Source: Syntrophales bacterium (GTDB lineage Bacteria > Desulfobacterota > Syntrophia > Syntrophales > UBA2210). From it: a stretch of 64,000 nt of DNA. A model generated the notes under the pieces. It was not told the DNA's origin. It made no database searches and worked only from the letters and a program-made list of their open reading frames with translations. Positions within the stretch are counted from its first letter, which is position 1. Each line of letters starts with the position of its first letter. Of this stretch, positions 1 through 64,000 are shown piece by piece. The stretch spans positions 480,001 to 544,000 of the forward strand of contig CAXXKT010000003.1 of NCBI GenBank assembly GCA_963662405.2, in the 5' to 3' direction. The position numbers and the translations under genes are program-made.

Positions 1-87
1 GATCCAGGCTGGAATTCATTTGTTGCATGATTTACTATCTTTGTCAAAATGTTTCATGACCATTCAACAAAATAGTGTGTACCCATA

Positions 88-867
88 CTAGCCTTGCCCC
101 GCAAAGCGAAACGATTGGAGATTCAGGCCCAGTTCCAGGGTGTCTTTCAGCTTGACGAGGGACCGGGCTAAACGGGCCTCCTCGGTGTGCCGGTACAGCA
201 TCTCTCCCGGTTTCCCCTTGATTGTATGGGCAACCGATAAGATGGTATCCAGTGTATCTAACTCACTCAGGAGGTTGGCAGCCCTCTTGAGCCCTATGCC
301 GGGGACACCGGGAATATTGTTGGTGGTGTACCCCGCGAGGGAGAAAAGGTCCACAATTTGGTCCGGTCGCACATGCAGCTTCTCCTGGATATATGCTGGG
401 CCCATATCCACCCGCTGAAAATGATCACGAACCACAACCCGGTCCGACACCAGTTGCAGCAGGAGTCGGTCGGTAGAGAGGATCGTGACTCTGGCGCCGT
501 GCCCCGCCGCCTTTCCGGCGAGCGTGGCGATGATATCATCCGCCTCCAGCGTTGGGAACTGGACGGAGCAAACACCGATTTGGGAAAAGGTCGCCCTGAA
601 GCGGTCCATGCTATCTCCCAGCGCCTCGGGCATCGGGGGACGCCCCGCCTTGTATTCCGGGTACAGCTCATGACGCCAGTTCGGTTCGTTCCCGTCGAAG
701 GCACAGATGGCATGAGTCGGCCGACATTCCCGCAGGGCGCGCTGGAGAGAATTTGCGCTTGTCTTCAGCGAATCGTCCACCCGGGTCGGGCCGTCAACAC
801 CCGGTTGGGCGGCGTAGACCCGGCGGATAAGGTTGAGGCTATCTATCAAGAGGAGCCGTATGTCCAT
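88..867 (-). CDS. 5'-3' exonuclease / flap endonuclease (Xni/ExoIX-like, PolI N-terminal domain family)
   Basis: LLLIDSLNLIRR start, FDG..WRHELYPEYKAGR, EADDIIATLA, H3TH motif NIPGVPGIGLKRA; start moved to the ATG of MDIRLL. Confidence 0.85.
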   Translation of the reverse strand: MDIRLLLIDSLNLIRRVYAAQPGVDGPTRVDDSLKTSANSLQRALRECRPTHAICAFDGNEPNWRHELYPEYKAGRPPMPEALGDSMDRFRATFSQIGVCSVQFPTLEADDIIATLAGKAAGHGARVTILSTDRLLLQLVSDRVVVRDHFQRVDMGPAYIQEKLHVRPDQIVDLFSLAGYTTNNIPGVPGIGLKRAANLLSELDTLDTILSVAHTIKGKPGEMLYRHTEEARLARSLVKLKDTLELGLNLQSFRFAGQG

Positions 868-895
868 ATTTCCCCGTTGAATCCCCCGCAAGCCG

Positions 896-2122
896 TCAGT
901 CGGCCTTGAACTCCTCGGAGAACAGCCGGTACCGCCGGGCCTCATATTCGTTTCCCATAGCGGTATAGATCTGTTCCACCTTTCGGAAATAGTGCTCTCG
1001 CTCCGCAGGGTTTTCTTCAATCAGCGAGAGATACAGCTCGACAGTCTGTGACGAATAGTCCTCTCGTTCAACGGAGATGTCCGCATATCGCTGCTTCACG
1101 AAGGGATCAATCCGCGCGCCGCAGCCGCGGCGCTGTTGCATGATTTCCCCATATAAATCAAGGGCTTCTTCTGATTTGCCGAGAGCCTCGCACGCCGCCG
1201 CCAGGGAAATGATCGTATTCTCATCCCGGCCGTGGGACCGGAGCATCTCGTGGTAGAGTGCATAGGCGTCTTCGTGCTTCCCGGTCCGGATCAGCGATTG
1301 ACCGGTCAGGTGCAGGATGGGAGTGGTATTCGCTATCGCTTCGGGGCACGAGAGGAGCCGTTCCCATGCCTCATCGGGCCGCTCGGCAGCCCAGAGTGTC
1401 TCGCACAGGGTATGGTACCCGTGAACGGAATGGGGATGAACATCGAGAAACCGTTCCACCAGGGCGAGGGCCTCATCGTGCCGCTCCAGATTCAGGTATG
1501 CGGTGGCCAGTTCGAGAGGGATGAAGCTCTCCGAGGAATTTTCTCTCATCGACTGAGAGAGCATGGCGACCGCACGGTCATAGTCGCCCCGATTCAGTGC
1601 CACATATCCTGCCGTGAAGGTTTCTCCGTAGCCGTGGTATGCCTTCCGAATCTCATCATCCAGGGCACCGCACAGGGCGACGAAGTATTCTTCGTCATCG
1701 ATCTCCTCCTCGCCGAGGGGAGGTGTATCTTCTTCCATGTCGGCGGCGAACGAAGATGTTTCACTGCGAGAGGAGGCGTTTTGTCCCCTGTTCAGGTCTT
1801 CTTCTATCGCCGCTGAAAGATCCGGGTCCCCTGTCAGTTCAAGCGCGAGGCTCAGGAGTTCCGACGCCCCTTCGTCATCGCCGGATTCCCTGAGCCGCTC
1901 AGCGTTTTCTCTGTGTTGCCGCGCCAGGCTTTCCCGGCTCTTATGGAGCTTATCGCGCAGACGTCTCGCGATATCGGGATCTCGCGGGTCCTTTCCCGCC
2001 TTATCTTGGGCCGTTTCATACTCCAGTTTGGCCGCCCCGAATTCGCCGATCTCAAAATAACGATCGCCCCTTTTCTCGTATTCTTCCGGCCCTTTCCCCG
2101 CGAACAATTTCAGAAATCCCAT
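896..2122 (-). CDS. Tetratricopeptide repeat protein
   Basis: Multiple helical TPR-like units (GYVALNRGDYDRAVAML, LATAYLNLERHDEAL, LAAACEALGKSEEALDLY); start MGFLKLF after GAGGA. Confidence 0.75.
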   Translation of the reverse strand: MGFLKLFAGKGPEEYEKRGDRYFEIGEFGAAKLEYETAQDKAGKDPRDPDIARRLRDKLHKSRESLARQHRENAERLRESGDDEGASELLSLALELTGDPDLSAAIEEDLNRGQNASSRSETSSFAADMEEDTPPLGEEEIDDEEYFVALCGALDDEIRKAYHGYGETFTAGYVALNRGDYDRAVAMLSQSMRENSSESFIPLELATAYLNLERHDEALALVERFLDVHPHSVHGYHTLCETLWAAERPDEAWERLLSCPEAIANTTPILHLTGQSLIRTGKHEDAYALYHEMLRSHGRDENTIISLAAACEALGKSEEALDLYGEIMQQRRGCGARIDPFVKQRYADISVEREDYSSQTVELYLSLIEENPAEREHYFRKVEQIYTAMGNEYEARRYRLFSEEFKAD

Positions 2123-2139
2123 CCGGTCCTCTCCTCGTT

Positions 2140-2781
2140 TTACAGATCGATCACGATCCCGGCGCCCCCTTCGATGTAGGTGTCGCGACAGTGAGATTTG
2201 ATCTCCGTTTTGAACTGGGTGCAGTGCGTGGCGCAGATGAGGGCCAGGTCCTTCATCAGGCCGAATTCGGTGGAGCCGTGGAGACCTCCGATCAGGGCAT
2301 ACACCGTACCGTGGACCGAGGCGGCCGTCAGGATCTCTCCCACCCCCGGATGAGAGCACCCCGCGATCACAACCGGCCCCCTCTCGGTGATGACGACGAG
2401 TGACTGTTCAATACCCCGGAGTTCTCCCGTGGAGAAGATCCCTTCCGCAATCTTCAAGGGTTCCGTCACCACGACGACCTCCCGAGCCGCATCGGGCGGG
2501 ACGTGGTACGAAGATGGAACGTACAGGGTAACGTCCCTGTTCTTCTTGAGAAAGTCGGCAAGTCCCCCCGTGTGGTCCCAGTGGGCGTGCGAGATGACGA
2601 CCCGGTCGATGGACCCGAGATCAATGCCGAGAGTCTCCATGTTTTTCAGGAGGATCTCCCCGTTGGCCCCGGTATCGAAGAGGATCCGCTCTCCGTGCGC
2701 CTCAACGAGACAGGCAAAGCCCCAGTCGGCAACCAGATCTTCTCGGGATGTCTCGTTATCATATATGATCGTAACTTTCAT
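2140..2781 (-). CDS. MBL-fold metallo-hydrolase
   Basis: MKVTIIYDN, WGFACLVE, ILFDTG, SHAHWDHTGG (HxHxDH), GCSHPG, GGLHG, HCT. Confidence 0.85.
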   Translation of the reverse strand: MKVTIIYDNETSREDLVADWGFACLVEAHGERILFDTGANGEILLKNMETLGIDLGSIDRVVISHAHWDHTGGLADFLKKNRDVTLYVPSSYHVPPDAAREVVVVTEPLKIAEGIFSTGELRGIEQSLVVITERGPVVIAGCSHPGVGEILTAASVHGTVYALIGGLHGSTEFGLMKDLALICATHCTQFKTEIKSHCRDTYIEGGAGIVIDL

Positions 2782-2842
2782 GCCTGTTCTCCTTTCCTGA
2801 TATAATCGTTGCTTCTCCGGATCCGGGCAGGCCGAAGGATAC

Positions 2843-3574
2843 CTACAGGTTAAGAAACTTGCCCGCTGTGATGCACCGGTCCCAGAATTCGTTCGACCCC
2901 TTGAGAAAGGCCTCCTTGGGAAGGTAATCCCGCGCCACGGCATTGAGGACCTCGGCCGACAGCTCTCCCGTTTCAACCAATTCCCGCCCCGCCCGTCGGG
3001 CCGCTTCCTTGATCTCTCTGATGGGATCGGCAATAATCTCTTCGAGGGTGAAGAGGTAACTCGACGGCCGGACGACCGCGCCGACAAACCGTGCCTGCAT
3101 GTTGCGGCACATGCGCCCCATGTGATCGATCAACCCGTCGAAATTGTCCCGTTCATAAAAGCCGCAGACACTGAGCAGGACGACATCGGGAGGATTTTCC
3201 CCGTACCGCCGCGGGTGGCGGTAGTGCCCGTCCACGAACTCGAAATGGGGGTCGGAGAGGGGAATCATTCGATCGAGAAAGGTCTTTGTCTGGGCGGTCA
3301 TCCCGTCCACGTACAGGGGGGTGCCGATCACCAGGCAGTCCGCACCGCGCACCTTCTCAAGGAGCCCCGGCATATCGTCCTTGTGGACGCATACACCGGG
3401 AGTCGTTACCCAGCATTTATAGCAGCCGATACAGTAGTTGATCTTCTTTTTCTGAAGAAAGACCGTTTCCACCTCGGCCCCTGCCTCCCGGGCCCCCTCC
3501 AGGAACGTCTCCATCAGGATGTGCGTCATCCCCTTTTTTGTGTTCGGACTCCCGTTTACCGCGAATATCTTCAT
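2843..3574 (-). CDS. Flavodoxin-family / iron-sulfur flavoprotein (NADPH-dependent FMN reductase fold)
   Basis: NGSP..GMT, CIGCYKCW..TPGVC..KDDM, GTPLYVDGMTAQTKTFLDR. Confidence 0.85.
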   Translation of the reverse strand: MKIFAVNGSPNTKKGMTHILMETFLEGAREAGAEVETVFLQKKKINYCIGCYKCWVTTPGVCVHKDDMPGLLEKVRGADCLVIGTPLYVDGMTAQTKTFLDRMIPLSDPHFEFVDGHYRHPRRYGENPPDVVLLSVCGFYERDNFDGLIDHMGRMCRNMQARFVGAVVRPSSYLFTLEEIIADPIREIKEAARRAGRELVETGELSAEVLNAVARDYLPKEAFLKGSNEFWDRCITAGKFLNL

Positions 3575-3587
3575 CCGTAACCTCCTT

Positions 3588-3842
3588 TTATCCGTGTATG
3601 ATCTTCATGATAATGATGTACAGGGTAAAGCTGAGCCCGACGGCGTTTCCCAGGATAACCGGTGCCGAATGTATCAGCAGGCCATAGACGAACCAGAGAA
3701 AGAGACCGGCCCCCAAGACCGCGAAAGCGCCGAGCGACAGGTCATGGGTTTGCTTCGTCCGGTATATCTTGATCACCTGCGGCGACATGGCGATCGAGGC
3801 GAGTATCGCCGCCATGAACCCAATAATATCCGTCACGTTCAT
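3588..3842 (-). CDS. SemiSWEET / PQ-loop small transporter
   Basis: 84 aa, three TM helices, IIGFMAAIL..SPQVIKIYRTKQTHDLS, LWFVYG, PVILGN. Confidence 0.85.
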   Translation of the reverse strand: MNVTDIIGFMAAILASIAMSPQVIKIYRTKQTHDLSLGAFAVLGAGLFLWFVYGLLIHSAPVILGNAVGLSFTLYIIIMKIIHG

Positions 3843-4909
3843 AGGTATCCCTTCAATCCTTTCCCTTCGAGGTATTCCACCACCATTTTCACGTCCTGCG
3901 AGGAGCCTCTCCGGCAGACGAGGAGGGCGTCTTTTGTTTCCACGACGATCAGGTCTTCCACACCGACCAGGGCCACCAGCTTGTCGGGGCTGTGTACCAG
4001 GCAGTTCGATGCCCTGGAGCGCACAACCTTTCCACGCGTCACATTTCCCTTCGTGTCCTTCTCAAGGACGTCCCACAGGGCGTCCCAGCTTCCGATGTCA
4101 TTCCACCCGAAATCCCCCTCCAGCATCACCACATCGGGGGCCTTCTCCATGACGCCGTAATCGATCGAGACCGACTCGATTCCCCCGTAGACCTCTGAAA
4201 GAACCCGTGCCTCGCCGTCGGTGCCGATAGCCTCTCCTATCGTGGCGAGTCCCTCATACAGACCGGGGAGGAGTTTGTGGATTGCATTCAGCAGGGTGGA
4301 TGCCCTCCAGATAAACATGCCGCTGTTCCAGAAGAAAGCGTCGTTCTTCAGAAATGTTTGTGCTGTTGCCGCATCCGGTTTTTCCCGGAACGACCGAACA
4401 CTGTATATTTTTGTTTCCCCGGTTGTGGCGGTTATTTTACCCCGCTCCATATAGCCGTAGCCCGTCTCGGCCCACCGGGGTTTTATGCCGACCGTGACCA
4501 GACAGTCTCTCATCTTTGCCGTTTCGCGCGCAGCGATCAGCGAGGCGAGAAAACCCTCCGTATCCGCGATCAGGTGATCCGAGGGAAGGACGCACATGAC
4601 GGCATCAGGATTTTTCTTCTGTATGTGTATCGTCGCAAGGCCGATGCAGGGTGCGGTGTTCCTGCCGACCGGTTCGATCAGGATGTTTTCGGGCGGGATC
4701 TGGGGAAGCTGCTCTTTGATCTGGTCCGCGTGGCTGGCGCCGGTAACGATCAGGATCTTTTCCCGTGCCACGAGGGGGGTGATCCTGTCGACGGTGTACT
4801 GGATGATGCTCTTTTCCCCCGTGATGTTCAGCAGGTGTTTCGGCCGCTTCTCCCTGCTCAGGGGCCAGAACCGGGTCCCCTTTCCTCCCGCCATGATGAC
4901 TGCGTACAT
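3839..4909 (-). CDS. manC: Mannose-1-phosphate guanylyltransferase
   Basis: VIMAGGKGTRFWPLSR..PK, EPVGRNTAPCI, PSDH, FREKPD, WNSGMF, SIDYGVMEK, WNDIGSW. Confidence 0.93.
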   Translation of the reverse strand: MYAVIMAGGKGTRFWPLSREKRPKHLLNITGEKSIIQYTVDRITPLVAREKILIVTGASHADQIKEQLPQIPPENILIEPVGRNTAPCIGLATIHIQKKNPDAVMCVLPSDHLIADTEGFLASLIAARETAKMRDCLVTVGIKPRWAETGYGYMERGKITATTGETKIYSVRSFREKPDAATAQTFLKNDAFFWNSGMFIWRASTLLNAIHKLLPGLYEGLATIGEAIGTDGEARVLSEVYGGIESVSIDYGVMEKAPDVVMLEGDFGWNDIGSWDALWDVLEKDTKGNVTRGKVVRSRASNCLVHSPDKLVALVGVEDLIVVETKDALLVCRRGSSQDVKMVVEYLEGKGLKGYL

Positions 4910-5385
4910 AAAGACTCTCCTTAGACAGCACCCGGCGCTGTCTTTTTGATATACCTTGGCTTTTTTCTCGGATTCGATGCTTCGATATACTACCGTTATC
5001 GCTCGGGGAGTCAAGGGTTATTTCGGGAGCGGGGAGGATTGCCAAAAGATGCGAGCAAAGGGGAATGGTATTTTTTCTCCCGGAGACTTCCTGTTTTCCC
5101 GGTGTATGAAATGCACTGTTCTCTCTCCTTTATTCGTTCATATAAACGATTCTTGAATTGCCGTTTCGTCTGTGATAGCTCAGGGCAGAAGGGATGCGGG
5201 GGATGAGATGACGACAGTCGAATCGGCAAGACCCGCCGGTTTTCATTCTTTAATGCTCCTGTTGGCAATTGCCCCCGGCATCGCATCCAGGATGTCCACG
5301 GATTCTAAAAACCGGCGCTGATATTTTGGATATCCTGGACAGACAATATGGTATTTCGTGAATGGGACTTCCCCAAAGGTATGAC

Positions 5386-6459
5386 ATGAAAGATCGACAG
5401 CATCCCACCACCTCTTCCGTATCGGATCCTTTTATTGCCGGTGATTTGGAATCCACATTTGACGAGCAGTTCTTTATTCTCAATTATGGAACGAGGCTCC
5501 TCACCGCCTGCACGGACAGAGAAATCCTGATTGATATCGCCTTGGAAACCCTGGCTGATTTTTCACGCGGAAAGCGGGTTGCCATCATGACCCTCGACAG
5601 TAATGAGGAACGGCTGGAGATCGATGGCATATTTGTGGAAAACAGGTCCGTTCGTTCGAACACGTCATTCCCCGTCGGCGGGACGGTTCTGGAAAAAACG
5701 ATGCTTCAAAAATCTGTTGCCGCCTCTCCGCTCACAATAGTCAGCGAAGTTCCCTTACCGGCAGAAAACAGAGGGAGCGATGAAGGTCAATGTTTATGTT
5801 TACCGCTGATCGGGGCTTCATTTCGTATCGTCGGGCTGGCCACAATCGAAATCCATGAAGCACATCAGCTCACCTTCCTTGAGATGCAACAACTCAGGAT
5901 CCTCAGTACGGTACTGGCCATTTCCCTCGATAATGCAAGGCTGTTCGACAGGGTCATTCACGACAGTCTGACGGACCTCTACACACGGAGATTCTATGAG
6001 ATACGGCTGGAGGAAGAGCTCCAGAAATTGAAACGAGATCCCGGCTGTCTGTCCGTAATTCTTTTTGATATTGACAAGTTCAAGGCGGTCAACGATTCAT
6101 TCGGTCATCTGATGGGGGACAAAGTCCTTCGACAGTTCGCAGCGATCATGCAGGATAACGCTCGCAGAGGTTCCACCCTGGTAAGCAGGTACGGTGGCGA
6201 AGAGTTCATTGCCCTCATCCCCGATGCCCGTCTGGACGAAGCGCTCAATATGGCGCATAGGATAAAAGACCTCTGTTCAAACCATTCATTTGGAGACGAC
6301 GCGCAAAAGATACCGGTAACCGTGAGCGGCGGCGTGGCTTTTACCGATCACACGGAATCACTTTCCCCGGGAGATCTTTTCCAGCGAGCCGATACGGCAC
6401 TGTATGAGGCCAAACGTGGTGGGCGCAATTGCATCGTTGCCTGGAATGATCCAGGATGA
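5386..6459 (+). CDS. GAF-sensor diguanylate cyclase
   Basis: N-terminal GAF-like region, then DSLTDLYTRR, DIDKFKAVNDSFGHLMGD, RYGGEEF, ADTALYEAKRGGRN. Confidence 0.9.
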   Translation: MKDRQHPTTSSVSDPFIAGDLESTFDEQFFILNYGTRLLTACTDREILIDIALETLADFSRGKRVAIMTLDSNEERLEIDGIFVENRSVRSNTSFPVGGTVLEKTMLQKSVAASPLTIVSEVPLPAENRGSDEGQCLCLPLIGASFRIVGLATIEIHEAHQLTFLEMQQLRILSTVLAISLDNARLFDRVIHDSLTDLYTRRFYEIRLEEELQKLKRDPGCLSVILFDIDKFKAVNDSFGHLMGDKVLRQFAAIMQDNARRGSTLVSRYGGEEFIALIPDARLDEALNMAHRIKDLCSNHSFGDDAQKIPVTVSGGVAFTDHTESLSPGDLFQRADTALYEAKRGGRNCIVAWNDPG

Positions 6460-6812
6460 TCGGATTTGTTGATTAATCCGAGGGTCATCCAGGAAGAGAA
6501 TGGGAAGCACAACCATTGTCCGCAAAAAAATAATCAGTCCCCGTTTCTTCTTTTCTTTTCGTCCCCTTTCCTTTTCGAGGTCGATCCTTTTGTCTATCCG
6601 AAAGACAAAGGTGACATCGGATCATCAGCGGCATATGAAGCCCCAGCCGCCATTCGAACCATCCCTGAGCATCTGGGATGGTGGATTGCGCGAGGACGAT
6701 CACCTCGAAAATTCATGCTCCTTTGTTCGCTTACACGGGGAAAACTACATTCTACACCATACATAAAGGATCAGAATTTATAACTGATTAATTCTTCTGT
6801 TCTAAAATGTTC

Positions 6813-6841
6813 TTGACTTTAAAATTTCAGCTTCCTATATT
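6813..6841 (+). promoter_or_regulatory. Putative sigma-70 promoter of the large secreted protein
   Basis: TTGACT-N17-TATATT in an AT-rich tract about 120 nt upstream of the ATG at 6962. Confidence 0.55.
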
Positions 6842-6961
6842 TAAATGGGTATATGTTCCGATACCAAAAACGCAAGTCCCTGTTAACCCCCTCGGGAATT
6901 TCCCGTTCGTAAGGGCGTGGAGATTCACTCTGTATCCGTCTTTAGCAGAAAGGTTGGAGCC

Positions 6962-9900
6962 ATGAACTTCGCCAGCAGAACCATTCGTTGTTTCATATTC
7001 TTTGTGGTTTTTTGTGCGTGTGGGGTGTGCTTCGCGGAAGAGGCGCTCCCCTATTCCTATTACCTCCCTTACTTCAGATCGGATTCGAGTTATGCCACGG
7101 CACTGGCACTCAGAAATACGGCGGAAGGAGAGGGAGCACACGTATCATCGGTGGTGTATGGCCGGGACGGAACCCCCCTGGTCACCGATGAGCGCGATAT
7201 CCCGTCCCGTGGCCAGACATCCTTTCTCATCGGTGGAGCTCTCGATTATGAGGGGGGGTGGATCGCGGTCTCTTCCGATCAGCCGCTCACGGGCTTGTGT
7301 TTTGTGGCAAGTCGGGGTGAGGACACGCATATGTACGATATCACCCTTATAGATGAACTTTCCACGGAGGTTATCGTTCCACATATCGCACAGAGCGACA
7401 ACTGGGACTCCACGGTTCTTGTCTGCAACCCCCATGATTCCCCAACCGATATCACCCTCACCTTGGTTAACCAGGAAGGGAACGTAATTGAATCCGTCAC
7501 CTACCACAACATCCCTGCAATGGGGAGCAGGCGCTATGAAATAGCGGTACTCGGCCAGGGATCGGGAAGCATTGAGATTTCAGCAGACAATGCTGTTGCG
7601 GCATTTGCACTCTACGACAATATCAAACTTCCGGAGAGATACTCCATCGCGGGGATCAGTGCGGTCGATTCGCGAAACCAGGAGGATTATACCTACTACA
7701 TTCCCTATTTTATTTCCGGGCCGGATTTGATCTCCGGAATCGGGTATGTGACAGGGGTGGCATTGAGAAACGGGAGCGCTGAGGACAGCGCGAACGTCTC
7801 CGTCGTGGTGCGGAATGAAGACGGCACCGTGTGCGCAAGCGAAGCCAGGAGTATTCCCCCTCGGGGTCAGACTTCTTTCCTCGTGGGAACCGAGTTAAAT
7901 CAGGATGGCGGGTGGATAGAGGTTTCGTCCGATCAGCCCCTGACGGGGCTCTGTTTCGTGGCAAGCGCCACGCCTGATACACACATGTTCGATATAACTT
8001 TGATACGGGATCTCTACAAGTTTCTGTCCGTGCCCCATGTGGCCCAAGGCGCCGCCTGGGATTCCAAGGTTCTCATCTGCAACCCTTCCGACCAGCAGAT
8101 CGATGTCACGCTCACACTCGTCGATACGGAAGGGAATGTGATTGAATCCACCACGTACCAGATCTCTGCGAGGGGGAGCAGGCAGTTTGAGACAGCGGCA
8201 CTCGGTCAGGGATCGGGGAGCATTGAGATCTCGGCAAGCAGTGGAGTCGCGGCATTTGCGCTCTACGACAATATCAAGCTGCGGGGGAAATACTCCATCG
8301 CGGGGATAAGCGCCCTCATGCCCCCCGTCACCGCAAATGCCCAGGCCTTTGCGAATGAAAAGGTTGCCGAGGGGACGCCCCTCCTCGATTCGGGTGATTA
8401 CAGCGCCGCGAAGGCGAAATTCGCCGAGGCACTGGATGCCGATCCTGACAACCCGGGGGCCAACGCTGGCTATTCCCTTTCCAGTATGGGTGAAAACGAG
8501 GAGACCTATGAAAACATGTGGACGGGCGCCATCGGCTCGATAGAGGGAAATGATCTCACATCGGGACAGATGTTTATGGAGCAGATATACGAATTATTAG
8601 GGGGATTGCCTTTTATACAATTCAGCTCGGAGAGCACGGAACATCGCCCCCTGTCTCTGGTGCTGCCGCAGCCCCAGGGAGCCAATGAGATAGACATTGA
8701 CCTGGATGTCCCCAATTCGCTCAAGGAAATAGTCCTGAGAATTACCCATGGCGTTCCTGTCTATGACAGCAGTTATTTCGGGGCCATGGCAGCCTTCAAG
8801 GATGAATTCAGGACGTACGTCTCCATGGCGCGGCTGATCCTTCCCCTGATCCGCAAGGTCGAGGCGGTCCCCGGTTTCACGCTCGAGTTGCCGGCCTCTA
8901 TCTACAAGGAAATCTTCGGCTTTGATATGGACGGGGACGGTATCGATGATCTCAACACCCCGGCGGACTCGGTCATTATCGACCAGGGAGATTTTTATAT
9001 TATGGATGCCATGCTCAGCATGGTGATCGGTCTGTCGCAATTCTTCGAGGCATACGATTTTACGGGATCTTCATTCGAGGTGGCAGGCGATACGAATGCG
9101 GACGGCTACATAGACCCGGATGAATATCTGCCACCGGAACCATACTACACCCTGCTGGAGGGTGGCGCAGAACGAATGGCGGAAGCCAGGGTATTTCTGA
9201 ATACGGCATTTGCCAAGCTCGAACGCGGCATCGATATTACACTGGCGGAACCAGCGGACGATCACGAGCTCCTCCCGGTGAATGCGGATGCCGATTTGAG
9301 GGCCTTTCTGAACTCTCTCAAAGACAGCGCCGATTATATGGACCTGTCTGATCTGAAGGCACTCATGTCAGGGCCCTATCTTTTTGATTTTTCAAAAGGT
9401 CCCTTTTCCCTTGCGGGTCAATCCATCTCCTTGAACTTTGCGGCCTTTTTTGATTCGCCGTTGGATTTACGCGATTATCTCCCCTCCATACGGGTGAGCG
9501 ACCAGAGCATGCACTATCGCGGTGATGATACCCTTGGGGGGATGATACCCGGCGGCGATCTCGACGATGTGCTCAATTACGCGCTCGGCATAGCGACCCT
9601 CACATCCATTCCCATCATCACCTCCCTTTCCTCAACAGAGGTCGCGTTGGGAGGCACGCTGGATATATACGGGGAAGGATTCGGCGAGCTTCAGGGCGAC
9701 AGTACGGTGACCATCGGCAACAGGGCCGTGCCTACGGCCGATATCCTCCTGTGGTCGGAAGACCACGTACAGATACGGATAGCTCCGGACACCGTTCCGG
9801 GGAGGCTGCGTATCGAGGTGGATGATATGCTCACGAACTCGGTCCGGATCAGCATCGAGGGCATCATCGCAGACCATTTTGATGAGGTTCTGAGCGCGGA

Positions 9901-10570
9901 GATGGCAGGCGATCCCCCTACCACCATCGACTCAGGACTCTATGTCTATGATATATACGATGCACCGGCTGTCTCTTGGAGCCCCACTGCCTCTCATTGG
10001 CTCATTTCGGCTGACTATCCGGGATATATGCTTCAAACATCCGACATCTGGTATCTAAACCCCGACTTTAGTTGGTGGGATTCTCCCGACCCTGAGGTGG
10101 ATTATTTCCAGGGGAGCAACCTTGTCATGCAGGGCCAGACATTCTCTGACTTCACGTTTACGGCGGGCTTTGCAATAAAATATCAGGATGAAACATGGAC
10201 GCTTAGGGGCTCTGACAACGACGGCATCGGGATCGTCTTCCGCTATCAGGACGAAGACAATTACTACCGTTTGATGAGCGTCTTCGAAGAAGGCCCGTTC
10301 ACGCGTCTCGAAAAATTCGTGGGAGGCGAGATGACCGTGCTGGCCCTGAGCACCGATCCTGCGGACGTGTACGTGGCCGACGAATACGGCGTCGTTCCTG
10401 ATGATATCAATGTCTTCACGGTCGAGGTTTCGGGAACCAATATCAAGGCATACATCAACGACAGACTGGTCTTTGATGTGAATGACGGGACGTTCTCTTC
10501 AGGGAGGGTGGGCATTGCCACCTACGCCATGTGCTGGACATGGCTGGATTATATCACCGTGGAGCACTAA
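6962..10570 (+). CDS. Large secreted/surface protein: signal peptide, two ~205-aa tandem beta-rich repeats, TPR-like helix pair, DxDxDG Ca-binding loops, IPT/TIG-like domain, C-terminal ConA/thrombospondin-C-like domain
   Basis: Signal peptide ending CFA|EE; repeats YYLPYF..YSIAGISA twice; DMDGDGIDD and DTNADGYID; PIITSLS..GGTLDIYGEGFG..WSEDHV; DNDGIGIVFRYQDEDNYY..GRVGI. Confidence 0.75.
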   Translation: MNFASRTIRCFIFFVVFCACGVCFAEEALPYSYYLPYFRSDSSYATALALRNTAEGEGAHVSSVVYGRDGTPLVTDERDIPSRGQTSFLIGGALDYEGGWIAVSSDQPLTGLCFVASRGEDTHMYDITLIDELSTEVIVPHIAQSDNWDSTVLVCNPHDSPTDITLTLVNQEGNVIESVTYHNIPAMGSRRYEIAVLGQGSGSIEISADNAVAAFALYDNIKLPERYSIAGISAVDSRNQEDYTYYIPYFISGPDLISGIGYVTGVALRNGSAEDSANVSVVVRNEDGTVCASEARSIPPRGQTSFLVGTELNQDGGWIEVSSDQPLTGLCFVASATPDTHMFDITLIRDLYKFLSVPHVAQGAAWDSKVLICNPSDQQIDVTLTLVDTEGNVIESTTYQISARGSRQFETAALGQGSGSIEISASSGVAAFALYDNIKLRGKYSIAGISALMPPVTANAQAFANEKVAEGTPLLDSGDYSAAKAKFAEALDADPDNPGANAGYSLSSMGENEETYENMWTGAIGSIEGNDLTSGQMFMEQIYELLGGLPFIQFSSESTEHRPLSLVLPQPQGANEIDIDLDVPNSLKEIVLRITHGVPVYDSSYFGAMAAFKDEFRTYVSMARLILPLIRKVEAVPGFTLELPASIYKEIFGFDMDGDGIDDLNTPADSVIIDQGDFYIMDAMLSMVIGLSQFFEAYDFTGSSFEVAGDTNADGYIDPDEYLPPEPYYTLLEGGAERMAEARVFLNTAFAKLERGIDITLAEPADDHELLPVNADADLRAFLNSLKDSADYMDLSDLKALMSGPYLFDFSKGPFSLAGQSISLNFAAFFDSPLDLRDYLPSIRVSDQSMHYRGDDTLGGMIPGGDLDDVLNYALGIATLTSIPIITSLSSTEVALGGTLDIYGEGFGELQGDSTVTIGNRAVPTADILLWSEDHVQIRIAPDTVPGRLRIEVDDMLTNSVRISIEGIIADHFDEVLSAEMAGDPPTTIDSGLYVYDIYDAPAVSWSPTASHWLISADYPGYMLQTSDIWYLNPDFSWWDSPDPEVDYFQGSNLVMQGQTFSDFTFTAGFAIKYQDETWTLRGSDNDGIGIVFRYQDEDNYYRLMSVFEEGPFTRLEKFVGGEMTVLALSTDPADVYVADEYGVVPDDINVFTVEVSGTNIKAYINDRLVFDVNDGTFSSGRVGIATYAMCWTWLDYITVEH
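7052..8314 (+). repeat. Intragenic tandem duplication (about 7052-7663 and 7688-8314)
   Basis: Shared peptides RGQTSFL, GGWI.VSSDQPLTGLCFVAS, LGQGSGSIEISA, AAFALYDNIKL, YSIAGISA; similarity also visible in DNA. Confidence 0.9.
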
Positions 10571-10591
10571 TGTGAAATCAGGCCTGTAGCG

Positions 10592-10629
10592 GGGGCGGGC
10601 GCATCGCTTCGTAGATCGGTGCCCGCCCC
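10592..10629. terminator. GC-rich hairpin between convergent genes (terminator or REP-like palindrome)
   Basis: GGGGCGGGC...GCCCGCCCC arms, preceded by GTAG; no U-tract. Confidence 0.4.
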
Positions 10630-10717
10630 TGAAACGCTTCCTGTGCCCTGTCGGTGTCGCAGGGGTCGAAAGGCTTGGTGACGTCTTGAGGCGGGTGTCT
10701 TTTGCTCCGTCTTGTTT

Positions 10718-10760
10718 TCAATCAACAGCCTCATTATCTCCGTCACGGAACGAAACCCGA
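10718..10760 (-). pseudogene. Orphan 3'-end remnant of a GNAT gene paralogous to 13133-13645
   Basis: 36/43 nt identical to 13146-13188; encodes GFRSVTEIMRLLIE versus GFRSTPEMMRLFID. Confidence 0.7.
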
Positions 10761-10806
10761 CATTCAATTATGCCACGTCCAGAGGGTTGGCAGCGGGGGA
10801 GCACGT

Positions 10807-10826
10807 CAGGAAATAGGTGTGTCCCC
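10807..10826 (-). repeat. Dispersed motif, copy 1 (GGGGACAC-ACCTATTTCCTG)
   Basis: Identical to the 14403-14425 copy apart from a 3-nt deletion. Confidence 0.7.
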
Positions 10827-10849
10827 CGATCTTCAGCTATCACGTCCGC

Positions 10850-11278
10850 TCACTTCTTGGACGAAGAGACAATAAGGTGTGTCGTTGTTACACGCACGAG
10901 CACATTATTATTGTCATCTCTCACGACGGTTTCAACGACTTTCATTGTTCGTCCGGAATGCACAACCTGAGCTTCCGCCGTTGCGGTACCGGTATCTGTG
11001 TTGCTCACCAGATTTGCGCTCAGTTGTACCGTGAACGGAAAGGGCTCATCTTCTTTCCTGCAGGCTGCCGTGGCGGTTATGTCGGCGAGCGAAACCAAGG
11101 CTCCTGCGGCAAATTTCCTCGTAAATTGACTTGTATTAGGGCAAAAGGGCATTTTCATGACCACCCGGTTTTCTTCTATCTCAACCGGTGTAATGCCGAA
11201 GGCAATAAAGATGTCCCCACCTTTCTCTTCGAAGGGTCTCCGAAATTCAGCAACAGCTTTCTCGTCAAGTTTTGGCAT
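10850..11278 (-). CDS. PaaI-family hotdog-fold thioesterase
   Basis: GALVSLADITATAAC, TVQLSANLV, AEAQVVHSGRTMKVVE. Confidence 0.8.
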   Translation of the reverse strand: MPKLDEKAVAEFRRPFEEKGGDIFIAFGITPVEIEENRVVMKMPFCPNTSQFTRKFAAGALVSLADITATAACRKEDEPFPFTVQLSANLVSNTDTGTATAEAQVVHSGRTMKVVETVVRDDNNNVLVRVTTTHLIVSSSKK

Positions 11279-12542
11279 GGTGAGTTTCCTTTTCCAGATT
11301 GCTCAAAAAGTGCTCGAGCAGCGATTCGCGTACGTGATCCATCACCACGATCTTCCACCAGCGCGGCCTGCCGTCGTGCGTGTCGGGGACGAGGAGGTAC
11401 TTCTCCGCGAGGGCCGGTGTGATATGGGTGCTGCGAATGGCGACCTGATTCATTGCCGGGTGGCGGTAATACTCGACAGCGAGGTCGCTGAGGCGCGTGC
11501 AGAGGCGGTCGGTCCGCTCGCGCAGGTGGCGGCACCGCGCGATGAGCCCCTCCGAGCCCGCGTCGCGGAGCAGCATCCAGACGGCAACGGCGTTGGCCCC
11601 CGATCGACTGCCGCAGATCGTATAGTCCTTGCCGAGCACGTAGCTCGCCTCGTCGGTGCAGACCTCGTCGATAAGACCCTTGCGGCAGAGAAAAATGCCC
11701 GTGCCGTACGGCGCCTTGAGCATCTTATGGGCGTCCATGGTGATGGACGCGACGTGGGGACTGCGGAAATCGAGGGAATGGTCGTCGACCGCAAAGGGAT
11801 AGATGAATCCTCCGTAGGCGCCGTCCACATGGAGACGGAAGGCGAGGGCTCTCTCCCGGAGGGCCGTGACGAGCGGCCCGGGGTCGTCGATGGAGCTGAA
11901 CATGGTTGTGCCCATGTTGACCACGCCGATGACACAGCGGACACCGGCGGTCACGGCGGCATCGAGCGTCGCGGCGATGGCGGCGGGGTGCATCTGCCTG
12001 GTGGTATCATCGACGGGGACGGGGCACGGACGCAGGTCGAGCAGGTTGGCGGCCTTCCACACCGAGTAATGCGTGTCGGCGGAGAAGACGATGCCGATCT
12101 CTCCGGCGCGGGCCTGGTGCGTGCGGCGGAAGAGACTGCGCAGGATCCAGCACGCCTCCAGATTGGATTCGGTGCCGCCCGGTGCGATGTAGCCGTCATA
12201 ACCGTCCCTGGGCGCGCGCATGATCTCTTCGGCGCAGAGGGCGATCGCCTCCCTTTCCAGTTCCTGCGTTCCCGGGAACCCGCATTCCGACACCTCGACA
12301 GTGTGGCAGCCGATGTGATTCGGGTTCTCGATAATGGCGCGTAGATACGGTTCGTCGTCGAGTACCGGCGAGGACCACGGGATGTGGGTGAGGACAGAGC
12401 AGCTGTCGGCGTAGTAATCCTCGGCATCGAGATGCGTGCCGGGGAAACCGAGCACGGCATCGGTATGGTAGTTGATGTTGCGGTCAATGGCCTGCGCGAA
12501 ACGCCGTTTGATCTCGTCACGTGAGTATTGTTCCCAGTGCAT
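11265..12542 (-). CDS. Group II PLP-dependent amino-acid decarboxylase (histidine/tyrosine/aspartate decarboxylase-like)
   Basis: GGTESNLEA, HYSVWKAA, GTT..SIDD, LHVDGAYGG, DAHKML (PLP lysine), GSRSGANA. Confidence 0.88.
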   Translation of the reverse strand: MHWEQYSRDEIKRRFAQAIDRNINYHTDAVLGFPGTHLDAEDYYADSCSVLTHIPWSSPVLDDEPYLRAIIENPNHIGCHTVEVSECGFPGTQELEREAIALCAEEIMRAPRDGYDGYIAPGGTESNLEACWILRSLFRRTHQARAGEIGIVFSADTHYSVWKAANLLDLRPCPVPVDDTTRQMHPAAIAATLDAAVTAGVRCVIGVVNMGTTMFSSIDDPGPLVTALRERALAFRLHVDGAYGGFIYPFAVDDHSLDFRSPHVASITMDAHKMLKAPYGTGIFLCRKGLIDEVCTDEASYVLGKDYTICGSRSGANAVAVWMLLRDAGSEGLIARCRHLRERTDRLCTRLSDLAVEYYRHPAMNQVAIRSTHITPALAEKYLLVPDTHDGRPRWWKIVVMDHVRESLLEHFLSNLEKETHHAKT

Positions 12543-12657
12543 GATTTCCGCTCTTTCTTCGATCAATTCCTAAGAAACGCACTTCCCGCCTTTATCGGTG
12601 ACGAACCCTTAATCGGCACATCTTTGAGGTTCTTTATGGTTTTTACCGGCGGGCGTG

Positions 12658-13083
12658 TTATACGCCGTACTTCATGAGAATCTCAATATGACCCGTGTGC
12701 TTGTCAATCTGTTCTTGTATGATTCTGAATCCGCGCTTTCTGTAAAAATCAATACTCTTCGGATTTTCTTTATATACCGTGAGTTCCAGACTGTTTCTCA
12801 AGGATTTTGCCTTATCCATTAATCTACGGCCGATACCTCTGCCGTGAAACTCCGGGGAGACGAACATCGCCGCCAGCGTGTCATTGTGGAGAGAGAAAAA
12901 GCCCTTGATAATTTCGTTTTCTTCAAACACATATGTGTTGGAAGCGGGAATATAGGTATCCCGCATTACATCCATTCTGGATTCCCAGAATTCCGGAGAA
13001 ACAAAGCTATGCGCGTCTATCGATGCTTTCACCCAGATATCCAGGACATCATTGATTTCTTCCGTTTTCAATTTTCGTATCAT
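12658..13083 (-). CDS. GNAT N-acetyltransferase (YiaC/YjaB-like)
   Basis: IWVKASIDAHSFV, MFVSPEFHGRGIG, LTVYKEN..FYRKRGF. Confidence 0.88.
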   Translation of the reverse strand: MIRKLKTEEINDVLDIWVKASIDAHSFVSPEFWESRMDVMRDTYIPASNTYVFEENEIIKGFFSLHNDTLAAMFVSPEFHGRGIGRRLMDKAKSLRNSLELTVYKENPKSIDFYRKRGFRIIQEQIDKHTGHIEILMKYGV

Positions 13084-13132
13084 ATTGATCACTACCGGCT
13101 CATGCCACGATATGCTTCGTAGATTTCAGTTA

Positions 13133-13645
13133 TTACGTGCTTTTGTCGATAAACAGTCTCATCATCTCCGGCGTGGAACGAAACCCGATCTTCTCGTAGA
13201 TCGGTTTACCCGCCGCGCTCGCGGTGAGAATCATCCTGTTGACACCGTGGACACGGCAGTGCTGTATCGCGGCATCGATGATGCGCTGCGCGCATTTCCT
13301 GTTGCGATGCGTCTTCTCCGTGTACATGCCGTGCAGGTACGCGACTTTTGGTGACAGATCGGAAAGATTCGGAACGAAACTGACAAAGGTCACCCCTCCG
13401 CTCGCGACGATCTTCCCGTCATCCTCGATCACCCAGGCCGTGCAGATTCCGCTCCTTAATTCCGTTTCGAGCTTCTGGGTATAGGCCTTCTCGATATCAC
13501 CCGCTAGTTGGGGGTCAAGGTGCTCACCCTTCTGCTCACATATTTCTTCGAACATCAATCTGTAATGTTCGGCCATAGCAGGGATGTCTTCAATCGATGC
13601 CTCACGAAGAGGCATTTTAGATTTTTTCAATCTATCAGTTGCCAT
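13133..13645 (-). CDS. GNAT N-acetyltransferase
   Basis: AYLHGMYTEKTHRNRK, LTASAAGKPIYEKIGF. Confidence 0.85.
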   Translation of the reverse strand: MATDRLKKSKMPLREASIEDIPAMAEHYRLMFEEICEQKGEHLDPQLAGDIEKAYTQKLETELRSGICTAWVIEDDGKIVASGGVTFVSFVPNLSDLSPKVAYLHGMYTEKTHRNRKCAQRIIDAAIQHCRVHGVNRMILTASAAGKPIYEKIGFRSTPEMMRLFIDKST

Positions 13646-13705
13646 GAGTAGTCCTTATTACAGTCAGCGCTGCATTCAGCTTCTTGTCAGCGAGAGAGAA
13701 TAGGG

Positions 13706-13728
13706 CAAGAAATAGGTATGCTGTCCCC
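13706..13728 (-). repeat. Dispersed motif, copy 2 (GGGGACAGCATACCTATTTCTTG)
   Basis: 21/23 identical to 14403-14425; 15 nt past the hicB stop. Confidence 0.75.
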
Positions 13729-13743
13729 GAATTTAAGTCGTTT

Positions 13744-14073
13744 TTACTGATTGAGCTTCAAACCGGCAAGCCGATTCAGACTGATTCCCGACTCGGCGGC
13801 CTGGATCGCAAGGCTTCGATGAACATCCGGGGGGACCCGGACCATAAACTTCCCGCTGTATTTCCTGCAGGCAATCGGTTCCGGGATATCTTCACCGTGC
13901 TCGCGCATATCCTGTACGGTATCCGTAACCACCTTCCGGATTCCCCGCAGGGCGGCCTCCGGAGTCCGGGCCAGCCAGCTCAAACTCGGGAATTCGGTAC
14001 ACAGCCCCACATACTCGTTGTCCTCTTCAGACCATGTTACCCGGTAGGTGTATTTATCGTTTTTCAAGGTCAT
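13744..14073 (-). CDS. hicB: HicB-family antitoxin
   Basis: YTYRVTWSEEDNEYVGLCTEFPSLSWLA, C-terminal RHH YSGKFMVRVPPDVHRSLAIQAAESGISLN. Confidence 0.9.
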   Translation of the reverse strand: MTLKNDKYTYRVTWSEEDNEYVGLCTEFPSLSWLARTPEAALRGIRKVVTDTVQDMREHGEDIPEPIACRKYSGKFMVRVPPDVHRSLAIQAAESGISLNRLAGLKLNQ

Positions 14074-14317
14074 GATATACCTCCAGTCTCTCAACGGCCA
14101 GCAGCACCTGTTTCACCTGGTATGCCTTGGCCTTCCCCTTATAATTCTGGATATTGATCCTCGGGTCCCCGTGCCACGGGGTTTTATATATCCGGTGGCT
14201 TCCACTGCTTTGGCGAGGTTTACCGAAGAAATGATCACAGACCCTGCATAAATCAGCAAATCGGACATTTCCTGGATTCCTCCCCATTTGTGCAAGGATG
14301 TCATCCGTCTTTATCAT
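14054..14317 (-). CDS. hicA: HicA-family toxin
   Basis: NPGNVRFADL, GSH catalytic motif, PRINIQ..GKAKAYQVKQVL; overlaps the hicB start. Confidence 0.9.
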   Translation of the reverse strand: MIKTDDILAQMGRNPGNVRFADLCRVCDHFFGKPRQSSGSHRIYKTPWHGDPRINIQNYKGKAKAYQVKQVLLAVERLEVYHDLEKR

Positions 14318-14319
14318 GG

Positions 14320-14352
14320 GACATTGGTATCACTATTGATACCAATGTCAAG
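14320..14352 (-). promoter_or_regulatory. hicAB operator/promoter
   Basis: Perfect 13-bp inverted repeat GACATTGGTATCA-N4-TGATACCAATGTC overlapping a minus-strand TTGACA, directly upstream of the hicA ATG. Confidence 0.75.
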
Positions 14353-14402
14353 GGTTATTTGTTGAGGAGGGATTTGGGGGGAGATGGGGGAAAATAGTCA
14401 TT

Positions 14403-14425
14403 CAGGAAATAGGTATGGTGTCCCC
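14403..14425 (-). repeat. Dispersed motif, copy 3 (GGGGACACCATACCTATTTCCTG)
   Basis: Same orientation as copies 1 and 2. Confidence 0.75.
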
Positions 14426-14463
14426 AAATGAGACCAGCTACCGAACGATATATTTCTGCCGGG

Positions 14464-14523
14464 CACTAACGGATTTTTCACAAGCGCCGGTAGTTTGGCG
14501 CCTCGTGCAAAAATGGGCTATAC
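14464..14523 (-). mobile_element. attC-like integron cassette recombination site
   Basis: Minus strand: GTATAGC-N5-TTTGCAC-GAGGCGCC-loop-GGCGCTT-GTGAAA-N5-GTTAGTG; imperfect palindrome with bulged bases; R'' overlaps the gene's stop codon. Confidence 0.65.
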
Positions 14524-15003
14524 GTTCCTTTTCATCAACCCATACGGAAAGATACAAGGCGTTTTAGCTTTGTATTGAAAGTATTCGGAACCAAATACTG
14601 ATTCCAAATATATTTCTTCTTTTTTTACCAATTTACATAATACGAGGTACATGAATATCGGTGTTGTAAACACAATCCAACTGTTTATGAAAAGAACGAT
14701 GCCAGGGACAATAAAAACCACCCATGATGCATAGAGCGGATGGCGGCAACATCTGAAAATTCCATCAGTGACAAGATTATCGGCATTGTATGCACGTGTC
14801 ACTGTTTTTACCGAAATTATAAAGAAGGGGACTCCAACGACGAGCAAAGTAACCCCCAGAAAGGACTTAACCCAGGAGGGGATGGAGTCTATCTGAAGAA
14901 CCGGCTGAAAATAGCGGTTTGTTATCAGCATAATCGCTCCGTAGCCGATTGATAAGGAGGCAAAAATGGGCCCTATGCCCCACCTGCTCATTTTTTCTTT
15001 CAT
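14518..15003 (-). CDS. Isoprenylcysteine carboxyl methyltransferase (ICMT/PEMT) family membrane protein
   Basis: LVTDGIFRCCRHPLYA, KKEEIYLESVFGSEYFQYK; AT-rich relative to the flanks; start uncertain. Confidence 0.85.
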   Translation of the reverse strand: MKEKMSRWGIGPIFASLSIGYGAIMLITNRYFQPVLQIDSIPSWVKSFLGVTLLVVGVPFFIISVKTVTRAYNADNLVTDGIFRCCRHPLYASWVVFIVPGIVLFINSWIVFTTPIFMYLVLCKLVKKEEIYLESVFGSEYFQYKAKTPCIFPYGLMKRNV

Positions 15004-15206
15004 GGATATTCTCTGATTTTCGTATGACATGAAATAGACAGTTTCCTGCATAGAAACAAAACACAGTTACTCGGACAGCGTAAGTCGTCCTCTATCAATC
15101 TTATGGCTCTCGAATGGCGGTGCTGTTGTCTCAACAGAAATATCCCCCGGAAAGCAGTAAAAACCATACACCCTGAAAATTCTTTGTCAAGGGTTTTATA
15201 TGATTA

Positions 15207-15240
15207 AAGAAACACCCCGGTAACAGGGTGTTTCTGTTTT
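15207..15240. terminator. Intrinsic terminator-like hairpin after the ECF ATPase gene
   Basis: AGAAACACCC..GGGTGTTTCT stem with flanking A/T tracts. Confidence 0.55.
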
Positions 15241-15241
15241 C

Positions 15242-15982
15242 TTACGAGAATTCTTCTTCGTGGCGGTGGGAGTATTCGCCGCCCACGTGAACGTGTGTGT
15301 GGGTGTGGGGGACGATGTGGTCGGCCTTCCGCAGGCGCCCGTCCGCGAAGGCGTAGAAGGTGTCCGCGATCCGTGACATGAAGTCCAGTTCGTGCGAGGT
15401 GACGACGAGGGTCAGGTCGAGCCCTGACAGGATCTCCGTGAGACGGTCCTTCGTTTCCTGATCGAGCCCCGCCGTGGGTTCGTCGAGGATCAGGACCTCC
15501 GGGTCCATGGCCATGACGCTCGCCAGGGCCACCAGCTTTTTCTCGCCGTGGGACAGCTTGTGGCTGATTCGGTCCTCGAAGTCGAGAATCCCCAGGGTGT
15601 CGAGGGTCCGGTGGACGATCTCCCCGGCCTCGTCCGCCGTCCTGCCCAGGTTGAGGGGTCCGAAGGCCACGTCCTCCCTGACGGTGGGGCAGAAGAGCTG
15701 GTCCTCGGCGTTCTGGAAGAGGAACCCGATCCGCCGGCGGACGTCGAAAAAGTCTTCTTCCGTTCGGACCGTGTGGCCGAAGATGGTGATGCCGCCGGAC
15801 TGCGGCCGGGCGAGTCCCATAATCAGGTGGAAGAGGGTGGTCTTCCCCGAGCCGTTGGGGCCGATGATACCGATCCGCTCACCCCGTTTCACCGCGAGGT
15901 CCACCCCGTTCAGGACGGCGGGCCTTCCCGGATAGGCGTAGGTGGCACCGGTTATATCGATGATTGTTTCATCCGTCGGCAT
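15242..15982 (-). CDS. cbiO: Ni/Co ECF transporter ATPase (NikO/CbiO) with His-rich tail
   Basis: GPNGSGKT, FQNAEDQLFCPTV, LSHGEKK, LDEPT. Confidence 0.9.
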   Translation of the reverse strand: MPTDETIIDITGATYAYPGRPAVLNGVDLAVKRGERIGIIGPNGSGKTTLFHLIMGLARPQSGGITIFGHTVRTEEDFFDVRRRIGFLFQNAEDQLFCPTVREDVAFGPLNLGRTADEAGEIVHRTLDTLGILDFEDRISHKLSHGEKKLVALASVMAMDPEVLILDEPTAGLDQETKDRLTEILSGLDLTLVVTSHELDFMSRIADTFYAFADGRLRKADHIVPHTHTHVHVGGEYSHRHEEEFS

Positions 15983-16715
15983 ATACGATCCCCGTGAGGA
16001 CCAGACATAGCACAATCAGTGAGAGAATATCCAGCCGGGAAAGACGGTCCTTCTCGATACGGGGGAACCGGCCGTTGAACCCCCGGCAGAGCATGGCCGA
16101 CCTGACCCGCTCGGCCCGCTCGAAGCTGTTCACCAGGAGCATCCCCACCAGGTAGGCGTAGCTCCGGTAGGTGTGGAGGGTCGAGGCGGGCCTGAAGCAG
16201 CGCACCCTCATGGCGTTTACCAGCCGGGTGTATTCGCCGGAGATGTCACCGATGTAGCGGTAGGTGAGGAAGAAGAGATAGGTGATCTCGTCGGGCACCT
16301 TGAGCGCGGTCATGGCATGGGTCATGGCGGTGATGCTGGTGGATGCCATGAAGGCGATAAGGGCGAGCATAATGGCGTTGGATCGAAGGGTCAGGGTCAC
16401 CATATAGGCGATGCCCTCCCTCGTCACGATGGCGGGTCCGATTGCCAGGACCTTCTCTCCGGGGATGCCCCAGGGGACAAGGAGCCACAGAAACACGAGA
16501 AAGAGATTGAAGAGGAGCATTCGCCGGAGAAGGTTCCGGGGGGGGATTCGCGAGATGATGACAAAGACAAGCGACAGGCCGAGCGCGTACAGAAGGGCGT
16601 TTGTATTCTCAAGGAGGGCGACCACCACGGAAAAGGCGAGGACGCCCAGGAGTCTGGTGCGCGGGTCCAATGCGTGGAGCGGCGATCTGTCCGCATAGGT
16701 CTGTTCGATGTCCAT
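15969..16715 (-). CDS. cbiQ: Ni/Co ECF transporter T component (NikQ/CbiQ)
   Basis: LHALDPR, TYRYI, AMRVRCF, SFERAERVRSAMLCRGF. Confidence 0.9.
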   Translation of the reverse strand: MDIEQTYADRSPLHALDPRTRLLGVLAFSVVVALLENTNALLYALGLSLVFVIISRIPPRNLLRRMLLFNLFLVFLWLLVPWGIPGEKVLAIGPAIVTREGIAYMVTLTLRSNAIMLALIAFMASTSITAMTHAMTALKVPDEITYLFFLTYRYIGDISGEYTRLVNAMRVRCFRPASTLHTYRSYAYLVGMLLVNSFERAERVRSAMLCRGFNGRFPRIEKDRLSRLDILSLIVLCLVLTGIVYADG

Positions 16716-16724
16716 CGGTTCTTC

Positions 16725-17315
16725 TTATTCTTTGCGGCGCGCCTTGAAGTACATGAGGAGGCCCATGATCCCCCCGATATACCCGATGCCGCCGATCACA
16801 TCGGTCAGCGAGATCCCTCTCTCATGCAACAACGCCACGTCGCGTGCCAGGGGGCCTATTTTTTTGTCCAGTTCTTCGGTGACGATGACCCTGATCCGGT
16901 CCTCATCGACGGCTACGTGGACCTTTTCGCCCTGTGGAACCACTCCGGCACTTTCTTTCTTCGCGGCATCGGTTTTGACGTTACCGTTTCCCTTGAGAGT
17001 GCATTCCGCGCGGTGCCCCATCGAGGCGGTCAGGACGATTCTGATCTCCGGGACGTTCGGTACGGGGAAGGAGAAAAGACCGTTGGCATCGGTCTTTCCC
17101 TCCAGCAGTTTCGTGCCGCCTTCCCCGAATACCTCCACCAGCGAATCCTGGGTCTTTTTCCCATCGGCGAAGTAGCCTTCGGCATACACCGTCCCACTCT
17201 CCTGATAGGCGAAGACCATGACCTTATGGGCCTGTGCGGGGGCGCTCAGGATGACCGTAACCAGGAAAAACAGGAAGAACCCCAGAAAGGGTTTTGAAAA
17301 GCGTTTCATCCTCAT
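16725..17315 (-). CDS. NikL/CbiL-like accessory membrane protein
   Basis: Signal peptide ending AQA|HKVMVFAY, GKTDANGLFSF, MGHRAE, C-terminal TM DVIGGIGYI; operon position. Confidence 0.7.
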   Translation of the reverse strand: MRMKRFSKPFLGFFLFFLVTVILSAPAQAHKVMVFAYQESGTVYAEGYFADGKKTQDSLVEVFGEGGTKLLEGKTDANGLFSFPVPNVPEIRIVLTASMGHRAECTLKGNGNVKTDAAKKESAGVVPQGEKVHVAVDEDRIRVIVTEELDKKIGPLARDVALLHERGISLTDVIGGIGYIGGIMGLLMYFKARRKE

Positions 17316-17917
17316 GTACCTACCTCAATGATTTCGGGTTTGACCTTTTTAAGAAATACCAGGGCGAAGGCGGTGACGATCCCTTCGATCACCATCACCG
17401 GGATATGGGCCAGCAGCACCACCTGGACAGTGACGAGGAACCCCTTCTGCGTAAGCAGGAGGGTGAGCGCCACGGCCGCGATGCTGAGTGTCAGCGAGAC
17501 AAAGCCGCAGGCGAACCCGGCGATGGCAATTTTTTTCACATCTCCACCCCGGATCATCCCCCTGAAGAGGTAGTAACAGATAACGGCGGGGAGGGCCATA
17601 TTGACGGTATTGACCCCCAGCGAGGTCAGTCCCCCGTACTGGAACAGGACTCCCTGCAGAAGGAGGGCGATCATGATGGCCGGAAAGGCCGCCCACCCGA
17701 GGAGGAGCCCCATGAGCCCGTTGAGGACGAGGTGGACGCTGCTGGGGCCGATGGGGACATGGATGAGAGACGCCACAAAGAAGGCTGACGAGAGCACCCC
17801 CACCTTGGGGATACTCTCCGTGTCTATCTTCTTCATGCCGTACGCCACGCCAGCCGCCGCGATTACTATACCGGCGGCGAGGACCGGGGGCGAGCAGATG
17901 CCTTCCGAGATGTGCAC
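17312..17917 (-). CDS. cbiM: Ni/Co ECF substrate-binding component (NikM/CbiM)
   Basis: GTG start giving MHISEG metal-binding N-terminus, SAFFVASLIHVP..SVHLVLNG, GGLTSLGVN. Confidence 0.92.
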   Translation of the reverse strand: MHISEGICSPPVLAAGIVIAAAGVAYGMKKIDTESIPKVGVLSSAFFVASLIHVPIGPSSVHLVLNGLMGLLLGWAAFPAIMIALLLQGVLFQYGGLTSLGVNTVNMALPAVICYYLFRGMIRGGDVKKIAIAGFACGFVSLTLSIAAVALTLLLTQKGFLVTVQVVLLAHIPVMVIEGIVTAFALVFLKKVKPEIIEVGT

Positions 17918-17920
17918 CGG

Positions 17921-18676
17921 CTACTCCATCGTGTGGAACTTCACCCAGAGGACGGCGCCGAGCTCGATGTCCTTCCCCTTGATCTTCTCGCCGGAGGTGT
18001 TCAGGGCGGCAAAACCCCACCAGCCGGCCGTGGGGGCGGCATAGGTGAAGACGCCGTTGGCATCGGTCATGACGACCTGGGTGATGAACGCGTCATCGGG
18101 GGCCGTAAATCTTTTGTCCTGATTGTAGTATTCCACTTCCACTTCGCAGTTCGGGACGGGTTTTCCGTCGAGCAGCACCACACCCTGAAAGACATTTCCC
18201 GCATACAGCCCGAACGGCCTGGAGAGCGGAACGATCTCCGTCTTGAGACCCACAGGGGAATCCCATCCGTCTTCGAGACCGAAGGCGCTGAGGATCACCC
18301 GGGTATAGTGGACGATGTAGCAGTCTTCGGCCGGTTCCCAGTAGGGTTGCGGTTCCATGTGGAAACTGTATACCCCCGGTTTTTTGAAGGTATACGCCGC
18401 CTCCCATGCCTGGTGCCCGAGGGATTGGATCTCTTTGAGGCTCCCGGATAGATCGGTTTTTCCTTCACCGGTGATCACGCCGAACGTGGCCGGTTTGACG
18501 AGGGGCATCCCCTCCATCTCGAAGGGATGGGCGAACATCAGCCTGACGGTAATCTGCCGGGACTCACCCTGAGAAATGATATCGTCGGACGGGATGACCA
18601 TGCCGAAGTGGGCATATGCCGCCGGGACGGAGAACAGAAACAAAACCAATGCGGTAAGTAATATTTTCCTAATCAT
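17921..18676 (-). CDS. DUF4198 / NikK-like periplasmic metal-uptake protein
   Basis: Signal peptide ending [50 protein letters not shown]. Confidence 0.8.
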
Positions 18677-18741
18677 ACGGCACCTCCATGAAGTTTTGAG
18701 GTTCTCCCATACCATCTCACCCAGGGATCTGACAAGTGAAA

Positions 18742-18768
18742 ATATTACTAATACACATTTTGTAACAC
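18742..18768. promoter_or_regulatory. Putative NikR operator
   Basis: Minus strand GTGTTAC-N13-GTAATAT upstream of the ECF operon, resembling the deltaproteobacterial NikR palindrome. Confidence 0.6.
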
Positions 18769-18893
18769 GAAGGGGCCAAGCTTTTTCCTTTCGTGCCATG
18801 AAAAGGTCAAAACCAACCACCGGATTGGTGATGGAGGTTCGGGATCTTCAGTTTTTGTCGACAGGATCTGTGCGGTTGAGGGACCCCGGGCGA

Positions 18894-19958
18894 TTACCCT
18901 TCCCGCTTGAAGAGCTGGAGCATCAGCATCAGGTCGCCGGCAACGGTATACTGCCGGTCCATGAACATCTGCTGACCGTCGGCCTTGCGGGTCATGATAT
19001 CGATCCACAGGTCGAAGGGGGTGTCGATGGTGATGTCGGGATTCGGGCAGGTCCCCCGCTCCGCCTCGACGGTCCCTCCTTCGATAGAGAAGTGGCAGGA
19101 ATCTGCCACCGCACCGGAGAAATTGATCTGCAGTGTCACCGTGCGGTCACCGGCCGCTTCGGCATCGAGGCCGTAGGGGAAGAGGAGCATGAAGTCTTCG
19201 AGGGACTCGGGCCGCGGGATCATCCCTTTCTTTTGAAAAGCCTGTGGGGTCACCCCTTCGGCGATACAGGTCTTCCAGAAGATGTTTCCCATACGGTCGA
19301 AAAACGCGGATTCCATGAGGGGCTGTGTGATCCGTGCCATCGTCTCTGGAGAGACCCGCATCGATTCCACCAGTTCCCGCCCCGCCTGTTCTGTCGCGCC
19401 CAGTACGTCCGATACCTTCTCATCCAGGAGGGGGTTGATGACGGCCTCGGATTCGGTCCGATAGATTTCTGCTACAATGGTCCCTTCGGTGGTACGATGG
19501 AGAAAATCGGATAGTGCGGCGAATTCGGACTGATCGGGAAATCCGCACACGGAGAGCCACACGACCGCGGGGGTCCTGTATCGTTTGGGGTGGTAGGTCT
19601 TTCCGTCGGCGTCCTTCTCAAAGAAGGGCTGGAGGGCCGGAAGCGTCCGCTCCCTGAACGCGGCCATGGCGGCATTCAGGGTGTGGATATAGAGGGGGGT
19701 GGCGTAGACGGCGAGATCGGCCTCCAGCCACTTGGGGAAAAGTTCCGCGGTCATGTCGTCTTTCTGAATGCACGTACCGGGGGTCTTTGTCCAGCAGGTG
19801 AAACAGCCGATACAGTTTTTGATCTTTTTCTCGCGCAGATTGACGATCTCGACCGCGGCTCCGGCTTCGCGCATCCCCTTGACGAGGTGGTCGAGCATCA
19901 GCTCAGTCTTGCTCTGGTTCCCGGTACGGGGGCTGGAATTGATCGCAAGGACTTTCAT
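18894..19958 (-). CDS. Iron-sulfur flavoprotein/flavodoxin fused to C-terminal SCP2 sterol-binding domain
   Basis: NSSPR, CIGCFTCWTKTPGTC; C-terminal TLQINFSG..PDITIDTP..DGQQMFM..VAGDL. Confidence 0.85.
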   Translation of the reverse strand: MKVLAINSSPRTGNQSKTELMLDHLVKGMREAGAAVEIVNLREKKIKNCIGCFTCWTKTPGTCIQKDDMTAELFPKWLEADLAVYATPLYIHTLNAAMAAFRERTLPALQPFFEKDADGKTYHPKRYRTPAVVWLSVCGFPDQSEFAALSDFLHRTTEGTIVAEIYRTESEAVINPLLDEKVSDVLGATEQAGRELVESMRVSPETMARITQPLMESAFFDRMGNIFWKTCIAEGVTPQAFQKKGMIPRPESLEDFMLLFPYGLDAEAAGDRTVTLQINFSGAVADSCHFSIEGGTVEAERGTCPNPDITIDTPFDLWIDIMTRKADGQQMFMDRQYTVAGDLMLMLQLFKREG

Positions 19959-20023
19959 GGTGGCCTCCTTTTTCGGTATGTCGATAGAAAATACCCCGTG
20001 TTGCCGGGGTAATAACCGTATTT

Positions 20024-20959
20024 TTACCTTTTGTTTAAGATCAGGCCGATCGCCTTTTCAAGTGCCTTATTGAACTCGTCGGGTCGGTTCATCATCAGGA
20101 AATGATCCGCCCCCTTCAGGACGATGGCGTCATAGGACGACATGTGGCGCCGGTTCGCCTCGTAGTTGATCGGCCACAGGTCGCCGTTCACGGTGACCAC
20201 CGGCACGCGGATCGTGTCGAATACGGTGGCCGCCTCCCCGGTAACGAACTGCGAAACCATTTCTTCCATTGCGCTGAGGGCGACGGTCGGGGGCGCGGCC
20301 GCCATGTCGGAGAGAATCCATTCACGGAGCTGGGGATTAGTACTATCATTAAGCATATCCGCCACGAAGCGGCGCGCCGCCGTGGGGAAATCCTGCTTCA
20401 GGGGGGCGATCATTGAGGCACGCTCTTTCTCCGTCATCCGATATTCGACGTTTTCGAGTGTGTCGATACCGATGAGACCGATGACGCGATCCGGCATGAG
20501 CCGGGCCGCCTCGGCGATCACGGGACCGCCCATGGAATGACCGATCAGGATAATGCGGTGGCTCCCGGTCGCCTCCGCGACCGCTCGGACATCCTCTCCG
20601 AAGGAGCGCATGGTGTAGCGCGAACGGGTCATTCCCGAATGGCCGTGCCCCGCGAGATCGAGAAGGACGACACGGTGACTCCGGGAGAAGTGGGGTACCT
20701 GGGCGCGCCAGTAGCGGGCATCGCAGCTCCATCCGTGGATGAAGATGAGGGTCGGTTCACCGGTGCCGTGGATCTCGTACGAGATGGGGTTGCCGTCTCC
20801 GGAGGGGACGACATGGGGCCACTGGGCGTTGGCATCCGTTGTTCCAAAAAGGAGAAACAAGATCATCAGGCAAACGGCCGCTCCAATCAACTGCTCGGTG
20901 GCGAGGTTGCGCTTATGTCTGCTGTCTGTTCCGACTGTCGTGTTTGTATCTCGTATCAT
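20024..20959 (-). CDS. Exported alpha/beta hydrolase
   Basis: Hydrophobic leader, FIHGWSCD, DLAGHG, GHSMGG nucleophile elbow, GADHFLMM. Confidence 0.88.
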   Translation of the reverse strand: MIRDTNTTVGTDSRHKRNLATEQLIGAAVCLMILFLLFGTTDANAQWPHVVPSGDGNPISYEIHGTGEPTLIFIHGWSCDARYWRAQVPHFSRSHRVVLLDLAGHGHSGMTRSRYTMRSFGEDVRAVAEATGSHRIILIGHSMGGPVIAEAARLMPDRVIGLIGIDTLENVEYRMTEKERASMIAPLKQDFPTAARRFVADMLNDSTNPQLREWILSDMAAAPPTVALSAMEEMVSQFVTGEAATVFDTIRVPVVTVNGDLWPINYEANRRHMSSYDAIVLKGADHFLMMNRPDEFNKALEKAIGLILNKR

Positions 20960-21219
20960 CGTTGTTCTCTCTCTTCGTCGAATTATTTTGTATGCTGGGT
21001 GAAGTGACTGCACGCAGGAAGCGCCGCCCCTGTTCTCCGGGATTCTCTTTTCATTTCTCCCCCCTTTGTCCGTGGCACCCGGACACGATGAGTCATCCCC
21101 GGTAAGGGACGTTAAGAATCATACACACTGAACATATTTTGTCAACTGATTGTCAGTGGTTAATAACAGGAGGCAGGAGCGGATGTATTGTGATCGGTTC
21201 TCCCTGAGAGCGTATGCCG

Positions 21220-21257
21220 AAAAAAACAGGGTGCCTTTCCCGGGAAAGGCACCCTGT
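21220..21257 (-). terminator. Intrinsic terminator of prxU
   Basis: Perfect stem ACAGGGTGCCTTTCC/GGAAAGGCACCCTGT followed by a U-tract on the minus strand. Confidence 0.85.
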
Positions 21258-21286
21258 CTGGATCAGTCTTACGCTGTGGTTGTCCC

Positions 21287-22006
21287 TTAGTCGAAGGCCA
21301 TCTCCGTCTTCCATTCCTTCCAGACGTTCCCGACCAGGTCTGGACCGGGTTTGAGTGTCTTCTTCCCCGGCCGCCAGCCGGAGGGGGTGGCCTCTGTCCC
21401 CTTCGACGCCCTGACGAGCTGGAAGGCCTGAACCTGACGGAGCGATTCATTGACGTTCCGCCCGACGGGGGGTGTCAGGACCTCGTAGCCCTGGATCACG
21501 CCGTCCGGGTCGATGATAAACCGCCCACGTGTCTCGACCCCCGCGTCCTCGTCGTAGATGCCGAAGATCGTGCCGACCTTGCCTCCGGCATCGGACAGCA
21601 TGGGGAAGGGGACGCCCCCATTTACCATCTTCGACAGTTCGTTATCGTTCCACATCTTGTGGACGAATACGCTGTCGATACTCATGGAGAGGATGTCCAC
21701 GCCCAGCTTCTGGAATTCGGGGTATTTTTCAGCAACTGCTGAAATTTCGGTTGCTCAGACGAATGTGAAATCACCCGGGTAGAAGCAGAGGAGGACCCAC
21801 TTGCCGAGGTGTTCCGAGAGCTGCACGTTGACGAATTTTCCCTTGTGATACGCTGGAGCCACAAAATCCGGTGCCTTCTTTCCGACCTGTATCATACTCC
21901 TCACCTCCTTCTGGACGGTTGGTTGTTCGAATTTCTCTTCGCTGACGGGTTCTCCCACCGGTCCACCCGTCGGTCGGGCGCATCCCGCCTTGATTTCCTC
22001 CGGCAT
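21287..22006 (-). CDS. prxU: Selenocysteine-containing peroxiredoxin (AhpC/Prx1 type); in-frame UGA at 21755-21757 read as Sec
   Basis: FYPGDFTFV-[TGA][11 protein letters not shown] continues in frame into the 21287-21700 ORF; TGA sits at the peroxidatic Cys position; hairpin downstream; tRNA-Sec in the window. Confidence 0.93.
21727..21744 (-). promoter_or_regulatory. Bacterial SECIS-like hairpin
   Basis: UUUCAGC-AGUU-GCUGAAA starting 11 nt 3' of the UGA, with G in the loop. Confidence 0.75.
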
Positions 22007-22214
22007 AGGCACGAACCTCCTTTCACCGTATTGTGTTGGTCAGTAACCGTTTTTTTGGACCGGGGCGGATACCGTCCCGCGGCCAACTTATAACCATAAT
22101 CTATATTTGCCGGAAAATTATAGCGTATACTGTCAGGCAAAACAAGGAGAGATGCAACCGCTCTGAGCGAATGACGGTGTTTTAGAAAGGGATATGAATG
22201 GTCCGGCCGATGCG

Positions 22215-24104
22215 TCAGGCTTTCTTCTTTGCCGGTGTGGTCTCCTCTTCCGAGAAGGGAATGGTCAGTTCGTACGTTCCACCCTTGACCACCGCGTGCA
22301 GGGGGAATGGTGCCTTTTCGAAGACCTTCAACATCGGTTTGTTCTCGATGAGGATGTCCGCTGTGAAACCTTCCACGCCGCGCTTTCGGGCGATGCTGAT
22401 CAGCAGATTCAAGAGAAACGATCCGATCCCCAGGCCCTGAAATTTTTCATCGATAACGAAGGCCACGTCGGCATAGGGGCGGTCCTTCGAGAGGACGTAC
22501 CGCCCTTCGGCGATGATCCGCAGCCGTCCCGCATCTTGAGCGAGACCGACGATCGACATGATATGTCCGTAGTCGACATTCACGTACTCCTGCATCTTCA
22601 TGTGAGGCATGGTCTTGATGGGACTGAAATAGCGATAGTAGACCGTCTTGTCGGAAAACCGGTAAAACAGTTTCCGCATATCCTCTTCATCGGAGGGCTT
22701 GATCGCGCGGAACCGGACGGAGACAGTTCCCGGAAAGACATGGGTATGCAGGATGTCGGCCGGGTACAGGTGTCCGTATTCAGTGAGGTATATCTGGTCG
22801 GAGTACAGAAGGTTTGCCTTTTTGGCCATCTTGACCAGTTCTCCCCGGTCGTCCGGATGGGCGACATCGATCAGCGCGAGCGCCCGTTCACGGAGACTCC
22901 TTCCCCTCATCGAGGCGACGCCGAACTCCGTTACGATCAGGTCGAGGGATTCGCGGTTCGTAAACTGGTGAGGGAGGTTCTCCACCGAGAGCAGGATATT
23001 CGATTTTCCCTCGAGGTTTCGGCTCGGGAGGGCGAAGATCGCCCGTCCTCCCTGTGAGAAGTTGGCCCCGGCAAATGCCTCATGCGCCTCGCCGGAACCG
23101 GGGCTGACGTTTCCTTTCCCGACGTGAAGGGTGATGTTCCCGGTCAGGTCGACCTTCCGGGCGGGAAGGACGGTAATGAACCGGTCATTCTGGCTCATGC
23201 TGTCCGGGTCGGTGGTCACGTCGATCCCCTGAAATTCGACGAGGGGATTATCGTTCAGCCAGGTCATCAGTTCCGGCGTCCCCATGGTATAGGAGGCCAC
23301 GCTCTTGTATCGGAAGTGGGCCTTGTACCGGTTCGTGACGGCACCGGATTTGATGAGATCCATGAGGGCGTCCGTCATCATGAGGGAGTGGACACCCAGG
23401 TTCTTCTTGCGCGCGAGGTGCCTGGCGAGCGCCTCGAAAAGGGGACCGATAAAGAATGCGACGCAACTCCCGTCTTCGATAACGGAGGCCACATTTTCCG
23501 CTACCCCGTCGAAGACCTTGTCGATGGGCCACCGGGGGAAATAGATGGGGGGGTCGGTGGAGTAGACAAGATGGGTGAAATCATTGACATGGACAACGGT
23601 GTCCCCGTGGGTGCGAGGGGTATGCTCATTGATCTCTCCGACGATGAGCGATGCGCGTTCCATGGCGTACCGGGCCACATCCACCGATGCGCCGAAGCTG
23701 GCGAATCCCGCCTCATCGGGAGGGGATATTTGGACAAAGGCCGCGTCGATGTCGGTACTCCCCGATTTAAACAGCGCGGGTATCCGGGAGGTCCTGCTGG
23801 GTATCAGGTCAACCCTCCCGGCGGTGATGGCCTCGTCGGCAACCCATCGGGAGAAGAATGTCCTGAGGCGGTATTTCTTGGCGTATCGTTCATCGATGGG
23901 GAGGGCATCTCCCAGACTCAGAAGCTGTATCAGCTCGAGATCCCGCAGGTTGCTGGCATTCGAAGCCGTCAGGTGCTTGATAAGGGTGCGCGGCTCGGCC
24001 GCCCCGGTCCCCACGAAGATATTCATCCCCGGCCGGATGTTATCGAGAATCTCCTCCGGTGAGGCGATCTTGTCTTTCCACTGGGATGAGATTGTATATG
24101 ACAT
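22215..24104 (-). CDS. Acetyl-CoA hydrolase/transferase fused to C-terminal GNAT domain
   Basis: IFVGTGAAEP, VDLIP, QISPPDEAGFASFGASVD, IVTEFGVASMRG..ERALALIDVAHPDDR; GNAT FRAIKPSDE..FQGLGIG. Confidence 0.88.
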   Translation of the reverse strand: MSYTISSQWKDKIASPEEILDNIRPGMNIFVGTGAAEPRTLIKHLTASNASNLRDLELIQLLSLGDALPIDERYAKKYRLRTFFSRWVADEAITAGRVDLIPSRTSRIPALFKSGSTDIDAAFVQISPPDEAGFASFGASVDVARYAMERASLIVGEINEHTPRTHGDTVVHVNDFTHLVYSTDPPIYFPRWPIDKVFDGVAENVASVIEDGSCVAFFIGPLFEALARHLARKKNLGVHSLMMTDALMDLIKSGAVTNRYKAHFRYKSVASYTMGTPELMTWLNDNPLVEFQGIDVTTDPDSMSQNDRFITVLPARKVDLTGNITLHVGKGNVSPGSGEAHEAFAGANFSQGGRAIFALPSRNLEGKSNILLSVENLPHQFTNRESLDLIVTEFGVASMRGRSLRERALALIDVAHPDDRGELVKMAKKANLLYSDQIYLTEYGHLYPADILHTHVFPGTVSVRFRAIKPSDEEDMRKLFYRFSDKTVYYRYFSPIKTMPHMKMQEYVNVDYGHIMSIVGLAQDAGRLRIIAEGRYVLSKDRPYADVAFVIDEKFQGLGIGSFLLNLLISIARKRGVEGFTADILIENKPMLKVFEKAPFPLHAVVKGGTYELTIPFSEEETTPAKKKA

Positions 24105-24479
24105 AGCGCTTCCTGTTGATATGAATCAGTTGCCTTCCGATGTATCGAAGCAACAGTGCCTCCTCATACCACGTAGATGCTTGAAACACCACCGATATTT
24201 CCGGGGCATATCGAGGGACAGAGAGCTCTCACCGATTTTTTTCTGAAACCGCCCTCCTGGTCGAACTCGATGGACCAACAGTCGCTGTTGCTGTTTGAGA
24301 AGGTCGTCGGACGTTCGTGTGTAGCCCCCGCTGTTCTTCGAGCCCCTTGCCTGTGCATTCGGTAGAGGGTGTGATATACGAAAATGCGGGTACCGCTCCT
24401 GTACCGAAAAATTCAAGATCCTCCTTGCACGAAAGGATACGAAACAGAAGCACCGTATTTCAGGGCCTGCTCACCAAGA

Positions 24480-24850
24480 GCGTTGACCATTACCTTACGG
24501 AGCAGGCCGAAATGAATCATTCGTCCGGGACCGTGGTGAGTGCCGACTATTACGCGGTCCCCTGCTCGTTCGCGACCGGGAATCTGTCTGCGACAATCGA
24601 TGATTGCCAGAGATGGTCGCGGATACTGGTCGATCTCCTGATCGTTTCCTCCGTGTCCCTTCAAGAGATGGTGGCGCCGCGCGAAGGTATCGTCAATGCG
24701 TTCGGTTATGGATACGGATGGGTCGCAGCCGAGCGATACGACCAGCCCTGTATCATCTCTGCCGGCGCCGTCAATGGATTCAACCCGGCGATCCTGCTTC
24801 AGGGAGAGTGACATCACGATTCTCGTCCTTCGCAACCGGAAACCTTTAAG
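24480..24850 (+). pseudogene. Degraded C-terminal fragment of a beta-lactamase-family serine hydrolase
   Basis: ATGNLSATIDDCQRW..SLQEMVAP..GYGYGW..AGAVNGF, then a frame change into DITILVLRN; no SxxK N-terminus. Confidence 0.55.
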
Positions 24851-25067
24851 TAAGCAGGATGATGTCTCTCCGGACTATCGCCCTCGATATCGCGGGCATC
24901 ATCTGTGCGGGGAGGGGCGATCGATTGAAAGGGTGCCACGAGCCCGTGAGAAGGGAGCCTGCGCCGTTACGTCCCCATTGTGTGCAACCGCGCGAGGAAC
25001 GTCTCCGCTTTCTCGCTGACAAGCGGTATCAATTCATTGCATTCATCTTGCCGTCGTTGAATCGCCA

Positions 25068-25205
25068 CAGGAGGCTGTGCACCAGTTCCGACGAGATGTC
25101 CATGAATATCGAGACAAATCCGAGCACCCAGATACCCCCCGGCAACGCGCGGTAGGTGCGTGCCCCGGAAGTGTCCGATGCTGATGTGCCCGGTCCCGAT
25201 GTCAT
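25068..25205 (-). pseudogene. Truncated MFS transporter (first TM only)
   Basis: LPGGIWVLGFVSIFMDISSELVHSLL matches a typical MFS TM1, then similarity ends; ATG overlaps the upstream stop. Confidence 0.7.
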
Positions 25206-26398
25206 ATCAGCCGCTTTCGTCTCATCATCCACAGAGAGGACACCAACAGCAGTATCGCCATGGTGATGATCCCCCACTCGCTGAGCGTCGGGATCGATGA
25301 TGGCATGGCAAATACGACATCACTGCCGTAAGAAGCTCCTCTGCCGTTCACGGCATAGGCCCGCACGTAATAGGAGGTGCCGGGCGCCAGGCCGGTGAGG
25401 GCGCTGGCGAATGACCCGGTTCCCGTGCCGTCGGTGGTATGGCTGTAGGAGGCAAGGGGATGAGGGGATGTACTCCAACACACCCCTCGTTCCGTGACCG
25501 GATCACCGCCGTCACTGGAGACAGTGCCGCCGCCGGAAGCGGTGGTCGCCGTGAGAGCGGTAGTGGCTGTGGTCGTAACGACGGGAACGGTAACCGCGGG
25601 TCCGTTCTGGATGGTAAAGTATCGCGCACCGATGCCGTCACTGTTTCCGCCATTATCCATTGCAACCCATTGAATGGTATGCACCCCGTCGGGGTAAAGG
25701 GTTGTATCGAAAGTATAATATCCTCCCGCACCGTTACTGTTGTTGAAGCCCGGCAGCAAACTTGAAAGATCTGCCCGGTATATATTGTAATTGGGATGCC
25801 CGACAAGAGCGCCATCAATATAGACGTGAATGGTGGAACCGTTGGTCGGAATCGTGTTTGGTTGTGGTGTCAACACCCAACCCCGGTTCATATAAGCGGA
25901 ACCTGAAACGGTGGCGCCATGAGCAGGGGTGTCAAACGTCCCGAACGGCTTCACGGCATTGTTGTTGTCGCAATGGATGGTCTTTGTGCCCAGGGTTGTT
26001 TGGTTTCCTTCATTGTCAGTAGCTATGACCTGGAGGGTATAGGAGCTGTTTCCTCCGTCCGGCAGAAGATTACTGACCAGCGAATACCCCCAGCCCGCTT
26101 TCCGGCTATGAGGATAATAGGGAAAAGTGGCTGCCACATCCGGCCGCGCCCCTTCCACAAAAGCGCCGTCGGCTATATAGACCCGGTTTGTCCCGTCCAT
26201 ACGGTAGATCCTGACGCTTGCAACCTCCACATCGTCCAGCGCCCATCCGGTTACCATGACGGTGCCACGCACCGTGGAACCATTGATGGGGGTATCGAAG
26301 GAACCGAAGGGACCCGCGCCCAGCGCCTGTTGTGAAAGAACCATCAGGAGCGTGATTCCCGCAATCGTGAACCAGCCGACCCTTTTTGCAGAAGACAT
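25202..26398 (-). CDS. IPTL-CTERM sorted surface protein with two Ig-like repeats and an FN3-like domain
   Basis: Signal peptide; PFG(S/T)FDTP..G.TV.G..GW.L twice; GLAPGTSYYVRAYAVN; C-terminus SIPTLSEWG + TM + RRKR. Confidence 0.88.
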   Translation of the reverse strand: MSSAKRVGWFTIAGITLLMVLSQQALGAGPFGSFDTPINGSTVRGTVMVTGWALDDVEVASVRIYRMDGTNRVYIADGAFVEGARPDVAATFPYYPHSRKAGWGYSLVSNLLPDGGNSSYTLQVIATDNEGNQTTLGTKTIHCDNNNAVKPFGTFDTPAHGATVSGSAYMNRGWVLTPQPNTIPTNGSTIHVYIDGALVGHPNYNIYRADLSSLLPGFNNSNGAGGYYTFDTTLYPDGVHTIQWVAMDNGGNSDGIGARYFTIQNGPAVTVPVVTTTATTALTATTASGGGTVSSDGGDPVTERGVCWSTSPHPLASYSHTTDGTGTGSFASALTGLAPGTSYYVRAYAVNGRGASYGSDVVFAMPSSIPTLSEWGIITMAILLLVSSLWMMRRKRLI

Positions 26399-26515
26399 AT
26401 GGACACCTCCTTTTTGGAACGTCCGTGTGGATCAACCTGGCAACAACTTCTTTTCACGGGATGATCCCGTATCAATGTTGAGCCGAAGCTCTCTATCACC
26501 TTACCGCGAGGGGGG

Positions 26516-27184
26516 CTATTCCTTCAACGGTTTCTCAAAATGCTGATAATCCTTCAGCGAGGTCCAGTCGCCCCCCCACTCCCAGCCGAGCCCCACAAAG
26601 GTGCGCACGATGGGATGGTCCGCCGTCAGCGTTCCCGCGATGTTCGGATCGTACGCTGATCCCGGGGGGAGGATGGTCGTCCCCTTGATGTAGGGGTTCA
26701 GAAAAGGATTGATGTCAATCGCCCTACCGTACGCGTGTTTCGATAGGCGGGTGCCGCCCGTGATCACCCGGTAGTTGAAGGCGGAGGTATTGTTGGCCGC
26801 CATGGAGAGATCGTCGTCCCAGCGGCCGTTTTTGCGAAACCGCTTGTCTGAGATCGGAATGACGGAGGAGATGGGAAAGCGCTCACGGAGCGCCACTTCA
26901 AAGACGGTCCTGACGTCATCCGCCACCTCACTGTCAATGACCAGCTGCCCCTCGTGCACCTTCCTGTCGAAGGAGTAGTAGGTGACCGTGACGACCTTCT
27001 GCCGTGCGCGGATATCCGCCGGGCATGTTTCATCCAGGCCGTCAAAGGCTTCCTCCCGGGTCATTCGGCTGTCAATGATCGGTTCTCCCGGAGCCCCGGC
27101 ATAGGCCGAAGGGTCGACGGAAAAACCGGTAAGAACGAGCAAAAGGAAAAAGAACAACAGGAACACAAGACGGATGTGCTTCAT
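26516..27184 (-). CDS. M15-family metallopeptidase (D-Ala-D-Ala carboxypeptidase-like)
   Basis: NNTSAFNYR, SKHAYGRAIDINP (SxHxxGxAxD), WGGDW..DYQHFE. Confidence 0.88.
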   Translation of the reverse strand: MKHIRLVFLLFFFLLLVLTGFSVDPSAYAGAPGEPIIDSRMTREEAFDGLDETCPADIRARQKVVTVTYYSFDRKVHEGQLVIDSEVADDVRTVFEVALRERFPISSVIPISDKRFRKNGRWDDDLSMAANNTSAFNYRVITGGTRLSKHAYGRAIDINPFLNPYIKGTTILPPGSAYDPNIAGTLTADHPIVRTFVGLGWEWGGDWTSLKDYQHFEKPLKE

Positions 27185-27186
27185 TA

Positions 27187-28305
27187 TTAAAATGACCTCC
27201 AATCAAGGTATGAATACCGATTTCTGGTTCGGCCGAAGGCGTCAGCCGCTCTGAACGCGGAAAAGACCATTTCCGCCGTCACCGGCATCGGTTCGTTGTG
27301 CATGGTCTCGCCTTCCTTGCAGGCCGCCTCCGCCACCTTCATGAGGGAATCATCGAGGATATCCGCCAGACCGATATCAGCAAGCGTTGTCGGCAAGCCG
27401 ACGGCCTGGCAGAACGAAAAAACCTGTTCGATCACATCCATCGGTTTGTCCGTCAGGAAAAGCGACACCAGCGTGCCGATGGCGACCTTTTCGCCGTGAA
27501 AATAGCTCCTCGTTTGTGGCAGTACGGTCAGACCGTTATGGATGGCATGCGCGGCGGCGAGCCCGCCACTCTCGAATCCCAGCCCGCTCAATAGGGTATT
27601 CGCCTCCACGATATGTTCCAGGGCCGGCGTTGTGACCTGCGCTTCGCACGCCAGCCTGGCGGAAAGGCCGTATTCCATGAGCGCCTTGTAGCACAGTTCG
27701 GCCAATGCCAGGGCGGCCATAGAGCCGATGTCTCCCGCCATATTCGCGGCATAGTTTGCTCTGCACGATTCCGCTTCGAACCATGTGGCGAGGGCGTCCC
27801 CCATACCGGACACCAGAAACCGGACGGGGGCGTGCGCGATGATGGCCGTGTCGACCAGTACAAGCTCCGGATTCCGGGGAAAGAACAGATAGCGCTTGAA
27901 TGTCCCCGCCTGTGTGTAGATCACCGATAGCGCGCTGCAGGGGGCATCGGTAGAGGCGATCGTCGGCACAATGGCGACGGGGAGTTGTAATGAGTCAGCG
28001 ACCGCCTTTGCCGTGTCCAGGGTCTTCCCCCCGCCGATCCCGACGATGATGTCGGACTTCCCCCTCTCTGCCAGGGAGGACAGTCTGTCTATCTCTTCAT
28101 CCGAACATTCCCGTTGAAACGCCTCTGCGGTAAAGTGGATATGCTCTTGAATGGTGCCCCGGAGGGCAGGCAGTAGGTTCTCAAAAACAAAAGGGGTGCA
28201 GATACCGAAGAGATTTTGGCCGAACCGGGATATCTCGGAACCGAGTCTCTGAATGGCATGAGGACCCTGGACGTACCGACCGGGGAACAGCGTCGTACTG
28301 ATCAT
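27187..28305 (-). CDS. gldA: Glycerol dehydrogenase
   Basis: PGRYVQG, GIGGGKTLDTAKA, PTIASTDAPCSALSV, GLGFESGGLAAAHAIHNGL, HGEKVA. Confidence 0.93.
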   Translation of the reverse strand: MISTTLFPGRYVQGPHAIQRLGSEISRFGQNLFGICTPFVFENLLPALRGTIQEHIHFTAEAFQRECSDEEIDRLSSLAERGKSDIIVGIGGGKTLDTAKAVADSLQLPVAIVPTIASTDAPCSALSVIYTQAGTFKRYLFFPRNPELVLVDTAIIAHAPVRFLVSGMGDALATWFEAESCRANYAANMAGDIGSMAALALAELCYKALMEYGLSARLACEAQVTTPALEHIVEANTLLSGLGFESGGLAAAHAIHNGLTVLPQTRSYFHGEKVAIGTLVSLFLTDKPMDVIEQVFSFCQAVGLPTTLADIGLADILDDSLMKVAEAACKEGETMHNEPMPVTAEMVFSAFRAADAFGRTRNRYSYLDWRSF

Positions 28306-28439
28306 TCGACTCCTCTTTCTTCTTAATAGGGTAACACCGCTTATAATGTGTGGACTCGCAATAATCAATGACAAAAATCCGGTAAGCGAACCTTCGGTGA
28401 GCCTCGGTTGAAGCTTTGGGAGAAATGTTCAGGAGCGTG

Positions 28440-29411
28440 TCACGCTCCCTGGATTACGCGCACCCAATCAAGCGTATACCTCTGCGCCTTGTAGGCGTCG
28501 GGAGCCACGAAGAAACCGATATGCGACGCCTTGTCGATCCACAGTAACTGAGATCCTACAATGGCTTCATGGGCATAGGAGGCGTCGCGCGGCGGGACGT
28601 CGTTATCGGCGTCGCCGTGGATGATCAACGTCGGCGCACTGACCGTGTCGAGCGGCAGTTTGTCGATAGCCGCGCCAAGGGCGATATCGTTCTCCGCACC
28701 CGCTTTGCGCTCATCAAAGCGGTCACTCATGGTTTTGAACATGGCATCGATGAAGGCGAACTTGTTTTCATCGCTCACGATCTCCTTGACGCGCCGGCCC
28801 AGATCGTGTTTCTCTAGGGTGCTTTCGGTCCGCAGGAAACCTTTGACGACCGATGCCGGGAAATGCTTGAAGAAGTATCCCATCAACCATTGCCCCGGCC
28901 TGCTGAGATACATCCATTCCTCGACCTTGTTGATGTCGTCACCCTTGGTATAGTGCATGCTGATCCCGTCCATGATCACCAAGGCCTTCACCTTCTCCGG
29001 GTGGCGCTGTGCCAGTTGATATCCTGCCGGGCCTCCCCCGGAGGCACCGAATACGATTGCCCGGGGTATATGCAGGGCGTCCAGAAGGGCGGCCAACAGA
29101 TCCCCCTGTTCCTCGGCCCTCTTTCCGCATTGCGACGGTGTGTCGAGATATCCCGGCCGTGACGGCGCGATGATCGTGAAACCATTCTTGCGGAACAGTT
29201 CGCCCAGGACCAGTGCCTGGTCGTAGCCGCCGGGCCCGCCGTGGGCAACCAGGACCTCCGGTCCTTTACCCCTGACGGCGTATTCAACGGGACCGGAGGC
29301 CGTCTCGATGGTTTGCGACGGATAGGTCAAACAGGCCCGAAGATCATCCGCCGTAACGATCTGATTTTCAGGCAAAGACTCTGTGAGATCACGAGACAAT
29401 AAAACGGTCAT
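28440..29411 (-). CDS. Alpha/beta hydrolase
   Basis: HGGPGGYDQ, SRPGY, GASGGG, LIIHGDADNDVP, ASH. Confidence 0.87.
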   Translation of the reverse strand: MTVLLSRDLTESLPENQIVTADDLRACLTYPSQTIETASGPVEYAVRGKGPEVLVAHGGPGGYDQALVLGELFRKNGFTIIAPSRPGYLDTPSQCGKRAEEQGDLLAALLDALHIPRAIVFGASGGGPAGYQLAQRHPEKVKALVIMDGISMHYTKGDDINKVEEWMYLSRPGQWLMGYFFKHFPASVVKGFLRTESTLEKHDLGRRVKEIVSDENKFAFIDAMFKTMSDRFDERKAGAENDIALGAAIDKLPLDTVSAPTLIIHGDADNDVPPRDASYAHEAIVGSQLLWIDKASHIGFFVAPDAYKAQRYTLDWVRVIQGA

Positions 29412-29746
29412 AGATACGCCCCTTCAATGATTATATGATACCTTAGCACAGGACGGAAAGCAGATGCACGCCGATCAAACAATATCTCATCTGTGCCGGC
29501 ATAACTCAAATTCCGGCTCATTTTCCTGCGGCGTTGTATCTTTTGTATCCGGTGAAGGATACGCATCGGCTCCCCTTGATGATTCATGAAAGCCAACCAT
29601 CCTGGACATGGTATCGACCAAAGAGGCGACACCTTGAGGAACATCTTCGGTTTTCTGCTTTTCAATAGTCTGTGCCCTTGAAATATGCATAAGAATGATT
29701 AATTTGAAGGGTGTCTCAAGACTTTGGAAAGGAGATAGTGCACGCT

Positions 29747-30319
29747 ATGCTGAAGATGATGGCCGTCGGTCCGATCCAGGCCAACTGTTATATTCTGGGA
29801 TGCAAAGAGACTCTGGATGGTGCCGTCATCGACCCCGGGGGCGAGGCGCTTCGCATCGCGAAGGTGATAACCGATGCCGGTCTCAGAATCAAATATATCC
29901 TGATTACGCACGGACACCCGGATCATACCGGCGCCGCCCGGGAACTGAAAGGTATTGTCAAGGCCCCGGTGTGGATACACCGGCTGGATGCCTCTGGGCT
30001 GGGGTTTCCCCCCGACGGGGAACTCTTTGACGGCCAGGAGATCGAAGTCGGCACCTACCGGCTCACGGTGCTCCATACCCCCGGACATTCTCCCGGCGGT
30101 GTGAGCCTGTCCGCGCCGGGCGCGGTCTTTACGGGTGACACCCTTTTTTACGGTTCCATCGGACGCACCGACTTTCCGGGCGGCGACTACAACGGACTGA
30201 TCGATGGGGTGAGGGAAAAGATATTCCCCCTGGGGGACGATATCCGCGTCTATCCGGGGCACGGACCCGTCACCACCATCGGGCGGGAACGGCGGACGAA
30301 TCCGTTTTTCAGGCAGTGA
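29747..30319 (+). CDS. MBL-fold hydrolase (glyoxalase II / YcbL-like)
   Basis: NCYIL, IDPG, THGHPDHTG, HTPGHSPG, FTGDTLF..SIGRTD, YPGHG. Confidence 0.9.
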   Translation: MLKMMAVGPIQANCYILGCKETLDGAVIDPGGEALRIAKVITDAGLRIKYILITHGHPDHTGAARELKGIVKAPVWIHRLDASGLGFPPDGELFDGQEIEVGTYRLTVLHTPGHSPGGVSLSAPGAVFTGDTLFYGSIGRTDFPGGDYNGLIDGVREKIFPLGDDIRVYPGHGPVTTIGRERRTNPFFRQ

Positions 30320-30714
30320 CGGGTGAGATCAGGTGCCCAGGAGCGGCGACTCTCGGTACGAGGGTTAAATGCGCTTCATCTGAACCGGACACCCGGATAC
30401 CAAGAATAGGCAAGATGGCCTCCTAATTCCGCTCAGGATCTCATCGCCTTCAAGACCGCACGGCTCAAAGAAATCCGCTGCTCCGGAGGCGAGGGAATGG
30501 GGATGTTTCTAACGGAAACGCGAGGCTATACGTGAACGATGAAGAGCGGTTACAGTAGATAAAAACACGCAAGCCAACACCGTGTGTGACTGTATGATAC
30601 CGGGCCTCGGCGCCTTCTCCGGTGATCGTCAGGCCTCTGACACCCTTTCGGGTCGCCGGGTTCCCCCGCGATCATCAGCACCCCGCCCGCCCTGGTTCGG
30701 GAGGGGGGGTGCGC

Positions 30715-31203
30715 CTAGAGATCATAGAGGGTTTCGTCCACGCGGGGGGCCGGACGTTTCCCCCCCCGTGCGCTGGTATCTTCCAGTGAGAAGGGGTTTT
30801 CGTTGTCGAAGAGGTCGCCCATCTCCTCCTCGATCTTTTCGGGGTCCTCCCCCCGTTCCATCCTGCTGAGGGCGTCTTCCAGCTCCGGTTTGAGTCTGAG
30901 CCCGGTTGCCTCGGAGAGCTTTCTCATCATCGCTGCGGCCTGACGGGGATCGTCCTCGTCCATCCGTTCCGCCTCTCTCCCCAGCATCTCCATGGCACGG
31001 GCCATCTTTGCCTCGTCGATCGGGGGGAGGTTGTCTTCCGCTTCACCCTTTTGCCCGGAGACGACGGAGAAGATCGACATCCGGCGCTCCAGCTTTTTCG
31101 TCTTGCATTGGGGGCAGGAGGGGATCTTCTCGGTATTGACCGATTTTGAAAAGAAATTAAAGATAGTATTGCATCGTGCGCAGTAAAATTCATAGATGGG
31201 CAT
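30715..31203 (-). CDS. FmdB-family zinc-ribbon protein
   Basis: MPIYEFYCARC..CPQC..LERRMS. Confidence 0.85.
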   Translation of the reverse strand: MPIYEFYCARCNTIFNFFSKSVNTEKIPSCPQCKTKKLERRMSIFSVVSGQKGEAEDNLPPIDEAKMARAMEMLGREAERMDEDDPRQAAAMMRKLSEATGLRLKPELEDALSRMERGEDPEKIEEEMGDLFDNENPFSLEDTSARGGKRPAPRVDETLYDL

Positions 31204-31227
31204 AGCGTACCTCGTATTCAGGAAGAT

Positions 31228-34062
31228 TTATACTGATAAACGATCGTTCTGATCCGCGAGGATCCCTTTCAGAAAGCTCCCGGTGAGTGATTTTTCAGCG
31301 CGGGCTACCTCTTCCGGGGTCCCGGCGGCGACGATCTGTCCCCCCCCGTCTCCTCCTTCCGGACCCATGTCGATGATGTAGTCCGCCGACTTGATGACAT
31401 CAAGGTTGTGCTCTATCACCACGACGGTGTTCCCCATGTCAACCAGCCGTGAGAGGACGATGAGAAGCCGCTCGATATCGGCGAAGTGGAGGCCTATCGT
31501 CGGTTCGTCGAGGATGTAGAGTGTCCCGGTGGTCAGTCGTTTTCCCAGCTCCCGTGCCAGTTTGATCCGTTGTGCTTCTCCACCCGAGAAGGTTGTGGCC
31601 GACTGCCCCAGCTTGATGTATCCCATCCCCACGTCGAAGAGGAGCTGGAGCTTCGATCGTATCGGGGGGATATTGTCAAAGAAGGCAAGGGCCTGGTTGA
31701 CCGTCATGTCGAGGACATCGGCGATACTGCTCCCCTTGTAGCGTACCTCCAGGGTATCCCGGTTGAACCGTTTCCCGTGGCAGGCATCGCAGGTGATGTA
31801 CACATCGGGGAGAAAGTGCATCTCGATCTTTTTGACGCCTTCTCCCTGGCACGCCTCGCATCGTCCCCCTCTGACGTTGAAGCTGAAACGTCCCGGTTTA
31901 TAGCCCCGCACCCGCGCTTCGGGGAGCTGGCTGAAGAGATCGCGGATATGGGTCAGCACCCCCGTGTAGGTAGCGGGGTTCGATCGGGGGGTGCGCCCGA
32001 TCGGTTGCTGATCCATAGTGATGACCCGTTCTATGCCTCCAAAATCGCTCACCCTGCTTATCTTCCCCGACTTACCCCGGTACTGGTTCAGACGACGGCG
32101 AAGCGCTTTGTACAGGGTCTCGATGACCAGGGTACTCTTCCCCGACCCGGAGACACCGGTAACACAGGTAAAGACATTCGTGGGGACCCTGATATCGATA
32201 TCCTTGAGGTTGTTCTCCGATGCCCCCTCTATGACGATAAAACGACCCGAGGTCGGGCGTCGCTCCTCGGGGATGGGGATGGATAAGCGCCCCGAGAGGT
32301 ATTGCCCGGTGAGTGAAACATCCGATCTGAGGATCTCTTCCGGTGTCCCCTGAAAGATGATTTCCCCCCCATGAACCCCCGCCCCGGGGCCGACGTCGAT
32401 GATGTTATCGGCGCAGTTCATGATATCGGTGTCGTGTTCGACGACGAGGACGGTGTTTCCCATATCGCGGAGACGTTTCAGCGTGGCTGCGAGTCGCATG
32501 CTGTCTCGCGGATGAAGGCCGATTGTTGGTTCGTCCAGGACATAGAGGACGCCGACGAGGCCGGATCCGATCTGTGTGGCGAGACGAATCCGTTGCGCCT
32601 CTCCTCCCGAGAGGGTGCCGGATGATCGGGCGAGGCTGAGATAGTCCATACCAACGTCGATGAGGAAGGCCAGTCGTTCACGAATCTCCTTCCGTATCCG
32701 CTGGGAGATCAGTTCATCGGTATGCGAGAGGGAGAGACCATCGAAGAAGTGCATGCATTGCCGGATCGACAGCCGGCATATCTCGTCGATATTTTTCCCC
32801 CCCACCGTTACGGCAAGACTTTCTCTCTTCAGCCGTCCCCCTTCGCAGAGAGGGCAGTCGTTGACATTCATGTAGTGGGCCAGTTCCATGCGGGCACTGC
32901 CGTTTGCATCCTCCCGGTATGTCTCCTCCAGCTTTTCGAGGATGCCGACAAAACGTCGCTGATAGAAGTGTCGCCTCCCGCCCCGGTCGAAATAGAAGCC
33001 GATCTTCTCGTCACCCGAACCATGCAGAAGGACATGCCTGACCCGCTCGGGAAGTTTATTGAATGGGGTGTTGATGTCGAATTGGTAGTGGCGTGAAAGG
33101 GCTTCGAGCATCTGATGAAAGTAGATCGAGTCCTTACGCTCCCACGGGGCGATCGCCCCCTCCCGTATGGAGAGCCCGGGATCGGGAACGATCAGATTTT
33201 CATCGAAATAGATCTGTGTCCCCAGACCGCCGCACTCGGGGCAGGCCCCATACGGGCTGTTGAAGGAAAATATACGCGGGGCCAGTTCCGGCATGCTGAT
33301 GCCGCAGACGGGGCAGGCGTAATTTTCACTAAACACCATCTCCTCTTCGTCAAGGGCCTGAACGGTGACCAGTCCTTCCGAGAGTTTCAGGGCGATCTCG
33401 AATGAATCTCTCAGGCGTCTGCCGATATCGGCCTTGATGATCAGGCGGTCGACCACTACCTCGATGTTGTGGCGCTTGTTCTTTTCCAAGGGGATTTCTT
33501 CGGCAAGGTCTCTCACCATTCCATCGACGCGTACGCGGGCGAATCCCTCTTTACGAAGTGTTGTCAGTTCCTTATGAAACTCCCCCTTTTTCCCCCGGAC
33601 GATCGGGGACATGACGTTGATCTTCGTCCCTTCGGGGAGGGCCTGCACCCGGTCAGCCATCATGTCGACGGTCTGTGCCTCGATCGGCCGTCCGCAGTTG
33701 TAACAGTGGGGGATTCCCACCCGGGCGAAGAGGAGACGGAGATAGTCATATATCTCGGTGACTGTGCCGACCGTGGAACGAGGATTGCGGCTTGCCGTTC
33801 TTTGCTCAATGGCGATCGCGGGGGAAAGCCCCTCGATCGATTCGACCTCCGGCTTGTCCATCTGGCCGATGAACTGGCGCGCATATGTCGAGAGTGACTC
33901 CACATACCGCCGCTGTCCTTCGGCGTAGATGGTATCGAAGGCCAAAGAAGACTTCCCTGAACCGGAAACGCCGGTAATGACGACTAGTTGATCCCTTGGG
34001 ATGTCAAGATTGATATTCCTGAGGTTGTGTTGATTTGCACCTCGTATCTTAATATAATTCAT
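31228..34062 (-). CDS. uvrA: Excinuclease ABC subunit A
   Basis: GVSGSGKS twice, [13 protein letters not shown], zinc fingers, LSGGEAQRI. Confidence 0.98.
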
Positions 34063-34087
34063 AGGTGATGTTGATGCCGGTCAAGTG

Positions 34088-35050
34088 TTACAATCGTATC
34101 TCGATAAGGGATTTTGCCCTCACTTCATCCATCCATTCTGCGAACTTTTTTTTCATTTTTTCGTTCCCTATCTTTCCGACAATCTCTTCCCGTACCTCTT
34201 GAATGGGTTTGATCCCCGCCCCCCTGCAGTCGATGATTTTGATGATGTGGAACCCGATGGGAGATTCGATGACGTCACTGACCTCGCCCTTTCGCAAGCT
34301 GAAGGCCGCCTTATCCACTGCGGGGAACATCAGCCCCTTTTCGACAAAACCCAGGTCTCCACCGCTCTCGGCGGCGGGTCCTTGAGAGTGTTTGCCGACC
34401 ATGATGGTGAACGATGTGCCACCCTTTATCTGGTGCAGGATTTCTTCTGACTGTGCCCGCAGCTTTTCTATGTCTCCGCTTTGGGCACCCTTCGGTTTCA
34501 TGATCAATATCTGCTGGAGTCTGTTTGCCTCTTTTCCTTCATATTCATCCCGGTGCTTGGCGTAATACGCCCCTATTTCCTCCTCGCCGACAGACACCTT
34601 CGATTTTACCGTTTTGTCTATCAGTCTTCGTTTGAGGCGCTCGCGTCTGATCTCATCTCTGTAATCCTTCATCGTCCCCCCTTCTCTTGCGAGGGCTTCC
34701 CTGAATTGTTCAGTCGTCAGGTTTTTGTCTTCCAGAATACTCTCAAAGATTGTTTCAACTTCTTTGTCGGTCACGTCGATCTTAAGCTTCGCCGCTTCCT
34801 GTGTGATGATCATACGCTCTATCATCTGTTTCACGATAGTTGTCCGTGCCTGACTCATCACCTTTGCACGTTTCTCCTCAGGGATCTGCTCAATACGCTC
34901 CATAACAGGCTGGAGGGCGGTCTCCAGCTCGGAAAGGGTGATGACGTCGTCATTTACAACGGCGATGATCCTGTCCTCGAAGGCAGCTGAGATCATCGTC
35001 GAGAAAAAAAGAAGCGCAATACCAACGATGCACGACATTAGTGATTTCAT
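34088..35050 (-). CDS. surA: SurA-like peptidyl-prolyl isomerase/chaperone
   Basis: DRIIAVVNDDVITLSEL, parvulin GGDLG..GEVSDVIESPIGFHIIK. Confidence 0.85.
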   Translation of the reverse strand: MKSLMSCIVGIALLFFSTMISAAFEDRIIAVVNDDVITLSELETALQPVMERIEQIPEEKRAKVMSQARTTIVKQMIERMIITQEAAKLKIDVTDKEVETIFESILEDKNLTTEQFREALAREGGTMKDYRDEIRRERLKRRLIDKTVKSKVSVGEEEIGAYYAKHRDEYEGKEANRLQQILIMKPKGAQSGDIEKLRAQSEEILHQIKGGTSFTIMVGKHSQGPAAESGGDLGFVEKGLMFPAVDKAAFSLRKGEVSDVIESPIGFHIIKIIDCRGAGIKPIQEVREEIVGKIGNEKMKKKFAEWMDEVRAKSLIEIRL

Positions 35051-35089
35051 GTTTTATTCCCCCACGGCGTTCGAAACTCATTCACGTTA

Positions 35090-38000
35090 TCAGAATGTTC
35101 CGCCTTCTTCAATCTTAAGTTCTTCGAGGAGTTCGAAGACCTGGGTAATGATCGCTTTTCCCCCGAGGTCCGGCATGGAGACAAGTAAGCGGTTGTCGGG
35201 TGTGAAGCGAACTTCTCCTGGTCGTTCCTGCGAGAGGGTGATGACCTTGGCAGGATCGAAGGAGCTGTCTCCCCGGAAGGCGATGGAGAGCTCCGAGCCG
35301 TTGTAGTCCATTTTTGTGCTCAGGATCCTTCGGAGTCGGTTCTTGATCCGCATGATATCCATCAGGGTGTCCACTTCGGGAGGGACCGGACCGTAACAGT
35401 CGGCGAGCCCTTCCCTGATCCCCGGCAGGTCGCTGTCAGAAGAGACCATCGATATCCTCTTGTAGGTCATCAGTCGGGTATGCGTGTCCGGGATGAAATC
35501 GTCCGGAATGAATGCCGGGACGCCGAGATTGATCTCGGGATCGATCTCCTCTCCGGGGTATCGCTCTCCTTTCAAGTCACGGATGGTCTTTTCCATCATC
35601 TCCGTGTAGAGCTCGTAGCCGATGGCGGATACATGCCCTGATTGGGATATACCCAGGACGCTCCCGCCCCCGCGGATTGTCAGATCGTGTGTCGCCACCT
35701 TGAACCCCGACCCCGGCTCCGAAAACTCCCGTGCGATCTCGAGCCGTTTCCGCGCGTCGCGTGAGAGGATGGATTCCTCGGGGATGAGGAGATAGGCATA
35801 GGCATGTTCATTGCCCCGTCCGACCCGTCCCCGCAATTGATAGAGCTGAGAGAGGCCGAACCGGTCGGCCCGGTTGATGATGATGGTGTTGGTCGCCGGT
35901 ATGTCGACGCCGGAGCTTATGATCGTGGTGGAGACAAGGATATCGAAGTCCCGGCGGACGAATCCGACCATGATGTCTTCGAGTTCCTTGGCTTTCATCT
36001 GGCCGTGGGCAACGGCGATCTTTGCCGAGGGAACCAGTTTCCCGATCAGACGCGCGACGCTGTATATGGACCGAACGCGGTCATGAATAAAGAAGATCTG
36101 CCCCCCCCGAGCGAGTTCACGCTCGATTGCTTTCCTGACAAGGTCCTCGTTGAATTCGGCCAGGTGAACCTCGACGGGACGACGTTCCTGCGGAGGGGTT
36201 TCGATAATGGACAGGTCTCGTATCCCGATAAGAGAAAGCTGAAGGGTCCTCGGTATGGGGGTTGCTGTCAGGGTGAGGACGTCGACAAGCGTCCGGAGCT
36301 TCTTCAGCCTTTCCTTGTGCGTGACACCGAACCGTTGTTCCTCGTCTATCACCACCAGGCCGAGATCCTTGAATCCGACATCTTTCTGCAGGAGCCGGTG
36401 TGTGCCGATAACGATGTCCACGAGGCCGCTCCGTATATCGGCGACGATTTTTTTCTGTTCGGCACTTGTCTTGTACCGGTTCAGGACCTCGATGCGGACG
36501 GGATATGGTATGAATCGTTCGGTAAAGGTCCGGTAGTGCTGTTCCGCGAGGATGGTCGTGGGGACGAGGACCGCCACCTGCCTGCCATCCATCGAGGCCC
36601 TGAAGGAGGCCCGCAGTATCACCTCTGTCTTTCCGAACCCGGCATCGCCGCAGACGAGCCGGTCCATCGGCTTCGCATCGCTCATGTCGTGGTAGACATC
36701 TTCGATCGCCCGCGCCTGGTCGGGGGTCTCCTCGAATGGGAATGACGACGAAAATTCTTCATAATCCCTACCCGTGGAGGAAAAGCGGTGTCCCTGCATC
36801 ACCTCCCTGGCGGCGTAGATCGCGACCAGTTCCTCGGCGATCACCCGTACCGACTCCTTGACCTTCTTCTTGACCGCCTCCCAGGAGGTGCCACCCAGTT
36901 TATCCACCGGGGGGGTGTGACCGTCGGGACCGATATACCGCTGTATCTGGTTCAAGCGGTCAACCGGGATATAGAGTCGGTCTTGGTCACGGTACTCAAG
37001 GAGGAGAAAGTCGCTCTCCACGGTGCCGAAGGTCAACCGCTCGAGTCCCTGGTACCGGCCGATACCGTGATCCACGTGGACGACGAAATCGCCCTTTTCC
37101 AATTCTCCAAAGGATCTGAGGAAATACCCTTCCCGAGCACTCCCTTTGCGTCTCCTGCGGATTTTTTTCCCGAATATTTCCTCTTCGCTGACGATGACCG
37201 TCTTCAGCGGGGGATAGGAAAATCCATTGCTAATCCGCCCTTCTCTGATGAGGAGACGCCCCTCTGCGCCGGATGTGAGATCAGCAAAAAGAGGACCGTC
37301 CGGCCGGTAGACGGGAAGTGCGTATTCTTCCAGGAGACGTTCCATCTTGTCGATGCTTCCCTCAGCGCAGAGGAAGTGCACCCGTGTGCCTTCGGCGATC
37401 CATGACCGGGCCCTCTCCGCGAGGGGGGCGAGGATGCCATCCTGCTGTGCGTGATGCTCGGCATCGGTCTTCAGTGTGAGGTCATTCGTCTCGAATGAGA
37501 TCGGATCCATGGCCTGCAGCCGACCGGTATAGACCTTTTGCAGGGGGTATATCTTTCGGGAAAGTTCATCCCACGATGCCAGGAATCGTTCCTTTTCGAG
37601 GAAAAACCTCCCCTCGTCTTCGGCCTTCCGCGCAATCCGATCCGCATTGTTTATGGCTTCCTCCGCGGCCTTCTCCATCACGCCGGGACTCTCACAGATG
37701 ACCACCGGATTCCCGGGATGATAATCCAAGAGGGTGCTCAGACCGTTTGACATACCATCTGTTTCCGGATCTTCGTAAAATAGAGGCAGGAGTTGCAGGT
37801 TTGTCAGGGAGAGCACGTCTTGCTCGATACCTTCGATAAGCCGGCTCCTCCGCGACTGTGATATCCCCGATTCATTGAACCGGCTCCTCAGGTTTCGCAG
37901 TACCCGTCTCTTCGATTTTTCGGACAGAATCACCTCTCCCGCGGGGGCCAGGGTGAAATCGACAACCTCTTGCAGGGATCGCTGTGTTGCGGGATCAAAT

Positions 38001-38626
38001 TGCCTGATTGATTCGATCTCGTCACCGATCAGTTCCAACCGGAAGGGAGAAGAATACGCGGGCGGGAAGATGTCAACGATATTTCCCCGCAGGCTGAATT
38101 CTCCCGCCTTTTCGACCAGCGGGGTCCGCTGATAGCCGCCCGCGATTAGCTCGTCTGCCAGGAGGCCCCGATCTCTCATGTCCCCGATGGAGATGTTCTC
38201 CATATAGTGCTCGAATATTCCCACCGGGACGACCCTCTGCATCAAGGCGCTCAGGGGGGTTACCACCACGGTCGCTTGTCCCACCAGGATACGCGATAGG
38301 ACACCTGCTCGTCCTGCGGCGATCTCTTCCTGTCGGGAGAAGGTATCGCCCGGGGTGACGATCTCCCAGGGGGGGAAGAATAGGGCATTCCCTTCGCCGA
38401 GGAAGAAGGTCACATCACGGAAGACATTGAGGGCCTCGCGGTGGGAAGTGGTAACAAGGAGGAGGGATCTTCCGGTGTTTTTGGAGAGGAGTGAGAGGAT
38501 GAAGGCCTGCGCGGAGCCTCTGAGGCCACAGATATCCACCTCATCATCCCCCCGTTGAATCGTGCTGATAAGGGCACGGAGGGAGGAATCCGCAAGGGAT
38601 GTGTCTGCGTAAACTCGTTTCCTCAC
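35090..38626 (-). CDS. mfd: Transcription-repair coupling factor
   Basis: VVHVDHGIGRY, CGDAGFGKTEV, DEEQRFG, QLRGRVGR, TRCF domain; start uncertain. Confidence 0.96.
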   Translation of the reverse strand: MRKRVYADTSLADSSLRALISTIQRGDDEVDICGLRGSAQAFILSLLSKNTGRSLLLVTTSHREALNVFRDVTFFLGEGNALFFPPWEIVTPGDTFSRQEEIAAGRAGVLSRILVGQATVVVTPLSALMQRVVPVGIFEHYMENISIGDMRDRGLLADELIAGGYQRTPLVEKAGEFSLRGNIVDIFPPAYSSPFRLELIGDEIESIRQFDPATQRSLQEVVDFTLAPAGEVILSEKSKRRVLRNLRSRFNESGISQSRRSRLIEGIEQDVLSLTNLQLLPLFYEDPETDGMSNGLSTLLDYHPGNPVVICESPGVMEKAAEEAINNADRIARKAEDEGRFFLEKERFLASWDELSRKIYPLQKVYTGRLQAMDPISFETNDLTLKTDAEHHAQQDGILAPLAERARSWIAEGTRVHFLCAEGSIDKMERLLEEYALPVYRPDGPLFADLTSGAEGRLLIREGRISNGFSYPPLKTVIVSEEEIFGKKIRRRRKGSAREGYFLRSFGELEKGDFVVHVDHGIGRYQGLERLTFGTVESDFLLLEYRDQDRLYIPVDRLNQIQRYIGPDGHTPPVDKLGGTSWEAVKKKVKESVRVIAEELVAIYAAREVMQGHRFSSTGRDYEEFSSSFPFEETPDQARAIEDVYHDMSDAKPMDRLVCGDAGFGKTEVILRASFRASMDGRQVAVLVPTTILAEQHYRTFTERFIPYPVRIEVLNRYKTSAEQKKIVADIRSGLVDIVIGTHRLLQKDVGFKDLGLVVIDEEQRFGVTHKERLKKLRTLVDVLTLTATPIPRTLQLSLIGIRDLSIIETPPQERRPVEVHLAEFNEDLVRKAIERELARGGQIFFIHDRVRSIYSVARLIGKLVPSAKIAVAHGQMKAKELEDIMVGFVRRDFDILVSTTIISSGVDIPATNTIIINRADRFGLSQLYQLRGRVGRGNEHAYAYLLIPEESILSRDARKRLEIAREFSEPGSGFKVATHDLTIRGGGSVLGISQSGHVSAIGYELYTEMMEKTIRDLKGERYPGEEIDPEINLGVPAFIPDDFIPDTHTRLMTYKRISMVSSDSDLPGIREGLADCYGPVPPEVDTLMDIMRIKNRLRRILSTKMDYNGSELSIAFRGDSSFDPAKVITLSQERPGEVRFTPDNRLLVSMPDLGGKAIITQVFELLEELKIEEGGTF

Positions 38627-38645
38627 TAAAAAGCGGTTTCTTGTC

Positions 38646-39557
38646 CTATTTCGACACTTCCAGCATCCTGTCCAGGGCCAGCTTTGCGGGGACACGCATC
38701 TCTGCAGGGACCTGCACTTTGTGTTTCATCTCCAGCAGGGCGTCGAGGATGTCGTCAAGGGTCATACGTTTCATGTCCAGACAGACCAGATCTTCCGATG
38801 CCGGGATGAAGGTCTTGTCGGGGTTTTCCTTGTGCAGTTGGTGCATAATCCCCCGTTCGGTCCCGATAATGACTTCCCGGGCATCCGTCTCACGGGCGAA
38901 TTTCAGAATCCCTCCGGTGCTTCCGACAAAATCAGCCATTGCGGTAACCTCCGGGCGACATTCCGGGTGGACGGCGACGGGGGCTTCGGGATGTGCGTTC
39001 TTCACCCCCCGGACCTTGTCCGGTGACAGGTTGTTGTGCACGTAACAGAACCCTTTCCACGGAATGATCTTTTTGTCGGTAAACTGTGCGGTGTACCGTG
39101 CGAGATTTCCGTCGGGGACCATGAGGACGGTATCGGTGCCGAGGCTGTTCACAACCTTCACGGCGTTGGCGGAGGTGCAACAGATATCGCTGTGGGCTTT
39201 GATCTCTGCCGATGAATTGACGTACGTTACGACCTTCGCCTCGGGGTACTGCTCCTTTGTTCGCTTCAGTTCTTCGACGGTGATCGTGTCGGCGAGGGGG
39301 CAGCCCGCCTCGGGACGGGGGAGAAGGACCGTCTTTTCAGGCGAGAGGATCGAGGCACTTTCCGCCATAAACCGCACCCCGGCAAAGATGATGAGCGGTG
39401 CCTGTGTCTCGGCGGCCTCCATGCTCAGGGCCAGCGAATCTCCCAGGATGTCGGCAATATCCTGGATCTCGTCGGGCTGATAGTAGTGGGCAAGGAGGAC
39501 GGCATTGTTTTCTTCCAGCAATTTTCTGATCTGATCCTGTTTTTGTATGATGCTCAT
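38646..39557 (-). CDS. nadA: Quinolinate synthase
   Basis: LAHYYQ, GVRFMAESA, AGCPLAD, YVNSSA, CCTSANA, CYVH, HPEC. Confidence 0.96.
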   Translation of the reverse strand: MSIIQKQDQIRKLLEENNAVLLAHYYQPDEIQDIADILGDSLALSMEAAETQAPLIIFAGVRFMAESASILSPEKTVLLPRPEAGCPLADTITVEELKRTKEQYPEAKVVTYVNSSAEIKAHSDICCTSANAVKVVNSLGTDTVLMVPDGNLARYTAQFTDKKIIPWKGFCYVHNNLSPDKVRGVKNAHPEAPVAVHPECRPEVTAMADFVGSTGGILKFARETDAREVIIGTERGIMHQLHKENPDKTFIPASEDLVCLDMKRMTLDDILDALLEMKHKVQVPAEMRVPAKLALDRMLEVSK

Positions 39558-39729
39558 GTTATTCCCTCTCCGGGAGCGGGGCCCATCTCCCGATACGGAG
39601 AATGAATATATCATTGATCATATTTATTCAAGGCAGAAATATTGACAAGATTACGGGATTCATATAGTAAGGATCATTCACGCGTGACTCCGGGGCCTTA
39701 TCGGCTCTCCGGGGTCGAGGAGTCGACCC

Positions 39730-40980
39730 ATGATATCAGTGAAAGAGGCCTTGGATCATATCCTTGATTCCATTTCCCCCCTCGATTTCGAGAAGACGGA
39801 TATCCTGAGCGCTCAGGGAAGGGTGATCGGTGAGGATGTCTATGCCCTCCGAGACATCCCCCCCCGAGACAACTCGGCGATGGACGGTTATGCGGTCAGA
39901 TCGGAAGATATCGCAGATGCGGGGGCTGAAGCCCCTGTTTATCTAAAGATCATCGAAGAAATCCCAGCGGGTAAAATTCCACAACGGGTGGTTGGCCTTG
40001 GTGAGGCAACACGAATTATGACCGGCGCCCCCCTTCCGGAGGGGGCCGACGCCGTTGTGAAGGTGGAGGATACGATATCTGATGAAGACGGTGTGTCTAT
40101 ATCCGTTCCCCTCGCTCACGGCGAGAACGTCAGGTATGCCGGAGAGGATGTGAAAGCCGGGAATCTGATCATCGGTACGGGAGCGCTGCTTCGCCCCTCG
40201 GAGGTTGGCATGCTGGCGTCCCTCGGCCGCTCCTTCGTGAAGGTGTACCGGCGACCCCTGGTGGCGATCATATCCACCGGCGATGAACTGGTCGACATCG
40301 ATGCGGCGGCGACATCGCCCGGAAGGATTGTCAGCAGCAACAGTTACTCCCTTGCGGCGCAGGTGATGGCGTGTGGCGGCGTGCCGTTCCAACTCGGGAT
40401 TGCGAAGGATACCAGAGAAGATCTGACCGAGAAGTTCAGGGCCGCGCTCCGCGCCGATGTCATTATTTCGTCTGCCGGGGTGTCGGTCGGGGATTATGAT
40501 TTCGTGAAAGAGGTGATGGAGGATATCGGTATCACCATCGAATTCTGGCAGATCTCCCAACGTCCCGGTAAACCGATGGTTTTTGGATTCAAGGAAGACG
40601 TGCCGGTCTTTGGGCTTCCCGGAAATCCCGTTTCGTCGATGATTACCTTCGAACAGTACGTTCGTCCCGCGATACTGAAGATGACCGGCCACCGGAACAT
40701 CTTTCGCAGGACCGTCTGCGCGACCCTGACCCAAAGCATAAGGAAGAAACGGGGGCTCCGGTATTTTTTCAGGTCACAGGTGAAAAGTAAGGCGGACGGT
40801 TTTGTCGTCGAGATTACCGGAGAGCAGGGTTCCGGGATTCTCAGCTCCATGGTTCATGCAAACGGGATCATGGTTATCCCCGAGGATGTCGAGTTCGTCA
40901 GGGCGGGAGAAGGTGTCATGGTGCAACTGATCGACGATTCACATAATTCTTCGGATGAGCCACGATATTTGAAGGATTGA
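39730..40980 (+). CDS. moeA: Molybdopterin molybdotransferase
   Basis: NSAMDGYAV, IMTGAPLPEGADAV, STGDEL, GVSVGDYD, RPGKP, GLPGNPVS. Confidence 0.95.
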   Translation: MISVKEALDHILDSISPLDFEKTDILSAQGRVIGEDVYALRDIPPRDNSAMDGYAVRSEDIADAGAEAPVYLKIIEEIPAGKIPQRVVGLGEATRIMTGAPLPEGADAVVKVEDTISDEDGVSISVPLAHGENVRYAGEDVKAGNLIIGTGALLRPSEVGMLASLGRSFVKVYRRPLVAIISTGDELVDIDAAATSPGRIVSSNSYSLAAQVMACGGVPFQLGIAKDTREDLTEKFRAALRADVIISSAGVSVGDYDFVKEVMEDIGITIEFWQISQRPGKPMVFGFKEDVPVFGLPGNPVSSMITFEQYVRPAILKMTGHRNIFRRTVCATLTQSIRKKRGLRYFFRSQVKSKADGFVVEITGEQGSGILSSMVHANGIMVIPEDVEFVRAGEGVMVQLIDDSHNSSDEPRYLKD

Positions 40981-41023
40981 CAACCGGCAGGGAAAGAGAT
41001 ATCAAGAGGTTGCTGGATCATGC

Positions 41024-41121
41024 GGAAGTGCCAAGGTCACTGGTGGGCCTCCCGGACTTCAAATCCGGTGTGGGGCGCTAGAACCGTCCCGGGTGGGTTC
41101 GATTCCCATGCACTTCCGCCA
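41024..41121 (+). tRNA. selC: tRNA-Sec (anticodon UCA)
   Basis: 8-bp acceptor stem GGAAGTGC/GCACTTCC, anticodon arm CCGGA-CTTCAAA-TCCGG, long variable arm, GTTCGATTC T-loop, encoded GCCA end. Confidence 0.96.
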
Positions 41122-41436
41122 TTTTGTTCTTATCAAGTTCAATAGCCTGCCGAGATGCCGACAAAGGCCCGGATCACAGAGAGCGGGTTGCATGCCGGAT
41201 CCAATACGGAATGATGGCACGTTTTGATAGGGTGCCTCTTGCGGTGAGGCACTGTGTAGGTGATCTATATGTGGAGATTGTGCCGTTTCCCCTTTCCGGG
41301 AGGATGTCCTCTGCCGGGGGTTCAGTGCGGGATAGGACGAAGGAGCGGGAGACAGGTTCTTCATCACGGTTAGATGTACTATACTCAATAATACAGGTAA
41401 TATTAAATATCTATTTTCCAAGGAGGTATCTATTCA

Positions 41437-41718
41437 ATGGCCCTGAAAAAGACAGACATAATCAAATCGATCCAAGACCGGCTTGGCTTTTCGAAGGAAC
41501 AAGCCGCCGCTCTATTCGAATCCACCCTTGAACTTATAAAGCAATCGCTTGAGAAGGGTGAAGAGGTCAAGATCAGCGGATTCGGAAAATTTTACGTGAT
41601 CGAAAAGAAGGCAAGAAATGGGAGAAACCCCCAAACCGGAAAACCTATGATTATCGCGCCAAGAAGGGTTGTCTCTTTCCGATATTCTTCCCGTGCACGG
41701 GATGGCCTCAATAATTGA
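41437..41718 (+). CDS. ihfA: Integration host factor alpha-like (HU/IHF family)
   Basis: GEEVKISGFGKF..KKARNGRNPQTG..RRVVSFR; AAGGAGG RBS. Confidence 0.85.
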   Translation: MALKKTDIIKSIQDRLGFSKEQAAALFESTLELIKQSLEKGEEVKISGFGKFYVIEKKARNGRNPQTGKPMIIAPRRVVSFRYSSRARDGLNN

Positions 41719-42395
41719 CGGGGCCGTTGTGTTATCTTCTATGCCGGTATGGAACAGAAGGAAATACTTTTCATGGCCGGAAATCGGTGACTTCCGGTGA
41801 GGGAATTGCATATATGATTGACGGATAGTATTTCAGAACGAGCAGTTACTTCGTCTTTTCACGTGACAGCAGGCCGATCGTGAAGGCGGAGCTTGATATT
41901 TTTCTTACTGTCAGGAGATAATATATATCTCCCACCCTCGCACCACGGAAAAAACGCCAAGCTCCATCTGCCGTCTTGTCACAAACGGAGCAGCCCCGTT
42001 CGCGGTGTCGTGTCCATCGTGCCGCCGCTTAAATCTTGAGGAAACAAACCACGATAGATGATCCTTAACGAATACCGCGTTGATGCGATGCGCCCTATTG
42101 GTGCGAGGAATACAATGAAAAAGGTGCCATCAGGAGAGCGGCAGCGATGAACGCACATCCCGAATAAACGTGAAACATGGATGCTCCCGAAAGTCCCGAT
42201 AATGGAAAAACCCAAGAAACCGAAGACTCGAAACCCTCTGATTTCCGCATGTTCGGTAACGGTATAAAAGGGGAATCCCGTTCTGAAGTGAATTGATCGT
42301 TTCTCCCTCGCCTCTCCGATGCGTATTGAAGCTGCTCTCAGGAAGAAAGAGCCAAGAGGGTTATAGACAATTCAAATCATAAAGAGGCCTTCTGT

Positions 42396-44468
42396 TCAAC
42401 CTTCCGTCACGATCCGTGAAAAATCGGCGATCCGGTAGAAGAGGCGCGCCATCTCCTCCAAAAGAGAAAGTCGGTTGAAGCGGATCTTTCCATCTTTTGC
42501 CATTACCATCACCTCGTCGAAGAAGGTATCGACCGGTTTCCTGAGCCGCGCCATTTCGGAGAGGGCCTCCGCGTAGCTGCCGTCGTCGATGAATGTATCG
42601 GCCTTTCCCCGTATCTCGTTGAAGACGCGGAAGAGGTCCTCTTCGGCAGGGTCGTCGAAGAGGGATGGGTCGACGGCGCCTCCTTCGAATCCCTTGAGGA
42701 TGTTGACAACGCGCTTGAAAGCGACCGCCAGCGGTTCAAAGTCGGGATGTGCCTTAAACGTTTCCATGGCCTCTGTTTTTTTCAAGGACTGAACGATGTC
42801 CGATATGCCCTGTGCGAGGACCGCGTCGACCACGTCATTCGGGTGTCCCTGTGAGAGGAGCTGGTTTTCAAATCTTCCCTTCAGGAAGTTCATGACATCC
42901 GACCGGGTCTCTCCCTTCGCTCGTTTCAGCTTCCCGTCGAGGATATCGAGGCTCTTGTCCACCAGTTTCTCAATATCAAGGGAGTAGTTTTTATCGAGAA
43001 TGATATTGATAATCCCGAGGGCCTGGCGTCTCAGGGCGTAGGGATCGGCGGTTCCCGTGGGGATCAGCTTCACGCCGAAGCACCCCGCAATGGAGTCCAT
43101 CTTGTCGGCGATGCTGACGATCGCTCCTTCGTCCGTCTCCGGAAGTTGTCCCCCTGCGCCAAGGGGCATATAGTGCTCGTAGATCGCCTGTGCGATGACG
43201 GGCTCTTCTCCCTGCAAGAGGGCGTACTCCCTTCCCATCACCCCCTGAAGCTCGGTGAATTCGTACACCATCTGGGTCTCGAGGTCCGCCTTGCACAGGA
43301 GGGCGACCCGGTCGACCGACGGCGCGAGCTCGGGGCGTATCGTCTCGGCGATATATGCCGCCAGTTCCCTGAACTGCATCACTTTTTCGTACGACGTCCC
43401 CAGGAGACTGTGGAATATGACCTCTTTCAGATCCTCCAGGTGGTCTTCGAGGGGGGTCTTCCGGTCTTCCTCAAAGAAAAAGCGGGCATCGGCGAGACGG
43501 GCCCGTATTACCTTCTCGTTGCCCCGCGCCACGACCGCAGGATCACGGGCCAGGGTGTTGTTCACGGTGATGAAGTGGGGGAGGAGTTTCCCCTGTGCAT
43601 CGACGACGGGGAAGTATTTCTGGTGTTTTATCATCGCGGTTGTCAGCACCTCTTTGGGGAGGGCGAGGTATTCCCGGTCGAAGGTCCCGCAGACGACGGA
43701 GGGATATTCGATCAGAAAGCTGACCTCCCCGAGAAGATCCTCGTTTTCGAGAACGATCCCCGCGACGGCCGCGGCTGCTTTTCGTGCCTCCCCTTGTATA
43801 ATCGCCCGTCTTCTCTCCGGATCCGCGATGACGAACCGTTCTTCGGTCTTTTTGAGGTAGTCTTCAATTCCGCTGACGGCAAAGGACTCCGGGGACATGA
43901 AACGGTGACCGCGGCTCATGTTCGAACTGGTTATGTTCTCTATGGAGAAGGGAATGATATCATCCCCGAAGAGGGCCACGATCCAATGAATCGGGCGGGC
44001 AAAGCGGATATTCAGATCCATCCAGCGCATCGATTTCTTAAAGGGGATCGAGAGGATGAAGCGGGGGAGAAGCTCCGCCAGGACGGCCTTTGTGCCCTGC
44101 CCGACGATTTTTTTGCGCGAACAGATCTGTTTCCCCTTCGGTGTTTCAACAATTTCCAGTTCGGAAACGTCCATCCCCTGTCCCCGGGCGAATCCGAGGG
44201 CGGCCTTGGTGGGTTTCCCCTCTTCGTCAAATGCAACGGTGGTCGAAGGCCCCATTTTTTCGATAACCTGGTCCTCCTGCCTCTCGCTGACATCCGTGAC
44301 CGACAGGAGCAATCGTCGGGGTGTCCCCATTGTTCGGATCGAGCAGTGTCCGATGCGGTGCTCGGAAAACTCGCCGGTAATGATTCGCTCCATATCCTTC
44401 AGCGTCTTCGGCAGGAAGGCGGCCGGGATCTCTTCCGTCCCTATCTCCAACAACAATTCTTTGCCCAT
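42396..44468 (-). CDS. glyS: Glycine-tRNA ligase beta subunit
   Basis: LLLEIGTEEIP, TPRRL, FARPIHW, RARLADARFF, EFTELQG, PTGTADPYALRR. Confidence 0.97.
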   Translation of the reverse strand: MGKELLLEIGTEEIPAAFLPKTLKDMERIITGEFSEHRIGHCSIRTMGTPRRLLLSVTDVSERQEDQVIEKMGPSTTVAFDEEGKPTKAALGFARGQGMDVSELEIVETPKGKQICSRKKIVGQGTKAVLAELLPRFILSIPFKKSMRWMDLNIRFARPIHWIVALFGDDIIPFSIENITSSNMSRGHRFMSPESFAVSGIEDYLKKTEERFVIADPERRRAIIQGEARKAAAAVAGIVLENEDLLGEVSFLIEYPSVVCGTFDREYLALPKEVLTTAMIKHQKYFPVVDAQGKLLPHFITVNNTLARDPAVVARGNEKVIRARLADARFFFEEDRKTPLEDHLEDLKEVIFHSLLGTSYEKVMQFRELAAYIAETIRPELAPSVDRVALLCKADLETQMVYEFTELQGVMGREYALLQGEEPVIAQAIYEHYMPLGAGGQLPETDEGAIVSIADKMDSIAGCFGVKLIPTGTADPYALRRQALGIINIILDKNYSLDIEKLVDKSLDILDGKLKRAKGETRSDVMNFLKGRFENQLLSQGHPNDVVDAVLAQGISDIVQSLKKTEAMETFKAHPDFEPLAVAFKRVVNILKGFEGGAVDPSLFDDPAEEDLFRVFNEIRGKADTFIDDGSYAEALSEMARLRKPVDTFFDEVMVMAKDGKIRFNRLSLLEEMARLFYRIADFSRIVTEG

Positions 44469-44487
44469 GAGAACAATAGCTCCTCTT

Positions 44488-45369
<882 letters not shown>

Positions 45370-45475
45370 GATTGCCTCCTTCACGTGTACGCTGTGCGGC
45401 GGTATTGAAACTCAGGGACGCTATCACTCCCGGCGGGGCCTGTCAAGGCGTAATCATTCGCCGGGCCCCACACGG

Positions 45476-46246
45476 TCAGGTCATTCTTTTGATTTCATCG
45501 AGGACCTGCAGGGACTTGGGCTCTCTCCCCAGGATGTGCCGTATGAAGTGTCTGAGGATCCGGGCGCTTTCCCCGAGGGCGTTCTCCGAGAGGACCAGTC
45601 TGCCTATTCGGTCAGGCTCCATTTCTCTGCCCATCAGGAGCGTTTTGACCGTTCCCTGTGAGAGGGGGATGCCGTTCTGATCGTTTTCCCGGTTACACCG
45701 TGAGCAGCGGATTCCTCCCCGGATCGCATCAAAGAGGATGGTACCGGTCTTGTCGAGCGGTCTGTCGCAGAGGACGCATCGTTCCAGCATCGGTTCGTAT
45801 CCCGAGAGCGTGAGGAGGCGCAGTTCAAAGAATCGCATCGTCTCCTCCACGCCGTTTTCCCTCTCCAGAAGTCCCAGAAAATCCTCCAGCAGGGTGAAGG
45901 TGGCGAGACTTCGTTTCTCCTCCACGGTGAACCGGTCTACCAACTCGATCATATATGACGCGGCCATGGTCCGTTCCAGGTTTGACCTGATCACCGGATA
46001 GTGGTCCAGGACGTCACAGTTTTCGATGATGGCCAGGCTGCTCTCGTCCCGTCGGGAAAAGAGGAGCGAAGAACAGGAGAAAGGCTCTATGGCGTTGGAG
46101 AAGCGTTTCCGACTCCGCCGCGCTCCCTTGGCAATCCCCTTGATCTTACCGAAGTTCCGGGTAAAAAAGGTGACGATCCGGTCGGATTCGCCGTAGTTGA
46201 GGAAGTGCAGGACAAACGCCGGTGTCTTGAGGGGAGGCCTTCTCAT
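45476..46246 (-). CDS. recO: DNA repair protein RecO
   Basis: YGESDRIVTFFT..GKIKGIAKGARRS, CVLC..CSRC zinc finger. Confidence 0.93.
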   Translation of the reverse strand: MRRPPLKTPAFVLHFLNYGESDRIVTFFTRNFGKIKGIAKGARRSRKRFSNAIEPFSCSSLLFSRRDESSLAIIENCDVLDHYPVIRSNLERTMAASYMIELVDRFTVEEKRSLATFTLLEDFLGLLERENGVEETMRFFELRLLTLSGYEPMLERCVLCDRPLDKTGTILFDAIRGGIRCSRCNRENDQNGIPLSQGTVKTLLMGREMEPDRIGRLVLSENALGESARILRHFIRHILGREPKSLQVLDEIKRMT

Positions 46247-47604
46247 ACCAACAGCTTCAGGAAGATGGTTGCCAGACCCAGGAAGGAAAGAAAACCGAAG
46301 GCATCCGTGAAGGCGGTGACGAAGATGTGAGAGCCCAAGGCGGGATCCGCCTTTATCCATTTGAGGCTCAGCGGGATGAGGGTTCCGATGAGGGTTCCCA
46401 CGAATACATTGATGATCATGGCGAGGCCGAGGACCACTCCCAGAATCGGCATTCCCTTCCAGAGGGCGGCAATGAGTCCGATCACGACCCCCACGGCCAC
46501 GCCGTTGACGACTCCCACGACGACCTGTTTGTAGAGTGCTTTTTTTGCATTGTCGAAGGTGACCTCGCCGAGGGCCAACCCCCTGACGATCAGGGTCAGG
46601 GTCTGGCTGCCCGCATTTCCTCCGATCGCCGCCACCACCGGCATGAAGACGGTAAGGACAATGACCATCTGGATTGTGTTCTCGAAGAAGCCGATGACCA
46701 ACGCCGAGGCGAGGGCCGTCAGGAGATTGAGATACAACCAGGGAAGCCTCCGCTTGACGGATTCCATCGGCTCGTTGAAGACGGTATCGTCTTCACCGAG
46801 ACCGGCGATGCGGTAGATATCCTCTGATGATTCCTCCTCCATAACGTCGACGATATCGTCCACCGTGATCCGGCCGAGCAAGTGGTTGCCGGCGTCGACG
46901 ACGGGGAGTGAAACGAGATCGTACTTCTCGAACATCCGCGCGACCTCCTCCTGGTCGATATCCGTCTGAACGGAGGGGATCGTCTTGTCGATAGACTCCA
47001 ATGCAGGGCTGGTTCGTTTTGCCGTAATCAGTTTCTGGAGGGGGATGGTCCCGATGAGGGCATTGACCTTATCCACGAGGAAAACATTATAGACATGCTC
47101 AATCTCGTCGGAGGCCTGTATCACGGCCTTGATACCATCATTGATTGTGGAGTCGGAGGGGATGGAGACCAACTCGGATTGCATAATCCCGCCGGCCGTG
47201 TCTTCTTCGTATCTCAGGAGGTTTTTGAGTTCCTGCGATCCCTCGGGTTCTATCCCTGCGAGGACTGCCCGGGCCTGGTCTTCGGGAAGCTCGGCGATAA
47301 CGTCCGCCGCGTCGTCCGAATCCATCTCATCGATGATCTCGGCGAGTTTCTTGTCCGATATGTCTTCGAGGATCTGTTCGCGGGAGACGTCACTCAACTC
47401 GGGGATGACGTCGGATGCCTTCTCCACATCGAGGAGCGAAAAGAGGTGGATCTTCTCCTGCTCGGCGAGATTGTCGATGAGGTCGGCGATGTCGGCCGGG
47501 TGGAGCTCGGAGAAGAGATCAATGATTGCGAACTCCCTGTTCAGGCGGATCCACTTCTTCAGTTGGCCGAGGTGCGGTATCTCTTCTTCCCGTCGTCTTT
47601 TCAT
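46243..47604 (-). CDS. mgtE: Magnesium transporter MgtE
   Basis: HPADIA, MDSDDAAD, CBS pair, RLPWL, GGNAGSQ, DPALGS. Confidence 0.95.
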   Translation of the reverse strand: MKRRREEEIPHLGQLKKWIRLNREFAIIDLFSELHPADIADLIDNLAEQEKIHLFSLLDVEKASDVIPELSDVSREQILEDISDKKLAEIIDEMDSDDAADVIAELPEDQARAVLAGIEPEGSQELKNLLRYEEDTAGGIMQSELVSIPSDSTINDGIKAVIQASDEIEHVYNVFLVDKVNALIGTIPLQKLITAKRTSPALESIDKTIPSVQTDIDQEEVARMFEKYDLVSLPVVDAGNHLLGRITVDDIVDVMEEESSEDIYRIAGLGEDDTVFNEPMESVKRRLPWLYLNLLTALASALVIGFFENTIQMVIVLTVFMPVVAAIGGNAGSQTLTLIVRGLALGEVTFDNAKKALYKQVVVGVVNGVAVGVVIGLIAALWKGMPILGVVLGLAMIINVFVGTLIGTLIPLSLKWIKADPALGSHIFVTAFTDAFGFLSFLGLATIFLKLLV

Positions 47605-47753
47605 GGCACATCCCCGTTGGCAAACAAAAACAACTTTCATTACCACGTCTTAGGAGAGAGGGCAAGGATGAAATCGAACAGAACTCACCCTGTCGGAGAG
47701 GTGGACGATGGGAATCGGGAAATTTGTGAGGGGAAATACGCCAGGTCCGGGCC

Positions 47754-49049
47754 CTAGGCCTTGCCCCCGAGATCCGCGTATTTAACCTCCCCGCCAACGA
47801 TGGTCATGACCGCCCTTCCGACGAGTTCCCAGCCGTGAAAAGGACAGTTACGACCCTTTGAGCGGAATGCCCCTGTGTCGACCGTCCATGCGTTCTCCGT
47901 GTCGATGACGGTGATATCGGCGTCGAGGCCCGGCTTCAGCGAACCCTTGGGTATCTTCAGGATACGTGCGGGGTTTGTGCTCATCCTCTCGATCAGTTGC
48001 GGGAGGGAGAGGATGCCGTCATGCACCAGTTTCAGCGAGAGGGCGAGGGATGTCTCCAGACCGACGATCCCGTTCGCGGCGTATGCGAATTCGACTTCCT
48101 TCTCAATGGATGAGTGGGGGGCATGGTCGCTGGCTATGACGTCGATCGTGCCGTCCCCGAGCCCTTCTTTGATCGCCTCTATGTCATCCGCACCCCGCAG
48201 GGGGGGGTACATCTTGCAGTCCGTAGAGAAGCCCCTGAGCGCCTCATCGGTCAGGGTAAAGTAATGAGGCGCCGTCTCGGCGGTCACCTGTATCCCCGCT
48301 GCCTTGGCCTCTCTCACGATCCGGACGGAGCCGGCCGTGCTTACGTGAGCGATGTGCACGCTCGTCTCCGTGAAACGGGCAAGGGCGATGTCGCGTGCCA
48401 CCATGATCTCTTCCGCGACGGCCGGAATCCCGGGAAGACCCAGCTGCGTGGACACGAACCCCTCGTGCATCAGGCCGTCCTCGGACAGCCCCCGGTCTTC
48501 GCAGTGCGAAAGCACGGGCATATCGAACGAGTGGGCGTATTCGAGGGCACGCCGCATCAGACCGCTGTCCGTGACCGGATTACCGTCGTCTGAAAAGGCC
48601 ACGGCCCCGGCCCCTTTGAGGTCGCCGAATTCAGTCAGCGCCGTTCCCTTTTGACCCTTGCTGAGGGCTGCAACCGGATATACCTTCGCCAGTGAGGCCA
48701 GGCGTGCCTGATTCAGTATGAATTCCGTTACCGAGCGGTTGTCATTGACCGGATCGGTATTCGCCATGCAGGCGATGGCGGTGAACCCCCCGGCGACCGC
48801 GGCCTCGCACCCTGTTCGAACCGTTTCCTTGTACTCGAAGCCCGGTTCACGGAGGTGGACATGCATGTCGATCAGGCCGGGCGCAACGATCTTTCCCTTC
48901 AGATCGATGACCTGGGTGGCCTCGGCCTTGGAGAGCGGGATATCCTTTTCGATACGGGAGATTATTCCGTCTTCTATCAGGATATCAGCGACCGTATCCA
49001 TCCCCTGCGAGGGGTCTACAATCCTGCCACCCTTGAGTAACAGCTTCAT
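47754..49049 (-). CDS. pyrC: Dihydroorotase
   Basis: [31 protein letters not shown]. Confidence 0.95.
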
Positions 49050-49972
49050 TTTGTTCCTCCTGACAAGAGGTAGAGAAGGGCCATTCTCACGGCGACGCCG
49101 TTGGTCACCTGTTCCAGGATAACGGAGTGGGGGCCATCGGCTATCTCCGAAGTGATCTCGACCCCCCGGTTGATCGGCCCCGGGTGCATGACGATCACAT
49201 CATCTTTCGCCTGTTTGAGGTTGCCTCGGTTCAGTGAGAACTGCTGTGCGTATTCGCGGAGGGAGGGGAAGAGATCCTCATGCTGCCGCTCGAGCTGCAT
49301 CCGGAGCATCATGATGACGTCCGCATCCTGCAGGGCATCGCTCATGGTGCGGTGAACGGTGACGCCCATCCGTTCGATGTCCCGTGGGATCATCATCGCG
49401 GGGCCGCATATCACCACCCGCGCCCCCATCGTGATCAGCCCATATATATTGGAACGAGCCACCCTGCTGTGGGCGATATCGCCGATGATGGCGACGGTAA
49501 GGCCTTCGATCCGTCCCTTCTTTTCCCGTATCGTGAGCATATCGAGGAGGGCCTGGGTGGGGTGCTCGTGCGCCCCGTCTCCCGCGTTGATAATCGACTG
49601 TTTCTTCAGGAGATCGGCGAGAATCTGTGCCGCTCCGGCGGCGCTGTGTCGAATGACGATGGTATCCGGATTCATCGATTCCAAGTTACGGGCGGTGTCG
49701 ATCAGTGTCTCCCCTTTGACGACGCTGCTGGTGGATGCGGAGATGTTGATGGTGTCCGCGCTGAGTCTCTTTGCAGCGATTTCAAAGGATGTTCGTGTCC
49801 GGGTACTCGCCTCGAAGAAGAGGGTGATGACCGTTTTCCCCCTGAGGGTGGGGACCTTCTTGATCGTCCTGTCGGAGATCTCCTTGAAGGACGCAGCGGT
49901 GTCGAGGATGAGATCGATTTCCCCCCGGGAGAGATCCTGTATCCCCAACATGTCTTTTCTCGATAATTTCAT
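49046..49972 (-). CDS. pyrB: Aspartate carbamoyltransferase catalytic subunit
   Basis: [35 protein letters not shown]. Confidence 0.97.
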
Positions 49973-50054
49973 GATATCTTCCACTCTCCGGTCGGACAGA
50001 TGGCTCTCGATCCTTCAGCTGTCCGTTCCCCTGAATCCCCGCAGGTACGGTTTG

Positions 50055-50591
50055 CTACCCCTCTTCGATAACGACCTCGTCCATGTTCCTGTCATCGGTC
50101 AGATTGACGCTGACGCTTTCCCACAGGGCTGACGGGAGGGTTTCTCCTATGAAATCGGCCCTGATCGGAAACTCCCGGTGTCCCCTGTCGATGAGAACGG
50201 CCAGTTGGATACGCTCGGGTCTTCCGAAGTCCATCAGCGCGTCCATGGCGGCCCGTATCGTCCTTCCGGTAAAGAGGACATCGTCCACCAGGACGACTTG
50301 CTTGTGATCAAGGGGGAAGGGAATATACGTGTTCTCGATCGGCGGTCTCCTCCCCGTGGTCAGCACATCATCCCGGTAGAGGGTTATGTCGAGAGTCCCC
50401 GACAGGACCTCGGTTCCTTCGATGGTGGAGATCTTTTTACGGAGTCTTTCCGCCAAGAGGACGCCTCCCTTCCGGATGCCGATAATGATCAGATTCGCCG
50501 TCCCCTTGTTTCGTTCCAGGATCTCGTGGGCGATTCTCGTAAGGGACCGCTCTATGCCCTCCGCGTCCATTACGACCTTCTTCTGTTCCAT
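50055..50591 (-). CDS. pyrR: PyrR attenuation regulator / uracil phosphoribosyltransferase
   Basis: LDITLYRDD, LVDDVLFTGRTIRAAMDAL, DRGHREFPIRAD. Confidence 0.96.
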   Translation of the reverse strand: MEQKKVVMDAEGIERSLTRIAHEILERNKGTANLIIIGIRKGGVLLAERLRKKISTIEGTEVLSGTLDITLYRDDVLTTGRRPPIENTYIPFPLDHKQVVLVDDVLFTGRTIRAAMDALMDFGRPERIQLAVLIDRGHREFPIRADFIGETLPSALWESVSVNLTDDRNMDEVVIEEG

Positions 50592-50641
50592 GTGCGTGTT
50601 CCTTCCGTCAATCCAGGAGAACGGCCCCAGGCACGTTCCTC

Positions 50642-50720
50642 AAAAAAAAGGCCTTCCCATGACTATGAGAAGGCCCTGTGGCACCTTTTTGCGCTGACGT
50701 CTCGAAAATCATTGAAAGCC
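50642..50720 (-). promoter_or_regulatory. pyr leader attenuator (candidate PyrR-binding loop plus terminator)
   Basis: Minus strand CTTTCAA-TGA-TTTTCGAGACG-TCA..AAAAGG, then GGCCTTCTCAT-AGTC-ATGGGAAGGCC-T8 upstream of pyrR. Confidence 0.7.
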
Positions 50721-50783
50721 CTTGTTTTATAAACCTATTTAGGTACGAAACATACCAGTTCTTCTGCTTTGTGTCAAGGGGTT

Positions 50784-51431
50784 TTAACGGAGGAGACTCC
50801 CCATCCTGCTCCACCTGACGTCATGGTCCTCCTTATTCCAGGACCAGTATATGATGAAGGCCTTTCCCAAGACGTCTTCCAGATTTACGAATCCCCAGAA
50901 TCGGCTGTCGTAACTCTGATCCCGGTTGTCTCCCATAACGAACAGGCGCCCCTCCGGGACCGTGACGGGGCCGAAATTGTCTCGTGGTTGCATTGATGCC
51001 GGGAATACCAGGCTGTCGGTATAGACACCATGGCCGTCATCGTAGAGGGATCCGTTCAGATATATCTTTTTGTCTCTGATCGCGATCGTATCCCCCGCAA
51101 TGCCGACCACCCGTTTTATAAAATCCTTCTTCCTGTCCACCGGGTATATGAAGACGACGATGTCACCCCTCTGGGGATCACCGATGGGCATCAGTGTCTT
51201 GCGGATGAAGGGGATTTTGATCCCGTAGGTAAATTTATTGACAAGGAGATGATCCCCTATCAGGAGGGTTGGCTTCATCGAGCCGGAGGGTATCTTGAAT
51301 GCCTGAACGACAAAGGTCCTGATAAAGAGGGCTATCAGTATCGCTATGATGATCGCTTCCGCATATTCCCTGATTGCGCTTTTCCTGTTCGTGCCCATAT
51401 CGTTTCCCGGTTTCTTGTGCGTCCGTTTCAT
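50784..51431 (-). CDS. lepB: Signal peptidase I
   Basis: FKIPSGSMKPTL, FIKRVVG, GDNRDQSYDSRFWG. Confidence 0.96.
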   Translation of the reverse strand: MKRTHKKPGNDMGTNRKSAIREYAEAIIIAILIALFIRTFVVQAFKIPSGSMKPTLLIGDHLLVNKFTYGIKIPFIRKTLMPIGDPQRGDIVVFIYPVDRKKDFIKRVVGIAGDTIAIRDKKIYLNGSLYDDGHGVYTDSLVFPASMQPRDNFGPVTVPEGRLFVMGDNRDQSYDSRFWGFVNLEDVLGKAFIIYWSWNKEDHDVRWSRMGSLLR

Positions 51432-51437
51432 ATCTTC

Positions 51438-51950
51438 TCAGAAATAGAGCGCCGACATCGTGATTACGATCATGACGATCGCCAGAGAGCCCTTGACCAG
51501 TACGCCAGCAATCTTCCCCATCAGAGCCCCATACCCCGCCCTGAATGACGGTTTCAGCTTTCGCTCTTCGAAATATTCTCCCAGAAAGGCCCCGACAAAG
51601 CCTCCGAGAAAGACACCTATGACGGCACCCAGTCCCATGAGAAGGGGGACCATTAAGATGGCCCCGATGATCCCCCCTATGATGGAGAGGACGATCCCGG
51701 TCTTTGAAGAGCCATACTTTCGGACCCCGGCGATTCCCATCAGAAAATCAACCACCTCCGCCAGGAGGGAAAGAACGACAAGGGTGACAATAATCTTCCA
51801 GCCGATCTTCTCGAACCCGGTAATCAGGGCGTAGGCAACAACATCCCCCAGGATCAGAAAGGTTCCCGGGAAGCCGAATATGATGGAGAAGACGCCAATG
51901 AACAGTATGATAACAAATATCGTCAGCCCGGTTGCTTCCAGGAGAGGCAC
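51438..51950 (-). CDS. DUF456-family membrane protein
   Basis: Very hydrophobic; PGTFLI, KYGSSK.G..IGGIIG, GAFLGEY. Confidence 0.75.
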   Translation of the reverse strand: MPLLEATGLTIFVIILFIGVFSIIFGFPGTFLILGDVVAYALITGFEKIGWKIIVTLVVLSLLAEVVDFLMGIAGVRKYGSSKTGIVLSIIGGIIGAILMVPLLMGLGAVIGVFLGGFVGAFLGEYFEERKLKPSFRAGYGALMGKIAGVLVKGSLAIVMIVITMSALYF

Positions 51951-51954
51951 CGTA

Positions 51955-52872
51955 TCATTTCCTCTTTTCCTTTGAAGGCCAGATGGATTCCCAGGCCAGG
52001 ACCGTGGGACTGGCTACGAATACGGAGGAATAGGTACCGACGACCACTCCCACCAGGAGGGCGAAGGCAAAGTCATGGATCACCGCACCACCCAGGAAAT
52101 ACAGGGCAAGGACGACCAGGAGTGTCGTAGCCGATGTCAAGACCGTCCTGCTCAGCACCTGATTGATGCTCGTATTGACGAGGTCTCGCAGGGGCTGTTT
52201 CCGTTCCGCTTTGATATTTTCCCGTATACGATCATATACGACGATGGTGTCGTTGAGGGAGTAACCGATGATCGTCAGCAGGGCGGCGATAATCGGGAGC
52301 GTGAATTCTTTCCCCAAGAGGGAAAAGATCCCAACGGTAATGACGACGTCGTGGATCAGGGCGGCGATTGCACCGACGGCGTAGCGGAGCTCGAATCGCC
52401 AGGTGACGTAGATCAGGATACCGATCACTGCGTACAGCATCGCGAGCATTCCCTTTTCTCTCAAGTCCTTTCCCACTTTTGGTCCTACGACCTCAACCCT
52501 TCGAATCTCGGTGTTTTCCTTGCCGTATCTTGTCCCCAGCGCCTCGGCTATCTTGTCCGATAACCCCTCGAGTTCTGAACTGGATCGCTCCGTCTTGATC
52601 AGAAACTCGTTGTTGGCGCGGTACCCGAACCGCTGGATGATGCTGTTTCCGAGGCCGATGGCCGCGAGGGAATCCCGGATCCCCTCGGCGGTTGCTTCCT
52701 GGGAAAATTTGACCTGCACCTGTGTCCCTCCGGCGAAATCGATACCCAGGTTGGGTCCGCCATGCAGCAGTAAAGACAAGATGCTGATGATGATCACAAT
52801 GAGCGATCCTCCTATTGCCACCTTCATCTTTCCGACAAGATCAATATTGATTCCGGGCCGTATTATTTCCAT
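51955..52872 (-). CDS. secF: Protein translocase subunit SecF
   Basis: GIDFAGG, VGPKVG, HDV, GYSLNDTIVVYDRIRE. Confidence 0.97.
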   Translation of the reverse strand: MEIIRPGINIDLVGKMKVAIGGSLIVIIISILSLLLHGGPNLGIDFAGGTQVQVKFSQEATAEGIRDSLAAIGLGNSIIQRFGYRANNEFLIKTERSSSELEGLSDKIAEALGTRYGKENTEIRRVEVVGPKVGKDLREKGMLAMLYAVIGILIYVTWRFELRYAVGAIAALIHDVVITVGIFSLLGKEFTLPIIAALLTIIGYSLNDTIVVYDRIRENIKAERKQPLRDLVNTSINQVLSRTVLTSATTLLVVLALYFLGGAVIHDFAFALLVGVVVGTYSSVFVASPTVLAWESIWPSKEKRK

Positions 52873-52909
52873 TCCTATCTCCGTTCCAGTCAGGATTATG
52901 GTTCTGTAA

Positions 52910-54508
52910 TTATATCTTTATCCTCTTGATATTTCTATCCCACACAAAATAGTCGTAGATGGTCCTCGTTACAAAAATAGCGGTGAACATGCTGCATACG
53001 ATACCGATGCTGAGGGTCACCGCAAACCCCTTGACCGGACCCGTCCCGAACTGGAAGAGCACCAAAGCGGCGATCAGTGTGGTCACATTGGCATCGACAA
53101 TGGTGCTCAGGGCCTTCGAATACCCTCCTGCTATCGATGCCCGGGGAGATTTCCCCAATCTCAGTTCTTCCCGGACCCGCTCGAATATAAGGACATTCGC
53201 ATCCACGGCCATACCGATGGTGAGGACGATGCCGGCGATTCCGGGGAGGGTGAGCGTTGCCCTGAATGCCGCAAGGGCTCCCATGATGAGGACTATATTC
53301 AGGAATAGCGCCACATCGGCGACGATTCCTGAAAGATTATAGTATACGACCATAAAGAGAATAACCAGGATGCTCCCCACGATGATAGAGAGAACTCCCT
53401 TGTCGATGGAGTCCTGACCGAGAGAGGGACCGACGGTCCTTTGCTCCAGGATCCTGACGGGGGCCGGCAGGGCGCCTGCCCTCAGAACGATGGCAAGGTC
53501 GTGTGCCTCCTCCATCGTGAATGATCCGGTAATCTGAGCATTACCCCCTGAGATTCGCTCCTGTATGACGGGTGCGGAGTGAACGATGCCGTCCAGAACG
53601 ATAGCCAGTCGCTTCTTGACATTTTGGGCCGTTATACGCTCGAAGTCGCGTGCGCCTTGAGAATCGAACTTCAGAGAGACATAGGGTTCGCCGAATCGGT
53701 TGCTGATAGTCACCTTGGCATCCTCCAAGGATTCACCCGTCAGGAGGGTCTTTCTCTTGAGGAGATACGGGGTCTTGATCCTTCGTCCCGTTTCCCTCTC
53801 CTCCTTATATCCGTAGGCAACTACGTCACCGGGGGGAACCTTTCCGCCCAGGGCATCATCCAAGCTGTGCTCCTCGTCCAGGAGTTTGAACTCGAGAAGC
53901 GCTGTTTTCCCGATCAGGTTGATTGCCCTTTGGGGATCCTTGATCCCGGGGAGCTGGATCAGAATCCGATCCTTTCCCTGAGGGATAATCTCCGGCTCGG
54001 AGACGCCGAACTCGTCCACCCGGTTCCGGATGGTCTCGAGGCTTTGCTCGAGGGCGAACTTTTCTATCGAATCGATCTGTTTGTCTTTCAGCTCCAGCCA
54101 GATTTTTTCTCTCCCCTCGGTGATCTGCGAAGACTTGATGGCAAGATTAGGGAAGGTATCCTTGAGGACCTTTTCGAATTGGATACGCGACTGACTGTCG
54201 GCCAGTTCGAGGGTCGTGAAGGTTCCCCCCTCACGGTCCAGATGCTTGAACCTGACGCGCTCCTCCATGAGCACCTCTTTCAGGTTGTTTGAGATTCGCT
54301 CCATGGCGCTCTCGATCGCCTTTTGGGTCTCTACCTCCAGGACCAAGTGCATTCCCCCCTGGAGATCGAGACCCAGGTGAATCTTGTCCGTGTTGTCCTT
54401 CCAGAGGGAGGGAAGCTTGTCCGTGATGGAGGGCATGAGAAAGAAGAGTGCGGATGCAACGACAACGAGCGTGACAATGGTCCGTGCCTTGATGTTTTTC
54501 CCTGACAT
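52910..54508 (-). CDS. secD: Protein translocase subunit SecD
   Basis: LGLDLQGG, RNRVDEFGVSEP, LRAGALPAP, GMAVDANVLIFER. Confidence 0.97.
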   Translation of the reverse strand: MSGKNIKARTIVTLVVVASALFFLMPSITDKLPSLWKDNTDKIHLGLDLQGGMHLVLEVETQKAIESAMERISNNLKEVLMEERVRFKHLDREGGTFTTLELADSQSRIQFEKVLKDTFPNLAIKSSQITEGREKIWLELKDKQIDSIEKFALEQSLETIRNRVDEFGVSEPEIIPQGKDRILIQLPGIKDPQRAINLIGKTALLEFKLLDEEHSLDDALGGKVPPGDVVAYGYKEERETGRRIKTPYLLKRKTLLTGESLEDAKVTISNRFGEPYVSLKFDSQGARDFERITAQNVKKRLAIVLDGIVHSAPVIQERISGGNAQITGSFTMEEAHDLAIVLRAGALPAPVRILEQRTVGPSLGQDSIDKGVLSIIVGSILVILFMVVYYNLSGIVADVALFLNIVLIMGALAAFRATLTLPGIAGIVLTIGMAVDANVLIFERVREELRLGKSPRASIAGGYSKALSTIVDANVTTLIAALVLFQFGTGPVKGFAVTLSIGIVCSMFTAIFVTRTIYDYFVWDRNIKRIKI

Positions 54509-54529
54509 GTGAGTTCCTTTCGCTCTTCC

Positions 54530-54853
54530 CTACGAAGTTGCCTTTTGCGTAACACCTGCAATGTGACTCCGGGAAACCTTGACCTTGATCTTGTCGGCGA
54601 CTTCCAGGGTTACAATTTGTTCGGTGATGGCGGAAATCTTCCCGTGCAGCCCGCCTGCGGTGACGACCATATCCCCATGAGCGAGGTTGTCGAGCATCGC
54701 TTTCGTCTCTTTCTGCTTCTTCTGTTGTGGTCTGATAAGAAGAAAATAGAAAATAGCGAAGATCGCGATCATGACAAAGATGAAGTTCATGTCGCCTCCG
54801 GCGGCTCCTCCTCCGCCTCCGCCTGCTCCCATCGCGTATGCTATACCGGTCAT
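54530..54853 (-). CDS. yajC: Preprotein translocase subunit YajC
   Basis: FYFLLIRPQQKKQK, GDMVVTAGGLHG. Confidence 0.95.
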   Translation of the reverse strand: MTGIAYAMGAGGGGGGAAGGDMNFIFVMIAIFAIFYFLLIRPQQKKQKETKAMLDNLAHGDMVVTAGGLHGKISAITEQIVTLEVADKIKVKVSRSHIAGVTQKATS

Positions 54854-54877
54854 TGTATTCGATCCTCCTTGCAGTTG

Positions 54878-57081
<2,204 letters not shown>

Positions 57082-57172
57082 GCCGAATCCGGGGAGATAA
57101 TCAGAAAGAACGGGGAAAGTCAATAGGGAATTGAAAGATGTAGCGCTTCGTTATTGCAAGAAATTTTTGATA

Positions 57173-57358
57173 TCAGTTTTTCCCGAGGTAGACGAGGACA
57201 AGACCGGCAATGACCGATGCCAGTCCTATCATCCTGAGTGCGCTCTCAGGGGTGTCGAGGACCTTCAGGAGATATGACTTGATCTTGTCGGGGAAGGCAA
57301 AATAGGGGAGGCCTTCTATGACCAGTACCATCCCGATGACACAGAGGAAAAACTTCAT
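57173..57358 (-). CDS. DUF2065 (YjeT-like) small membrane protein
   Basis: GMVLVIEGLPYFAFP..LRMIGL. Confidence 0.8.
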   Translation of the reverse strand: MKFFLCVIGMVLVIEGLPYFAFPDKIKSYLLKVLDTPESALRMIGLASVIAGLVLVYLGKN

Positions 57359-58167
57359 CGCGTGCTCTCCCTGTCCATTTCTGTTTCCTTTGCCGCTTCC
57401 CAAAGAGCGTCCATTTCTTCCATCGATGCGTCCTGGGGAAACACCCCCTTTTCTTTCAGCTTCTCCTCGATATAGGAGAATCGAGTGACGAATTTATCCA
57501 GTGAGGCGCGGAGGGCCTCTTCCGGGTCCGTCTCGACGAAACGGCACAGATTGACGAGCGAGAGGAACATATCACCGATTTCTCCCTGTATATGCTCCGC
57601 CTGTTTCTTCTCAATGGCTTCCTTCAGTTCTCCCAGTTCCTCTTCGATCTTCTCCACGACGCCGGCGGTTTCTTTCCAGTCGAAGCCTCTTCGTGCCGCC
57701 CGGTCGGCGATCTTGTGCGCCGCCCTGAGGAGGGGCATGGCACGCGGGACGGCATTGATCGGTGCGCTTTCGTTTTCCCCCCTGCCTCGCTCGCGATTCT
57801 TGATGCGCTCCCAGTTGGTACGGACCTCTTCGACCTCGATATCCCGTTGGTTTTTAAAGACGTGGGGATGGCGGAGGATCATTTTTTCCGATACGTCGTT
57901 CGCAACTGCCGAGAGGGTAAATTCCCCTGCTTCCTCCGCCATCTTCGCCAGAAAGACGATCTGGAAGAGGACATCGCCGAGTTCCTCCTTTATCCCCGCC
58001 GTGGAGCCACGATCTATTTCGTCAATCAGTTCGTAGACCTCATCAAGGAGGTATCTCCCTATATCCTCCCTTCGCTGCCGACGATCCCAAGGACACCCAT
58101 CCGGTCCCCGCAGCCGTTCAATGGCCTCCTCGATCAGCTGGATGCCGTTTCCCCTGAGTTCTTCCAA
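57355..58167 (-). CDS. mazG: Nucleoside triphosphate pyrophosphohydrolase MazG
   Basis: LRGPDGCPWD, EELGDVLFQ, RHPHVF, GFDW, EIGD. Confidence 0.93.
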   Translation of the reverse strand: MEELRGNGIQLIEEAIERLRGPDGCPWDRRQRREDIGRYLLDEVYELIDEIDRGSTAGIKEELGDVLFQIVFLAKMAEEAGEFTLSAVANDVSEKMILRHPHVFKNQRDIEVEEVRTNWERIKNRERGRGENESAPINAVPRAMPLLRAAHKIADRAARRGFDWKETAGVVEKIEEELGELKEAIEKKQAEHIQGEIGDMFLSLVNLCRFVETDPEEALRASLDKFVTRFSYIEEKLKEKGVFPQDASMEEMDALWEAAKETEMDRESTR

Positions 58168-58176
58168 TGGTTCTCC

Positions 58177-59487
58177 TTATCTTACCAGGAATACATCCCG
58201 GTCTCTGTCTTGAAAGTAACGGTAGTGATAGGTGTCTTTATCGGTTGCCTCGAAGAGTTCCTCTCCCCGTTTTCTGCATGCGGGGCACCCCTGGCCCGGG
58301 ACGATAACCGCGAAGATCCGGTTGCCCGTGCTTGCCTCGGAATCGATGGTGATGAGACCGCCGCACTCATCGCAGATACGCACCGTCTCTTCCTGGTGCT
58401 CGGTAATCATATCGGTGTCATAGAAGATGCTCCGGTCGCGATGCAGGACCTCTTTCCCCTTGACGAGGGCGGTCCTTCGGGATTCTCGGTTTTTCCACAG
58501 ATCGTAGATGGCGGTAATCTGCTGCTCGATATAGCGGCTTGTCTGCGGTGTCTGTCTCGTGGTGTCCGGGTCGTAGTCCGGTTCCCTGACCTGACTGTAG
58601 TCGATCCCGGCCATGGCGAGGATGATCCCCACGTTGACATAGGGCAGGGCGCTTTCTATGGAGTAGCCCCCCTCGAGGACGGCGATGTCGGGGGAGAGCC
58701 GGTCGTTCAGGATCGCATATCCCTGAGCGGAAAATGACATATTGGTAATCGGATCGCTGTAGTGATTGTCTTGCCCCGCCGAATTGATGACCAGGTCCGG
58801 CTTGAATTCGTCCAGTATGGGGAGGATCAGGTTATCCAGGGTGAAGAGGAAGCCCTCGTCCGATGTGTTCGGAGGGAGCGGTACGTTAATGGTGGTGCCG
58901 AGGGCATTCGGTCCCCCGAATTCGTCCGTGAACCCTGAACCCGGGTAGAGTGTTCTCCCGTCCTGGTGGATCGATATGAAGAGGGTGTCGGGGTCATGCC
59001 AGAAGATGTCCTGGGATCCGTCGCCGTGGTGACAGTCGGTATCAACGATGGCGATCCTTTTGGGGCCGTACCGGCGGCGGATGTATTCGATCATGATCGC
59101 TTCGATGTTGATGTTGCAGAACCCCCTGGCACCGTGGACGACCCGCATGGCGTGGTGCCCGGGAGGGCGCACCAGCGCGAAGGCGTTATCGACTTCTTTC
59201 CGCATTACCTTCTCGGCGGCCGTAATTGCTCCACCGGCCGAAATCAGGTGCGATTGGGTGATGACGCTCGGGGCGTCCGGGACACAGATATGGATGCGGT
59301 TGATGTCCTCGACGGTGGCAAGCCCCGGTTTGAATTCAATGATATTCTCCAGGTCCAAGAGCCCCTCCTCGACGACTTGATCCTGCGTGTAGAGGAGCCG
59401 TTCCTCTCGTTCAGGGTGAGTCGCCGATATCGCCCAGTCGAAGGCGGGGAAAAATACCAGGCCGGTTTTTTTTCTGTTATCTGCCAT
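58177..59487 (-). CDS. Histone deacetylase-family protein with Cys-rich C-terminal extension
   Basis: HPE, RPPGHHA, GFC, DTDCHHGDG, SIHQ, SAGQD, LEGGY; C-terminal CDEC..CPAC. Confidence 0.9.
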   Translation of the reverse strand: MADNRKKTGLVFFPAFDWAISATHPEREERLLYTQDQVVEEGLLDLENIIEFKPGLATVEDINRIHICVPDAPSVITQSHLISAGGAITAAEKVMRKEVDNAFALVRPPGHHAMRVVHGARGFCNINIEAIMIEYIRRRYGPKRIAIVDTDCHHGDGSQDIFWHDPDTLFISIHQDGRTLYPGSGFTDEFGGPNALGTTINVPLPPNTSDEGFLFTLDNLILPILDEFKPDLVINSAGQDNHYSDPITNMSFSAQGYAILNDRLSPDIAVLEGGYSIESALPYVNVGIILAMAGIDYSQVREPDYDPDTTRQTPQTSRYIEQQITAIYDLWKNRESRRTALVKGKEVLHRDRSIFYDTDMITEHQEETVRICDECGGLITIDSEASTGNRIFAVIVPGQGCPACRKRGEELFEATDKDTYHYRYFQDRDRDVFLVR

Positions 59488-61159
59488 CGGATACCTCCTG
59501 TCTGAACCCCGCAATAAGTCCCGGTTTCACCTGGGCCTTGATCCGTATGTTCTTCCCGGTCGTGGATCCCATCCCCCTGACCATGTTGAAGACCTGGTCT
59601 TCGATGATCTCCATCTCGAGGTCGTCTTCTGCGGCTCCCATCCTGAGTGCCCTTGTTCGGAGGGTAGTATCGCACAGATCGATCGCCTCCTGGTGACTGA
59701 AGGTGCGGGGGATGTCGTTTTGTATTCCCTCCTCAGGGATGATCACCTCGCCCCTTTCCGTGTCGGCCAGGAGGGTTACCTCGGTCGTTACCCGGGCGAG
59801 GGCGGCTCCGATTGCGTTGGCGACCTCGGCGTGTACGGGGACACGGGCAGGAATGCCGAATAATTCTTCCAGGTGTGGCGCCATCGGTCCGGCGGGTCCT
59901 CCGACGACATAGACTACCGAGGGGGTGATCCGCTTTCCCTCAAATATCTCATGAACGGTATAGACCGGTTTGTTATTGATTTCTTCGAGCATCTCCCGAA
60001 CTGCGGAGGAGATCATATGGCAGGTCAGGTCGAATATCTCCTGAGCTGTGCTCTCAACGGCACCTCCCCGGAGTTCGGCTATCTTCCGGATGGCCTCGCT
60101 CGCCTGCTCCCGATTTCCGATCTCCGTGAGGCCGAGGACGATCATGGCGTCCGTCGGTGTTGGGGACGGACCGCCGAAGGCTGCCGCCGGTCCGTCGCGT
60201 TCGGGGCCGATGGTAAGCACGCCATCGCCATACCCGACCCTGCTGTCTCCGCCCACCCCGATGGAATGGGTCAGAAGCCCCCGGATGAGCGTTTTGTGCC
60301 CCCCGATAGTCACCCCCAAAGGTTCAAGGAGAGGAACGCCGTCGGCGAGGATTGCTATGTCCGTGGTCGTTCCACCGATATCAAGGGCCACGGCATCCTC
60401 TTTGCCGTCTGTTAGGCTCAGGATTCCCATGATACTGGCGGCGGGCCCGGAGAGGATCGAACCAACGGGATAACCCGTGGACTGGCTGATTCTGGAGGTG
60501 CCTCCGTCCGCTTTCAGGATGTAGACGGGGGCGGTGACGTGCATATGGTTCACGAAGTCAGTCACGTTAGTGCCGAAGGCGTTGTAGGTGTCCCATATTG
60601 CGGCATTGAGATAGGTGGTTGCAATTCGCCGGGGGAAATTGAGGTTTCCCGACATGCGGTGCCCAAAAGACAGGTGCCTGAACCTGTCGCCCAGCATATT
60701 GCCGATGCCGGTCTCCAGGGCGGGATTTCGCGTGGAAAATTTTCCGACGATCCCCACGTGTTCGATGTGTTCCTTTTCAAAGATATCGACGATGCAGGCA
60801 ATCTCGCCATGGTCCGTTCCGGCGATCTCGATCCCCCGGTGGTTGACATAGCCGGAACTAAAATGGGTGTCTTCGCCGATCCTGAGCAATGCGGGGGAAA
60901 GACCGGGACCTCCCGCCAGGATCATTCCGACCCGGCTGGTCTTCCCCTGTACGATGGCATTGGTCGATATCGTCGTGCTGAGGACGATTCGGTCGATTGA
61001 GGCGGGATCCTCACCACCGAAGAGTTCTTTCGTCACGGCGATGAGCGATTCTATCAGGTTTCCCTGGTTTGTGGCGACTTTCGCTTTTTTCCTGATACGG
61101 AGTGCGTCCAGCAGGACCGCATCGGTGTGTGTTCCCCCAACATCAATCCCTATGATCAT
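59477..61159 (-). CDS. Hydantoinase A / oxoprolinase family protein
   Basis: GIDVGGTHTD, LSGPAAS, DIGGTTTD, PTPTDA, ANAIGAA. Confidence 0.88.
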   Translation of the reverse strand: MIIGIDVGGTHTDAVLLDALRIRKKAKVATNQGNLIESLIAVTKELFGGEDPASIDRIVLSTTISTNAIVQGKTSRVGMILAGGPGLSPALLRIGEDTHFSSGYVNHRGIEIAGTDHGEIACIVDIFEKEHIEHVGIVGKFSTRNPALETGIGNMLGDRFRHLSFGHRMSGNLNFPRRIATTYLNAAIWDTYNAFGTNVTDFVNHMHVTAPVYILKADGGTSRISQSTGYPVGSILSGPAASIMGILSLTDGKEDAVALDIGGTTTDIAILADGVPLLEPLGVTIGGHKTLIRGLLTHSIGVGGDSRVGYGDGVLTIGPERDGPAAAFGGPSPTPTDAMIVLGLTEIGNREQASEAIRKIAELRGGAVESTAQEIFDLTCHMISSAVREMLEEINNKPVYTVHEIFEGKRITPSVVYVVGGPAGPMAPHLEELFGIPARVPVHAEVANAIGAALARVTTEVTLLADTERGEVIIPEEGIQNDIPRTFSHQEAIDLCDTTLRTRALRMGAAEDDLEMEIIEDQVFNMVRGMGSTTGKNIRIKAQVKPGLIAGFRQEVSDGR

Positions 61160-61483
61160 AGCCTCTCCCCGTACCCTGATTTATCAAAAATGCCTATCAC
61201 AGGGCGCTATCCCCAGTCAATTTATCATTTGCCGCCGTTGCCTCGGGAGGGGAACGGCGACATGTGTGGCGGCGTTCGATCCGTGATTACATAATCGTAA
61301 TTTAGATTACACGATTTCACGTAATCTCCTCCATGCGGCGAGGGAGCTGTCTTTATCCCGCCGGTTTTCAGGGGTAGGGACCGAGACATCCTGCAATCAT
61401 AAATGCATGAGATAAGAGAACATATTCTGCCAGATTTTTTGCTTTTTCCTGGTGAACCCCATGCAGCTGCTCTTCGGTCCCCC

Positions 61484-61498
61484 TGGCCTGTTTCTTGC
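61484..61498 (+). promoter_or_regulatory. Sigma-54 (-24/-12) promoter
   Basis: TGGCCTGTTTCTTGC matches TGGCACG-N4-TTGC with correct spacing, about 80 nt upstream of the PEP-CTERM ATG. Confidence 0.7.
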
Positions 61499-61576
61499 CC
61501 CTACAAACTATGGGTGCTGGCGTCCGGAGTACTGATCCGGTCGATTCTATCGATATCCGGCTTGGAGGAAAGAACA

Positions 61577-62221
61577 ATGAAGAGAATGCTGGTGGGGGTC
61601 ATATTACTGTTGTGTGTTGCAACGAACGGCTGGGCAACGTACACGGGGAGTCTTGATGGCTCTTCCACCTTATCCGGGACGGGGAGCTGGGAAAGTGCAT
61701 CCCTGAGCTGGAATGTCAGTGTATTTGAGGATATCTGGACCTACCATTACAACTTCTCCGTGCCGGAGAAGGGGATCAGTCATCTGATCTTTGAGGTCTC
61801 CAGCACCTTTGATAGCAGGAATATCTATGCGGGAACGACCGAAGGGTATCAGCTTGATAGTTATGGCGATAACGGGAATCCCGGCATCCTCGGCTCGATC
61901 TATGGCCTGAAATGGGATCTTGGAATCGACACGACTTCGGCATCAATTACCATCGTCACCGATCGGGCTCCCATGTGGGGTGATTTCTACGCGAAGGATG
62001 GTGTCGAGAAGATAGATGGCGTCAAGACAAATATCTTCGCGTACAACACGCAGTTCGGAAGCGACACCACCGCCTCAATCGGCAACGGTAACGCCGGAGG
62101 ATGGGCGCTGGTACCCGATACCCATTCGGGTTCTGCCCCTGTGCCGGAACCGGGGACGATGCTCCTCTTCGGTTTTGGTCTGATCGGCTTAGTGGGCGTG
62201 GGGGGAAAGCGGCTGCGGTAA
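61577..62221 (+). CDS. PEP-CTERM sorted surface protein
   Basis: Signal peptide MKRMLVG..GWA; C-terminus VPEPGTMLLFGFGLIGLVGVGGKRLR; GGAGG RBS. Confidence 0.92.
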   Translation: MKRMLVGVILLLCVATNGWATYTGSLDGSSTLSGTGSWESASLSWNVSVFEDIWTYHYNFSVPEKGISHLIFEVSSTFDSRNIYAGTTEGYQLDSYGDNGNPGILGSIYGLKWDLGIDTTSASITIVTDRAPMWGDFYAKDGVEKIDGVKTNIFAYNTQFGSDTTASIGNGNAGGWALVPDTHSGSAPVPEPGTMLLFGFGLIGLVGVGGKRLR

Positions 62222-62322
62222 GGATTTCTCTGAGCCGGGAGGGTCTTGTCTGTCTGGGTTCAACACCACATTCATTCCCGACACCGGAGATATCCCGGTT
62301 ATGCGGAAAAGCGGGGACGCGA

Positions 62323-63686
62323 TTATCGGTTTTTCAGCCAGCCGGGATGTTTAATTCCGAATCTTTTGATTTTGTAATTCAGGGCACGGGGACTGATCCC
62401 GAGAAGTCGTGCCGCATCTTTTTGAACCCAGAGACTTTTCTGAAGTGCATCCAAGATTAATCTTTTCTCACCCGTCTCAAGGGGTTTTGGCGCATCGCTT
62501 ACCGAAGGAGATTGTGGGGGGTTACCCAGTGTCGGTATGAACAGATTTTCTTTGTGGATGACCGAGCCCTCTTCCAGGATGACGGCCCGTTCGATGGCAT
62601 TGGCGAGCTGCCGGATATTTCCCGGCCATTCGTAAGCCTTGATCCACGCAATACTTGCTGGTGAAAATGCCGCGATTTTTTTCTTCAACGTTGCAGCCGC
62701 TTTTTCAAGGAGCCACGATGCGAGGGGGGCGATGCATTCTTTCCGCTCGCGAAGGGGGGGAAGCTGTACCGACAGGATGTTTATCCGGTAGTAGAGATCT
62801 TCCCTGAATCGGCCCGCGGCGATCTGCTCTTCCAGGTTCCTGTTTGTGGCGACGATCACTCGAACGTCGGAACGGATCGTCTGATTGCCCCCCACCCGCT
62901 CGAAGGCCTTTTCATCCAGTACCCGGAGCAGCTTTGCCTGGAGAGAGAGGCTGATCTCCCCGATCTCGTCGAGAAAGAGGCTTCCCCCCCGTGCCTGTTC
63001 AAACCTGCCGATCCGTAGTTTTTCCGCACCGGTAAACGCCCCCCTCTCGTGGCCGAACAATTCACTCTCAAGGAGGGTCTCCGGGATGTTGGCGCAGTTA
63101 ATCGGACGAAGGGTCTGCTTTTCCTGGCGCTGTTGAAGTGGATTGTCCCCGCCAAGAAACTCTTTCCCGTCCCCGTTTCTCCTGTCATCAGGATGGTCGC
63201 ATCCGTCTGCGAGAATTTCTTGAGGGTCTTGATGATCCCTTTCATGATCGGGCTGAATGCAATAATTCTGTCAAAATCATAGATGATGTCTTGCTCGTGT
63301 CGCAGATAGGCGATCTCATGCTTCAGATTCGCCTGCTCGATCGCCTGTTTGACGACGTGCCCGATCTTGACTGCTGAAAAGGGTTTGGTGATGAAATCGA
63401 AACTCCCCTCCTTGATCGCCCGTACCACCAGGGAGGCCTTTTCGATCTGGCTTGTAATGATCACCGGGGTATGGGGGAATGTAGATTTGACCCACGTGAG
63501 GAGGTCGAACGGGTCGATCTCTTGTATCTGCAGATCAAGGACGATTACATCACATGGATGGAGCTTCAATTCGTTGAAGACATCGTTCCCCGGTGTCCAG
63601 GAATATGTTGTGTACGATGTGGCGAGGGCATCTCGGAGAAACTGTCGCCATTTCCCGTCTGGTTCTACGATGTATATTCTACGCAT
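62323..63686 (-). pseudogene. NtrC-family sigma-54 response regulator with a 1-nt frameshift near 63105 (pseudogene or sequencing error)
   Basis: Receiver plus GETGTGK in one frame; INCANIPETLLESELFGHERGAFTGA, WPGNIRQL and HTH in another. Confidence 0.85.
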
Positions 63687-63790
63687 GAATACGGCTTCCT
63701 ACCTTGAAAGAGGGCAACCGCACAGTATGTGGGATTTCACCCAACCGCGGGGAAAAGACCCCTCTCGCCCGTTTGGTCGCGTTGCTGCTC

Positions 63791-64000
63791 CTAGCTCTCT
63801 GCGCCCATCTTTTCGATCATCCGTTCCACCTGAGCCGAATCTTTCTTTCCCAGCCCCAGTTTTATGGCTTGACGGAACTCCTCCCGTGCCTGGGGAAAGT
63901 CTTGTTCCCGATAATAAACCAATCCAAGATGGTAGTGGAATACCGGATGCTTGGGGGCCATCCCGATCGCCGCTTTGAATTGGTTCTTGGCCATGAGGAG
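63791..64000 (-). CDS. TPR protein, C-terminal part (runs off the window)
   Basis: PKHPVFHYHLGLVYY..AREEFRQAIKL; open to the window edge. Confidence 0.7.
   Translation of the reverse strand, partial: LLMAKNQFKAAIGMAPKHPVFHYHLGLVYYREQDFPQAREEFRQAIKLGLGKKDSAQVERMIEKMGAES

Follow-up and report, generated by a model that had tools for sequence, protein, structure and literature searches.

Clustered copies of a 26-nt repeat in a Syntrophales genome are probably gene-less terminal inverted repeats of a TIRYT transposase element

The closest described relatives of the repeat analyzed here are the TIRtrons, in which a single RAYT-like Y1 gene (TIRYT) is flanked by terminal inverted repeats (TIRs), without hairpin REPs. 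According to the text of Di Nocera, De Gregorio & Rocco 2013 (BMC Genomics 14:522; PMC3733652), TIRs have the consensus head GGGGWSAS, a genome can contain several TIRYT genes with a separate TIR for each, and TIRs also occur far from the gene as single, dimeric or grouped copies. The text of Quentin et al. 2018 (BMC Genomics 19:475; PMC6006769) equates TIRYT with subclass 2.1 of TnpA-Y1, gives the flanking consensus as GGGG[AT][CG]A[CG], and describes TnpA-REP-like proteins without REPs nearby and with an HTH-like C-terminal domain. In the REP/REPIN-RAYT systems (Nunvar 2010; Bertels & Rainey 2011; Bertels 2017), a single-copy gene for an HUH/Y1 enzyme of the same superfamily is flanked by short, inverted extragenic repeats that have a GTAG tag and a stable hairpin and are dispersed as singlets and inverted doublets. 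IS200/IS605 elements (IS608, ISDra2) also encode a Y1 HUH transposase (Pfam PF01797) and have sub-terminal hairpins without terminal inverted repeats. In integron arrays, short attC repeats lie 3' of small accessory genes.

We analyzed a stretch of 64,000 nucleotides (the window) from a 3.8-Mb Syntrophales genome, part of which contains a repeated motif among seven minus-strand genes (Table 1). A 23-base form of the motif occurs twice on the minus strand, as GGGGACAGCATACCTATTTCTTG at 13706-13728 and GGGGACACCATACCTATTTCCTG at 14403-14425, with 21 of 23 positions identical, and a third copy on the same strand (10807-10826) is shorter by a 3-nt deletion. The motif is real and well above chance; its pattern had two matches in the window and none in each of 100 dinucleotide-preserving shuffles. 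The observations of the original prediction were confirmed as a whole: the copies share one orientation, each is directly 3' of a minus-strand gene (for the PaaI-like thioesterase, HicB and the ICMT-like protein), and copies A and B bracket hicA-hicB together with its promoter/operator region. The motif is also non-palindromic, as had been stated: across five DNA folds, which covered the copies and the cognate element ends, no clear gain over shuffles was seen (z from -1.9 to +1.1). Base composition does vary, with GC from 0.41 to 0.67 across the stretch. Pfam and NCBIfam supported the names proposed for the thioesterase, the decarboxylase, both GNATs, HicB and the ICMT-like protein, but not 'hicA', whose 87-aa product matched no family at E≤0.1. 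There was no match to GNAT2 at E≤1e-20 among 40 relatives. A weaker look-alike reported near 6527-6541 (minus strand, GAAACGGGGACTGATTATTTTT) did not hold up, as its head does not match GGGGWSAS and the middle of the unit is absent; it may be a chance resemblance or a badly decayed copy.

Table 1. Features of the motif region and TIRYT genes elsewhere in the same genome. Coordinates are window positions except for the paralogues, which are given by contig.
Feature	Position	Strand	Description
GNAT2 3'-end-like fragment	10708..10765	-	beside copy C; 58 nt at 78%
Putative TIRtron left-end interior relic	10771..10809	-	adjoins copy C
TIR copy C	10810..10832	-	AGATCG-GGGGACAC-ACCTATTTC; unit with 3-nt internal deletion; 3' of thioesterase gene
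Hotdog-fold (4HBT/PaaI-like) thioesterase gene	10850..11278	-	Pfam/NCBIfam
PLP-dependent decarboxylase gene	11265..12566	-	Pfam/NCBIfam; GC ~0.65
GNAT acetyltransferase 1 (GNAT1)	12658..13092	-	Pfam/NCBIfam
GNAT acetyltransferase 2 (GNAT2)	13133..13645	-	Pfam/NCBIfam
TIR copy A	13709..13734	-	full 26-nt unit AAATTC-GGGGACAGCATACC-TATTTC; 9 nt 3' of hicB stop codon, 63 nt 5' of GNAT2 start
HicB antitoxin gene	13744..14094	-	Pfam/NCBIfam
HicA-like gene	14054..14317	-	87 aa; named from position beside HicB only
TIR copy B	14406..14431	-	outer 6 nt diverged (TCATTT); 3' of ICMT-like gene, 88 nt 5' of hicA start
ICMT/PEMT-like methyltransferase gene	14518..15051	-	Pfam/NCBIfam
TIRYT paralogue	C1:2080286-2080948		TIR GGGGACACCTTACTTA, 14/16 identical to window type
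TIRYT paralogue	C2:219969-220577		TIR GGGGTCAGGTCTTGCTTTTTGCCA
TIRYT paralogue	C3:145713-146372		TIR AAATAGGGACAGCGCCCATTT

The motif is part of a longer unit than the 23 nt first seen. Position frequencies over 94 distinct contexts, drawn from 80 fetched loci of genome_contigs, have sharp edges that define a repeat of 26 nt, AAATCS-GGGGACACCATACC-TATTTC, of which the window has three copies. There were at least 122 stretches with the motif in genome_contigs, and MAG labels among the listed matches included Desulfobacterota, Planctomycetota, Magnetococcales, Actinomycetes, Dehalococcoidia, Omnitrophota, Nitrospiraceae and others. A TIRYT homologue was located within 1.2 kb in 19 of the 80 fetched loci, and the others were solo copies, tandem arrays and inverted doublets. 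A pattern scan of 41 related genomes gave 20 matches in six genomes, compared to none for a reversed-pattern control. The genome that contains the window has five copies of the window type, three of them within 3.6 kb and in one orientation.

The original interpretation was partly supported. It was right to name, as one example, an HUH/RAYT-type enzyme encoded elsewhere, for the motif is the recognition or end sequence of such a mobile-DNA enzyme, and intact genes of this kind with the window's repeat at their ends were found. In a relative from the same family (G020), an intact 223-aa TIRYT ORF (MARIARVVAPGFPHHITQRGNRRQ...) that matches Pfam Y1_Tnp with 47 bits (cut-off 23) is preceded by ...GGGGACACCATACCTATTTCTTGAC... 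and followed by the inverse, ...AAATAGGTATGGTGTCCCC, so that the window's sequence is present at both ends of the element. A member of the window's own genus (G003) has an intact homologue of 223 aa with 77% identity, and there the same TIR was seen only upstream of the gene. The HUH motif (HVH) and the tyrosine-bearing YVEMNP align with HMH and YIYINP of E. coli TnpA-REP (PDB 4ER8); against NCBIfam REP_Tyr_transpos the score was 77.1, below the cut-off of 80. In intact elements a -35-like hexamer, CTTGAC, directly follows the TIR, approximately 35 nt before the TIRYT start. Homologues (E≤1e-10) were present in 35 of the 41 related genomes, often in several copies, and three paralogous TIRYT genes are present in the window's genome itself, where each has a TIR family of its own. 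The C1 paralogue is accompanied by a pseudogene copy and 135-nt gene-less derivatives. For the C3-type TIR, flanks were present in 30 of 35 matches to its 11-mer core, and eight pairs were inverted doublets. The head of the window motif (GGGGACAG/GGGGACAC) fits the published consensus GGGGWSAS, as do the TIR heads of the G020/G003 type and of the three paralogue families. As the original prediction had noted, no transposase is in view: a tblastn search of the window with two TIRYT proteins gave only one weak match (E=0.09). No cognate gene for the window-type TIR was found in this genome, and its best paralogue is only 68% identical to the G020 protein, so activity of these enzymes on the window copies is putative.

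Copy B matches the TIR of the intact element in G020 at every position of its 20-nt core. The sequence next to copy C fits the earlier suggestion that the copies are insertion scars. Directly past copy C, CCTGACGTGCTCCCCC corresponds to CTTGACTTGCTGCCCC in the G020 left end, with 13 of 16 nt equal, and GTGGCA in this relic occupies the alignment columns of the ATGGCA start of the TIRYT gene. The GNAT2-like fragment beyond it matched 13143-13188 in a second comparison (38 of 46 nt, E=6e-10) and indicates a local duplication and deletion at this site. Copies A and C also have about 20 further nt in common beyond the TIR. Given these shared nucleotides and the GNAT fragment, at least part of the local cluster may have come from segmental duplication.

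We conclude that the three copies are very probably gene-less 26-nt TIRs of a TIRtron, likely deposited or copied by a TIRYT enzyme and now inert. The inverted ends in G020, the upstream copy in G003, the sharp-edged unit in many phyla, the three paralogues and the interior sequence beside copy C are the basis for this conclusion. To our knowledge, no biochemistry has been reported for any TIRYT. By analogy with E. coli TnpA-REP and the TnpA of IS200/IS605, single-stranded DNA would be the substrate on which the Y1 enzyme binds, cuts and rejoins the TIR; the element would thereby move, and solo or stuttered TIR copies would be seeded close by. A cognate element may once have been present at copy C and since been lost by deletion.

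The locus differs from described TIRtrons in having only solo TIRs, clustered in one orientation among accessory genes, in a genome without the cognate gene. The TIRYT proteins of this analysis (~220 aa, with a C-terminal extension of ~80 aa) had no Pfam match at E≤5 to the HTH-like domain described for subclass 2.1, the subclass they resemble. Unlike the RAYT-associated repeats, the present unit has no GTAG tag and no stable hairpin, occurs across phyla, and belongs to a gene that is multi-copy in relatives. The chemistry is likely to involve single-stranded DNA, as in IS200/IS605, but here inverted ends of 20-26 nt abut the gene. The exact 19-26-nt sequence was absent from the full texts searched. 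Because the motif has the identity of a TIRYT/TIRtron end, the finding is ordinary; the copies are likely traces of old insertions rather than parts of a new gene-capture system. The suggestion of an undescribed system is not supported, as TIR-flanked Y1 transposases (TIRYT/TIRtrons) and dispersed TIR families with GGGGWSAS heads have been known since 2013 and received a classification in 2018.

We consider it improbable that the motif serves gene capture, in which a trans-acting Y1 transposase would act on two direct TIRs to excise TIR, spacer/promoter and cargo (hicAB; GNAT2) as circles that re-insert beside another TIR and build arrays. Enzymes of the IS200/IS605 type do act on two same-strand ends, three of the five genome copies are clustered in the same orientation, copies A and B exactly bracket hicAB, and the sequence beyond the TIR shared by A and C, with the GNAT 3' fragment after C, could be counted in the same direction. 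In G020 the distance from the hicB stop of a hicAB homologue (71% identical) to a TIR is 16 nt, compared to 15 nt in the window, and G007 has a TIR-like sequence upstream of hicA. One contig of sediment metagenome X1 (298 nt, depth 7.55, shorter side 35 nt) joins 14423 to 13738, as a circle or a tandem hicAB-TIR-hicAB would. The G020 junction and this contig can also be read as the module and the TIR travelling together, counter to the relic interpretation. However, in G020 the TIR simply forms the right end of a TIRYT gene that has decayed, with a 30-aa C-terminal remnant following it, and metagenome joints at <95% likeness frequently derive from a different organism or a repeat. Two of four hicAB homologues in relatives lack the motif; in 80 metagenomic loci with hicB homologues (180,653 nt) the 19-nt core was absent at ≤3 mismatches, and any GGGGWSAS-type repeat was beside hicAB in only two. 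In an X1 variant that lacks both copy B and the ICMT-like gene, the left boundary is at 14360/14361, at a distance of 42 nt from the motif. The cassette array originally proposed is also contradicted by the four genes from the thioesterase to GNAT2, with no motif in between; decarboxylase and GNAT1 are linked, and contiguous, in a sediment-metagenome contig of another organism. Neighbours elsewhere are functionally mixed: in the 80 motif loci from many phyla, 50 of 129 adjoining ORFs had a Pfam family (six Y1_Tnp, two toxin-antitoxin parts, one IS66 and 41 assorted, including housekeeping enzymes), and the other copies in the window's genome adjoin genes for a PFOR-like oxidoreductase and a short-chain dehydrogenase, and unnamed ORFs. 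As a whole, the tests of a cassette array came out negative or weak, and the motif is scattered irrespective of gene gain/loss boundaries, an outcome the original prediction had named as evidence against itself.

A role as a binding site or -35-bearing promoter module for the downstream minus-strand gene (GNAT2, hicA) seems less probable still. Co-oriented genes start 63 nt beyond copy A and 88 nt beyond copy B, and CTTGAC follows the TIR of intact elements, but exactly this 19-mer is found across many phyla, in the form of inverted ends of transposase genes, tandem arrays and inverted doublets. In addition, a TTGACA promoter and a palindromic operator belonging to hicA itself lie 40-60 nt beyond the motif, and only a gene fragment follows copy C. 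All three window copies read towards a co-oriented gene or gene fragment, a minority layout, as solo copies elsewhere mostly face a convergent gene on that side (25 of 31). Cassettes commonly carry GNATs and toxin-antitoxin pairs, and both lie near the repeats here; even so, an integron-type array with degenerate attC sites is the least probable explanation. A crude scan of both strands of 10400-15400 detected no RYYYAAC...GTTRRRY (R''/R') pair at 47-157 nt, there is no attC architecture or one repeat per cassette, and the non-palindromic motif is accounted for by its identity to the TIR of a transposase element. Rather than delimiting integron-like cassettes, the motif occupies the spacers of a mosaic accessory region, like such repeats elsewhere. 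The clustering of copies in one orientation is not predicted by a picture of purely random relics, and may reflect local re-copying or duplication.

The original prediction held in its overall observation, that is, for the motif copies, their orientation and their positions. The 23-nt motif is present twice (copies A and B, identical at 21 of 23 positions), and a third copy (C) is 3 nt shorter. The motif pattern matched twice in the window and not at all in 100 shuffles. All copies have the same orientation, each lies directly 3' of the stop codon of a minus-strand gene, and copies A and B enclose hicA and hicB together with their promoter. Base composition is uneven, as had been noted (GC 0.41 to 0.67 across the stretch), and the gene names given agree with Pfam and NCBIfam, except that the 87-aa 'hicA' product had no family match in either. 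The motif had also been described as not palindromic, and this stands: as DNA, neither the three copies from the window nor two element ends (see below) folded significantly better than shuffles (z from -1.9 to +1.1). Because the hairpin test was not significant, we do not claim as structure the outer AAAT...ATTT complementarity seen by eye. The head GGGGWSAS is present in all three copies, as GGGGACAG in copy A and GGGGACAC in copies B and C. Allowing up to 2 mismatches, the 20-nt core occurs four times in the genome, two of these in the window. There was no Rfam match at E≤1 in positions 6000-17000 of the window.

The same sequence forms the ends of a transposase element in related genomes. 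Searching 41 related genomes with the pattern gave 20 matches in 6 genomes, compared to 0 for a reversed control. In G020, from another genus of the same family, an intact 223-aa gene (MARIARVVAPGFPHHITQRGNRRQ...) lies between two inverted copies of the repeat 720 nt apart; the left end reads AATATGGGGACACCATACCTATTTCTTGACTTGC... and the right end ...GATAAATAGGTATGGTGTCCCCATATT. In G003, from the genus of the window's organism, an intact gene (locus L022) is 77% identical and has the same repeat upstream. We refer to such a repeat as the terminal inverted repeat (TIR), to the RAYT-like HUH/Y1 transposase gene between TIRs as the TIRYT, and to the whole element as the TIRtron. The 20-nt core of copy B is exactly that of the G020 TIR, and copy A is one base off. 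The TIRYT proteins scored 47-54.5 bits against PF01797 (Y1_Tnp; cut-off 23), and their HUH motif (HVH) and YVEMNP tyrosine stretch align with HMH and YIYINP of E. coli TnpA-REP (4ER8). At the C-terminus they extend by about 80 aa; in two proteins, residues 140-223 had no Pfam match at E≤5. There were 10 TIRYT matches in G003 and 11 in G020, several of them full-length.

The genome that contains the window has TIRYT systems of its own, on contigs C1, C2 and C3. Listing every GGGGACA with its flanks genome-wide revealed related sequences (TTCCGGGGACACCTTACTTA...) that form a family with clusters at two sites on C1. The left end of the C1 element reads ...TTCCGGGGACACCTTACTTAATTATTGACA...; the right end reads ...GATAAGTAAGGTGTCCCCGGAATTCC and has the stop codon within the repeat. 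Its ORF scored 54.5 bits against Pfam Y1_Tnp (cut-off 23) and 77.1 bits against NCBIfam NF047646 (REP_Tyr_transpos, REP-associated tyrosine transposase), slightly below the cut-off of 80. This resident paralogue is 68% identical to the G020 protein, and its TIR is identical to the window type at 14 of 16 positions. Two gene-less derivatives retain the inverted ends on both sides plus the final ~90 nt of the gene, and are MITE-like internal-deletion copies. The TIR of the C3 paralogue forms a small repeat family, with 35 matches to its 11-mer core, of which 30 are flanked by A/T-rich sequence; there are eight inverted doublets, with copies 39-66 nt apart. TIR copies also mark two stretches outside the window. 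Positions 116966-154114 of C3, on the window's own contig and around the C3 TIRYT gene, are a dense cluster of this second TIR family (AAATAGGGACAGCGCCCATTTT), with about half of the genome's 30 copies in 37 kb, mostly as inverted doublets ~56-66 nt apart. A junkyard-like region of C1 (19000-29000) contains a vapBC-like PIN/RHH pair, a decayed TIRYT, genes for DNA-alkylation repair and an OMP beta-barrel, and an IS110-family transposase, and is punctuated by C1-type TIRs and a 128-nt repeat bearing a variant TIR.

Coordinates of motif copies, TIRYT elements and derived sequences
Feature	Location	Remarks
Copy A	window 13706-13728, minus strand	
Copy B	window 14403-14425, minus strand	
Copy C	window 10807-10826, minus strand	
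GNAT2 3'-end fragment, 58 nt	window 10708-10765, spacer beside copy C	78% identical to 13136-13193
G020 element, locus L023	TIR ~1501-1523 (+), inverted TIR ~2223-2245	ORF 1557-2228
C1 TIRYT gene, 221-aa ORF	C1:2080286-2080948	TTCCGGGGACACCTTACTTA-type sequence forms its inverted ends
Two gene-less C1 TIRtron derivatives, 135 nt each	L002:5292-5426 and L002:7001-7135 (C1:~2081291-2083135)	beside the C1 gene
Decayed copy of C1 TIRYT gene	C1:~22000-22565	
TIRYT paralogue	C3:145713-146372	44% identical; between own inverted repeats AAATAGGGACAGCGCCCATTT
TIRYT paralogue	C2:219969-220577	35% identical; between own inverted repeats GGGGTCAGGTCTTGCTTTTTGCCA

Judged by their sequence, the window repeats are one more case of dispersed TIRYT end-repeats, a known class. 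This assignment is based on the identity to transposase ends, the boundaries of the unit and its dispersal, on the paralogous systems elsewhere in the genome and on the left-end relic at copy C. To our knowledge, TIRYT end-repeats have been catalogued as a class but not studied biochemically. In their account of these elements, Di Nocera et al. 2013 (PMC3733652) give the names TIRYT, for RAYT-like genes with long inverted repeats, and TIRtron; they describe a common TIR motif, GGGGWSAS, and TIR families that occur as single, dimeric and grouped copies. The sequences GGGGACAG, GGGGACAC and GGGGTCAG fit this consensus. The repeat described here is likewise the TIR of a RAYT-like Y1 gene, as seen in G020 and G003, and its copies likewise lie away from the gene as singles, doublets and groups. 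Quentin et al. 2018 (PMC6006769) place most TIRYTs in TnpA-Y1 subclass 2.1, again with the consensus GGGG[AT][CG]A[CG]; proteins of that subclass have an HTH-like C-terminal extension (Bac_DnaA_C, HTH_23 or HTH_28). Other repeat classes fit less well. REP/REPIN-RAYT systems have repeats that fold as stable palindromic hairpins with a GTAG (or CGTC) tag, whereas the unit described here has neither GTAG nor CGTC at its ends and no significant fold. The classical REP/RAYT gene is single-copy, in contrast to the multi-copy TIRYTs of G003 and G020 and a 19-mer found across many phyla, and the score of the C1 paralogue falls short of the REP/RAYT family cut-off. IS200/IS605 elements have sub-terminal hairpins and no terminal inverted repeats, whereas here inverted ends of 20-26 nt directly flank the genes. 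A literature search of main texts for four strings of the motif returned no paper containing them.

The repeat is widely distributed. A scan of one genome per species found at least 122 stretches with the 19-mer, and the matches listed come from MAGs labeled Desulfobacterota, Planctomycetota (Scalindua, Brocadiaceae, Pirellulales, Phycisphaerae), Magnetococcales, Actinomycetes, Dehalococcoidia, Omnitrophota, Nitrospiraceae and others. Across 94 distinct contexts, the conserved stretch has a sharp edge 6 nt upstream of GGGG and runs to the end of TATTTC, defining a 26-nt unit, AAATCS-GGGGACACCATACC-TATTTC. Its 5' extension is kept in copies A (AAATTC) and C (AGATCG) and not in copy B. That this unit is nearly letter for letter the same in MAGs from many phyla suggests that one element has spread widely by horizontal transfer. 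We fetched 80 of the loci from genome contigs (L037-L116). A TIRYT homologue was within 1.2 kb of the repeat in 19 of these and in none of the other 61, which had solo copies, tandem arrays (L089, L066 and, with five copies, L110) or inverted doublets (L101, L073). Solo copies outlast the gene: the window's genome has the repeat and lacks its cognate transposase. In the window itself, a tblastn search for the TIRYT gene gave only a match with E=0.09 at 18291-18560, and the relic at copy C is the only trace of such a gene. Where copies are solo, the gene flanking TATTTC was convergent in 25 of 31 cases, and the GGGG side had no bias (16 vs 20), in a count with crude ORF calling that omits loci with a TIRYT (19) or with inverted copies as well as ORFs <90 aa and is uncontrolled for kinship among loci. 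The window's layout of a TIR followed by a co-oriented gene is therefore a minority pattern. The window repeats as they stand matter little, being another example of their class; of modest interest are the sharing of the unit across phyla, the persistence of solo copies without the gene, the orientation bias of solo copies towards the 3' ends of neighboring genes and the local clustering of copies in one orientation.

Copy C has more of the element than the TIR. After the TIR it reads CCTGACGTGCTCCCCC, compared to CTTGACTTGCTGCCCC in the G020 left end (13 of 16 positions agree), and its GTGGCA shares alignment columns with the ATGGCA start of the TIRYT gene. Past this left-end sequence there is a piece of 46-58 nt that resembles the 3' end of GNAT2, evidence of local duplication and deletion. 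About 20 nt beyond the TIR are common to copies A and C. The likeness to the G020 left end and the GNAT2-like piece suggest that a whole TIRtron probably sat at this position and was later truncated, leaving copy C as a relic. By analogy with TnpA-REP and the TnpA of IS200/IS605, the Y1 enzyme would move the element by cutting and rejoining single-stranded DNA at the TIR, and TIR copies may be left behind or re-copied nearby by the same enzyme. Such re-copying, together with segmental duplication, could account for the local cluster of copies.

We also compared the locus with relatives and metagenomes. The relatives are species representatives, too distant for mapping gain and loss boundaries by synteny or empty sites: in 40 of them, a DNA search matched only hicAB-like and short intergenic pieces and GNAT2 had no match at E≤1e-20, and the flanking 1217-aa protein and ABC ATPase had no orthologous context in 5 genomes. 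Two sequencing runs (X5 and X6) contained the stretch in contigs at ~5x depth with no joint inside 10500-15300; contigs cannot reveal rare circles or deletions. In run X7 the organism was absent (two short pieces, <90% likeness). Four sediment metagenomes (X1-X4) contained only fragmentary relatives at 85% likeness, and joints in these were used with caution. X2 sequence matches 11286-13197 of the window. One 2161-nt marine-sediment contig of this run carries the decarboxylase gene with 86 differences in 1274 nt, followed by a different 38-nt spacer, after which it matches the window again from the GNAT1 stop (12652); further contigs of the run reach over GNAT1 to 13197. The decarboxylase and GNAT1 genes therefore travel together in another organism.

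The original prediction had interpreted the motif as a recombination or insertion scar of an undescribed gene-capture system, possibly one with an HUH/RAYT enzyme. The enzyme class was right, and the new capture system is without support. A cassette array with motif-delimited cargo would fit the clustering of copies, as three of the five window-type copies in the 3.8-Mb genome lie inside 3.6 kb in one orientation, and it could draw on the sequence shared beyond the TIR by copies A and C and on the GNAT fragment. There is no motif, however, between the thioesterase, decarboxylase, GNAT1 and GNAT2 genes, and in the X2 contig decarboxylase and GNAT1 stay together around a replaced spacer. The other copies in this genome adjoin a PFOR-like gene, a short-chain dehydrogenase gene and unnamed ORFs. 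In the hicAB homologue of G020, hicB is followed by a TIR at almost the same junction, but this TIR represents the right end of a TIRYT gene that has decayed; G007, another relative, has a TIR-like sequence upstream of hicA, whereas the motif is absent at two of four hicAB homologues in relatives. Among 80 metagenomic hicB-homologue loci, none had the 19-nt core (up to 3 mismatches) and only 2 had any GGGGWSAS-type repeat beside hicAB. One 298-nt X1 contig joins 14423 back to 13738, the junction expected of a circle or tandem of the hicAB segment, but another passes directly from 14360 to 15142, skipping the ICMT-like gene and copy B, and its left edge is 42 nt from the motif.

Genes next to the motif elsewhere are of mixed function. 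In the 80 fetched loci there were 129 adjoining ORFs, and 50 had a Pfam family; by our own count, Y1_Tnp accounted for 6 of these, toxin-antitoxin parts for 2 and an IS66 transposase for 1, and the other 41 were assorted, among them pyrophosphatase, malate synthase, malic enzyme and DAHP synthase. Integron cassette arrays have attC imperfect palindromes (R'' RYYYAAC ... R' GTTRRRY) 3' of each cassette. A crude regular-expression scan (no covariance model) of both strands of 10400-15400 found no such pair 47-157 nt apart, and we consider an integron array very unlikely. We also consider it very improbable that TIRYTs, working in trans on TIRs in direct repeat, shuffle promoter-bearing modules (TIR-hicAB, TIR-GNAT) into arrays. 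If they did, this would amount to a counterpart of integron cassette capture driven by Y1/HUH enzymes, and the window would contain three such modules in a row. Reading the repeats as dispersed TIRYT ends, we advise caution in annotation against taking direct repeats among accessory genes for a new recombination system.

Two other sequences in the locus were noted. A conserved stretch of ~70 nt upstream of the ICMT-like gene (15136-15211, minus strand) contains a near-consensus promoter, TTGACA-N17-TATGGT. It is single-copy in the window's genome, and intergenic DNA in relatives (G002, G004, G005, G006, G016 and G023) is 75-90% identical to it, in some cases in multiple copies. Between the -35 box and the start of hicA, at ~14324-14345, there is a palindrome, TTGGTATCA-N4-TGATACCAA. 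It is probably a HicB operator, a candidate suggested by its position and by similar sequences at hicAB homologues in relatives (L007, L008 and L009).
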